A stretch of 64,000 bases of DNA from Anthoceros angustus (taxonomy: Eukaryota; Plantae; Anthocerotophyta): assembly GCA_010909165.1 (NCBI GenBank), contig MU008201.1, positions 372,001 through 436,000 on the forward strand, read 5' to 3'. Position 1 is the stretch's first letter. Each line of letters begins with the position of its first letter. Shown here piece by piece: positions 1 to 64,000 of the stretch. A program made the position numbers and the translations under genes. The notes beneath the pieces are model-generated. The model saw nothing but the letters and a program-made list of their open reading frames with translations, was not told the origin of the DNA and did no database searches.

Positions 1-393
1 GCCTCCTGCAGCCTACCATCACATGCACACATACGCAAGATATGGTTCCCGAAGTTGTGTGCATTCGCATCGTGCCCAAGCTTGACAGTGAGATCATGAA
101 CTCGTCACCCCATAACCAACAACGGGTCCGGTCGCCATACCGTGGCCATCGTTCAGGAACCCCTGTCGGGACACGAGCCTAACAACACACCCACCAGCAC
201 AGTATGTGAAGGATGCCAATTGCCCATTTGAGCTTGGGATATGTAGAGTGCTCGGCTCAGGGTTGTCGCCGGAAGCGGCAGTCATGGTTCGGCCTGAATT
301 CTGTGTGAGCGCCGGTCGAACGATGAATCTCAGTTCTGGTCCAGTCTGGTGGGCTTCAGACCCCAGACATCCTCACATTGCTGGATGAAGGCA

Positions 394-693
394 GCTAACC
401 AGGAGCTTAAAAATGAGGAACTTAGGTTAAGGCTAGAAAACGGAGGATCTTCAATATGAAGCATGGTTGCCAACTAGTATTGCTTTGATATCTAAGACCT
501 TGCTTATTGATCTCATGTTACAGAGCCTTCACTAACAAGAATGAGTGCGCATCGTGGGGCTAGGGAAGACTGCTCTAGGGCCGGGGTGCAGACCCAAAAC
601 CCTTGAGTCACCATGCGGGCACGAGCGCTGGAACCTGAAAATGTGAGCGCAACCAAACCTCCTACATTTCCTATTTTTTAGCCCCTTGTTAGC
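394..693. mobile_element. Putative MITE-like element (~300 bp) with imperfect terminal inverted repeats
   Basis: Left end GCTAACCAGGAGCTTAAAAATGAGGAA resembles the reverse complement of the right end, GCTAACAAGGGGCTAAAAAATAGGAA. The interior is non-coding. No clear TSD, unless the terminal GC is a 2-bp duplication. Confidence 0.45.
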
Positions 694-1872
694 TGGACAT
701 CACACTATCGCACAGAGCTCAAGTGCCGGAACAACACGAGCGACAACACTTGCAGGACATCGAACAATCATTTGAAAAGTCGCAGGACGGATGGAAACTG
801 GAGGTTTGGCAGAGCCAGAGCCAGAGACTGAGGCCCTGACTCACGGCAGCTGCTCCAGCCCTAACCTCAGATCATACTGTACATGGCCACAGTCAAGAGC
901 ACGGCTGTTTGGCCCAGTCCTCGCAAGTGGCCAAGTTCCAAACAATTCTGAAGCAGAGCTTCAAATTCCTGTAAGCGTGGCCCTGCAACATGTAAAATGT
1001 GGCAGGCAAGCATTCGCTTGACGTCGCGCATGAGGAGTTTCAACATGGATGTGGAGGCACCTCGACCTATCTCCATGTCCAGAGCAGCAACACATGCGCT
1101 TCAGCTGTCACAACTAATGTATGTGTGTGAGACTAATGTGTGAGGAGCAGCACCTCCATGAAAATACTCAGTGTGTTTCCACATGTATCTATCTCGGTTT
1201 TAAAGACTGCGCCCTAAAGCCGTAAAGATAAAAAGGGACCCTATAACTAATGTGTAAGACTAATGTGTGAGGAGCAGCACCTCCATGATGCAGCTGATAG
1301 TGTTTCCACATGTATCTCAGTTTCAAAGACCGTGCCCAAGAGATAAAAAAGGATCCTATAATACATTTCAGGTATGTTGATCTCAAGAATCGAAACCATT
1401 ACCGTTCGGTCATTATAGGCAACACGACTAACGAAAACAAAACAGACAAACAAATTTATTTGATGTCCACTAAGGGTGAACATGCCGCCCTGGGACTCGT
1501 TCTCCAGGCAACTTGCTCCATGGAGTAAACTAAACTAAGTAGCACCAGAGGTATTCCTCTCTTGGAAGGTACTTCATCCGGTCCCCCTTGCGGTGTAGAG
1601 TGCAATCAACACGATCAATATGCGATATAAAATATATAGTTTTTGAGGATTAACAAACCCAACGTGGAATGGGGCATATACGCCCTCCTATTTTCACAGG
1701 CCTTATGTACTAGAAGAAGAAGACATTGGGAAGCGCAGTGAAGACAGAGTCCAATGCGCAGTGAAGACAGAGTCCAATGTCGGAAAAGCTCCTCTATTTG
1801 CCGGCAAAGACAACAAAATTTTCATGGTTATGGGCCTTGGCTAGCTAGTGTCTATAGGTGTCATGGTGACTA

Positions 1873-2072
1873 CATCTCTTGCTCCATCTCTTGCCATCTC
1901 TTGCTCCATCTCTTGCCATCTCTTGCTCCATCTCTTGCCATCTCTTGCTCCATCTCTTGTCCTCTCTTGCTCCATCTCTTGCCATCTCTTGCCATCTCTT
2001 GCCACCTCTTGCCACCTCTTGCCACCTCTTGCCACCTCTTGCCACCTCTTGCCACTTCTTGCCACCTCTTAC
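1873..2072. repeat. 10/12-bp minisatellite (CATCTCTTGC, CATCTCTTGCTC, CACCTCTTGC)
   Basis: Directly visible tandem array just downstream of the TBP-like stop codon. It explains the many repetitive spurious ORFs in this interval. Confidence 0.95.
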
Positions 2073-2108
2073 CATGTGCTGCCATTTCGGATGGTCATGC
2101 CCAGTAGT

Positions 2109-2852
2109 TCATGAACTCCTTGGAAGACGACAGCTATTCTGTATGAACGGGTAGAGCCGTTCAACGCACCGGGAAAACTGACCGAGCTCCCGTGCTCCTG
2201 TCACCACGATATTCCCACTGTGATAAACAGTGACATTCACCCACTTGTCGACATACACTTGCTGACGAAGGCCAGGATACAGTTCCGGCTCAAAGGTCAG
2301 ATACCCAAGCTGCCCATCATCGTTGTCCCCAGCTTTGTATCCCGTCTGCTCACTCCCGAGCAACCTCCGGAGAAGGGGCAGGTCCAGGCCGAAGGGCAGC
2401 TTCAGCTTGCCCACCCGGTTGGTGACGCGGAACCCGGAGACTCGCACATCCGCGTACCCGATGTCCTGAACGAGCCGCGCGATCTCGTCCCCTGCACGGT
2501 GCGCAGAGCCCTCGTTGGGAGCTCCCATGAACGTGACTTTCCCCGTCTTGAACACGAAGGCAGTCAGGCCCCGCCTCTGCTTCCAGCTGAGCTTGCAGCG
2601 AACGAAGCCGCCCTTCACCTGGTGCTCCGCGTTGGGCAGCAATGTGCTCAGCATCGCCACGTCCACAGGGACGCCCAGGCTCAGCGTCCCGCACACGTTC
2701 ACTTCCTTGATGTGTTGAACCAGGATCGCAGCCGATGGCAGCTGGCCAGGCTTGTCCTCGACCTTGTCGGCGCCGCCGGCCACCAGCTCACTATCGTCCT
2801 GGCCTGCGAACGGGTCGGACATGTCCCGACCAGTCTCATATGCAGCATACAT
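2109..2852 (-). CDS. Divergent TATA-binding protein (TBP)-like factor, intronless; start at MYAAYE (2852) or MSDPF (2822)
   Basis: Two TBP half-repeats are present: VNVCGTLSLG..LPNAEH..F..TAFVFKTGKVTFMGA..IARLVQDIGY and FRVTNRVG..PFGLDL..FEPELYPGL..VYHSGNIVVTGA..ERLYPFI. These align to canonical QNIVSTVNL..NAEY..TALIFASGKMVCTGA and FKIQNIVG..YEPELFPGL..IFVSGKIVITGA. The ORF is uninterrupted. Confidence 0.85.
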   Translation of the reverse strand: MYAAYETGRDMSDPFAGQDDSELVAGGADKVEDKPGQLPSAAILVQHIKEVNVCGTLSLGVPVDVAMLSTLLPNAEHQVKGGFVRCKLSWKQRRGLTAFVFKTGKVTFMGAPNEGSAHRAGDEIARLVQDIGYADVRVSGFRVTNRVGKLKLPFGLDLPLLRRLLGSEQTGYKAGDNDDGQLGYLTFEPELYPGLRQQVYVDKWVNVTVYHSGNIVVTGARELGQFSRCVERLYPFIQNSCRLPRSS

Positions 2853-3301
2853 ATCCACAAGAAAAAGACGCCAGACACGAGGAGGGGAAAAGGACACCTC
2901 ACACGAGATCGGGAAAAAGACGCGAGACACGAGAGCGGGAGCAGGAGCAGTTGACAGGAGAAATGGCGGAGAACGAGCGTAAAACGGCAGGAGCCTTGGT
3001 GTATTTTCTTCCTGTAAAACCTAAGCAGTTTGGGCGGGAGGCGGCTGAGTTTGAATATTTCGACCTCGGGCGCGAGTTTTGATGTTGTCGACTCCACGGA
3101 TGGCTTCAGCGTGGGCTTGTCGATGTCGACATCCGCGGATGGATGGAACATGTTTTCATTTAACAGCTGGGTGCAGGGCTGGGAAGCTCAGGTCTTGAAC
3201 ATGTATGCAACATCCATGAAACGCACAACACTGCACAGCGTTAGGAGCTCTAGAGCGTCCCGACGCTCGTGAGAGCTAGAGGGACGTCCTGCGTTGCTCT
3301 A

Positions 3302-5945
3302 ACAGAGTGCGAACCATTCGACTTGTTGTGTTGAATGGGGCTGACATGCAGGTCCCTGGAGCTTTGGCCGTTGCTATTGCATCGAGAAGGTCCCGGTGTC
3401 CAAGGAATCTCGTTGTCGCATCCTGTTGTGGCTCTGGGGACAGCTGCTCGCACCTTGTGGATGTGGGTTATTGCGTTCGTTCAGGTGGCCACGGATTCCA
3501 CCATAACGTTGGCACAGGAAACAGTGTCGAGCCATGTGCATCACTGGGATCCACAGCACTCGGCGTGAGCGACAGATACCTGCTGCAGGTTTGTTAATCC
3601 CACTTTGCACAGTTGCATACACTGCTGGTTTGTGACTGCTAATCGGCACAGCTGAACATATCTTGTGTTGGTTTCTGCTGTGTGGATCTGGTACAGATGC
3701 TGGCTCTGGTGGCTTGTCAAGAGCAGGTCATGTGGTGACGTTTTTACAGGCACAGGTGCCAGCTGCTGCAAACGTCACATTTGTATTGTCACAGTGGACG
3801 AGTTCTTTATTTGGGGAGGACTTCTATCGTAGACATTGCTCTGGTGGGTTGATGCAGTAACCTTGAATTGCAAGCTGATCTTGCTGTGCACGAGTGTGGC
3901 ATGCACTTGAAACTGGTGAGGGCTTCTACGTGCACATCAACAGCTCGGCTTGTGAACAATCTGCTGTTAGTTCAGGTACCTTGAGGACGCTTGCAAGACG
4001 TGACTTACAGACCTGTATGCTGGGAGATGGCTTCTTGTTCCATAGTTTCACCGCCAGCATGGCTTCAGGCTGTGGAGGCAGTTGCGGCATGGCTTCAGGC
4101 ATGTGGCTCCGTGTTGTGGTAGACCAGATATTCTCACATGGACGTCATTGTATGGGCGTCGTGCAGAGGCCTGGCGGGCACAACATCGTGAGATGTTTGA
4201 CTACGGGATTCGTGAAGCCTCTTATTGGTTTTGTCTTGGATGATGGTGAGCACGTGAATCGGGACTGACTGTGCACCATTTTACTGCTTCTGGGTAAGAA
4301 CCCAGGGATGTGCAATCTTGGTAAGGAGGGGGTGGATTCTGTGCCTGGCTTCTCGGAGACCTGGTTGCACATCGGGTTCAGGGTCCTGGTCGCCTAGAGT
4401 TTCTTGCAGGTATGCCTCGTTTTGTTTGCTGCGCATGCCCCGTGCACGTTTCACACCGGAAATCCTATGTCGTAAACAGCTTACGGCTACAAGATGTTAT
4501 GGTGGTATTGCCTGGATTTGTTTTCCTTAACAACGGAGCCCTGCAGGGTTCACAGTTTCTCTGCTTCAAGAGCCCACGCCAAAAACCACCACTTTCTAAG
4601 GAGCGTCCAGAGCCGGCACCACGTGACCTTCTGCTGGAAGCTACGTCTTCTGCTGGAAGCTACGTCCATGTGGCAGCTTACACGGTATTCCTTTTTCTGT
4701 GAACCAGCTCACATGTACATGTTTATGTGGATCGAAGCTTGATAAAATAATTTCAGATTAGTCTGTAAGATTCATTGGACTGAGGCAGCTGTTGGCGTCG
4801 AAGAATTTCTCTATGCTATAATCATACAAAGTTCATGTCACGTCTACAAGTGTGTGTTCAGCAAAGACGTCCACTACTGGCCATGGAATTTGGAGACACC
4901 GGTCTACATTTTGAACTGTGCGCCATGAATGTACAGACAAGGTCTTCTTACGGCTTGGAATCATGATAGGTGGACTGTTTTGAATCTGCAATGGGGCTTG
5001 CAAAGGATATGGAAATGAATGGATCGTTCATTTTGTACCAGGTTTGCTAACAACTAGGTGGGCATGATTGGATGATTGGATGGTGATAATTGGTGGAGGG
5101 GACACGCGGCAGCTTTATTTCCTTGGATGTGTGAAGCTTCCTGCACATGCCCTGCTCACGGGGAGAGGCTGTCAGTTACCCTGTTCAACTGGCTCGTGAT
5201 TCAATGCTCAAATCATCTGTGCCACAATGAACTTGATTCATGGAGCTACCAGCCCGAAGTGACTTGCGAACGACTGTGGGCATGCAGTGGAACAGGGAGG
5301 CAATCTATTTTGTTGCCGCCCTCCATGTTCTACGAACTGAGGTGGCAGGGCGCCATCAGTGGAACTGAGACTACTGAAGATCTCACGGATGAACTGGGAA
5401 AGGAATGTGTCCTGTCGAATTCTGATTTACGAGGACTGCTAAAGTCAAGATTGATGGTCCTTTTGGAAATTTTCCACTGATCATGCAGTGCTTCAGAAGG
5501 CCAAAGTACAAAGTGCTTCTTCCGCTGCGATGGCTACTGATTCATTCTATGCGTATGCTTATTAGATGTTCCAGAAGCCGGCAGATCCCTGACATCATGA
5601 AACAGGAGACTTACAGGTCCTCATTTTGGGCACGTAGGAGCACTTGGTAGCGGCGGCAATTGGAGGGCTTGCAATGCAGCTGAACTGCCTTCTGGAAGAA
5701 GATGACACAACCTTAGTGGGTGCTGACGGCAACCAAGACCATGGATGGTGTGAGTGGACTGTACGGGTGACAAAGCGTGTGTACCCCCAGAAACTTCTTT
5801 CATCACTTACTTTTCAGTCCAGTGTGTGATCAACAGCCTCTTCAAATGGGAACCAAGATGGATGTCAGGATGAGGCTTGAAATTCTGTGTCACTGATACA
5901 CTTGCTGCATCTCCTTGAGATTAACATTTTCTGCTGATGTCTGTT
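3302..5945 (+). pseudogene. Inverted, intron-retaining, degraded duplicate of the class-3 lipase gene at 8906-12894
   Basis: Colinear with the reverse complement of ~12869-10065 (RVRTIRLVV, ALGTAARTLWMWVIAFVQVAT, LDGDNWWRGHAAA, LAMQLNCLLEEDDTTLVGADG). It has frameshifts, lacks the start codon, and has lost the segment carrying GHSLG. Confidence 0.85.
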
Positions 5946-6178
5946 TCGTAAGGGGTCCGGCGAGGTGTTGTGGGTAAACATGTTTCAGCCCGCTTGGAAT
6001 AACTGTTCGCACATTATGTCACAGGGGAAGCTTCCTGAGCCGTGGGGGCCCTGGAGTCTCTGTCGCAGACAGTCTGCTATTTCTCAGTCTTTATTTTACA
6101 CTGTGCCAAAACTCTGAGAAGAGCACACTCGGTGCGATCGCGAACTTGACAGATTTCACGCCTCCATAGAGAACCCTG

Positions 6179-6798
6179 TGATAGAATATGCCAAGGAACA
6201 CAACAAGAACTCTATAGATATATAACTACAGCATAGAAGATAGATACAAGAAAAAGTAGAGTGCACAGATCATGTATCTAGAACACAGTCTACAAACCCT
6301 TATATAAGGTGAGCCTATATACTAAGATAATATTTACATGCAGATCATATGAGAAGAGTAGACGTTATTAATAGGCGAGATGGGGAATCTCATCTACCCC
6401 TGAAGTCCGAGGAGGAACAACCCAAAAAGGGCTAATAGTAAAAGGGAAAGTCCTAGTCTCCTCGAATGCCTTTCCCGTTATAACTACCTAGTTATAACTA
6501 CCTACTGCACGAATGATATCGTGATCAGGGATAATGAAGGGTCTACCTACCACCAGTGCCGAAGAAGCCGCTAGTCCTACGCACATAACCGCCTATAAAC
6601 AGCGTTAGTCAGCGCTTTCTGCAGAGCTATGGAAACCCCCTGGCTAAAGAAAGCCACCATGGAGGAAAGGGAGGCCCCTCCAATTCCTGTAGCTGTGATA
6701 GGCTTTTGCACACTCCTTAATTAACCTAGGGAAGTCCTTGTCCTTGATCATATGACCGTAAGCATACTAATCAACAAACCCTAAAACTTATTCCAACA
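6179..6798 (-). mobile_element. Putative 3' LTR remnant of an LTR retrotransposon, with degraded adjacent internal sequence to ~7550
   Basis: On the minus strand, a purine tract (AAGGAGAGAGG) precedes TGTTGG...CTATCA (TG..CA termini), with an internal TATATAAG. No partner LTR or clear pol motif was found. Confidence 0.4.
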
Positions 6799-8905
6799 AC
6801 CTCTCTCCTTAAAACTAATTGTAGTCTTGAAACCTTCTCTCCTCTTTAATCTAGTTATCATTTAGCCTAGAAGTCCCTTTACACAAGACGTGTGACAAGA
6901 GAGAAAATTCTAAGTAGCATTAATTAAAAACCCTTAATAACAACGAAAAAAACTCATTAGGGAGGAGTCTTTATGACTCTAGTAAGTCTACTTCTATGAT
7001 AAATGCTGTGGATGTAGAAGTATAACCCAAGGTGATATATAGTGAAAATACAAAGTAAATTTTTCTAAAGCATGGAACATTCAAAACATGACTGCAAATA
7101 TATAGTAGAGCCATTGGACTGCACAACACCAATATCTCCAACCTCGATAGGAAGAACCATCTCCAAGATCTATCCGCTGCCCATCAGAATGAGATTTAAA
7201 GCTTGAAAACCAATTTTGTTTACCAGTCATATGCTAACATGCACCCAAATCAATACACCATTCACCATTTGCATCAGCAGCGACACTCAACAAGGCAAGA
7301 AAAGAAAGTTTTGTAGACAATGAAGATAGTGGAGGAACAGTAGGCCCTGATTCACCAATCACCACATTACTTTGTGGCAAAACAGAAACTCGAGAAAATT
7401 GACAAAATCATGCAATATGTCCAAGTCGTTGACAATTAAAACTAATAAGAAGAGCACAAGACACTCCACCCAAAGTTCGAAGCCCAAAAAAAGCCGGATA
7501 TGATTGTGAGGAAAAACGAGGTGGATGTGAGAAATTCTCATTCCCTAGCAACCTACGCCAATTATCGTTTCGAGCAACACGTTGCTTTTGTTTAAATAAC
7601 CTTATCTTTAAGCAAGTAATTAATATTGATTAATCTAACATGTTTATTTTAATTAATTGTTGATTAGTATTAATTAAACATGGTTAGCCATGGAGATCGG
7701 TAAGTTGCAAGATCTGCACACAAAAAGCTCCAAGCGCACAAACTATCAAAAGAATGCCTAGCTGAGCGCGCAAGGCAACTATATAGCATGTTCTCAATTG
7801 CTTCCAAACATCCACGTTAGCCCTTAAGGTCTATGTGAATCGTCCTCAATGTTAAGGCCCCAAATAATTGCTCATTGGGAAACTATTCTTCTTCCAAAAC
7901 TTTAAGCTCCTGCGCCAACGGTCTGGTCCTACTGCACAGAGCTATGTCTTTTATGTGCACCTTTCACACTTGGCATTAATCTTGTATTTTAATCGCTCTC
8001 CTAACAAGATGAGCCAGAAGATGTCATTGCAACAAGAATCCGGCTACCCTGGCTTGGCAGTTTGGCACCGGATTACACACGAACTAACCAACTGCTTCTG
8101 CTTTTGTGAACAAAGATTCTCACTCTCCAACACCTAATCGAACTTCAAAGCTGTTGCTAACATCAACCGCAGCGCGTCATGATCACAACATACAAGTTTT
8201 TCTATCCAAAGTTGTGTCAATCAAGTCATAGGTGTAATGAAGTTCTACATGGGGGCACGACTCTGATTTGTACAGAGGATTCTGCAGCTTGCAAGGCTAT
8301 CGCTTGTTTCCACGCTGACAATCAAGCCAAGTCTCTCATCTCAGGCCTGCCCAATCCACCATGGTCAGGAGTGAGGATTGGTGCTTACACAGCAATGAAT
8401 CATGCCAATTCTCTCCTCTCCTGCAATAACCATAATGGTCAGGAGTCAGGATTGGTGCTTAACACACAGTAACCCATGGTACGATTTGACCTACTACAGC
8501 GCTGGAATCTTACCAAAGGCAAGCCTTCACCTAGTGCCCTAGTAGTTGCACTGGTGGAATAAAACTGCTGCCGTTTGAATGAATCCTCATCCTGCAACGC
8601 ACAATTAGTCTCACTCCGGGGTCGAAGCTCTCCAAACTGGGTTAGTTCGAAGTATTTGGGTCTTTTGGCAATATGGTACCCTCTCCTGCTTCCTCGGCTG
8701 TAAATGTGACAACACCATCTTCCTCAGCTATAATTGTGACAACACCGTCTTCCTCGGTGTGGACACAATCTTCCTCATCTTACTTTCAGGAGGTTTCCTC
8801 CTAGCCTATACTAAACTTGGGATTTATACAACCGTAAGTTTTGATTTCATATGGACAGCCTCTAATGGAATGTGCCAGCACAACAGTAGAGAGCACAAAT
8901 GCAGT

Positions 8906-11900
8906 TCAAACAATCTCTGAACTGTCTGAGATGTTGTGAACAAAACCATTGTCCTCTCTGAATTCCACATCAGCAACAAGTTCATTCAAGGCCTGTTGAC
9001 ACCTGCTCACAAAGGATCACATGTACCACCTCAGCAACAACATGACAACGAAACCTTGAAGCAACTCGGAATGCCATTAGATCGAATGGGACCAAAGTCC
9101 CCATACTTACTTCCAAGGTAGATGGTCAAGGAACATGGATGGCGACACCACAATGTCCCTGAAATGTGTGCAGTCCCTGAGAAGAGCCCTGTGCCGGTGC
9201 TTGTGACATTCACTATACAAAGTTCGCCTCCTACTTGCCTTCAGGTCGCAAACGACATGTATAATTAGTCCAGGTACAAACATCTCCGCAGGCCACAGTT
9301 TCTCCACTGCTGCTGCCATGCTGGTGTTATCCATTGATCCAAACAACTGTGGCTCTTCAGAAATCTGCAATTCTACGTGGTTGCAACTCTCCTCTGAGAC
9401 CAGACTTTCTGCCCCACTGTGTTTTCTACATGTGCTGAGAAGCCTCTCTGCATCCTCACCATGGCAACTTTCACCCCCTGCGCGCACACCACAGACTTCT
9501 CCATCAGCATTCTCAGACATGGAAACACTGCTGCTTCCACCAACAAAACTTGATCCATTCCATGCCGTTGTGTCCTCTGCCGTGCGCAGACAAGCAGAGC
9601 CTTCAGCTGATTCAACAAACGTTTCCAATTTCTTGGTTGAATTGGCATCTAAGGATCCATTACACATGAGCTCAGAGCTACTGGCTGACTGAAAGCTACT
9701 ACCCGACACATGTATGAGTCTGGAACCACTCTTAGGAATTGAAGGTTTCAGCTTGCTCTTCGTCATGTGCATTATACACTGGCATGTATGAGAACAGAGA
9801 CAAAGACCACCTTTGAATGAGTTGATAAATCGCCGTCGAAAGTATTGGGGGTTCTCATCTCTGGATGTAGATGAAGAGCTGTGAACTGCAGAACTGCTTT
9901 GCTCGGATTCCAAAACTTTTTGTGAACCCCAACACCGCCAAAGATTCGTGACCACAGCAGAATCAGCATTCACAGCTTTTAACTTAACAAGAGCTTTCTC
10001 CCGCAGCTTCATGATAGATGACAAAGATAGTCGAGAGGAGAACTCATCATTGTAGACTATACTGCACACATCAGCAGACAACTTTGATCTCAAAGAAATG
10101 TGGCAAGTGTATCAGTGACAAACAGAACAGCCTCACCCTCATAATTGGTACCTGGTTATGAAGCTAGAACAGGCTTTGGCTGTGACAGCATCTAGACATG
10201 GTAGTAACCCATAAGCATACACATGTAATGAAGGGAACCGATCATAAAGCTGCAATGCCCAGCCAATTCAGGTGTCAGAATAAGATTAGCACAGTCAGTA
10301 TAAAACTACGCAACTTCAGTTGGCTCTAAGCATCACATGGATCGTACCCTTAATGCTGTCAAGGAAGCAATAGCACCCCCCAGTGAATGACCAACAAATC
10401 GGAGAGAATAACCATCACACGGTCCTTCTGGAGCAAGAAGTGAAGACAGCCATCCTGGTTCACTTTGAAGAAACTGCTGATCACCTGTTTGGTACACAAA
10501 GGTCTGAAAAGTAAGCTATCCACGCTTTTTTAACCATACAGTGTGTGATAGAGGACACGGTCAATCCACTCATACCATATCTTGGAATGGTGGCTTCGCT
10601 GCCATCAGCGCCCACTAAGGTTGTGTCATCCTCTTCCAGATGGCCATCCAACTGCATTGCAAGCTCTCTTGCTGCTGCTACCACTCCTATGTGGCCAAAA
10701 TGAGGACTTGTGGAGGCGATCTCCTGTTTCATGATGTCAGGGATCTGCTGGCTTCTGAAACATCAAAGTACACATCAAATTCATCAGTAGCCATTACAGC
10801 GGAAGAAGCCTGCTATACTCTGGCCTTCTGAAGAACACTACAAGCAGTAGAAACATTCATCAACTCTTACTTCAGCAGTCCTTGTAGATCGGAATCTGAC
10901 AGGACACACTCCTTTCCCAGACCATCTGTGATGAGATCTTCAGGAGTCTCAGTTCCACGGACAGCTACCACCACAGTTCGCAGATCATGGAGGGCTGCAA
11001 CAAAATAGACTGCCTCCCTGTTCATCTGCCCACTGCCGTTCGTAAGTCACTTCTAACCAGTAGCTCCATCAATCAAGTGCATCATGGTGCAGATGATTTG
11101 AGCATTGAAATGAGAGTAAGTTGAACAGAGTACCTGACAGACTCTTCCCTTGAGCAGGGCATGTGCAGGAAGCTTCACATGTCTAAGGAAAGCTGCTGCA
11201 TGTCCCCGCCACCAATTATCACCATCCAATGATGGCCTCCTGTCACCAAAAGTCATACAAAATGAGCGAGTTCATCTCAACATCCTTGCAAGCACCACAG
11301 CAGATTCCATGCAGCAAACCTGTTACGATTCCAAGCCGTAAAAAGACCTTGTCTGTACAACCATGCACACAGAAATGTGGACCGGTGTCGCCCAACATCC
11401 AGCAGTGGTCCCTGTTGTATACATGCAAAAGTTACAAAGGACTTTGCACAATAAGACTACACGTGAAATTCCTCCGATGCCACCTAGCTGCCTCAGTCTG
11501 ATGAAATCTTACAGACTAATCCAAATTTTTTTTGTCACGCCATATAAACATGTGAGCCAGTTTACAGAAAAAGAAATACCGTGTAAGCTGCCACTGCATA
11601 TGGATGTAGCTGTGTAGCTTCAAGCAGAAGCTCACGTGGTGCCTCTGGATGCTCCTCATAAACCGTTGGTTTCGGCGTGGGCTCATGAAGGAGAGCAACT
11701 CCTATACACAGGACTTTGTTGTTGAGAGAAGAGCAAATCCAGATAACATAACTACCTCTGGTGTGAAACGTGGGTCAGCAAAGCAGAAAGGGCATACCTG
11801 CGAGAAACTCTAGGTGACCAGGACCCTCAGCCCGATACGCAACCAGGTCACCAAGAAGTGAAGCTACAGAATCCACCTCCTCCTTCTTAAGAACATCCCT

Positions 11901-12894
11901 AGGGATTATCCAGAAGCAGTACATAGGTGCTCAGTCAGTCCCAATCCACTCAACATAACCCAAGACAAAACCAATATGAGCATCTGCCACTCACAAGTAT
12001 TGAGACCTCCCAAGGCAGCAAAGTACTTCTCGGATCCCGTAATCAAACATCTCACGATAATGTGCCCGCCAGGCTTCAGCACGCCGCTCATACAATGACC
12101 TCCATGTGAGAACATCTGATCCAGCACAACACTGAACCACAGCCTGTATCCATGCTGCAGCTGGAACTATTGTAAAGGGAACATGAAGCCATCTCCCAGC
12201 ATGTCTTGATCCACCTGTAAGTCACTAGCATCAGCAACCTGAATTGACCGCAGAAGTTCACAAGCCAAACTAGAAGCCCTAACCAGTTGCAAATGCCACA
12301 CTCCAACACAGCAAGACCAATGTGCAATTCAAGCTTCCAGAATCACTACATCAACCCACCAGAGCAATGTCTATGATAGAAGTCCGCCCCAAATGATGAA
12401 CTCCTCCACAATACAAACGTGATGTTTGCAGCAGCTACCACCTGTAAAAACGTCACCACGTGACCTGCTCTTGACAACCAGAGCCAGCATCTGTACCAGG
12501 TCTGCACAACAGAAACCAACACAAGAATCATCAGGTGCCGGCTAGGTCACAAATCAGCAGCGTTTCTAGATGTGGAAAATGACAAAGCTGCAGAAGCTAC
12601 CCGTCGCTTATGCCGAGTGGCAGTGGATCCCAATGGGTCTGTTTCCTCTGCCAACATGGTGGAAGCCGTGGCCACCTGAACGAATGCAATAACCCATATC
12701 CACAATGTGCGAGCAGCTGATCCCAGAGCCACAAGACTTGATGCGACAAAGATATCTCTTGGACACCCGGACCTGCTCGATGCAGCAGCAACGGCCAAAG
12801 CTCCTGCTAACAGAGCCCCATTCAACACAGCAAGTAGAATCACAACAAGTCGAATATTTCGCACTCTGTAGGGTTCAAAGATCCCCGACTCCAT
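8906..12894 (-). CDS. Lipase class 3 family protein with N-terminal transmembrane segments (diacylglycerol lipase-like, At1g05790-like), multi-exon
   Basis: Starts MESGIFEPYRVRNIRLVVILL, followed by hydrophobic helices and WYRCWLWLSRAG. Motifs: GDNWWRGHAAAF, VVAVRGTETPEDL, the nucleophile motif LRFVGHSLGGAIA (~10370-10410) and the C-terminal SPSMFLDHLPW. The last exon ..QQALNELV..SEIV ends in TGA at 8906-8908. Introns are GT-AG. Confidence 0.88.
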
Positions 12895-13653
12895 CCCTGC
12901 CGAGGCCTTGCAACCATCACCTTCTTCCAATTTATCGTGTTTCAGATTATCACGTCCTCTCCCACGAAATATAAAACCTCTCTCGAGGACGTAGGCGATG
13001 ACCCAGCCAGCCCAAAGAAGCACGCATTTCCCACCTCTGACTCCCTTTCTCACGCATGCCAGATAGTGCTTTCTGCAACCACTTGCAACCCGGGCAGCCA
13101 AGTCGAGCCCCGATCCCGTAGCATGGCGAAGCATGTAAAACCGCGACCATGCTCATCCACTATAGGAACAGCATCGGGAACGATAAATCCAAAGATAAAA
13201 CTGCTCTCTCCAAACCTAGACCCGGGTTTCCCAAATTCACAACCATCCAAATCAGGAAACTCCCCTTCCTGGATCAGGATTTCAATCAGCATGACCCACA
13301 AACAGCTCAGATCCTGTGGTTTCCTCCAAGTGCTTCTGATGGGAATTGCGAGGAGCCATGGTAATACTCTCCAAGCTACGTCAACGAAACACCAGCTCAC
13401 CGGTCAGGCAACAAGCTTGTACATACATAACAGAAGAATTGCAGGCTGTCAGGAGGGCAAGAACAGCAGCGGAAAGGAATTGGCAGACTATTTGTTGACT
13501 GAGGTGGACGCCAATTTCGCCAGCCAGGGGGATCCATCCTTCCGACTTTTGTGGGCGACACGCTCGATGCGGCGGCCGGGTACGACGTCTGACAGGCTTG
13601 GGTGACGAAGATTTGGATTCCGCAGTTTTGCGCAGCAGCCGGTGAGCGGAGCC

Positions 13654-16161
13654 ATGGAGGTGGCAGAATGGAGCATGCTTCAGAATCGGTTCTACCGGAA
13701 GCACGAGATCCACGCAATGCGATGGCAGGATGTGGATCTAAGCAGGCACAAGGTGGCGTGCGCCAGGTTCGGGGGTCCCATCGCCATGATCAGAGACGAG
13801 TCCAAAATGGTGCAGCTGAGGTCGGAGTCGGTGCGGCCCAAGCTGCTGATCTTCTCCGCCTGCGGGAAGCTGCTGTCCAGCTTCGTGTGGGAGAGGCCCG
13901 GGGGCAGGCTCATCTCCATCGGATGGACGGACGAGGAGATTCTGCTGTGCGTGGTGCAGGACGGGACAATCTTCCAGTACAACGTCCACGGGGAGCTCTT
14001 GGAGCAGACCCTGTCGCTGGGGGAGGATTGCTGGAGTGAGGGGGTCTCGGAGTGCGTGATCTGGGGGAGTGGGCTGGTCTGCTTGACGGAAGCCAACAAT
14101 CTGTTCTGCATTCCGGATCTGAAGCAGCCTCAGGCCGTGAAGCTCGCGGATCCCGGGCTGGAGGACCCTCCGCACTGCATGGCGGTCCTGGAGCCGCAGT
14201 TTACTGTGTCGGGGCATGTGGAGGTTTTGCTGGCAGTGGGGGCAACGGTCTTGGTGGTGGATGCTGATACCGTGCAGGACCAGATGCTGAACATTGGGCC
14301 TTTGCAGAGGATGGTGGTGTCTGTGGGGGGGAGCTTTGTGGCCTGCTTCACGCACGATGGCCGGTTGCTTGTTGTGTCGTCTGATTTGTCCAAGACGTTG
14401 GTGGATTACAACACGCAGTCAGCTCTGCCTCCGGAGCAGCTGGTCTGGTGTGGGTCGGACAGTGTGGTGTTATACTGGGAGGAGCAGCTGTTGATGGTTG
14501 GGCCTGATGGGGAGATTCGGTACCCGTATGACGAGCCCATCGTGCTCATTCCGGAATGTGATGGTGTGAGGATTCTGTCAAATTCTGCTACCGAGTTCTT
14601 GCAGCGGGTTCCGGATTCCACTGTTTCCATCTTTGGGTTTGGGAGTACGTCTCCCGCAGCCATGTTGTATGATGCCCTGGACCATTATGATAAGAGGAGT
14701 GCCAAGGCTGATGAGAACATCCGGCTCATACAGTCTTCGCTGCTTGAGGCTGTGGAGTCATGCATAGATGCTGCAGGGCATGAATTTGATCCTGCTACTC
14801 AGAAGACCTTGATGCGGGCTGCTTCTCATGGCTTGGCTTTCTGCACCAGCTTCCCGCAAAACCGGTTTCGGGAGATGTGCAAAACGCTGAAGGTTTTGAA
14901 CGCTGTGCGTAGTTTTGATGTGGGGATTCCGCTCAGCATTCAGCAGTTCAAGGTTCTTACCGCACCTGTCTTGGTTGCCAGGCTGGTGAATGCCAGAAAG
15001 CACTTGTTGGCACTCCGGATCTCAGAGTTTCTGGGGTTGAGCCAGGAGACAGTGCTGGTGCACTGGGCTTGCTCTAAGATTGCTGCTGCCACTGACGTCC
15101 CAGACTCTGTGGTTTTGCATTTGCTGGTTGAGAAGCTCAGTATTTGTCCTGGGACTTCGTTTGCTGCAGTGGCTGCTCATGCTCATCGCAGCGGACGGCA
15201 GAAGTTAGCAGCACTTCTGCTGGATTATGAGCCCAGATCGTCTGAGCAGGTACCTCTTTTGACCAGCATGGGGGAGGAGGAGAGGGCATTGGTGAAGGCC
15301 ATCGATAGCGGGGACACTGATTTAGTGTATTTTGCCATCTTCTACTTACTGCGGCAACGCTCGACAGCCGAGTTCTTGAAGATCATACACACCAAGTCTC
15401 TCTCTCGAGCCCTCTTCATCATCTATGCAAAGCAGAATGACCATGAGCTGTTGAAGAAATTCTTCCAAGCCACTGGACAACCACAGGGGGCAGCCCTGGC
15501 ATTGTGGAGAGAATCCTGGGAACAATCGAGGACGTCTGTTGTGGGTGCAGAAGCACAGCTCCCTGTCACCCGGTTGAGACTGATTGAGCAAGCTCACAGT
15601 TTGTATTCTCAGCTCAAGGATCACTCCTATGAAGCCAGTGTCACGGATGATTATCTGAGACTGCTGAAGGTGCAGCTGGAGCTCGAGGCTGCTACTGGGC
15701 AGTCTATTTTTGTTGATTCCAGTGTCAGTGACACCATCAAGACATGTATAATGCTGGGCAACCATCGAGCAGCCCAGAAAATCAGAACGGACTTCAAGGT
15801 TTCTGATAAGCGTTTTTGGTGGCTCAAGGTTTTTGCCTTAGCAGCCCTCAGGGACTGGGCAGCACTTGAGAAGTTCTCTACCGAGAAAAAGTCACCTATT
15901 GGGTACATGCCATTTGTTGAGGCATGTTTAGAGGAGGGGGAGAATGCCGAAGCATTGAAGTATGTATCCAGGGTTTCCGATGCCGAGCAAAGAGCTGAGG
16001 CATATGAACGCCTCGGTATGGCAAAAGAAGCGGCTGAGGCAGCTGCACAAGCAAAGGATGGACCGTTGGGCCGCCTCAAGCTTCCAGGGTTTGGAAGCAA
16101 CACTGCCGCTGGAGCGCTAATTGACACACTGAGAGACCGACTGACACTGCAGGCACAATAG
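13654..16161 (+). CDS. VPS16: Vacuolar protein sorting 16 / VACUOLELESS1 (HOPS/CORVET subunit), single exon
   Basis: Uninterrupted ~835-aa ORF from ATG at 13654 (MEVAEW..RFYRKHEI). Characteristic segments: VACARFGGPIA, LPPEQLVWCG, IPECDGVRI, AKADENIRLI, AIDSGDTDLVY, KRFWWLKV, KKSPIGYMPFVEAC. Confidence 0.96.
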   Translation: MEVAEWSMLQNRFYRKHEIHAMRWQDVDLSRHKVACARFGGPIAMIRDESKMVQLRSESVRPKLLIFSACGKLLSSFVWERPGGRLISIGWTDEEILLCVVQDGTIFQYNVHGELLEQTLSLGEDCWSEGVSECVIWGSGLVCLTEANNLFCIPDLKQPQAVKLADPGLEDPPHCMAVLEPQFTVSGHVEVLLAVGATVLVVDADTVQDQMLNIGPLQRMVVSVGGSFVACFTHDGRLLVVSSDLSKTLVDYNTQSALPPEQLVWCGSDSVVLYWEEQLLMVGPDGEIRYPYDEPIVLIPECDGVRILSNSATEFLQRVPDSTVSIFGFGSTSPAAMLYDALDHYDKRSAKADENIRLIQSSLLEAVESCIDAAGHEFDPATQKTLMRAASHGLAFCTSFPQNRFREMCKTLKVLNAVRSFDVGIPLSIQQFKVLTAPVLVARLVNARKHLLALRISEFLGLSQETVLVHWACSKIAAATDVPDSVVLHLLVEKLSICPGTSFAAVAAHAHRSGRQKLAALLLDYEPRSSEQVPLLTSMGEEERALVKAIDSGDTDLVYFAIFYLLRQRSTAEFLKIIHTKSLSRALFIIYAKQNDHELLKKFFQATGQPQGAALALWRESWEQSRTSVVGAEAQLPVTRLRLIEQAHSLYSQLKDHSYEASVTDDYLRLLKVQLELEAATGQSIFVDSSVSDTIKTCIMLGNHRAAQKIRTDFKVSDKRFWWLKVFALAALRDWAALEKFSTEKKSPIGYMPFVEACLEEGENAEALKYVSRVSDAEQRAEAYERLGMAKEAAEAAAQAKDGPLGRLKLPGFGSNTAAGALIDTLRDRLTLQAQ

Positions 16162-16899
16162 AAAGGTCTTGGCATTTCTGTTATTCATCCCTACCGAGCT
16201 CCATCCACATCCCCCAGCAGCTGAGAGCAGAGACTCGGAGGGAGAGGAAATATGTCTAAGCCTCCGGCAATGAAGATACTGCAAAGTGCGTGGAATATCG
16301 GACGGCGCACGTTCTGCCACAATTTCCTGCGCGCAAAGGATACAGTGATCACTTCTAAATGCAACTGGAATCAAGTTGTGTGAGCATCCAATGTCTGGAA
16401 TGGCCGAGCATGTGTGGCAGCTCAGCGCCATCGATGACCTGTTTCCAGCTTGTTTGCTGCGAACTGCGTACCTGGGATGAGACAAGGCCATCTTTATGCA
16501 AAGAAAGAGCAAGCCTGGGTGATGACACTTCACACAGTATTTTGTAGAGGACTCCCAAGTTGTGCAGTGCTTTGGCTTGTCCCAAGTTCTATATACCACC
16601 CATTGAGCTGGAGTGAAATGGCTTGATGATTCGATCTTCCAATCGAGATGTCTGTCTCGACTGATACTCTGTGCGCCACGAAGCTTAACTGCACAACAGT
16701 CGATGTATACAGGAAACATGGTGGCTCGGATTGAATGATTGAGTAAGTTGTTCTGCGGCAACATATCCTGTGACATCAGACAGATGAATGTGAAACGTTT
16801 CTTCGCGCCAGGTTAAGGTCCCGTATTTAGACATTGTGTAGGGTTTCACCGTCGTCGTGTTTGTATTGCCCTGACGCTTCGTTGCAACGTTGCAACCCG

Positions 16900-17358
16900 A
16901 TGGCAGAAGCCGAGAAAGAAGCGATGTCCTCTCCAGAGTCCACCAGCGCCTCCGTGTCGGAATCTTGCAGAAAGAAGAAAACAGACGGGGCGACCTTCAT
17001 GCAAGACGTGCTTGATCATATTGATGAGTTCGTCCACGCATCCATGGAAGACCACAAAAACTGCTTCCACAAGTCAATGAGCAAGGTATGTCACAAGTCA
17101 CTGCATCACGCTTTTGTTCTCTAGCGGTGCGGGATGAGCCTCCGTGCTGAGATCAACTGAGATCTGTGGTTTGCTCTCCATGCTTGTTCTTGTAGTGCTC
17201 ATCTCGATTTCGGAGGGTCCGGGTGGTGCATGTCTGGGGAATTTGTTGAAGTAACGGGAATTTGATTGCAGATGTTTGGATTGACCAAATCTGTGGGGCA
17301 GCCTGCTTCACCTGTCGAAAGCGTTCTTCCGTTGAGTGTAACCACCTCAGATTCGTAG
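16900..17358 (+). CDS. Small plant-specific protein (90 aa) of unknown function; exons 16900-17085 and 17272-17358
   Basis: ESCRKKKTDGATFMQDVLDHIDEFVHASMEDHKNCFHKSMSK|GTATG ... TTGCAG|MFGLTKSVGQ..VESVLPLSVTTSDS*. It matches the conserved plant motif DHIDEFxxASMxEHKxCF..KMFG..VESxLPL recalled from At5g64850-like proteins. Confidence 0.85.
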
Positions 17359-18596
17359 CATTACTTAGGAAGCGGGGGGCTGACAGTGCGATGGCTGCAA
17401 TCTCCGGAGAGTTTGCATGCTGTGTGACAAACTGTCGACGACATGAGGCAATCGTTTCGGTGGCAGATCTTGTGCTCCTGGAATGCAATGCCAGGGCCCA
17501 TGTCTTGTGCCGTGGACTTGAAACAGGGGTAGGCACCTGCCAGCTGCTGCATCTCGCACCCTACCAAGCTGACCAAGCGTACCACCATATTAGCCATGTT
17601 GTTTAGAATCATGGATCCCTTCGTCTGATTCGGCAGTCACGACGTCATGAGAATTGTTGAGAAAGAGGTTCTGAGCTTGTAGACACTTCTTAAACCCTGT
17701 AAACACCTGTACTCAGGGATTTACATGTCGCACCTGTACAAGGTCTTCTCTACTCATGAGGGCTACCTCCTTTTGTGATGCTAAAGTTTCCAAGTCTGAT
17801 GCTGCCATGGGGATTGGCTTTCCCGTTGAAGGGTGTTGGATTAGTCTTTTTCTGTGTTGTACCAAAGTGGTCACAAGCCATCTGTGGTGAGATGGTGTAC
17901 CAGACTGGACATCAACCATCTTCCCTTCTTTTACATCATCTTTGGGCCGGGTTGGCTCTTTGGCTCGGTCGCACCCAACCAGGTGTATCTGCGCGATAGG
18001 GAACCAGTCCCGAGGTTAGGGTTTGGGGCCGGCTCCGAGACCGGTTCCACTTTAGGGTTTTTGCTGGGGAAGGCTCTTCCACGGTATGTAGCTATTATTT
18101 TATTTTTTTTCAATTATTTTTTATTTCACTTCCTAACCTTTTTTGGTTTTGGAGTCACATATTCACGTAGTACTCTTTGTATTGTATTTGCGTCTTAATA
18201 TTCAATTGAATTGTGAATATGGATTTCTAATCATTATTATAGTGTTTTATTAATATGGTTATTTTACCAATATTAGGATTGCTTACCATAATTTATTGTT
18301 CTTATGCATTATTCTGATTATTACCTTATTTTTGCATTGTGAGTCACATATGCATATCGTGATCCATATTCAAGGTTTTTAGGGCTCAAGTTCTTACTAA
18401 TATGGTTGGTTCTAGAAATTCTGATTGTTTACCGTTAATTGGTTCTCGTTTAGAATATTTTAATTATGATCATATTTTCGCATTGCCAAGTGAAAAATCC
18501 AGAAATTATTATACATAAAACGCTGAATGTGTAAAAATTTACGAGTTTAAGATGCCGAAAATAAGGAAAAGGTAAGGAGCAGGGTGGCGGGGTTTG

Positions 18597-18777
18597 GTCT
18601 CGAGACCTAGTAGGCCTGATCGAGATCGGGATCGCCTGAGAATGCGTCTCGAGACTTAGTAGGCCTGATCGAGATCGGGATCGCCCGAGGATGCACAGAT
18701 CGGGATTGCCCGAAAATGCACGGATCCACGGATCGGGATCGCCCGAGAACGCATGGATCCCGATCTCGATTAGGCCT
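18597..18777. repeat. GC-rich block of direct and inverted repeats (AGGCCTGATCGAGATCGGGATCGCC)
   Basis: Direct copies at 18612 and 18661, shorter GATCGGGATCGCCCGA sub-repeats, and an inverted copy at 18756-18777 (21/22 match). Confidence 0.8.
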
Positions 18778-18934
18778 CACTTGCAGTAGGCGCCTACTGG
18801 ATAGCTACGAGTCCATCTACTGGCGCCTGCACGTTGCACTGCAAAAGCGAGGACGAGGCAGCAGCACCGCGAGGCTACTGCAGGCACTTGAGGCTGCCGA
18901 GGCAGCAACCTCGCGAGGCTGCTGCAGGCAGATG

Positions 18935-19095
18935 AGGTTGTTTAAACCCTAGACCTTGTTTAAAAAGTGCTTGTTTGAAAAGCTGGGGCTTCTTAGAAAC
19001 CAGGGCTTGTTTGAAAATAGGGCTTGTTTGAAAAGCTAGAGGTTGTTTGGGAACCTAGGGTTTGTGTGGAAAATTAGGGCTTGTTTAGGGGAGGT
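18935..19095. repeat. Degenerate ~18-20-bp tandem repeat (TTGTTTGAAAAnCTAGGGC), loosely telomere-like
   Basis: Recurrent TTGTTT(G/A)AAA and TAGGG motifs are visible. Confidence 0.6.
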
Positions 19096-19619
19096 TTGTA
19101 CATATCTATTAGTTCTATTTAGATAACTATGTATTATAATAAATTTTAAAATTTAATAAAACTATTTTCATAAATACTGAAATTTTGAAAAATATAAATA
19201 TTTATGTTGAACCTTATTTTTTTCAATTATTTCGGCATTACCCTATTGAACCACCCCTCGGGGTACGGTAATGTCTACCATAAATAGGACACGTTAGCCT
19301 CGGCACAATCCGACCGATCGTGGGTGATCGGGGGCCAATCTTGTCAATTGGCAGGCTCGAGCACGGCCTGGTGGAATTAGAATTGTTGATATAGGATAAT
19401 AATCTTTTTCAGCTGATGCCGTCCGCTCGGGCCTGGTGGGTTTGGGGTTGTTGATGCAGGATAATAGTCTTTCTCAGCTTCTCAGCTGATGCCGTCACTA
19501 TTTTTATTTTCTTGGATTGACTGCTCCATTATCGTGGAAGGTTTCTCCTTTCACTTTTGTTCCCTTGGCTACTGCAAAAAAATCCTTCAATGGTACCCCT
19601 CGTGTCACTTAACTTTTGT

Positions 19620-21017
19620 CTAGATTATGGGCCTTGGTGCATAGCTGTGTGCCTTGTATCTTCTGGTGTCCTTTTTTGCACCCTCGCAGCAACTACTCTC
19701 TCAAGTGGCCTTTGGAATTCTTTCCTCCTGTTTTGCTAGGCGCCCTGGTGACCTCATCCGTACGCTGCCTCCGTCCCCGACACTTTTGTCCCGGCTGCGG
19801 CGGTTTGATAGGAAGATTATGCATACTCTTGGGGACATCTTGGGCTCAGGGGCTTTTGAGTGCCCTATGGGCGATCTGGCCCGCTCGCAAGCGTCCCTAC
19901 CTGTGCAATTTGGAGGCACAGGTCTGCTCTCGCTGGAGGTCTCTTCCCCGGCGGCTTTCCTGGGCAGTTGGGCCCTCTCTGCCCCTGCTTTGGCTTCTCG
20001 GTTCATCCTCCATGACAGGCCCTTTCTGGAGGATCTCGTATCAGGTGTGGAGGAGGGAACCTTCTCTCTCCAAACGTCCTTGAGGCAAGCTAGGGACATG
20101 TTATCAGTGGATGCTCAGAAAGACTTCTCTCCTTTCTCGACATTTATTCGATGGTTTCGAAGTGCGAGCATCCCCGCCGAGAAGCGCTTGGCGAGGCTTT
20201 CGATCATCCTCCAGGACCCCTCCATCCCCAGGTCCACGAGCGCGGCTCCGCTCTTGTTCTGGGAAGGGCGCAGGTGCTTGGCTATTGGCCCGCCCATGCA
20301 TACGGGGTTTTCACAACGCACCAACCACCTTCACTACTGCGATGCGATTCCGTCTTGGCCTACTCCAGCCTGTGGCTTCTTCGCTCCTTACTTGCGAGTG
20401 CGACTCTGCCCTCCATGATTCAGGGGTACACCTTGCTCGTTGTTCCCACGGGGGTCATCGCATTGCCACTCACGACGCCATCCGCGATGTCATGTTCGCC
20501 ATCGCTCGCGAAAGCGGCTACATGGCCGAGGGAGCGGATGTATACTCCGTGGTCGCTCAATCGGTGACTGTACCTTGTCCGTGCGACTAGGTTTCGGCGT
20601 GTATGTGGTTATCGATCCTACACGAGACACCATCTCCGCTCAGGTCATCACTAACTGCGGGTTATCACGAGCCGCGGCTCAAGGTCCGCAAATATAGCAG
20701 GATGCAAGCGGGCCACCTCTTTATTCCGCTTGCTCTAGAAACGTATGGGGCAATGGCTGAGGACTTTGACAAATTTATCAAGTCCTGTGCCAAAGCTTAC
20801 CATGCTCGTAGATCCTCCACAAGGGGCGACAGTAGGTGACGCATCTTCGTCTACCTCCGTGATTTGCAGGCCGTTTATTCTTCCCGTGCATGACGCCAGG
20901 GTGCGTGGGTGACTTTAGGTAGGGAGCTTAGTTGCTCCTCTTCACCTTGACTCCCTGGTCCTCTTTGGTTGTCCCCTCCTAGATGGGCTTTTCCCATCGT
21001 TTTTTCACCTCAATAAA
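19620..21017 (+). mobile_element. 5'-truncated, frameshifted CRE-clade-like non-LTR retrotransposon (RT thumb, CCHC, RLE endonuclease)
   Basis: Motifs: QASLPVQFGGTGL..PAAFLGSWA, ARLRSCSGKGAGAWL, MRFRLGL, CEC..H..C zinc knuckle, THDAIRD, VIDPTRD, KVRKY, FIPLALETYG. The 3' end carries AATAAA. Confidence 0.85.
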
Positions 21018-21477
21018 ATCTCTCTCTAGAGATTATTTTGTCTCTATAAATGCCTTGGCCTGCATTTACAAGCAAGGGAATATAAAACATGAAAAAGTAA
21101 TGACTTGATTATCTTGTAAAAAGCAATGATGATGTTAAGTAGGAACTCAAAGATGATATGAAGCACCGGAAAAAAAAGTGATTCAATTATGTTCTCAAAA
21201 AACGATAATAATGTTAAGTATTCAAAGATAATTTGAAGCCCCGCCTGGGGGGTCGAACCAGCTAAAGAGCTACCGGGCTGCATTCTACGAAGTTGTTCAT
21301 CATGGAGGTAAACAGTGCAAACAACTCGACCATTCCACTCGCACATTGAGATACCCAAAAAATCTGACTCCCCCCTCCACCGAGGTGATGCGGGCTGTCA
21401 GTCCACCTAAAAGAAATAATACAGCTGTTGTACAGTTGTGCCAAATATGTTCTGCCCATCGTTTGGGCCCTCATGCG

Positions 21478-21719
21478 TTTCCTGTGACCCAAAAAGGCTA
21501 AAAAGAGTCAATTCCTATTCTGGTATTGCAAGAAACCAGACTTCAGGCCTGCGGATTCCAAGATCAGGATAATCAAAGTTAAAAAATTCTAACCAGACTG
21601 CTTTCCTATGACCCACAAGGCTAGAAAGAGGCAATGCCTAATCTGAGTATTACAAGAATCCAGACTGGGGGCCTGCGGATTCCAAGATCAGGATACTACA
21701 GTCAAGGAATTCTAACCAG
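21478..21719. repeat. ~120-bp tandem duplication downstream of the TRRAP stop codon
   Basis: Two copies, each containing GGCCTGCGGATTCCAAGATCAGGATA and ATTCTAACCAG. Confidence 0.85.
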
Positions 21720-21821
21720 CCTGCCTAGCAGCAGATGTCCTGCAGAGTGTTAAAAATTTAGTAGTCGTGAAATACTGGTACAGAGTCGCCCAAACGACTC
21801 TGCACATATGAGAAGAGCCAC

Positions 21822-24800
21822 CTAAAACCATGGATGCCATGTCGGGTCCATCATGCAGAGGCTTCTTGGCTGCAATGCCGCCTCTACAAGTTCAGTCACC
21901 CCTCTCTGGACGGATTGCAGTGGTTCTGCAGAATCTTCATCCTGCACAAAGGAACAAAGGCCTTCAGTAAACCACGGATATCAGTAGTTGTTACAGCACA
22001 GGGACCTTAGAGAAACGAACCTCCTCAGGGAAAGACTGGGGTGCAATGGCTTTCACCCGATTCATCACCATGTCCACATTGGTTGTAACTTTCTGTTTCA
22101 GCTCACCCGTGGCTATGCCGCCTGCAGCAGGAGCTGCAGGCATACCAGGAGGTCTTCTCCATGACCACGATATGAGCTCATCTCTGAAAAACATTCCTAG
22201 CTGATGCTGCACATGCTGGTTCTGTGCAGCAAAGCGTTAAGACTGCTGAGTTGGAACTGAATTCCTTCAAAAGAAAAATTCACAGAACTCAACAATAACT
22301 TGAAATTCACATAGATGTTCACCTGAGGGGCTACAATGGACTGTGCAGCTGCACACATGGAGGAGACGAACAGACCTTCTACACCAAAGGGTGTAAAAAA
22401 AGTCTGCAGGTTCCTTGTCAGTCTAAATGGGACGGAATCTGTAAACTCCACCATTCCATTCATGTCATACGCTGCAAACACCAGACAGGAGTCAGTGTCA
22501 GTGACAACAGTAAGCCAGTAATCATCCTACAGATATCCAGCCCAATCACATCTCACCGGGATGGAAGTCATTCTGGAACACTTTTCCAGTGTTCTTTGCA
22601 AACAGAATCTTATTAGGAGATCGCCCACCAATTTGCAGCATATATGACATGAACCCTGAAAGTGCCAGTTGGACTGCAAACTGCTTTTTGAATGTCCAAA
22701 GATGGTTAGATGATGGCAGCGTCTTATACATATACTGAGAAAACACGTTTTCGCTGACGAAGTTGGTTGTTATCTCATTATAAGTATGAAGACGTAAGTC
22801 CACAAACATCTCATTTGACAGCTGCCCTGTGATCGCCTGGTTCAGCCTCTCTTTGAAATGTGTTATAGGTGCATCAGCCTCCCGACCATAGCGGGCACAG
22901 TTGATCTCATAAACCTCACCAAATGTACTAAACATTAGATCATCCTCCACCATTCGGACCTTTAAAACAGAAAGCAAGGTGACTGTGTGAGCAAATACTA
23001 GCAATGAACCAACCAGATTTCTAGACTTTGCAAGCAGGAAAACAATGACTTCAACCACATCACTGTCACATAGCATACCTGCGGCCACACCGGGATTATG
23101 ACAGGAGTATTAAATGCCAGGTGTCGGCGTCTTGACTCTTTGTGCTTGTCAAGCAACCTATTCAGCACTCTGAACAATTGCACCATGCGCTCGTCACTAC
23201 GAGCACTGGGCGTCAAAGATGTCTGCACCAGAAAATGCTTCTGGGAGCCATCACTACCAATCATGGTTAGGCGTCGGTGGCTACTACCATGACGGCGCAC
23301 AATTGGAACGTCAGCACCAATTCGGTCTAATTTCACGGCATGATCCGGGGAGTGGTCATTAAAATACTGCCCTGGAACTTCTATATCTACAACATGAAAT
23401 TCCCGTAACTGCCGGCTCTCCTCTTCTAATTTTAACACAGCCGGGAGTCGATCTTCAACATTGCTCTGCAGCACACCTTTCCAATGCTTCAACCTATTAG
23501 TCAGTTCTGCCAACGTTGCTGGGAAGGTTCCAGCGCTCTCAGGGTCCAGGTCCCTCTCAAAATCTCTTTTGTATTCGGTTACGAACTCAACATGCTTATT
23601 GACAGTGTCAGTTGAAAAACAGGCTCTGCAAACGCCTGCCAGTTCCTTTTTCAAAGACTGTGGCACTTCAGCTGTGGTTGCTGTTGGATACTTGTAGCAG
23701 CGATGTAACAATGCATACACCACAGCAAGCAGTCTCTCTTCTGGCAGAGGAACAAATCTTGCTCCAATTTCCGTGAGCATCACCTGCAACACCATCCATC
23801 TCAGAACATGGGATGCGAAAAGGACAACATTTGTAAGCGCCCAATTAAAGTAGCAGAATCTCGGCATCATCATTGCATCATCAAATCTTGGAAAAAATGC
23901 ATCAGAAAGAAGTCGTACCTCCAGCTCAGTTGCAAGGTTAGAATGCTTTCCTCTCAAAGCTTCCATTATGTCCTTGGCAGCTTCAAAAGCGGAAGCTGCT
24001 GAAGGCCATGCTGAACCAACATTCCTCCTTGAAGGCAGTTGAAGATCACCTTGCCCACTATTTGCAGGTTGGCTCGTTTCAGACCCTGCAGCCGAAACTC
24101 CCTCAGTGTTAGGGCCCCTATCGCCTTCTTGACCTGCATTGCTGGCGTTTTCCTGTCCTGTATTTTGAGTCTGAGACACATTTCCTGCTTGTGCAGCCGT
24201 GTTTGCAATAGCCAGTTGATTCGTTGCAGCAGCGTCTGCGGTCAATGCACTGTTGCTGGAAGCAGATGGCATAGGCCCACTGTCAGAAGAATTTGCAGGA
24301 GTGGCCCCAGGTGCATTTGCCATGGCTTGCGCACGGGCCTGAGCTTGGGCCTGAGCCTGAGCTTGCATATTCCTGTTGGCACTCTCTGCCTTGGTCGCAA
24401 TATCACGCCGTTCTAGCAGGTATGTCCGCAGCCAGTAGTATAAAGCCTGGAAAGATATCACAGTAACAAAAATTGTCATGTCCATGTTGTGGGCAGTGCT
24501 CCTTACAAAAGATCACGAGGTATCTATTGTTTATCAAACCAGCATGACAACGTCACAGCAAGAAGCCAGAGCTCACCCACCTGAGGATACACGGTTGCCA
24601 GTCTCACCAGAACTGTCCTGGAACTCTGAGCTTCCGGCCTCTGCAGTGACAGAAGCAGCTGTGGAATCCAGGACAGCCACACCCAATGCTGTATCTGTTC
24701 CCAATATTTATCGAGTGCCTTACCAACAGTACCATTCTGATTGTCAAAGCTCAGAAGATACAATACCCTTGCAAGGTGGCTCCTGCCATGCGAGCCACAC

Positions 24801-27800
24801 TTGATGCCCTGGAGAAAACAACTAACAGCATACTCCAGCCAGATCTCCTCACCTGTATCCTTGTACACCTATTCAGCATCAGGCAGCAGAAAATAAGTGA
24901 AAACACCAATGTGCTGAATTGAGACCCTACCAGACCTTGGACTTCGGATACTGACCTGATCACAATGATTACCCCAGCTGATCCACCCTTTTGGAAGATG
25001 CTTGAACAGCGAAATAGCTGTTGAAAACATTTGATTGGCATTCTCATTATCACGCATTTTTTGCAAGAATTCACCCTTCAGCCTGTAGATTTCTGCCTTG
25101 TGTTGCACAGGAAAATACTCCAGATTTGTAATGTTCAGGAGGTTTAGTCCACTAGTTAGCTCTCCCTTCATCTCCAAATAAGCCTTTGCTTGCTCTTTGA
25201 TCTTGACAAAAGCTTCCTGTCCAGTTAACAAGTTTTCAAGTATGTGAATGGAAGCTCAACCTGAGCAAGCCGGCACCATGATGAGCAGAATAAAGGGACA
25301 CCTACCTGAACCTCCATTGTCATGTATCCATACAGCTTGTTAAGGACGGTTACACACACATCATGTAGACCTTGCTTACGTGCCACATGTGCCAGCTTAT
25401 TTACACTCCAGGCCTTATCACGGAATCCAAGCTGATGGAGCTGTGGGTTGGTCTCTGTAAAGCCTTGGAAGGCATTAATTACAGTGTTGTACATGTGGTT
25501 ACGCCATGTCAAGAGCTCATACCAAACAGTCAATTCATCCCACTCATTTGGGGTTCTCAGTTTCCATGTGTCCAAAATGTCCTTAAGGTCAACATAGGCA
25601 CCCCCTGGAAGCTGAGGCCCAGAGCCCTGAGCCTTGCTACCGTTCGCAATTTCAATTAATACTCTTGCAGATTCCTGCAGCTCTACCAGTTGCTGAAACT
25701 GTTGAAGAACCGGAATGTGAGACTGGACAGCCATCTCAGGTAGCTGCCACCACTGTTGCAGAGCTAGTTCGATGCCTTGCTGCACCCTCTGTTCAGCATC
25801 ATGTACGCCATTCATGCTTCCGTCACTGAGTGCGACATATGCCTGAACCATGCGATACTTGGGGGTTTCTTCTACTTGGGCCTTCGGAAGTACAGTGTCT
25901 TTGAGGAAGGACCAGTCTGGCACTTTCCATAGACAATCTATGAGAATCTCATAGTTGTCGACATTCTTCCCGAACTCAGCTAGCACGTCCCAGTGATTGA
26001 GACGCTTTGCCCCCTGGATCCATTGTTCTTCCCACAGACACATTTCTGCCTTCGAGACACCTGTATTAAAAGAACCTTGAGTTGCCTTATTCATGGCCAT
26101 ATAGAAAACATCAGCAGCACGCTGCCACATTCCATGCTGCACCAGGGAAAGCCCTGCTCTAGTATCAGGAGTGATAGTACGTTTCTTCCACAGACCGTAT
26201 CGGACATCTTCCTCATTCAGCAACCGATACAACTCAGCAAGGGCATCAAAGCACCGTGTTTCGTGAGGAAAAAGTGATACATGACTCTCCAGCAAGGAAA
26301 TAGCTATATGCCAGGCATTGTATGTCTTCCCCAAGAATTTAATCAATTCACTAGGAATTTTGGGCTGGGGTTGGCTCAAGGAAAGACCTTCTAACAGAGC
26401 CTGTACAACATTTGGTCTTTTGTCTTGCTGCTTGATATGGCATTCCCTAGAAAGAAGGCTGATCATTGGCTTAGCAAGTGTCACCTGCTCTTCCTTCTGA
26501 AGGGTTGCCCAAACGATAGGGAAAACAAGCACCCACATATGATATGCCACATGTGCATCTCTGTGCGACAACTCTCTCAAAGGGAGAATAAGATCAGCCA
26601 CCTGCACGTAACGATAAGTGTACCGTCAAAAACCTAACTCGCTCAATCGCAACAGCAGTAACCACGGTAAATGGAACAAACCTGAAGCTTGCTTATCTCG
26701 TTCAGAAACCTTGTGTGTTTGTTGATGATGCCAAGGAACGTGGGAGGTGCGCCCTCAACCTCTTCTGGCACATCAGCAGTTTGTTGCTGAATTCCTGCCC
26801 GGTCTGGAATGCCTCCTGATGGCATCAGCGGAGGAATCTGAGCAGAATTGGGGGCTAAAGTGATAGGTTCGTGCTCAACAAGTATGGCTAGAAGAAGATC
26901 AAGGCCCTGCTTCAACCAAAACACGTCGCTTATATTATCCCACTCCTGCGATTGAATTAAGTATTGCAGTCTTGTAAACAGTGTTTTCCCGATAAAATCA
27001 TGGTAGATAGCAAAAAATTTCTGCCGCATCTCTGGGTCTCTAGCTCTAAGACCAAGCATATACTGCCGCTCCACCTTAAACACCTCATTGCGTACAGCAA
27101 CTGTGTACCTGTCAACCCGAGCATTTGCCGTCAGTAATTTGAATTTCAGAGCTAACATGGAAATAAGTCTTCACAGTGGGCTTACTTTGACGCATCAGAA
27201 CATAGTCGATGGAGCAGCTTCAAATACTTGTTTTCCCACTCTTCCAAAACAGAGGCAGGCATATGCTGCTGGTCAACCAGGGACAGCTTTTGCATGAGCG
27301 TGACAACATCCTTATTCGTGAGAGCCCCAGCAAGATTACCAGTACCTGCAGGTTTGAAATCATTTTCAACCCACTCCTTGATAATGTCAAGGATGGTTAG
27401 CAAAATGCCAGCATCAGTGCCTTTCTCTTGTAACATAGAGTGCAGACTGGATATAAACAGTCTCTTGCAATCTGCTGCAAAGAGCACACGTCCACTCATA
27501 AGATTTAAAAGAGCCTTCATATTGGCTATGACAACTCCAAGGTCTGCCATCAATCGAGCAGCAGCAGCAGCTCCATCTGAGTCAAGGTGGCGCCCCTACA
27601 AAGAAGAGCCAGAAAGGTAATAAGAAAAAACCACATCAAATGGGTTCAGCAAAATAACTAGCTCGGACAAGTGAACATCAGGTTCAACCTGGCGCATCAA
27701 GGCTGTTGCTGTTGCTGACATGTCACGATTGAGTCGCTGAACTACACGGACTAATGGCATCATGAACCGGTCTATGTATGACTTGTTCCCTTCTGCCAAA

Positions 27801-30800
27801 CTCTTCAGTACAGATATACATAAGCCAATCATAGAATAGGTAGACCTAGCATCCATTCCAGGAGATGGTGCAGCAGTTACAGCTGCTAGATGCTTATGCA
27901 TCAACTCCTCCACTTTCTGGTGCAAAACCTTCACGTCCTGGGGAGAAGTTGGCAAATCCACAGGAAAGGCATCATAAGCCATCTTCAGCAAAGTACATAG
28001 TGCTTTTCCGATCTCCGGCAACTTGCTGTTGAAGGATGGCTCCAAGAGCTGTTGGTAAGCAGGGAATGAGCAGTGTTACAAGACGAGCACGTTTCAGCTT
28101 CATCTTAGCCAACAGGGCTTTTCATACAGAAAGCAGCAGCCAATACACACTGTCTTCGACTGTGGTAAGTTACCTGGACAATTTGTTGAACATTGTTACG
28201 TATGAAAAGATGAGGCTGCTTCTCCAATACTTTATTCATAACTTCTAACCCCTGTGCAAGTGCTGAGGACGGATCTTTGTTTTGACCTCCCATTGGTTGG
28301 CTTAATAGCTTCTCCAAATAATTGAACTTCACATTTGCGCTTGGCCAAACCTCAAGAGCTAAAGTTAGATGATCCAGAGCCTGATTGTACATAGCTGCCA
28401 TCTCTTTATCCTTGGGTTCAGTGACCAGGGAAACCTGCAAATGAGCAGATATCAGCCCCCCAACTAATTTAAAGTAAAAGCCACGCTGGTACATGTCGGT
28501 TGAAAACGTGGGTCCAGCTTTTTTCTACAATATTTACCGGAAAGTTGAACACTGGTGCAGAAAATTGAATCTGCAAAGCCAATCCACCAATTTATATTGA
28601 CTAACAGACAAAGCTTGTAAAAGCCTCTCATGCCCAAGCAAGACTTCAAAGACACCAAGTTGTAACTCAGGATATATGTTCCAGCGGGCTTACTCTGATC
28701 AGAAAGTTGATGATCATTTCTTCCATGGCTGCATTTGGTTTGAACTCTTCATCCGGCTGTCCACCAGCTCCTGGGGTCCCAATGTTTGGTATAGAACCAG
28801 TACCTGGGACAGGTAGACTTGGAGATAGGCTGGCCGAACTGGAAAGACCAGTTTCAGTCTTGACGCGTTTGCTTAAGTCCTCTGAGGATGTGGATAAGGC
28901 AACTGCTTCAGCAGTTCTCTTAGCAACCGACCCCCCATCTCCAACAGTGGGGTCCTGAGCATCAACAGTGGCTGCTCCCTCTCCTTCTGGCACCACCTTT
29001 GCTTCCACCTGCCGCCTCTTCTCCCATGCGACCACCAGACCCGCTAGATCAATTGCAAGCCTCCTATTTTCAGGAGGTGAGTTCTGAGGCAAGCCAAGGC
29101 GGCTAAGGGAGTTCACCATTTGTGGAACAAACTGAGCACGGCATGAATAGAAGAGCTCGGAATGCCGCACAAGGAGTTGGAATATGTGAATCAAGTTTGG
29201 AACTGAGTGACCTTCCTCAACTAATATCTTTTTGGTGTAACGTATCCAGATGGGGATCTTCGAATCTCCCAGGGGCAAACGCCGAGGGAGAGCTGGCATA
29301 AGAATATCAAGAGCTTGCCTTACAAGGACCTTGTTCTCTGGTTGACAAAGGCGAAGAAGGGCAACAAATACCTGCATGGGCAAAGTGGACTAAGTGTCAA
29401 CCAGTACCTTGACACGGCAGAGGATTGCAGAGTACAGCCTCCAAACGCAAGTACCAAGTAGCTTATACCTGTAAAATAATCTTCTCAGGAGCTTGATATG
29501 CCTCCAGAAAATGACAAACGTTAACAAATGCCCACTGCTTGCTGGCACTTTCCTCTCGTTTCAAATGGTTCCATCCAAATTTTATCAGCTCTTTCCTGTG
29601 ATGAACCAAATCATTTGGTAGGTACTTCAACAACAATGTCGCAAGCTGGAGCAACTCGATTCGGAGAGGTTCATCATACTCCGCACTCACCTGTTACATA
29701 CCAAAAGCTTAACCATGAGAACCAGAACCAAAAAACCAGAATTCTATGCCTCTGAACCGAAACCCATTTCTGAAAACAAGCACCTCTTCTGGAGGGTCAA
29801 GCAACTTTTCAACTATGGTCTTGATGATAGTGGTATCCACAACGTCCCAGCTTTGGTTATTCTGGAATGCATGAGTTAACATTGGGAGAATCAACATCTG
29901 CATTGCCACCACCAGAAGGTCCTGGGCCATCATTTTTGACTGAAATAGTTGCAGAAACCGGACCAATATAGATTTTTTCTCTTGTGGACCATACCCCTCT
30001 GCCACCTGTCAGATCCCCAGTTCACAGTTTAAATGAAGATTCAACAACTGAAATGTATGTCACTTTTAACAAAATGTTTAACGTTCCAGGCACATACCTC
30101 AATCATGAAAAACTCCTTCAGGAATGTGTAGTCAATTCTGGTGCGCACCAAAAATATTGACAACATTTCAAACAGCACATCCACTTCAGACTTATCATGC
30201 CTGACAAAGTTAAGAAAACACTTAACCAGCCTCTTGCTCTCCTTGACCTGCAAAAAATTAAGCATCAGAACTCTCAAGACCTCACTCACAACAATGCTGG
30301 GAAGCCCAGCCATCACTACACTAACACAAGGCAGCACCTGATTCAAAGTCAGGCTCTGCTCATTCCGTAGCCGAGAAATTCGTCCAGGAGACTGCCAGAG
30401 GCGGACAAGGGCATCAAACACTGGCCGATTGCACCACAGCCAGTCAGGCATCAGCTTCACGAGTGCCGACACAAGGGCAATTCCTTGAAACTGAACTTCC
30501 AGTGTCTGCCCAGAGACTTGCACTGGACTAGCTGTTGCTGACTGGACACCCATAAAATTGTCACTCCCTGAAACTATCAGACCTCCAGTTGCTGAAGGGG
30601 CTGAGATTGGTAGCTGATCATCCGAAGTTGCTGCAACCTTGGTATTCGGGAAGGCACACGTAATAATTTTGTTTGGGGACTTGGCCAGCTCTTCTCTTAA
30701 AGGTTGGCCTGCTTCTGATCTAATGATATCCAGAAACCTGCAACCACAAGGACCACCTCAGATTGAAGCATCCTAGTCATAACAGTCCAGCTATCTGTAG

Positions 30801-33800
30801 TCAAAGACCATCAAAACCTGTAGCAAGCCGCAAACCCAGGCTAGTACATAGACAGATTCATTAACCCCGTATCCCAAAAAAGCATATCAGCAGAATCTCT
30901 CACTAAAACGCTTTGTACCGCTCACTTTCAAGGACAACAGCAGATCATCAAATAGACTTCATGTTACCTCCGGAAAAAGTTTTCATTTGTCAGACGAGCT
31001 AGAAAATAGTCAACTGCTTCCGTAGCATAGCGATTGAGAAACTTTGACAAGGGGAGCCGGTATGGGCTGTTGAGCTCACTGTACACCAAGCCTTGAGGAA
31101 GAGCTTGCTCCAGGTGGATAGTTAACACCACTAGTTGGTCCAAAAACTTACCAGCCGCAACTGGCAGAAGATGGAAGAGCTCTATAATTGCTGATTCAAT
31201 GCACGAGATCTATTATTAGACTGTGTTTAAAACCGGACATAGCAGTCACACGGGGACGAAAACACAACTTTGACACAAACCTGCAGCGATTTCAGGCTCT
31301 TCTCCATCCTTCCAGGACCTTTGCGAGGTAGCTAGCTTCTCAGGTTCCAGCCATTTCTGTAAGTGCTCCATAAGTTTCTCACCCAAAGTAACATTGAACC
31401 AGTTGGAGAGAAGTTCCAGCAGTCGAGCTAGACCTTGTAGCAGTGGCATAGTAAGATTCTTGGTATGTGCCAAGTTCACCAGTATAGGCCGCAAACTGCT
31501 TTGCAACAGTTCCTTGGGCATCTTTTGCTGTTGAATGACCTGTGCATGGACATGCGACAATCGAAATAATCAGACTGATGCATCTACAACCTAAACTTCT
31601 CCAAACACAAATGCAGAACATAAGGCAGTCTTCAGATGCGTGGCAGATAACATGAAGCCACCAAATACTGAAAAACATAGAAGACAAATGAAGGACCCAC
31701 AAAGCTCTGAGTGCTGCCCTTATGATGCTGTCAGTGATGTGCTCTACTCACCTGACGGAGACCCTCCTTTGCCACTGCAACTATTTCAGGAGTCTTGCAT
31801 GTAAGCGACTTAAAGAACATGGCAATGATCCGAGACCTCAATTCGCCATGTGTGGGGGTTTTAAAATCTGCCCATGCCATAGCTGTACATAGCAGCTCAA
31901 TGCAAACTGTCCGAAGCTTGTTCAAAGAGGCAACCATCTTTGGGTTCATGAATTTCCCCTGCAGCACTTGCTCGTCAGCCTCTGCCAGTTGAAGTGCATC
32001 TTGCAGTATGGTAATCAGCTCAGTGGTCATTTTCAACAGAGGAGGTCGCAGTGCCAAGCAGAAATTCAAGGACATCAGTGTCCCAACCTGTCACAGACAT
32101 CAAAGGTCATCACAAGTTCCTATTTTGCAGACATACCTGAAGCAGACACAATAGTCACAAAATGAGTGTCCGATGTGACACCAACAATCTGCATACCTGA
32201 CTATCCAGTGCCTTAGTGCGAAGTGGCCGAACTATCAAAGGCTGCAATAAAGGATTGTACAGAGGTTCGAGGAGCTCTGAAACTTCACTTCCTGTGCGAC
32301 TTGCTAGGAGTGCAAGACAAGACTGCACATTTCTCCTGACAATTTGAGACGTAGACTGATTGAAAAGCTCTGCGGCAAGGACATCCACCACTCCTTGAAA
32401 GCTCAGTTGACGAGGCTCACTAGTGGACTCATCCACATTGTTCACCACACGCAAAACCTGGGTGAGGACTTGACTAGCTTCCTCAAGCTCCTTATTAGCA
32501 TGTGGTGGCAGTCGCTTCAGAACATAAAGCAGTGCTCGGACAGCACGGACCTGGAAAGCACATAATGTCTCCACTGTCACTTTTCCTACTAATGCGCCAA
32601 GGCCCATTACCCCTCCCATCTGAGATTGCCACGAGCTTCCGTAACAACAGTGTAGAAGTCGAGGCAATAGCTGCTCGAAGACTGGAACCCGAACACCAGG
32701 AGGAGGGGAGTACACTGGATTCATGGATGGGCTTGAGACCATCATGGGAGTTCCAGGGGTGCTGACACCTCTAGGTGTTAAATGACCAGTGTGTTTTGCT
32801 CTAGCCAGAACAAGAAGAGTTTCCGCAAACACATTCAACCCATTCAGGGCCGCCTTTGCGTGAGACCTGTTGTCATCAGCCAGAACGGCTACTAGGGCAT
32901 CCAGAAAAATCAAAGGATCAAGCTCTTTCAGATTCCCCTGCGAGCGAGCTCGAGGCTTTGGCGGTGCACCTCCACCTGAGGTCCCAACAGGCAGGCCAAG
33001 CTGTCCGGAGGAAACAGATTGGCTGGTTGTGGATGATTCTACATGGAATATCATGGCAAAGTGGCGGCAAACATTGAGCACAAAATCATCCTTTGGGTCC
33101 TGCAGATCAGTCTCTGCACTAGCAGCAAAGACTGTCATGAGTAAGATTTTGAAGACACTTCTTTCAGCCATAAGCTGAGTCTTTGTCTTCACACCAAGAT
33201 CAACCTGCAAAGGAAAGTCTACCTTAGTTGTAAATCAATAAAGAGATAATGACATGGAATGTTATTTCACTACATTGCAATCCTTCAAATGCATAGCACA
33301 AATCTGCTGCTATCAGAAACGGAGTGACTACCTTCATGTTCGATGTCTCTGCCCTGCGCCTCGATGGGTCCACTGAGGTTACAAGCATGGTGCTCAGCTG
33401 ACCAGGAGTGAGACCTTCAGGCCCAATGTTGCCTTTCAAGTTCAACACAGAGGACAAACACACTCGCAGAAACTTGAGGGCATTCTTGCGGTAGAAGACA
33501 TCAACACCAGGTTGATTTTGTATCACTGCTGCCCTTGCTAGATAGATGCACCTGTCTAAGGGCACTAGGAATGAGGTGCTTGGCTCAAATGTCAGTATCA
33601 ACCTCAAACCATGTTCAGGGTTCTCTTTGCACTCCAAGGCAAGGGGTTCCTTCAAAAACTTCCTGTTCCTTCCACCCAGCTTTCCAAGCAACTGAAGAGC
33701 TTTGGCACCAAAGGGATATGGTTTTGGTTGCAAGTGTGACCACAGTGTCAGGATAAGCTCTGACATCACACTCGCCATACTTGGCTCCAAATACTCTGGA

Positions 33801-36800
33801 TTGAGGCTATCAATCCAAAATTCCAATGTCCTGAGCCCATGACCTACAAGATCATCATTTCCTTTCAAGGCTAAAACCAGCGGCTTCATAAGTCGTGGGA
33901 GATGAGGCAGGAGTGAACTCAACCGTGCAGGCATGGTAAGACAAAGCTCCACAACTAGGTCACTCATGTCCATTCCTGTTGGTCCCTCAATCATTCCTAG
34001 CAACATGTTCAAACAGGGCTGAAGAGTTGGCACAAACTCTAGAAAGAGAAGCTCAAACTTGCCTCCAGAAAGAGCTCGAAACATGTTTCGCAGGAGCTGC
34101 ATATAGCCCAATGGTTTATCGCCCTCCGTTGCATTCTTCATACAAGTTTCCATGATAGTGATAACATGAGGCTGGAGCACAGGCTCACAATCTGCAGGGA
34201 ACTTGACTACTGCTACAAACAGGTAGCGGAAGAGTTGGAGAACCAGCTTGGCAGAAGGTGTATCAGGCTGCTTTAAAACCTCAAGCTTGCTGTTCACGAG
34301 GAAATGAACAAGGACATCAGCGAAGTGTCTTGTAACTTTTGGGTTCTGCAGAAGGCTCACGTAGATCTGCAGCAATTGATTGTTCTCAAGCATACACTCG
34401 AATAGATGCGGCATGGACATAGAGAACATATCCATAAGATTTCTTGGTTCCATCACTGTAAACACTGATGAATAGTGGGCAAACAACTCCTTTTCCTCCT
34501 CTTTATCCTTGAACAGCGCAAGGCAGTAGACACCGCCTTTCAATATCCCTGATGCGAGTCGGACCTGCAAAAATGACAGCTGTTCAACATATAGAAGCAT
34601 CTAAAAACAACAAACCGAACCTGACTAGATCTATTCATAAGATCACAAACGCCGAAGACATGAGGCATTCACTACGAGCCACCTGATTGCACCTTCACTG
34701 TGCTACGCTTTACATTATTGCAGATCATTGAACAGCAAAGAATTCACTAGTTCAAGAGATAATAGTAATGACTCTTTCTCAAATACGACCCATGGGTACC
34801 TCATCCTCCCACATGCCCTTGGGGCCGCTCTGGTTCATAGAACCAGGTTGTTGCGAAACCTGCTGATTATTGAAGTGAGTGATGCTCCACACCAGAGTTT
34901 TCATCCCTGCACAATCAACCAACAAACAATTGCCTTATCAAACATCATACAAAGCATAATCAGTTCCTGACCTGCAGCACCAAAGTATCTCTGCCCCACT
35001 CTGGTACGAAAGGCACAAATAATCTCAGACGGGAAGTCCCCTCAGAAATCTGAAAGCATCACAGTACACAGCCCTTACCCATAATGAGAGTCTTAATTAG
35101 CTGTCTACAATCCACAACCTCCTTGGCATGTTCTGGAGGTGCTTGAAGATTCAGCGCAGCCTGCCATGTGTAACCACCTAGCTTGATGAGAAAGCTAGAA
35201 ACAGGTCCTGAAAATCAGAGAAAAAGAATGCCACAAATATCCCATCTCGTGGATGTCCACTACATCAACCTGCACAGGAAGCTCTAGCCTTGACCGCAAA
35301 CTTGGCCGGTCTTTGGAGTCTTCAGAATCACCACCCTCCATTAGCTTCAGAAAACACAAATGCAAGTATTAGATATATGGTTCATATATGAGGGGGATAA
35401 CCTGAATACCGTGCACAGAGTGTGATGAAGACAGCATTGACTCGGGAAATGGTAACAGTATCCCATGGAAGAAAAATACAGCAGAAACAAGCAGACAAGG
35501 AGCTATACGTGGCAATAGCTCTCAATACAGTACTCTTACTTAACAAAAAATTCTCAAGGTTTCATACCACAGCACATCCTCACCAGCAGGTCCACTTCAA
35601 CACATTCCCCAACTCAGCAGTGCTTTTAGAGTGACACCAAAAGTACCTGAGATATGTTGTGCTTCAAAGTGCCAAACTTGGTTACAAATGCATCTAAAAT
35701 CCTCCCCTGTTCAGAATCACAACCAACTGCAATTAGAAAACAAGGCGTAACCTTGAGCACTCAAATTGGCAAATGGAGACTGATGACATACTAATAGAGC
35801 TCGTCCCTCTTCCTTGCTAGGATGGTCAACTCTCCGAGTAAAAATAGTCTCAACCTGGCAAAACTACCAGCGGAATGTCAGCAAGTAATCAAAACAATAG
35901 TGAGTCACATCAGGAACTTGCCCACAGTTCAATGCCAGCAATTTTACCAAATTAAGCATGAGACGCACGCATGTTGTCTGCACGCTCAGGGGCAGAGATG
36001 AATCATGTACATTTCGAGAAAATAGGTAAACAATTCGAGAAAGCTGCAAGGAGAAACACATTTTTCACACCACACCACACAAAGATGGCGAGGCAGACAG
36101 ATGTCCTTTAGAAGACCATTGGATGAGCAAAGGATCTAAGCACCGAAGCGAGAAAAATGCATTTCCACCGAGCTGCCAGCATTGACTTACCTGTGGTAGA
36201 GACAGTTCAAGACGAACATTATGGATGAGCTCTGCAAGAAGGCTATATGCTAGAGGCCGAAGAGTTTCATAACATGCTCGGCCAGTTCCTACGAGAACCC
36301 TGAAAAAGGTGAAACAGCATTATACCCCATCTTTGTGACTCAATGAATTAGAAGGAGTTTTCTGTTAGTTGTCAGAAACTTGAAGACACTTACCTTTCAT
36401 CTAACAAAGTGTCTATCTGATTGAAAAAACCCCTTTTAAAATCTGTTGCAAGAACATGTCTTGTGGCTACGAGAAGTTCCTGCGCAGAATTTGTGATTCT
36501 CTTTTGAGTGCTACAGGAGAGCAGAAGTGACAAGGAGAAACAAACAAGCAAGCCCACAGCCCTTCCACGTGAGTAGTACAGTACGGGACATATAAGACCT
36601 TCAAGCACTGACAGAAACATTCACTAAAAACAGTTGTCCATGAGGCTATGAGCAAGGACGTGCTGAAAAAATCAGAACAGAACAAAGGTCCCAAAGCAAA
36701 CTTGGAAATCCTCGTCTTTAAATTCTGCACACCAATCAGGGCTCCACCTTTCGTATGGATACAGAATCAGGACATGTCTCCAGAAGATTAACAATGCTTT

Positions 36801-38050
36801 TCGATAAGCTCTCCTCATGTGGACGGATGCAATCCGCAAAACTTCTCAAGAGATACGTAAGAAATGACACTGTCTGCAAGAGGACATAGCAAACAGTGAG
36901 TTTTCCATCCTGCCCAGACAACATCAAGAGAAGAAGGCACGATTTGTCAACACTGTGAGCCAACCTTGACTTGAGCCCCTTTCAACTCTGCAAAAGTGTT
37001 CTTGAGGTTGGGTGCCACTTGCTGCGGCCCAGTGATTGAAATCGCCGTGACCATCAAAGGCAATAAGACTGGTATGTTCACCTGGACATAACGGGGATAT
37101 AGCTGGAAGAGGAACATAACAATCAGGGGGCACTCCGTGACAACTTTGAAAGAGCGGGAGCTTGGATTCAGCTGCCCTGGTATGGGTCCCCCAGGCTGCG
37201 ATCTCTGAGCACCCATGAACCCCATATTGTGCTGTGAAGCAGCAAGCTGCTCCGCACCACCTGCATCCTCAAAGAAGTAACCAACTGTATTCTTGAAGTT
37301 CTGATAGATCTGCAGCCATAAATGGAACAAGCACACCAGACAATGTAATAAGCATCAACTTCTAGGGTTTTCCAGCCCACCTCACAGCATAGAGAAGTCA
37401 GCCAGTGGCCCACTCTTCAACCAGCTTCTACCCAAGCAAGCCACAAGCTCGTGCAGCCAAGACAAAGAACACAAGCAGGTCAGTGAAAACCAAAACGGAA
37501 AAACCTCACCTTGCAGACGAACTCCAAAAAGGGCTGCACTTCCGGCTCCAAGGCGGGTCGAAAATTCTTATGCAGATCAAAGATAATCCGCAGACAAATA
37601 AGGCCATTCTCTTCATTATCATTAGTGAGCACGTGCATGGACAGCTTGAGCAAGTCCTGAACAAACGGCCTGATGACCTCGCTGTGCGGCAGCCGGTTGA
37701 GAATCTCAATGACCACATTTCTAAGCTTGTGCTCCACACTGTCAGTGGTCTGAGGCTTGGTAAGCTGAGTGAGAAGCGTGGAGAAGACTCTGAAATAGCT
37801 CTTCAGAAAATTCAAGTACTCGGAAGTGTGCACAATCTCGATGCTGTCCCGCACTTCGGTGGCCAATTGGAGCCGACTTTGCATAGCTGCCAGCAGTCGA
37901 GTCAAGACAAACAAGGTTTCGCAAAACACACACATAACCTCCAAAAACTCTCAATTCATTCCAGCACAGACCACCAGCATGGGAAGGGATACGCAGGTCG
38001 GCTTCCAGGAATTTCCTGGCATGTAGGTCGAAATTAGCTATGGGAATCAT
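21822..38050 (-). CDS. TRA1: Transcription-associated protein 1 / TRRAP (PIKK pseudokinase of SAGA and NuA4), many short introns
   Basis: N-terminus [52 protein letters not shown]. Further motifs: [24 protein letters not shown] domain (LQQWWQLP), PI3K-like domain with [11 protein letters not shown] and VPFRLTRN, and FATC end [10 protein letters not shown] (TAG at 21822-21824). Confidence 0.97.
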
Positions 38051-38521
38051 TTTGCACAATTCCGATCGCGCTGCTTGTCCGCGAGGTAGCCGCTCCCGGA
38101 CGCCACCAAGCTAGCTTGCTGCTGAGAGCTTGGATTATGCACCGGCACCAACTGTGGGCTTGTGCTCAGGCTCCTCGTTCGTACAGTCGGCAGACTGGGT
38201 GCGAAGGCGACTCAGCTTGCTCCTGCGCCTCCTGGAGGCCGCCGCCATCCTCCCTCTCTCCTCTTCTTTGTGCTGATTGTAGGCCAACAAGCCCACAGCA
38301 GCTTGCCTTCGCCCGAGGCCAGAAGGCCCATGCGAGGGAACCGGGGACTTATACCTTAGCCTTTGCACAATTTGTGTAAGCGAATCCTATGACGCTTCCG
38401 CAAAATCATGTGCGCCGCGTCCATAACCCAATTCCTTTTTTACGCTTTTACAAAATGGAAGTCTTTCCACGGCACCCTCTTGTTATGCCTATATAGGTCG
38501 TGTTGAAAAGAATTTGAAGAC

Positions 38522-39043
38522 TTTATTATGAAAAAGAGATTGAGAAAACCCAATCTATACCCAAGAGAAGGGGAACAACCTTATGAGGGCACCAAACCAT
38601 GGGGACTAGTCCTTGTTGTCGCCAATCTTGTAATTGCCTATTGTGCCAAGGATATCAAAATCGGGAATGTAAAAGGGCCTATCCACCACTGGTGCCAAGA
38701 AAACCTACCGCCTCAAGGCCACATAGCCCCCATACACCGCTTTGGCCAATGCCTGCTGCAGGGCGATGGACACTCGTTGCCTGTAGAAAGCCACAATAAA
38801 TGAAAGAGGGAGGCCAACCCCATTCCTGCGATTGTGGTACTCCCTGGCACAAGTCTTAAGGAACCTAGAAAAGGCCTTGGCCATGGCCCCATGGATTTCG
38901 ATGGCGAGGGGGATGAAGGTGTGCTCCTGCTGCATAGGAGAGTACTTACAAATCTTCACCGTGGCACATTCCTCAGCCACCCTTCCCAAAGGATTGAGGA
39001 TCTCATGCTCACTAACGGAATCCCGAGTAGGGTCAGTGACAAC
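38522..39043 (-). mobile_element. 3' part (RLE endonuclease and 3' UTR) of a second CRE-like non-LTR element
   Basis: VTDPTRD..KICKY..FIPLAIEIHG..FYRQRVSIALQQA. The 3' UTR resembles that of the 19.6-21.0 kb copy and ends in AATAAA. Confidence 0.85.
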
Positions 39044-39659
39044 TGTGGGCTATGCACTTCCCTGGGGGAGTTAAGAAATAAGTAGGGTTTCTGTTTTTTT
39101 TTAGGATTGAAGGATAAATAAGGCGGAAAAGGAGGAATAAATTGGGGTAGCGCCGGACGAGGCTCGGAGTATACTGGACTGAGTGAACAACGGACCATTA
39201 CCACTATGGCAAGCTCCGACACCGAGTAACGGATAAGTCCGGAACCCACCCAGTGTCAAAATAGGATAAGTACGCCAGGAAAGTAACCTAGGAGCGAGGC
39301 GTGAGGATGACGAGGCGGCGCCACGTGGACGGCCCCGAGTGGAGGTCGGGCATGCAGAGGTCAGACTGTGCTGAGGCCGCAGTATTCACGCCCGCGCGCG
39401 GCGTAAGGCCGCAGTAAGCGTAGGGTCGAGTAAGCCATGCACTCGCGCTACGGACAACGAAGAGGCGCCTTCCGCCCAGCTACTTCCACAAGCGCCAAGG
39501 AGGGAGGTCAGCCGCAGCCTCCGCATATCCTCATCCCCTTGCGCCCGCAATCCGCTCGCCTTTTCGCCTGGGCCACCAGAGCGCGCATGAAGGTTGGAGC
39601 AACGCGCGGAGGAACATCGTGCCGACTGCCAGTACAAAGAACAAGAGGAGGAGAAAGCA

Positions 39660-42600
39660 ATGGCACCCAAAAGCCGACGAAGTCTGGGAGCCATGGACCG
39701 TGGAGCGCAACATTGTGACCCGCGCTATCCGGACTTCGGGCCCCGGCCGGAGGAAGCAGGGAATTGGTGCGGAGTGGCATCCGGACGTGTTCCAAATGGT
39801 CTCGGACCTTTGACAACGCTACTCTAGTCCGGAGTTTGCCCGAAGATGCGGCGATCAACAAGGAGGTCCGATCCAAGAACCTCCGGAGGACCCGAGGCGA
39901 TGGACCTTGAGGTCCCGAGGATGGCCTACAACCGCCCAAGGAGGAAGAAGGGGCGTGGTGCCGAGCCCCTTAAGGCGAAGGGAAGATAGGGCCGCCACGC
40001 CGCGGCCGAGGCTCGAACGCAGCGACAACCAACGGATGGTTGATATCCGATCCGCCGATACCGAGTAAGGGCGGTAGCCCGATCATTGTCCATTGAACTC
40101 GCCACCAAGGTGGATCACCTTGGTGATAACCTGGTATTCTCGCATGCGCCCATGGGAAGAGCGGACTGGGAAGGATTATCTTCGCCTGCGGGCCAGAGGC
40201 ACGCAAGCTAAGGAGCGAGAAGCCTCGCCATCGGGCCGACCCCATACCGATTCATGTATGGGGACATTTCGAGCCCTCAAGGAGGGAGAGCTTGAGCGGC
40301 GCCGGGGGCCGGAGGCCCCGCTGTGTAGAGCGTGCAAGGGCGCCTGAGGTGGGGGTCGCCCTTCAAGACCAAGCGACTGGAGGAGGACGATCGAGGATTC
40401 CTGACTCCATACGTCTGAGCGAACCCCTCACCACCTGTGGAAGTTTGGGAGGCGATTCCCCTTCCTCCTTTTGGTGCCCTCCGAGCACGGAGGAGCCGAT
40501 GCCGGAGGGCGCTGGGCGCACCAAGACACCAACAACCACGACGGCCGCCGAGCCCCGACGAACTGAGCCAAGAGGCGGAAGACGGTGCCGCTTACCAACG
40601 CAAAGACCTCGAAGGTGCCAGACTTACCCCCGCCACGAGTGGCAAGAGGTCAAGAGGCGGTAAGGAGGGCGAAGGGACGTGGCCCAAGGAGCAGGAGGTC
40701 ACCGCGCAGCCCCACCTCGAGCCGGCCCCTGCCCCCGACGAAGGGGCAAAAGAGCTTGCTCCCGACCCCCTCACCTCCTCCGAGCCCTGTGAGAAAGAGG
40801 GCACAAAGGAGTTAGAGGCCAAGAGGCCAAGAGGGTGAGACTCGGACCTCACCACTCAGACCCGAGGGTCCCGATTAGGTCCGAGAACCCACCGACTTAC
40901 TCGGATCATGGTATGGAGGTCCTGGCGGATCGAGAAATGCCGGCCCCACTACGGACTTTGTGGGGCCTCACTGGCCGTGGAAGAAACACGGCGAGTCCTG
41001 CTACATGGACGGAATGCTTTGGGGTCTCGTGGTACAATGAGAAGACCTGTGAAGTGGAGGCCACCCGAGGAGGATGGTGGAACCCAAGAGCAAGTGAAGG
41101 CGGCCGAGGGGCAAAGGAAAGGCGGAGTCCTCGCCGGATCGAGGAAGGGAAACGCCGGTGGCGGAGCGCGAGGCCCGGCGTTCAGCAGATGGTTAAGGTT
41201 CTTCACCAACACCGGGCAAGCCTGGGGAGGCCCAAGCGGCGGAGGACCTTGCAGTAAGAGGGAAGCGCAGCAGAGGCGGAAGAGGCCCGGCACAAGCAGA
41301 GAGCTCGGGACTGGCGGGCGGAGGCGGCCAGAGGCCAAGTGGGCGAGGCCTGCAAAGGCGGCGAAGGAGCTCAAGCCGCAAAGAGCGACCGGATCACCAT
41401 GACGTGATCGGAACCGTGGAGAGAGTCACAGACCGAGGCTAACTCAAGGCCGCAAAGTGCGCCATGGAGCGGAGGGGGATGACTGGGAGATAGGGGATCT
41501 CCGAGTACACCGCAGGAGGTAGAGGAGAGGCGCAGATGGAGGATGAAGGACACGCTGGAGCTACAACCCAAGATGCGCTTGAGCAGCAGTGATTCTCAAC
41601 GAGAGAATCCACGACCGAGCACGAAACAGAGCCGGCTCCACTACGGACTTTGTGGGGCCTCACCGCCGTGGAAGAAACACGGCGAAGTCCTGCTACCGCC
41701 ATGGACGGAATGCTTTGGGGTCTCGTGGTACTGGAGAAGACCTGTGAAGTGGAGGCCACCCGAGGAGGATGGTGGAACCCAAGAGCAAGTGAAGGCGCCG
41801 AGGGGCAAAGGAAAGGCGGAGTCCCTCGCCGGATCGAGGAAACGCCGGTGGCGGAGCCGAGATCGGGTTAAGGTTCTTCACCGTATCACTGGGCAAGCTC
41901 AGAGGCCTGGGGCGGAGGACCTTGCAGCGAAGAGGGAAGCGCAGCAGAGGCTAAGAGAGGCAGAGAGCTCGACCGGGAGGCGGCCAGAGCCAAGTGGGCG
42001 AGGCCTGCAAAGGCGAAGGAGCTCAAGTCACAAAGAGCGACCGGATCACCATGACGTGATCGAACCGTGGAGAGAGTCACAGAAATGAGTAACCTGGCCG
42101 CGACAAAGGGCTATGGAGCAGAGGCCAAGACTGGGAGATAGGGATCTCCGAGTACGCAGGAGGTAGAGGGAGGCGGCAGCAGATGGAGGAAGAAGGACAC
42201 CGGAGCTACAACCCAAGATGCGCTTGAGCAGTGATTCTCAACGAGAGAATCCACGACGAGCAGAGTGCCCCGGCCCGCCTCAAGACGGAGGAAAATCGCG
42301 ACTATCCAAGGAGTTGGACGCTGCTGTATGAGCCGGAGGAAGTCCGAGCCTGGACGGAGGTATCACCGGAGAGGGAGTCATGAGCTAAAGGCCGTAATGA
42401 ACGGAGGAGCGAGCACCGGAAGGTAAAAGAAGCCGCCGGTCCACCGAGAAAGGCGGAAGGGAACGCCGCGCTATGGCGGTAAGCGGCAATGGAAAGGAAA
42501 CGACGGAGCCGGAGCAAGTGAGCAATGGCAACGCAGGAGGTGACCGAGGCCGCCTTGTAGCCTCATGATACGGCCCCACCACAACTGGCAGAGAGGTGGC

Positions 42601-43030
42601 CCAACAAGCCGGCAAAGACGCCCTTTTAACACTTATGGCGAGGGAGTATCGGGTCCCGCACACGTGGAAGAGGCAATTCCAACAAGTCGATCTGACTTTG
42701 CCTATTACCACGCCGAGCTCCTAAGGCGAGAAGCCTCGACTCACGAAACGGACGGACCGGAAGGCTCGGAGATGAAGGCCACGGGACAAAGACAGGACCC
42801 TAGTGGCCCCTGCTTGAGATGACGGAGCGCGGAGAGGAGCAACCGGGAGGCGAACGAGGGAGCGCATGCGATCGAGGTAAGCACCCCGCACCTCACCATG
42901 GAAGGAGGGGCCAACGAAGGAGTCACCGGGCGATCGGGAGGACTTCGAGGAGAGCCACTGAGGAGTCCCGTGAGGGAGGAAACCCGGAGTGAGTCCGACT
43001 TTGTCCGGACCTAGGGGAGGACTCAAGTCC
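39660..43030 (+). pseudogene. Frameshifted accessory ORF inside the LTR (second copy from 52510)
   Basis: ATG at 39660 (MAPKSRR). Protein-like blocks occur in both LTRs (WEPWTVERNIV, WHPDVFQMVSTFDNAT, NGWLISDPPIRVRAVARIIVH, KVDHLGDNLLVFSH), followed by a long E/K/R-rich region. The end coordinate is approximate. Confidence 0.5.
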
Positions 43031-43160
43031 GGACTTAATAAGTCCGGACCTCAAGTCCGGACCCCAATAAGTCCGACCAAGTCCGGACCGACAACCGGAC
43101 CCGAGGTCCGGACCCCGAGACAAGGTCGGACCCCAGCCGGGCCGGACTGAATAAGCCGAC
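43000..43160. repeat. Array of (AA)GTCCGGAC motifs in the LTR (also at 55190-55300)
   Basis: Repeated palindromic GTCCGGAC cores are visible in both LTRs. Confidence 0.85.
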
Positions 43161-44116
43161 TCAAGTTCGTGAGTCGAGAGGACCGAGGACCGGCAAGAAG
43201 GGAGGAGCCCCTTCGACTTACGCTTAGGGGAGCCGATAGCCGGTGGCCCCACCGCCAAGGAGAGGAGGCCAGGAGGATGACGCGGTAACGCTGTCGACCG
43301 CCGAGCCCAACCCGGCTGTGATTCCGGGAGAGGAGGGGCCCCTCACGGATCATCCGATTGGGTGCACCACAACCGCTGTGACGGGGATTGACCACCCATT
43401 CCGAGGCGGCTCAGACCTTCCCACACATGGCGAAGGAGATAGGGGGAAATAGGGTAGGCGGCCGATTAGGTATACCGAAATGCACGTAATAGGGGTGTAA
43501 TAAAGACGCCACCTTGGGCGCAGATAAGAGGGGCCGAGGCGCCTAGTAAAGCATCTTTCTTGGTGTTGATGCCGCTGCTGCACCTTTGTGAGTCTTCTTG
43601 CTAACGTGAGTCCCGAGTCACCGGTGCACATACCCGGGAGATTGATCAAGGTCCCGTGACGACTTAACGCGCTGTGGTGTGTGTGGAAGGGTGATCGTGA
43701 TCCGGCTCGTCCGAGCCGCGTCCGACCCAACGACTGAACGCGTGAGCCGGAGGAACTCCGGGAGGGCGTGTAGAGCCCGGACGGAGAGGCCCGGCGGAAC
43801 GACGGAGGAGGTCCGGATCACAACCCGCGTTTTTCTAAGACTGAAGAGTGTAGCGTGAGAGGAGAGAGGAAAGGACTGGATGCGTGAGGATGTATGTGAA
43901 CGATACGGACGCGAACGGGTCCCTAAACGCTTGGCCATACCGGCTCAGACGAACGCGAGTAGTTAGGAGTATGTGTTGAGACCGAACGAGCGCTAAGGAC
44001 TAAGAATCACCAAACGCGTAAACGGGCCTATCATTCCCTTTGGGAACGGACTTCTTCCTACAACGACACGGGATTGTGCGCGCCCGGCTGGCCATCAGCA
44101 AAAGTCCGCCACATTT

Positions 44117-44134
44117 TGGCGCCGTTGCCGGGGA
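44117..44134 (+). promoter_or_regulatory. Primer-binding site complementary to the 3' end of tRNA-Asp
   Basis: TGGCGCCGTTGCCGGGGA, three nt after the LTR-terminal CA; the typical Athila-type PBS. Confidence 0.85.
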
Positions 44135-44409
44135 ATGAAATCGGTCTGTGGTGCTGCAAAGTGCGTCCTTAGGAAGAGAAGGTAAGTGAATGCGTGGCGG
44201 TCGAGCGACGGTCAAGAGTGAACCGTCAGGAGGATCGGACGTGGTCACCTCGCGTGCTCTCCGAGCCAGGGAGAGAGAGAGACGTCAAACCCAACGAGAG
44301 AGCACCGTCGATCAGAGGAGGGAGAACGTGGTCGAATTGTCGGACCAAGACGAGTACGGGGTACGAGGGACGCCAACGGAAGAAGGTAGGATGCCCCACG
44401 CCTAACCCA

Positions 44410-47400
44410 TCGATGGCGCAGCCATGGCCCCTACCTCGACCAAACAAGCGACTCCATATTCGGAGGAAGAAGGAGCGGATGCGAGACCTTTGTGGAGGAC
44501 TTCGTGTCCAAAGCCAACTTCAACGGAGAGGGAGCCGACGCGCCTCATCCAGCTTTTCCAAGGGGTTCTCCGAGGACAACCGCTCAATGGTATCGGAGAA
44601 AGTACCGACCACCGGAGAATGCCCCACCCGCCTGCTTGAAGCTTTGAAAATGCCTTCTTAGAACGGTTTCGAGGATCACCAGAGGGGTATGTATTATCAA
44701 AGTTGGAAAATCAAGCGAGGAAGAAGGAGAAGCCGGGCTCAGACATCGAGCGTTCTATGCCCCGAGGGATCGATCCAACCCATACCACGATGCAAGCGAC
44801 GGTGGGGGGCCGCCTAGCCAAACCCATACTGTGCACGCCCCGCCGAGAAGGACGTGGGCAAGGCGAGCCGAAAACTACGAGGAATCGCTACATCGAGGAT
44901 AAAGAACCGCTCAAGGAGGCAAGAAGAAGAAGAAGAAACGGGTTCACTCGAGGAGGAAGAGTCTTGAGGAGGAGGAAGACCAATGAGGTGTCTTCTGAGG
45001 AGGAGCGTCCTCAAGAAGAGACGGAGGTCTCTAGCGAGGAAGAGTATCCCGCAAGAAGAAGAGCAAGAAGGCCCCGCTAAAAAGAAGGTGGTAAGAAGGA
45101 GGTGGTGACACCAAGATCGGTCCGAGAAGCTCGGACCCGACTCCCTCAAAGGAGGTAGCAGTCCGGAGGACCGGAAAAGTGATAAAGAGAGTAGAGGACC
45201 GCGATAAACTGTGTTAAGGACCGAGAGCGCGGAAAACACCGACTACGGCGAACGCATCTGTGTGCCGAATACACCATTCGAAGTCCAACCGCCTCAAGGC
45301 CGCATCAAGTGGACTACGAATACGAGGAGGAGGCCGAGGAGCAATGGGAAGAGGCCTATCGTGCATGTGAAGCCCTCCGGGCCGCGATATCCCAAAACCA
45401 TGTATCCGCCAACCGGAGGTCCGTCAATACAACGGGCCCCACCGATGCAAAGACCGCATGGGAGCCCTTCGTATCCTCCGACGGCCGTGGTCTCTGGAAC
45501 CGCGAATCTCGCCATTACTCCAACGCTGTCCGCACTCAACGAGGTGGTAATGGGGACTTCGAGCAGCATCGCAAGCGTGGCATATGTGCAAGACGCTATG
45601 TCCCAACCCCGCAAGGGGCGATACGATATGCCACACCAAGCGGAGAACCCCGACCACCAACGCCACCTCCTAAGACCGGACCGACGGCAAGTCAAGATGC
45701 TGGGCTGGTGGGAAGAGATTCCGAGGTACGCGAGATGGAAAAGAACAAGAAGGTACGGGGTGTCGAAGGAAGGGAGTCAGTGGAAAATCTTGAGGTGTCA
45801 TCAGAGTCAAGGAAGGAGCGACGAGAAAGGCGCCATTGAAGAAGAACAAGATCGAGGAAGCGCCACGACGCCGAGGAAGGCAATCAAACGGAAATACCAG
45901 CAGAGGATCCGACCGATGAAGGAGGGCTGGACGGCAGCCTCACGAGGGATTACCCAAGGAAGTTCTCCGCAGATGTGGAGAAGGAACGGTGCCTCCCGCG
46001 ACGGCCGACGTTAGCTTCCACGGACGTAGTCCGGAGGTGACCGAGATGTTGCAGGAGGAAATGCGCAAGCATCCGGAGAATACCGTAACACGTGACCGGG
46101 AGAGGATGAGGACGCAGCAGCAGGATCCTCGATTGGGGTAGAAGCCCGCCTTTAATGTGGCGACCGATGATGAATCGCCAAGACTGTGTCCTTTCGACCG
46201 CCGAGGATAACCCAAATACCGGAGGTCCGCCGGGCCGTTAGGGAAACCCACGGAGCACCAAAGCCGTGAAGGGTAGGCTGGAAGTGAGGGTGGTGTCCCA
46301 TACGACCTGGGGCCAAAGGGTACAAGTGGAGATTGGATGTATCATCAAGGATGTACCGCTGACACGGGTCCGAGTCAACCTCATCACCGCCAGACGAAAA
46401 TTGGGCTTCACATCCTTCAACCTCAACGAAGACTCGAGAATGGCGTATATGTCAAGAAGAGATCCGCGGGAGTTAACCGAGTCTTGGCCACCATAGCCGC
46501 ACCCTACAAACCGGATTTTGTTGTGATCAAACCGCCGGACCATTAGGGTATGAGGTGTCATGGCCATGGTCGGGTTGGCCTGCAAAAGCTACACTTTGGA
46601 AGGAAGGAGATTCACTTCAAGCCGGTGGACTGGGACCCTAAGGTGCGAGAAGGAGGGTTGCTATCACCGGAGCAAGGACACCTATTGTGGGAAGCGTGAG
46701 CACTACCAAGGGTATACCTCATGAGGAGGACTCCAGCGACGAACAAGATAGTTCCGAGGAGGCGACTTTCGCCAAGATCCGCCGGGTCCGAGGAGGAGAT
46801 GGACTACATGGATGCCTTTGGCGGAAGTGGTTGATTGTTTTGAGTAAACGCCACAACGGGCCGGAGGAAGGAAGTGAAGAGGAGGTCGGACCAAAGACAA
46901 GGGGAGACAAGAGTCGGACCAAGGAAAAGCGGACATCAAGGAGTAACACGATTCACCTCCGACGAGCTCTTCAGAGAATGGGGATGCGAGAGGACGATCC
47001 CGAGGAGGACGAGGGGTTTGACGCAGCGAGGCAAAGACGGAACGGGAGACGGTGAACCCGGACGACGACGGAAGAAGTGGAGGTCCGCCAGCAAATTCTC
47101 AAGTTTAAGAAAGGCATGCCTCCGGACCAAGGAAGGACTAAAGCACTGGGGAGTTTTATGAGGTGTTCGCCTTCAAGGTCACGGACATGAAGGGCATTCA
47201 AGAAGTGGGAGAGCATAAGATCGATTTGAAGCCGTGAGCGTGCCATCAATCCGACAATACAAGCTCAACCCCAAGTATTCGATCAAGGTGAAGGAGGTCC
47301 TTGATAAGTACCGGAGGCAGACATCATTTTCCCCATCGTCAATGAGTGGGTCACGATTGTGGTGGTTCCCAAGAAACAGACAAATTCGGTATGCCAAGAT

Positions 47401-50400
47401 TGAGGAAGCTCAACGCGAGAAGAAGGACCACTTCCGATGCCATTCAGACGACATTTTGGACAAGGTGGACGGACTACTTACTCCTTCCTCGGATGGCTAC
47501 TCCGGATATAACCAATTGCACCTAAGGGAGTTTGACCGACAAGACGACCTTCACTACGAGTGGGGTACGCTTGCCTACAAGAGAAGTGCCTTTGGGATGA
47601 CCGAGCGCTGTGGTCGCTCATGCGTATGGTGACCAACGCCTTCCGTGACTTCGAGGGACTTCATGGAGATATTCCCGGATGATTTTGTGTGCATGGGGAG
47701 CAGGACAAACACCTTGGGCATCTAAGAAGGTGCTTGAGCGCCGGAGACTCCAATTGAGCCTACACCCGAGAAATGCTACTTTGGAATGACGGAGGGAATC
47801 TTGACATCGTGTCCATGGAATCGAGGTGGACCAGACAAGGTCCGGTCATCCGCCTCCACCACGAACCTAAAGGAGCCGAGAGGTTTCGAATGGTGGGATA
47901 CTACACCGGTTTATTAAGGACTTTAAGAGGGCTAAGTTGATGTAACCATCGGAAGGAGGAGGTTTGGACCGGCCGTGAGCGAGAGGAGGCCTTCGGATTT
48001 ACGTAACACCTTGGTAAGCGCACGGTTCTAAGAGGACCGGACCGAGGAAATTTCATGTGTATGTAGATGTCCGCTGCTATCGGAGTAGTGCCGAGCCGAA
48101 GGACGACAAGCGGATTATCCCGTATACTACCGGACGATGTACCACCCACGCGAACGAAAATACACAACTACAGAGCGAAGCACCGGGTATGGTATATGTC
48201 CAAGAAATTCGACACTACCTACTACCCAAAGGAGTTTGTGTTCTATGTAGACCACTTTGCTCAAGCATCCGTGAATAAGACGGACTGTCCGGACGGATAG
48301 CAAGGTGGATATTGTTGCCGCAGGAGTTCACGTCAAGTGGAAACAAGACAAGGGAGGCAAGACCAAAATGCATTTCGCCACGATTGAAAACAGAAAGGTG
48401 TTGAGAGATCGTGAAGATGCGCTCCGGATGAGACATTGGTTGCCGCAGAAAAGTACAACCGGAGGAGCCCACCGACCGAACCCCAAGCTACGAGAACGGC
48501 ACTTAGTTGAGAAGGGAGGGTCTGGCCGTCCGACCCACGAAGAAATAGAGCGGTACCTGGGAATGGAGCTCAAAATCACTGTGGAGAGGAGGCATTCGTG
48601 CACTATGCTCGACCCTTCGTAATGTACAACGGTGTGTGTTCAAATTAGGGCGGAGTAGAACGAAGGTACTTGCAACCGGCAGAGGAGCGCTGGGAATGCA
48701 CGAAGGATTGGGGGTGGACACTACGCAAAGACAGTCACCACCAAAAGATTTTGAAGCGGATACCGTGGCCAACAATGTATGGGGACACCCACCGCTTAGA
48801 AGAAGTGTGATGCTTGTCGGATCGGAAAGCCAACCCCGACGACACAAAGGGCCGCTAGTACCGATATTGGCACCGCACCTTCAAAAGTGGGGTATTGACT
48901 TTGTTGGACCTATACACCACGACAAGACACACACAAAGGAGATACATCCCGTGGCAACGACCATCGCACTGTGGGTAGAGGCGACAAGAACGGACTCCGC
49001 AAATACCGCGGGCCAAATTCTGACGAGAACATCATAACCCGACGGATGTGTCCGCTATCGGAGTAGTGCCGAGCCGAAGGACGACAAGCGCGGATTATCC
49101 CGATACTACTACCGAGTACCACCCACGCTGAACGAAAATACACAACTACAGAAGGCCAAGCAATGGTATATGTCAAGAAATTCGACACTACCTACTACCC
49201 AAAGGAGTTTGTGTTCTATGTAGACCACCAAGCATCCGGTGAATAAGACGGACCGTCTGACGGATAGCAAGGTGGATATTGTTGCCGCAGGAGTTCACGC
49301 TCAAGTGGAAACAAGACAAGGGAGGCAAGACCAAAATGCATTTTCGTCACGATTGAAAACAGAAAAGTGTGTGTTGAGAGATCGTGAAGATGCTCCTGGA
49401 TGAGACATTGGTTGCCGCAGAAAAGTACAACCGAGGAGCCCAGACCGAACCCCAAGCTACGAGAACTGCATTTTAGGGAAGGGAGGGTCTCCGTCCGTCC
49501 GACCTACGAAGAAATAGAGCGCACTGGGAATGGAGCTTCCCAAAATCGACTCGTGGAGGGAGGCATTCGCACTATGCTCTTCGTAATGTACAACGGGTGT
49601 GTGTTCAAATTAGGGCCTGACGGAGTAGAACGAAGGTACTTGCAACCGCAGAGATGGAGCTCGCCAAGGGAATGCACGAAGGATTGGGGGTGGACACTAC
49701 GCAAAGACAGTCACCACCAAAAGATTTTGAAGCGGATACCGTGGCCAACAATGTATGGGGACACCCACCGCTTAGAAGAAGTGTGATGCTTGTCGGATCG
49801 GAAAGCCAACCCCGACAAGGGCCGCTAGTACCGATATTGGCACCGCACCTTCAAAAGTGGGGTATTGACTTTGTTGGACCTATACACACGACAAGACACA
49901 CACAAAGGAGATACATCCCGTGGCAACGACCATCGCACTGTGGGTAGAGGCGGACAAGAACGGACTCGCAAATACCGTGGCCAAATTCGACGAGAACATC
50001 ATAACCCGATGATGTCCGCCGCAGCTTGGTAAGTGATAGGGGAACCCATTTCCTTAATGATGTGGTGGCCGCCATGACGGAGTATTTCGCATCAATCATC
50101 GCAAGACGGCACCCTACAATCCTAAGGCCAATGGGTCGACAGAAGACAAATGGGCTCATCTGGGATCTGAATAAACTCACAAGAACTACTACGCCCATGG
50201 GATACCAAGTCGCCATCCGCACTGTATGCCCGACAGCAGAAGGTGACCACACAACGGACCCCTTACTTGACCTACGACACTCTCCGTAATGCCGAGAGTT
50301 TGAAGTGCCCACTTTTCGAGTAATGATGGAAGGAGACCGACAAGAGGAAAGCCACCGAGCGACTCTTGGGGTTCAGCATAGAGGACAGTGGAAGAAGCTC

Positions 50401-51890
50401 ACCAAGATGCGTGCAAAACCAAATAAAGATTTGGCACGATCGCCGATCGCGAATCGAGTATGTAAAGGAAGGGACCCGCCTCCTTTATGATAGTCGACAT
50501 GCATTTTCCGCAAACTTCACCGAGATGGATGGGTCCGTACCAAGTGGTGCAAGTATATGACAACGGGTCCGTCCGCCACGACTAGATGGAGAGTCGTTGC
50601 CCACTGGGTAAACGGGTGGGGTGAAGAAGATTATGCTTAGTGTTGGCGAGACGCCAATGATGAGAAGGGAGTATGGGCTATGCACTTCGGGAGTTAAGAA
50701 CAAGTAGGGTTTCGCTTTTTAGGATTGAAGGATAAATAAGGCGAAAAGGAGGAATAAATTGGGGTAGCGCCGGACGAGGCTCGAGTATACTCCGACTGAG
50801 TGAACAACGGACCCTGCATTACTATGGCAAGCTCCCGACGCCGAGTAACGGATAAGTCCGGAACCCACTCCAGTGTCAAAATAGGATAAGTACGCCAGGA
50901 AAGTAACCTAGGAGCGAGGCGTGAGGATGACGAGGCGGCGCCACGTGGACGGCCCCGAGTGGAGGTCGGGCATGCAGGCCAGACGAATTGCAGAGGCCGC
51001 AGGCAGTATTCACGCCTGGCCGGGCGGCGTGGCGGCCGAGTAAGCGAGGGTCGAGTAAGCCATGCACTCGCGCTACGACAACGGCGCCTTCCGCCAGAAG
51101 CATTTTCCACAAGCGCGGAGGGAGGTCAGCCGCAGCCTCCGCATCCTTGCGCCCGCAATCCGGCTCGCGCCTTTTGGGCGCACGGAGCGACCGTCAAGGT
51201 TGGAGCAACAACGCGCGGCGAGGAACATCGCGCCGGACTCGCAAATACCGTGGCCAAATTCGACGAGAACATCATAACCCGATGATGTCCGCCGCAGCTT
51301 GGTAAGTGATAGGGGAACCCATTTCCTTAATGATGTGGTGGCCGCCATGACGGAGTATTTCGCATCAATCATCGCAAGACGACCTAAGGCCAATGGGTCG
51401 ACAGAAGACAAATGGGCTCATCTCATCCAGGATCAATAAACTCACAGTGAACTACGCCCATGATCGATACTAAGTCGCCATCCGTGACCTGTGCCCGGAC
51501 AGCAGAAGGTGACCACACAACGGACCCCTTACTTGACCTACGACACTCTCCGTAATGCCGAGAGTTTGAAGTGCCCACTTTTCGAGTAATGATGGAAGGG
51601 AGATCAGAGGAAAGCCACCGAGCGACTCTTGGGGTTTGTTCAAAGACACGAGGATGGAAGAAGCTCACCAAGATGCAGCTTGGTGCAAAACCAAATAAAG
51701 ATTTGGCACGATCGCCGATCGCGAATCGTGAGTATGTAAAGGAAGGGACCCGCCTCCTTTATGATAGTCGACATGCATTTTCCGTGCAAACTTCACCGAG
51801 ATGGATGGGTCCGTACCAAGTGGTGCAAGTATATGACAACGGGTCCGCCCACCTAGATGGAGAGCTGCCCACTGGGTAAACGGGTGGCGG
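44410..51890 (+). pseudogene. Heavily frameshifted gag-pol region with two internal tandem duplications
   Basis: Gag-like IQLFQGVLRG..KNAFLERF, RT at ~47200-47850, RNase H at ~48040-48330 (repeated at ~49045-49300), integrase at ~48650-50630 (3' part repeated at 51240-51890). Confidence 0.85.
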
Positions 51891-51944
51891 GTGAAGAAGT
51901 ATCATGCTTAGTGTTGGCGAGACGCCAATGATGAGAAGGGAGTA

Positions 51945-54900
51945 TGGGCTATGCACTGGGAGTTAAGAACAAGTAGGGTTTCGCTTTTTAGGATTGAAGG
52001 ATAAATAAGGCGAAAAGGAGGAATAAATTGGGGTAGCGCCGGACGAGGCTCGGAGTATACTCCGACTGAGTGAACAAACCCCACCACTATGGCAAGCTCC
52101 GGACTACGGAGTAACGGATAAGTCCGAACCCACCCATGTCAAAATAGGATAAGTACGCCAGGAAAGTAACCTAGGAGCGAGGCGTGAGGATGACGAGGCG
52201 GCGCCACGGACGGCCCCGAGTGGAGGTCGGGCATGCAGGCCGAACTGCGAGGCCGCAGGCAGTATTCACGCCTGCCGCGCGCCGGCAGTAAGCGAAGCGA
52301 GGGTCGTAAGCCATGCACCGCACGGACAACGAAGAGGCGCCTTCCGCCAGCTTACTTCGCCGGCCAGGGAGGTCATTTCACGCAGCCTCCCTCGCGCCCG
52401 CAATCCGCTCGCGCCTTTTGGGCGCCACTTAGAGCGCGCTAAGGTTGGAGCAACAAGGAGGAACATCGTGCACGGACTCCAGCCACAAGAACAAGAGGAG
52501 GAGAAAGCAATGGCACCCAAAAGCCGACGGAGTCTGGGAGCCATGGACCGTGGAGCGCAACATTGTGACCCGCGCTATCCGGACTTCGGCCCGGCCGGAG
52601 GAAGGGGGGAATTGGTGCAGGAGTGGCATCCGGACGTGTTCCAAATGGTCTCGACCTTTGACAACGCTACCTAGTCCGGAGTTTGCCCGAAGATGCGGCG
52701 ATCAACAAGGAGGTCCGATCCAAGAACCTCCGGAGGACCCGAGGCGATGGACCTTGAGGTCCCGAGGATGGCCTACAACCGCTCAAGGAGGAAGAAGGGG
52801 CGTGGTGCCGAGCCCCTTAAGGCGGCGGAAGATAGGGCCACGGCCGGGCGAGCTGAGGCTCGAACGCGGACAACCAACGGATGGTTGATATCCGATCCGC
52901 CGATCCGAGTAAGGGCGGTAGCCCGGATCATTGTCCATTGAACTCGCCACCAAGGTGGATCACCTTGGTGATAACCTGCTGGTATTCTCGCATGCGCCCA
53001 TGGGAAGAGAGGACGGGAAGGATTATCTTCCGGCCAGAGGCACGCAAGCTAAGGAGCGAGAAGCCTCGCCATCGGGGCCGACCCCATACCGATTCATGTA
53101 TGGGGACATTTCGAGCTCAAGGAGGGAGAGCTTGAGCGGCGCCAAGGCCGGAGGCCCCGCCAAGTAGAGCGTGCAAGGGCGCCTGAGGTGGGGGTCGCCC
53201 TTCAAGACCAAGCGGACTGGAGGAGGACGATCGAGGATTCCTGACTCCATACGCCCTGAGCGAACCCCTCACCACCTGTGGAAGTTTGGGAGGCGATTCC
53301 CTTCCTCCTTTTGGTGCCCTCCGAGGCACAGAGGGAGCCGATGCCGGAGGGCGGCGCACGGCTGCAACAATACCAACAACCACGACGCCGAGCCCCGACG
53401 AACTCAACGGAGCCAAGAGGCGAAGACGGTGCCACCAACGCAAAGACCTCAAGGTGCCGGACTTACCCCGCCACCTGAGTGGCAAGAGGTCAAGAGGCGG
53501 TAAGGAGGGCGAAGGACGTGGCCCAAGGAGCAGGAGGTCACCGGCAGCAGCCCACCCCGAGCCGGCCCCTGCCCCCTGTGAAGGGGCAAAAGAGCTTGCT
53601 CCGGACCCCTCACCTCCTCCGAGCCCTGTGGAGAAAGAGGGCACAAAGGAGTTAGAGGCCAAGAGGGCCAAGAGGGTGAGACTCGACCACCACTGTGACC
53701 CGAGGGTCCCGATTAGGTCCGAGAACCCACCGACCCCGATCAAGGTATGGAGGTCCTCACGATCGAGAAATGCCGGCTCCCACTACGGACTTTGTGGGGC
53801 CTCACGCGGCCGTGGAAGAAACACGGCGAAGTCCTGCTACCGCCATGGACGGAATGCTTTGGGGTCTCTGGGCAGGAGAAGACCTGTGAAGTGGAGGCCA
53901 CCCGAGGAGGATGGTGGAACCCAAGAGCAAGTGAAGGCGGCCGAGGGGCAAAGGAAAACGGAGTCCTCGCCGGATCGAGGAAGGGAAACGCCGGTGGCGG
54001 AGCGAGGCCCCGCGGTTCAAGCAGATCGTTAAGGTTCTTCACCGTAAACAAGCAAGCTCAGAGGCCCAAGCGGGCGGAGGACCTGCAAGAAGAGGGAAGC
54101 GCAGCAGAGGCGGAAGAGGCCCGGCACAAGCAGAGAGAGCTCGACCGGGCGGAGGCGGCGCCAGAGCAGCCAAGTGGGCGAGGCCTGTAAAGGCGGCGGC
54201 GAGCTCAAGCCGCGCAAGAGCGACCGGATCACCATGCACGTGATCGAACCGTGGAGAGAGCAAAATGAGGCTAACTCAAGGCGCATGCCACAGTGGAGGC
54301 CAAGACTCGGGAGATAGGGATCTCCGAGCACAGGAGGTAGAAGGGAGGCGCAGATGGAGGATGAAGGACACGCTGAGCTACAACCCAAGATGCGCTTGAG
54401 CAGTGATTCTCAACGAGAGAATCCACGACTCGAGCACGAACAGTAGCCCTCTCCTCAAGACGGAGGAAAATCGGCGACTATCCAAGGAGTTGGACGCTGC
54501 TGCTGTATGAGCCGGAGGAAGTCCCGAGCCTGGACGGAGGTATCCGATCACTGAGAGGGAGTCATGAGCTAAAGGCCGTAATGAACGGAGGAGCGAGCAC
54601 CGGAAGCGTAAAAGAAGCCGGTCCACCGAGAAAGGCGGAAGGGAACGCGCTATGGCGGTAAGCGGGCATGGAAAGGAAACGACGGAGCCGGAGCAGTGGA
54701 GCAACATGGCGGAGGTGACCGAGGCCGCCTTGTAGCCTCGCGTGATACCGGCCCACCACAACCGGGCAGGAGAGGTGGCCCAACAAGCCGAGCAAAGACG
54801 CCCACCCCGAACACACTTATGGCGAGGGAGTATCGGTGCCCGCACACGTGGAAGAGGCAATTCAACAAGTCGATCTGTGACTTTGCCTATTACCACGAGC

Positions 54901-56235
54901 TCAAGAGGCCTCGACGCCGAAACGGACGGACCTGGAAGGCTCAAGGAGATGAAGGCCACGGGGACAAAGACAGGACCCTAGTGGCCCCTGCTTGAGATGA
55001 CGGAGCGGAGAGGAGCAACCGGAGGAGCAGAACGAGGGAGCGCGGATGCGATCGAGGTAAGCACCCCGCCTCACCATGGAAGGAGGGCCAACGAAGGAGT
55101 CACGATCGGGAACATGGAGGACTTCGAGGAGAGCCACGAGGAGTCCCGTGAGGGAGGAAACCCGACTTTGTCCCAGAGGGAGGCGGAGACCTCAAGTCCG
55201 GACCGAAGTCCGGACTCAAGTCCGGACTGAATAAGTCCGGACCTCAAGTCCGGACTGAATCCGACCGAGGTCCGACCGAGACAAGGCCCGACCTAGCCGG
55301 ACTGTGAATAAGCCGACTCAAGTTCGTGAGTCGAGACAGACCTCGAGGACCGGGTCGGCAAGAAGGAGGAGCCCCTTCGACTTACGCTAGGGGAGCAGGG
55401 TGGCCCCACCGGCCAAGGACCTGTGGAGGCCAGGAGGATGACGTGGTAACGGGTCGATCCGCCAGAGCCCAACCCGGCTGTGATTCCGGGAGAGGAGGGG
55501 CCCCGCCTCACGGATCATCCGATTGGGTGCACCACAACCGCTGACGGGGATTGACCACCCATTCCGAGGCCTGTGACCTTCCCCCTGGCAAGGAGATAGG
55601 GGATAGGGGTGGTAGGCGGCCGATTAGGTATACCGAGTCAAGCACGTAATAAAGACGCCACCTTGGGCGCAGATAAGAGGGCCGGGGTCAGTAAAGCATC
55701 TTTCTTGGTGTTGATGCCGCTCTGCACCTTTGTGAGTCTTCTTGCTAACGTGAGTCCCGAGTCACCGAAAGGTGCACGGCGCCCGGGAGATTGATCAAGG
55801 TCCCGTGACGACTTAACGCTGTGGTGTGTGCAGGAAGGGTGATCGGTGATCCGTGCTCGCCGAGCCGCGTCCGACACCGAACGGATCGAACGCCGAGGAA
55901 CTCCGGAGGGCGGTCCGGACGAGAGGCCCGCGAACGACGAGGAGGTCCGGATCACAGAACTGATTTTTCTAAGACCAAGAGTGTAGCGTGAGAGGAGAGA
56001 GGGACGATGCGTGAGGATGTATGTGAACGATACGGACGCGAACGGGTCCTTAAACGCCATACCGGCTCAGACGGACGCTAGAGAAGTTAGGAGTATGTGT
56101 GTTGAGACCGAACGAGCGCTAAGGACGGAAGAATCACCAAACGCGGTAAACGCCTATCATTCCTTTGGGAACGGACTTCTTCCTACAACGACACGGACAG
56201 GCGCGCCTTACTGCCATCAGCGAAAAGTCTCAATA
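51945..56235 (+). repeat. 3' LTR (~4.29 kb), preceded by polypurine tract GAGAAGGGAG; an extra partial LTR start lies at ~50674-51235
   Basis: Colinear with the 5' LTR. Ends ..AAAGTCTCAATA, followed by the TSD ACAAC. Confidence 0.88.
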
Positions 56236-56240
56236 ACAAC

Positions 56241-58290
56241 CATATTTGCACTGAAACCGGGTCCCTTGGCCAAAAAAGGTATGTCCGGGAAACCTGCTAG
56301 GCAAAGTATATGGGCCTCTATAGGAAAGAGGCCTCCTCTTAGTTGAAGGAAAATACACATCACGAACAATGCCAACGAGTAGTAACAGCCGCCGCCTACC
56401 TGGCAAAGAAGGTGGGTCTCCGCCGAGGGGCAATCTCACAACCGTAAGCTGAGAGAGCGTGTGGCACAGGACTTAGGCGCAACCTCACTGCAGGCTGGTG
56501 CGATTCAAAGCTTGATGCAAGGCCGAGCAAGAAGCTATGAACTGCCTCCTTACTCCGGAGCAAGAGTAGATGAGCACGAGCCGCCTGGGATGGACGAAGT
56601 TCTGAGAGGCCACCACGCCTCCGCCATATTGCTTCCCATGAGGGCTCTAATCAATCCTGGAATGAACCCCAAGTGAGTAAGAAGGTGCAAGGCAGCCCAG
56701 CTCTTTGTGATGGGGAACCCCAGCCAACGAGGACATTTAGAAACCGCTTCTCCACTCCTTCGCAATGAAGGGATTCCAAATGCGAGAACTCAACGACAAA
56801 GCCGGAGACTAGGATGGGAGCAGAGAGGGCCCAACTCCCAAGAAAAGCTGCCGGGGCTAAAGCTTCCGTAGCCAAAAGACCAGTGCCCCCAAATGCAGAG
56901 GGAGGGACATATGTTGCTTGGCCAAGTCCTCAGAAGCGCACTCCAAAGGTGCCTAGGCCAATGATATCGGCTAGCGCCTGCATAACCTACCTATCAAAAC
57001 CCCTCAAGCTCGACAAGAATCCCAGGAAGGGCGGAACTGTGCGGAGGAGGTAGCCTTTGCACTTCAAAATCTTCACCTTCAGATCGAGGCGTGAGAGCTC
57101 CAAAGAGAAAAGACCAAATGCCCCCTTGACCCGGTCACCAAGCCTCATGATATGGGTGTCGTCCGCCACCGAGGGATACAAACAATCTTAAAACGAGATG
57201 GGCATGAGTTATGAACGAAAGCTCCAAATAAGCCGCAAAAGGGCGCCCCAACTATCCTCTTGCTTGGCAGTGCCATATACACCTTAAACCGCCTCATCAA
57301 GGGGTCTGCAAGTAGAAATTGAAGGAGATCCGTGGAGCTAAAGGATAAGGTCAAGCTGCCCACTTGCATCCCCTCGAGTCGCGAAATGGCCGCCTCGAGA
57401 CCGGTGGTTAAAAGCATTTTTACATCCACCTAATGCGACTCATAGGATGGGACCCAAGATCGCCCCACCTCAAAGCCACGGACTAAGACCCCTCAAAGTA
57501 GCTGCTCGAATATCGCGGGCCGAGAGTGACCCTCGGAATTGTCTCCCGAAGTTGGATGGCAATGCTGCGATTAACTAACCGCAAAAACGCCTCCCCCACT
57601 ACTATGGGACGAATCCTGTGGGTGGGGTTCTCCATAGCCAACAAGCGACTAGCGCCCAACCCTTGAGGCCAAGGGGTCCCTGCCACCACAGCCAAAGAGA
57701 ACAACTCAGAACCCGAGGATCTGCAAAGTAACTAAGATGTTATAGACTTCTCGGCGCATTCTTGCGAAGTGGTGAAGAGATACAGGCCCACCGACGACAT
57801 TGCACAAAACAAAAAGGCCTCGCCAAGTCCTTGATGTCAGTATCGGGATCGCCTAATGCCGCTGGCTGAGGAAAGTAAGGGCGCTAATAGTCTCCTCTCG
57901 TAGCCGGCGCCTAATCGGGCTTTTGGCTCGACATCAGTGCCACCAGCAAAAAAGACATCGCTAAGATGCACCCCTCCCAGGCGTGACCGCCTCGGTGGCC
58001 TAAAACCGCCGAGGAAGGCAATCACACACCACTTTGGGGAGGAAAACCAGAGAGGATAACCGACCAAAATAGGTGAGCTCCGCCGAGGGATTCGAAACCG
58101 GGATTCGTGGCAGTAGCCGTGGAGAAGCGATCAACTTGTCTCCCGCCGACGGAAGCTATCAAGGTGGACCACCGGACGAACCGGAGGTCCAGAGTGGTAA
58201 ACCTCGGCTTGGAGTGAGGAGTAGCGCATAAATATAAAAAGCCAGATCCCACAATCGAGCCTCCTGTATGTGGATCCGTTATGAAAGTCA
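56241..58290 (-). mobile_element. 5' and central part (RT) of the interrupted CRE-like non-LTR element
   Basis: RLLAMENPTHRIRPIVVGEAFLRLV (RT domains 1-2), SVADDTHI (catalytic), YLLRTVPP..FDR, LAPAAFLGSWALSAP. The frame RFPDIPFLAKGPGFSANMV continues as VTDPTRD across the gypsy insertion. Confidence 0.85.
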
Positions 58291-61129
58291 ATTAATGTGG
58301 CTGTCTCGATGATCTCACCTTGTGTCTGGCTAGTTACCGAGACACCGAATAACCCATTTAGTAATTATTTCAACGACAAGAGGTCCGTGCTCTCTCTAAG
58401 AGAGACACACCCACTGCATACTACCCGTGCCGTGAAGACACAGTGGAAGTGATGGGTGGTATACACCTTAGAGCTAATTCAACACTGTGGGCGCCGAATA
58501 TCTTTGTGGTATAAGGAGATATCTGGGATATCATGATGTTGGGGATCAGAGATGGGTATGCACAATCCTCATCATCGCTTAGGATTTTGAACACATAGTA
58601 TCGTAGCAAAGCTTATCCTTCTCAACAGGTCGCCAAGTACTTAAAACAATTAATCATTCGTAACTCACTATCCTCTGGGCCATCAGAAGAGATCCCAAGG
58701 GGAATTAATAGTATTTAGGATGAATCTAGCCATTTTAAGAGACATTCTACAAAACCTGATTTTATATAGATCAAAACCGGGCCGGACACTTTGTATAGGT
58801 AACCTGAGGTAGTTAATTGGGCGGCTAAATATCTTGGCCTGCATGCTTACACTTTGAAGGAAGCATCCCGATGGATCAACAATGCTGTACTAGATAGGGA
58901 GGGTTTCCGCACCGGGACCAAAGGCGATCACACCTACAATTGCTAACAATGCTCGGATCTCTCAGTAAGGAGGCACTACCAGCAGAATTCGAACCCCTCA
59001 AGATGCGGCTTAGACCCACGTGAATTCACCGCGACGATACACCTCAAGTTCTCCGGCGAGGAGGCGTATCACAGCCAAGATCCTTGCCCAACCACATACA
59101 AGGAGATGGATCACTGCCGGGATGCCTCAATGGTTAGTCGAGGCTTACCAACCGCTACCACCACAACTTAGAAGAGGAGGTCGTGACTACCACGTTGGTA
59201 TTTCCACTCATGCTGTAGATGTCAAGTAATAATCTCCTCCACCCTAAGGCCGAAGATTATGCTGGTGAGTCAGATCGCACCGACGAGCCGCCTTAGCTCT
59301 TCAGGGAGGGTCCGAGAGACGATCCCGATGGAGGACGCATGTGGCGCTTCACCCATTTCAAGCTCCGGAGGCAAGACGAGAACGGAGACGGCGAACCTTC
59401 ACCCCTAAAGTGTGACTCAGCAACCTTCTCAAGTTTAAGAAAGGCATGCCCTCCTCGCCGAAGCCGGTAATCGCAATCAAAAGTACTGGAGTTTTATGTT
59501 GCCATTCAAGGTCACGCACGAGAGTGCCGCAAGAAGAGAGGTCGAGAGCTGCAGGTCACCTGATCAGACAAACAATGGTCAGTAATTAGAGGAGCTACTT
59601 AAGACAATGAGGCAAAGACCGTGAGAAGATACTTTCACGTGCTCTGCCCCCAAATAATCGAAAGTTACATCAGATGCGGGGTGAAGGAGGTCCTTCACAA
59701 TTTGGAGGCAGAGCCACCCATCACAATACATACATGCACCCAAGGTGGGGTTGCCAATCTCACCTTCAAGCTCGGATACTCATCCTTCCTGTGTGGAAAC
59801 AGCCTGGGGCAAGTTACTGGGCATGCCAGATTGAGATCCAACGCCATCACAATTATGGGACAAGGCACTTCCGATGCCATCTTCCCCCGAGACCATATTC
59901 GGCTTGACTAAGGCTTACCTTGGAGCCTCATTTACTCCTCGTCCCACAAATGGGCAAGAACCTTTGGCTTTCCATGACTCACCAATTGCACCTAAGGGAG
60001 CGTATCTTAAGATGTTTAAGACGATCTTCACTACGGAACAGGTACTTTGTTTCTGTGACCACAAGTCCCTGCCTTTGGGCCTATTCAAGACCGGAGCGCC
60101 TCAAGACGGCCATGCGCATGCTTTCTTCATTACCTCTCTCGTAGGAGCGGCATCTACAGAGGAGCCGCCAAAGGACTCCATGGGAGATAGCTTCTACCAC
60201 TGCTCATACGATTTTTGTGTACCCGCCAGGGAGTGTGACAAACAATTAACTGTCTGCAGAATCAAGTACTGGCTTGAGCGCTGGCCGGAGTTACCGAGAT
60301 CCACCTGAGCTCTACACCCGAAGAAGGAGACTGTTGTGAATACTTAAATAACACAGTAATGACCGTCGTAGGGAATAGTATTTAGTCGATGATCGAACGC
60401 GTGGTTTCTTCGAAGAGACACTCGATGTATAATTATTTAAGACACACTTTCCGGTCATCCGGGCCATGACACCTTTAGCAGCTAATTCAAATAACTCTAA
60501 AGGCCGAGATATCTTTGTGAGTACATAGTTTATTCTTCGGACTTAGCAATGCTAGACTAGATACAAGAGATGTAATCCATCGCTAGGATTTCCAATATTG
60601 TCCGGCCGAAGTCCTGTCAACTAAGCCGATGTGGTTCCCAACTTCGAGCCTCAAAAAATTTTCCAGACAGTAAGTAAAAAGGTAACTCGAAAGCAAGAGA
60701 TCAAGCATATCCATGGTATAATACCCTAAACGGTAGAAGATGCAAAGAATACCTTGTTAAGAAAAGATGGTATCACCTAAAGAGAACCCACCCGATTATC
60801 CCTGTGGTGGGCCCTACCAAACCTCGTCCCTCGAGGTGGCTTCACCACACCCATTTAACGCCCCACCGCCATATCAGCACGCTTAGCTAAGCGCTTCACG
60901 CGCCCGCAATCTTTGCCGCTGCGCTCAACTCCAACTCCACCGGGCGTACCGAGGCCACCACACGCTTACAAGGTCAACGCCACCGCCGTGGCCGAAGCCA
61001 CCGCTGGGCGGTCTCGCCTCACGCCGGTGGTCCTACTCACCACACGGCCTCACGCCAATGCCAGACACTAATCTTAATTAATCGCTTATGTTAATTAAGC
61101 GTTGATTAGTGTAAATTAAACATGGTTAG

Positions 61130-61280
61130 CAATAGCTAAATGAATAAGCCCAATTTATATGCTTTAGCATATTCCTTGCATATTATAGTGTATTCTTAGG
61201 ATGCAATAGCTAAGTGGATAAGCTGAAGTTATATACTTTAGCATATTCCTTGCATATTACAGTGTATTCTCAGGATATTT
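61130..61280. repeat. ~75-bp tandem duplication
   Basis: Two copies of AATAGCTAA..CTTTAGCATATTCCTTGCATATTA(T/C)AGTGTATTCT. Confidence 0.8.
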
Positions 61281-61719
61281 CCGGCATATGCTTATGCCAA
61301 TAGGATATCTTAGGAATATGCCGATGCCAATGGCTAGTATATAGACTTTCGCTAGGATCGAGCCCATCATAGCTTGTCCTCTAGATATGCAATGGAAGAG
61401 TGTTGTGAGGAGGCCAAAGCAATGACTCCGAGAGCGATGTGTAAGGAATGTGTGTGTTGTTCTCATGGGGAGAGTGTGTTTGTGCCACAACGTGCGAGCT
61501 ACTTTCTCTTATTGTTATTGGTTTGCACCTATACTTGCATATTAGATTTGTTTTGCTTGGTTGTTTGTTGAGGGATCTGAATTCAAGTGCTTACCTCGTA
61601 CGACAACTCCAAGGGCAGTAGAAAAAAGGGGCGACTAAAAGTAAAAGTGATCATAAATAATTAAATAAGAAGTATGTATTCGTTTTCTATTAAAAAAGGA
61701 TGGGATAACGTCCTTGTGC

Positions 61720-62115
61720 AATCTTGAACGTCAGATGGTATCGTGAAAAAATTGGATAATCTACTTGTATGATTTTGAACGAGAGACATTGTTAATCGAT
61801 TTTGAACGTGAGACCTTGGATAATCTACTTGTACGATTTTGAACGTAAGACCTTGTTAATCGATTTTGAACGTGAGACCTTGTTAATCGATTTTGAACGT
61901 GAGACCTTGGATAATCTACTTGTACGATTTTGAACGTGAGACCTTGTTATTCGATTTTGAACGTGAGACCTTGTTAATCGATTTTGAACGTGAGACTTTG
62001 TTAATCGATTTTGAATGTGAAGCCTTGTTAATTGATTTTGAACGTGAAGCCTTGTTAATCGATTTTGAACGTGAGACCTTGTTAATCGATTTTGAGCGTG
62101 AAACATTGTTAATCA
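61720..62115. repeat. 27-bp minisatellite GATTTTGAACGTGAGACCTTGTTAATC with interspersed GGATAATCTACTTGTAC variants
   Basis: Directly visible, about 12 units. Confidence 0.95.
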
Positions 62116-63721
62116 ATCGATGTCCGCAAATGTAATTTTCAACCAAAGAAGTTTGGTAATACCACTTATTTATGTAAAGGAGTGGAAGGCAAAAAGCGTT
62201 CACATGGACAAAACATATAGGTTCAATAATATTATTTTGTTGGGAGTTCCGGCACATCCTCAGACCTCCAAAAGGACATGTTTCCCCATTAGAAGATCAT
62301 TTTTCGCGTTCTTTTTGCACAGTGCGTGCATAAGTTTGTGCATAACGTTGTTTAGACGTGCACTTATGCGCGCCTAGGCCCCCTGGTATACAAAACCATA
62401 CAAAACCACACAAAATGCAGAAACTATGACAAAATTATGGAACAATGAGGTCACTGGCCCTTCATCACACCAACTAAATCGCCATGAACCTCGAGTACGC
62501 CACAGTGTAAATGACTGGTGAAGTGGTGCTCGAGCAGAATGCAAACTAATGGATGAACACCTACAAAACCAATAAAACCAAACCAACTCCGCGAAAATAG
62601 GTTGGGATTTTCCAAAACCCCTTTGACAGAGAGTCCCTCGTACATAGACGTCAAGTATATGTGGATACATTTAGATTTATATATGTGTCTGGTGCATATG
62701 TACCAAAGCAACTCCCAAATCCTAAGAGGGTTGTACCAATTACTTGCTAGTCTACTTGCTTAAACTTTGCAATAATTTTCCTTTCGAAGAGGGATGATAT
62801 CATACCATAATCACTAGGCAACAAATTCAAATCACCCACACAACCAGCATCATTCGGACATAAACCTTGAGGTGTGACAATAATGCTTACTCCATGTTTA
62901 CAAGAATCAATCAGCCATCCTTGCCTTGGCAACAAACAAGTCATATTAAAAGCGTGGCCGCACCAATTTGCTAATTGACCTGTTAGAACCGATGAAAAAG
63001 CAATTCTTGCAGCGCTCGGCGGAAAATTCGGTCAATCGTTCTCTGCAAAAGTGAAGAGGAAAAAGAGGAAATGTGCTGCCATAACACTGATATCAATCGC
63101 TCAATCAATATGAACAGCAGATGCAAATATGAACACCAGGATAAGGCAAACCTTGACCATAGTGTTCATAGAACCAAGAAGGATAGCCATCATGGAAAAT
63201 AAGAATTTGAGATAAAACAAATAGAGTAGCTTGCATTGCATATCCTTCACATATATAGGAAGTATAGGCTATATCATTCGATAGAAATCTCATTTTTCTT
63301 GAAAAGATTTTTTATTTTTCATAAATTAAATAGACATATCTAATGATACTTATGAATAAGTTAATCAATACTTTCCAAAAATAAATTTTCAGTTACCCTG
63401 CTTGTTATTTACCATCTTTCTATTGGATTTATTCGGTCTTTTCTATCATGTATCCTTTCTTGGTGAATTTGACTCTTTGTTATAGGAACTAAATGGTCTT
63501 ATCCATTTAGACTTGGTATTCTCAAGCTAATGCTCAAGATATCCTATGGATCTTTCTTCCTCAAATAGCTTTACTTGCAATGGATATGCTCACATAATTT
63601 TTTAGTGAAATTGGAGACTTCATAGCTATTTCAAAGTATACATCAAAGTCTCGCTCTCGGATAGTGATTTCACCTACAGTAACTCCGTAGAGCACTAACG
63701 TCTTGCAGCCCCACGCACTAT

Positions 63722-64000
63722 GGAGATGAAATGATGTTTTATAAAAGATAATCTCGTAGGGCCATGAAGTTGGGGATGAGAGGCACTATGAAGTTGGGGA
63801 CGAGTGAGAGATGAAATGATATTTTATAAAAGGTAATCTCGTAGGGCCATGAAGTTGGGAACGAGAGGCACCATGAAGTTGGGGATGAGAGGCACTATGA
63901 AGTTGGGGAAGAGTGAGAGATGAAATGATGTTTTATAAAAGGTAATCTCGTAGGGCCATGAAGTTGGGGACGAGAGGGACCATGAAGTTGGGGATGAGAG
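63722..64000. repeat. Compound satellite: a GAGATGAAATGATGTTTTATAAAAGGTAATCTCGTAGGGCCAT block plus 2-3 copies of a 24-bp GAAGTTGGGGAYGAGAGGCACYAT unit
   Basis: Three higher-order cycles; the array runs off the end of the window. Confidence 0.92.

Follow-up and report, generated by a model that had tools for sequence, protein, structure and literature searches.

A highly divergent, intronless TBP-like gene in the nuclear DNA of the hornwort Anthoceros angustus

Introduction

Plant TBPs are among the most conserved of plant proteins. The locus described here lies in a stretch of 64,000 nucleotides of Anthoceros angustus DNA (the whole stretch that was analysed, called the window below), and carries a reading frame for a TBP-like protein that differs strongly from the TBPs to which it can be aligned. 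The question that it raises is what such a gene is. It could be an intact paralogue of cellular type that has followed its own course in this lineage, a recently inactivated duplicate, a retrocopy of the host's ordinary TBP, or a gene that reached the plant from a large DNA virus or another mobile element. The reading frame, its relatives, the predicted fold, the residues of the DNA-binding saddle and the surrounding DNA were examined, and each of these explanations is considered where the evidence that bears on it is given.

An unbroken reading frame with both TBP repeats

The frame runs on the minus strand from its first ATG at 2852 to a stop codon at 2111-2109, an unbroken 247 codons, and is open upstream as far as a GTG at 2930. 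Open frames of at least 247 codons, counted in any of the six frames, arose in 7 of 2000 shuffles of the region. Codon periodicity is of the coding type, with a GC3 of 0.73 against a GC2 of 0.42. The 247-aa product is matched in two stretches by the Pfam TBP model PF00352 (E 2.6e-19, 69.3 bits against a cut-off of 22.9), and both tandem TBP repeats are present in it, above the curated threshold. An earlier note, made from the letters of this DNA, had described an intact ORF with both TBP repeats at exactly these coordinates and had proposed a search with the TBP domain profile; the description holds, and the search gives 69 bits over the two stretches. Among solved structures, the best matches by sequence are the TBPs of yeast, human and Arabidopsis (E 3e-15 to 5e-14), the yeast protein standing first (HMMER, E 3e-15, residues 52-238 aligned). 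The gene and its parts are as follows.

2109..2852, minus strand: ORF of the TBP-like protein, 247 codons plus stop (ORF list; Pfam PF00352, E 2.6e-19; GC3/GC2)
2715..2852, minus strand: N-terminal tail, residues 1-46, acidic and predicted to be disordered (pLDDT 45-48 over residues 1-30)
2463..2711, minus strand: first TBP repeat, residues 48-130, with N69, F99 and F116 kept and helix 2 reversed in charge (best Pfam stretch; residue audit)
2139..2438, minus strand: second TBP repeat, residues 139-238, with N159, T215 and the TFIIB stirrup kept and the changes F190Y, F207Y, I194R and L205T (alignments; strands and helices of the model; residue audit)
2310..2366, minus strand: mildly acidic insertion of about 16 residues (about 163-181), after helix 1' and before the second stirrup (gaps in the alignment to yeast TBP; pLDDT 63-84)

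The N-terminal tail (residues 1-46) has no alignable counterpart in the family in the MAFFT alignment. An antisense ORF of 244 aa (2220-2954) and the other overlapping ORFs gave no match in a family search, and are by-products of the GC3-rich coding frame. Together, the ORF, the Pfam match, the alignments and the structural model sustain the description of the locus as an intronless, intact and highly divergent TBP-family gene in a nuclear region of a land plant. Being intronless carries little weight of its own, since Vps16, a host gene nearby, likewise consists of one ORF, of 835 codons.

Divergence, relationships and constraint

An exhaustive phmmer search against 1.84 billion cluster-representative proteins returned 724 relatives of the TBP-like protein, all at or below about 36% identity and none with E below 1e-30. 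For the best 150 of these 724, the median identity is 27%, and the maximum is 32-36%. Those of the top matches that are named come from sources as scattered as Penstemon, a moth, a red alga and a tapeworm, and are either ordinary or incomplete TBPs; the remaining matches come mostly from metagenome or transcriptome assemblies. The TBP-like protein itself is absent from the 1.84 billion representatives, a word-index protein search gave no match, and exact-sequence look-ups found neither it nor the Vps16 protein on record. Missing orthologues are only weak evidence of lineage restriction, because the library holds no closer relative of Anthoceros angustus.

A maximum-likelihood tree was made from 143 TBP cores, with the matches unlabelled and without labelled TBPL1 sequences. 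The end branch of the TBP-like protein in this tree is 2.29 changes per site long, compared with a median of 0.52. The protein has no supported sister; it joins only another long branch, and that without support. As this is its only join, phylogeny cannot name the origin of the gene. Both the median identity and the branch length agree with the view in the earlier note that the protein is far more divergent than ordinary TBPs.

As read from the alignment columns, this divergence is structured and fold-preserving and is not random. Hydrophobic residues are found in 52 of the 56 hydrophobic family columns (background 42%), and nine of the 11 conserved Gly and Pro residues are kept. The consensus residue is present in 12/16 columns that are at least 90% conserved, compared with 3/54 variable columns. 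The pattern points to selection for a folded TBP-like protein over most of the history of the gene, a history of which the last short stretch is not covered by such counts; the open frame is compatible with recent inactivation.

These counts bear directly on the possibility that the gene arose as a processed retrocopy of the ordinary host TBP and is drifting neutrally. A retrocopy would be intronless and could stand alone beside unrelated genes, as the TBP-like gene does. However, a neutral copy that had reached about 70% amino-acid divergence would be full of stops and frameshifts, whereas here the frame is open, at a length that only 7 of the 2000 shuffles attained, and the changes spare the hydrophobic core, the conserved Gly and Pro residues and the partner contacts. 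There is also no poly(A) tract, target-site duplication or disabling mutation. Fold-preserving divergence combined with an open frame thus makes neutral decay of a host TBP retrocopy very unlikely, to the point that this explanation is effectively refuted. The "retro-duplicated TBP" that had been suggested earlier as an alternative, if meant as a decaying retrocopy, falls with it, given the open frame and the 52/56 core columns that are kept.

Predicted structure

The structure prediction proposed in the earlier note was run on the protein alone, with AlphaFold2 and a 30-sequence alignment (A1), and gave a TBP saddle with a mean pLDDT of 86. Core blocks reach 90-98, and both lobes have the canonical order of strands and helices. 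Residues 1-38 are disordered in the model, and confidence dips at about 165-181. The protein is thus confidently predicted to form the pseudo-symmetric alpha/beta saddle of TBP, a confidence that is partly owed to the family alignment that was supplied. In Foldseek comparisons, superposition of the model on the TBPs of plant, yeast and human gave TM scores, normalised to the target, of 0.85-0.89 and an rmsd of 2.1-2.6 Å, at 23-26% identity. Archaeal TBPs come next, at 20-22% identity.

Residues of the DNA-binding saddle

Residues are given in yeast numbering. They were called by aligning the protein with HMMER to the yeast TBP chain 1ngm/1ytb, where 60 added to the chain number gives the yeast number, and cross-checked with the MAFFT alignment A1 and with counts per column over 142 relatives. 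Partner assignments for the stirrups and helix 2 (TFIIB, TFIIA and regulators) follow the established TBP literature.

The TBP-like protein keeps N69, N159, F99, F116, K120, V161, V213 and T215. All three TFIIB-contact stirrup residues (E186, E188 and L189) are kept, as are N91 and E93 of the TFIIA stirrup and R141 of helix 2. Other positions carry residues that occur in at most 5% of the 142 relatives: V71C, R98G, R105S, L114F, T124M, F190Y, I194R, R196Q, L205T, F207Y, K211N, Y94H, R137D, K138E and K145D. Position 133, a Lys in yeast, is His.

The rare residues fall on the DNA face and helix 2, while the partner-contact residues are retained. The intercalating Phe residues F99 and F116 are retained, while F190 and F207 are both replaced by Tyr, which is found at these positions in 0% and 4% of relatives, respectively. 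Three of the four central minor-groove readers (N69, N159, T124 and T215) are kept, T124 being replaced by Met. Four phosphate-binding basic residues are lost (R98G, R105S, R196Q and K211N). The basic patch of helix 2, formed by K133, R137, K138 and K145, becomes H, D, E and D, and the net charge of the core is +6, compared with a family median of +12 (142 relatives). An insertion of about 16 residues with a net charge of about -3 stands before the second stirrup and extends helix 1' and the following loop; in A1, a few other odd TBPs have inserts at the same loop.

Much of this pattern had been noticed from the sequence before the present alignments were made. Both alignments and the column counts agree that N69/N159, F99, F116 and E186/E188 of the TFIIB stirrup are kept, and they bear out the Tyr/Tyr pair at 190 and 207. 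Remodelling of the basic helix-2 patch is likewise recovered (K133H, R137D, K138E and K145D, with R141 kept), and the acidic insertion of about 15 aa that had been described before the second stirrup is seen here as the insertion of about 16, with lower pLDDT. The one claim that carries a caveat concerns positions 194, 203 and 205, those altered in the altered-specificity mutant TBPm3, which had been read as R, N and T. I194R and L205T are found in both alignments. V203N is alignment-dependent: MAFFT places Asn at 203, whereas HMMER keeps Val there, with the Asn as a one-residue insert. Read from sequence in this way, the remodelling goes beyond what was first listed, since V71C, R98G, R105S, L114F, T124M, R196Q, K211N and Y94H are additional changes.

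Comparison with other TBPs and TBP-related factors

The closest known structures are those of canonical TBP (Arabidopsis 1vok/1qna, yeast 1ytb and human 1cdw), with which the TBP-like protein shares the two-repeat saddle (TM 0.85-0.89), N69, N159, the first Phe pair, T215 and the residues of the TFIIB and TFIIA stirrups. It is only 23-30% identical to them; among one another, the canonical cores in A1 agree in most columns of a strong consensus. It also differs in F190Y, F207Y, T124M, I194R, L205T and the alignment-dependent V203N, in the loss of the four phosphate-contacting basic residues, in its acidic helix 2, in the 16-residue insert, and in its charge of +6 compared with +12. Identification as a canonical TATA-binding TBP was rejected, on the retention of only two of the four intercalating Phe residues and three of the four minor-groove readers, the loss of the helix-2 patch and the long branch.

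TBPL1, an animal protein, has lost the PG of the second stirrup and the intercalating Phe residues. The TBP-like protein differs from it in keeping this PG and in keeping half of the intercalating aromatics as Phe. A TBPL1 cluster is found among the structural neighbours of the model in the ESM Atlas (TM 0.65/0.84). More generally, the metazoan factors TRF1, TBPL1/TRF2/TLF and TBPL2/TRF3 are similar in concept, each being a TBP paralogue with a changed DNA face and possible docking of TFIIA and TFIIB. The host here is a plant, and they are at most analogues of the TBP-like protein, not orthologues. The characterised TBP-related factors are animal variants, often restricted to the germ line or the embryo (PMC3044737). 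The literature on TBP, TBP-like and TBP-related factors in hornworts, Anthoceros, land plants and other non-seed plants was searched, and no TBP-like clade of plants or hornworts to which the gene could belong was found to have been described. Both sources agree with the earlier statement that TBP-related factors are a metazoan feature with no characterised equivalent in land plants.

The best structural neighbour in the ESM Atlas is a diatom-dominated cluster (TM 0.72/0.75 over 204 residues). Divergent TBP paralogues of protists resemble the TBP-like protein in being odd, lineage-specific TBPs that have arisen repeatedly. They differ in belonging to another kingdom, and the likeness to the diatom-dominated cluster is one of structure and family level.

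Viral and mobile-element TBPs

The gene could also have come from a large DNA virus of the giant-virus type, or from some other mobile element, and be either a relic or domesticated, a reading that partly overlaps the others considered here. TBP-like proteins of giant viruses (Nucleocytoviricota) share with it the TBP fold, strong divergence, the lack of introns and variable inserts. The gene is an orphan, richer in GC and CpG than its flanks. A moss and a lycophyte are known to carry footprints of giant viruses (PMC4083422), although TBP goes unmentioned there. As a lead only, the Atlas clusters that lie nearest by language model consist of TBPs, and their labelled members are mostly viral.

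Direct comparison is less favourable. Models of known viral TBPs are 8-15% identical to the protein, mostly with poor TM scores, and are thus far poorer matches than cellular TBPs (23-26%, TM 0.85-0.89). Scans of IMG/VR and metagenomes with peptide patterns, a family alignment and a back-translated second-stirrup motif found no close kin; they returned one distant viral TBP and seven chance motif matches. The distant TBP, the sole match in IMG/VR, is on viral contig IMGVR_UViG_3300042568_001250 (1770-4917; L001), where a 281-aa ORF, a cell-like TBP of 188 aa and a 482-aa ORF lie side by side. By sequence, the 281-aa ORF looks kinase-like and the 482-aa ORF looks like a major capsid protein, so that a cell-like TBP beside a putative capsid gene does occur on a viral contig. 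This TBP is 26% identical to the Anthoceros protein over 130 aligned residues, which is half the protein, and the other ORFs of the contig have no match in the 64-kb window.

The viral gene context is also absent at the locus itself: no viral hallmark genes were found beside the TBP-like gene in the 64-kb window, and its neighbours are host genes. The earlier suggestion of a virus-derived TBP thus finds no support at the locus, where there is no viral neighbour, nor in the 8-15% identity of the viral models, and we consider a viral or mobile-element origin quite unlikely.

Genomic surroundings

The genes around the TBP-like gene (a DUF7358 gene, Vps16 and Tra1) are host genes, and place it in the nuclear DNA of a land plant. 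Vps16/VACUOLELESS1 (13654-16161, plus strand) is an uninterrupted ORF of 835 codons with both of its Pfam domains, and its best matches, at 66-70% identity, are liverwort, moss and lycophyte proteins. Intronless host genes therefore occur in this region; Vps16 might itself have arisen as a retrogene and taken the place of its parent. On the minus strand, a Tra1/TRRAP gene spans about 22.5-34.6 kb (22500-34600). Its exons are unusually long, with ORFs of 238-495 aa that match Tra1_central, Tra1_ring, FAT and PI3/PI4-kinase models. The features closest to the TBP-like gene are the following.

2861..2940, minus strand: 26-bp repeat in three copies, rich in pyrimidines on the coding strand; the array ends 9 bp before the ATG (Tandem Repeats Finder and repeat search)
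1873..2075, no strand assigned: satellite with a 10/22-bp unit in about 19 copies, beginning 34 bp past the stop codon (Tandem Repeats Finder and repeat search)
2250..3300, no strand assigned: CpG-rich block, o/e 0.85-1.23, GC 0.53-0.65 (sliding-window counts)
3300..5950, no strand assigned: left arm of an inverted duplication that takes in part of the DUF7358 gene, with its partner at 10060-12860 (inverted repeats, 74-94% complementary)

Farther downstream of the TBP-like gene, there are a perfect 23-bp tandem duplication (1733-1778) and a 67-bp direct repeat (1124-1317), the copies of which are 87% identical and 127 bp apart. Terminal inverted repeats, a target-site duplication, a poly(A) remnant and extra copies of the flanks were searched for in the 64-kb window and not found, and positions 1-13000 have no Rfam match.

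The DUF7358 gene is on the minus strand, and it is its 5' part that is duplicated. Similarity between the arms stops at about 3300 and about 12860, within the first exon of the gene, so that the left copy is cut off at about 3300, inside exon 1. As the block that carries the TBP-like gene adjoins the truncated arm at about 3300, the gene is at a rearrangement breakpoint. The CpG-rich block, of about 1.2 kb, takes in most of the TBP-like ORF and 450 bp upstream. CpG o/e falls to 0.1-0.6 on the satellite side and to 0.35-0.75 in the neighbouring duplicated arm. Elsewhere in the window it is 0.88 at the 5' end of Vps16 and 0.9-1.16 in an LTR-retrotransposon block at 39-56 kb. This retrotransposon block (39000-56000) has a GC content of 0.55-0.62 and no CpG depletion, in host gene bodies the o/e is 0.4-0.56. 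Since the values at the TBP-like gene are shared with both the Vps16 5' end and the retrotransposon block, they fit an unmethylated, promoter-proximal gene and a recent arrival alike.

These surroundings bear on another explanation, namely that the gene is a non-functional yet unbroken young duplicate, from an amplified and dispersed TBP-like family that once had a function, whether in the host or in some mobile or viral element. A position at a rearrangement breakpoint with tandem repeats on both flanks suits such a copy, and so does a CpG o/e near 1, as in the retrotransposon block, which is undepleted and probably young; this fits recent arrival. The same CpG pattern, however, also marks the 5' end of Vps16, an ordinary host gene, and the frame of the TBP-like gene is fully open, with the conserved core residues all unbroken. 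A young, non-functional duplicate is a real alternative, though on balance a somewhat unlikely one.

Proposed role of the TBP-like protein

The explanation that we tentatively prefer, with a little less than even confidence, is that the gene represents an intact member of a strongly divergent group of TBP paralogues, restricted to this lineage and of cellular (eukaryotic) type. From its sequence, the protein could be an alternative or competing promoter-recognition factor. How it would bind DNA and its partners, and what part it might play in transcription, is inferred below from the residues that are kept and changed.

The two-lobed saddle would be seated on DNA via its concave sheet. The DNA-kinking Phe pair of the first lobe is retained, and so are both central Asn residues. 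In the second lobe, where both Phe residues have become Tyr and the TATA-specificity residues have changed (T124M, I194R, L205T and, at 203 or next to it, V203N), DNA would be read differently. The changed specificity residues and the four lost phosphate contacts (R98G, R105S, R196Q and K211N) suggest a target different from the consensus TATA box, or weaker binding. The kept stirrups for TFIIB (E186, E188 and L189) and TFIIA (N91 and E93) suggest that the protein could seed an initiation complex containing TFIIA and TFIIB, or compete for one. The helix 2 surface of canonical TBP is used by regulators such as TAF1-TAND2, Mot1/BTAF1 and Brf1. With its basic helix 2 turned acidic, a paralogue of this kind would be uncoupled from such regulators.

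Against such a role, the four lost phosphate contacts, together with the change at T124, could simply mean that DNA binding has been lost. The locus is also a rearrangement breakpoint, with a satellite on one side and a truncated duplicate on the other.

In its most far-reaching form, the preferred explanation of a cellular-type paralogue would be that a non-seed land plant has evolved a TBP-related factor family of its own, independent of the animal TRFs. The intact copy would be a working member of this family, nucleating TFIIA/TFIIB-dependent initiation on non-TATA promoters and escaping the helix-2 regulators, perhaps at a particular stage such as the sperm lineage. Taken as a whole, we consider this form unlikely. 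If true, a TBP paralogue of a plant lineage, with some surfaces kept and others changed in this way, would amount to a natural experiment on the rewiring of core promoter recognition, and would open alternative initiation complexes in plants to testing.

Upstream of the gene, the three 26-bp repeats are a candidate leader or core promoter. CpG o/e over the gene and its upstream region, at about 0.9-1.2, is similar to that at the 5' end of Vps16 (0.88) and in keeping with an intact paralogue.
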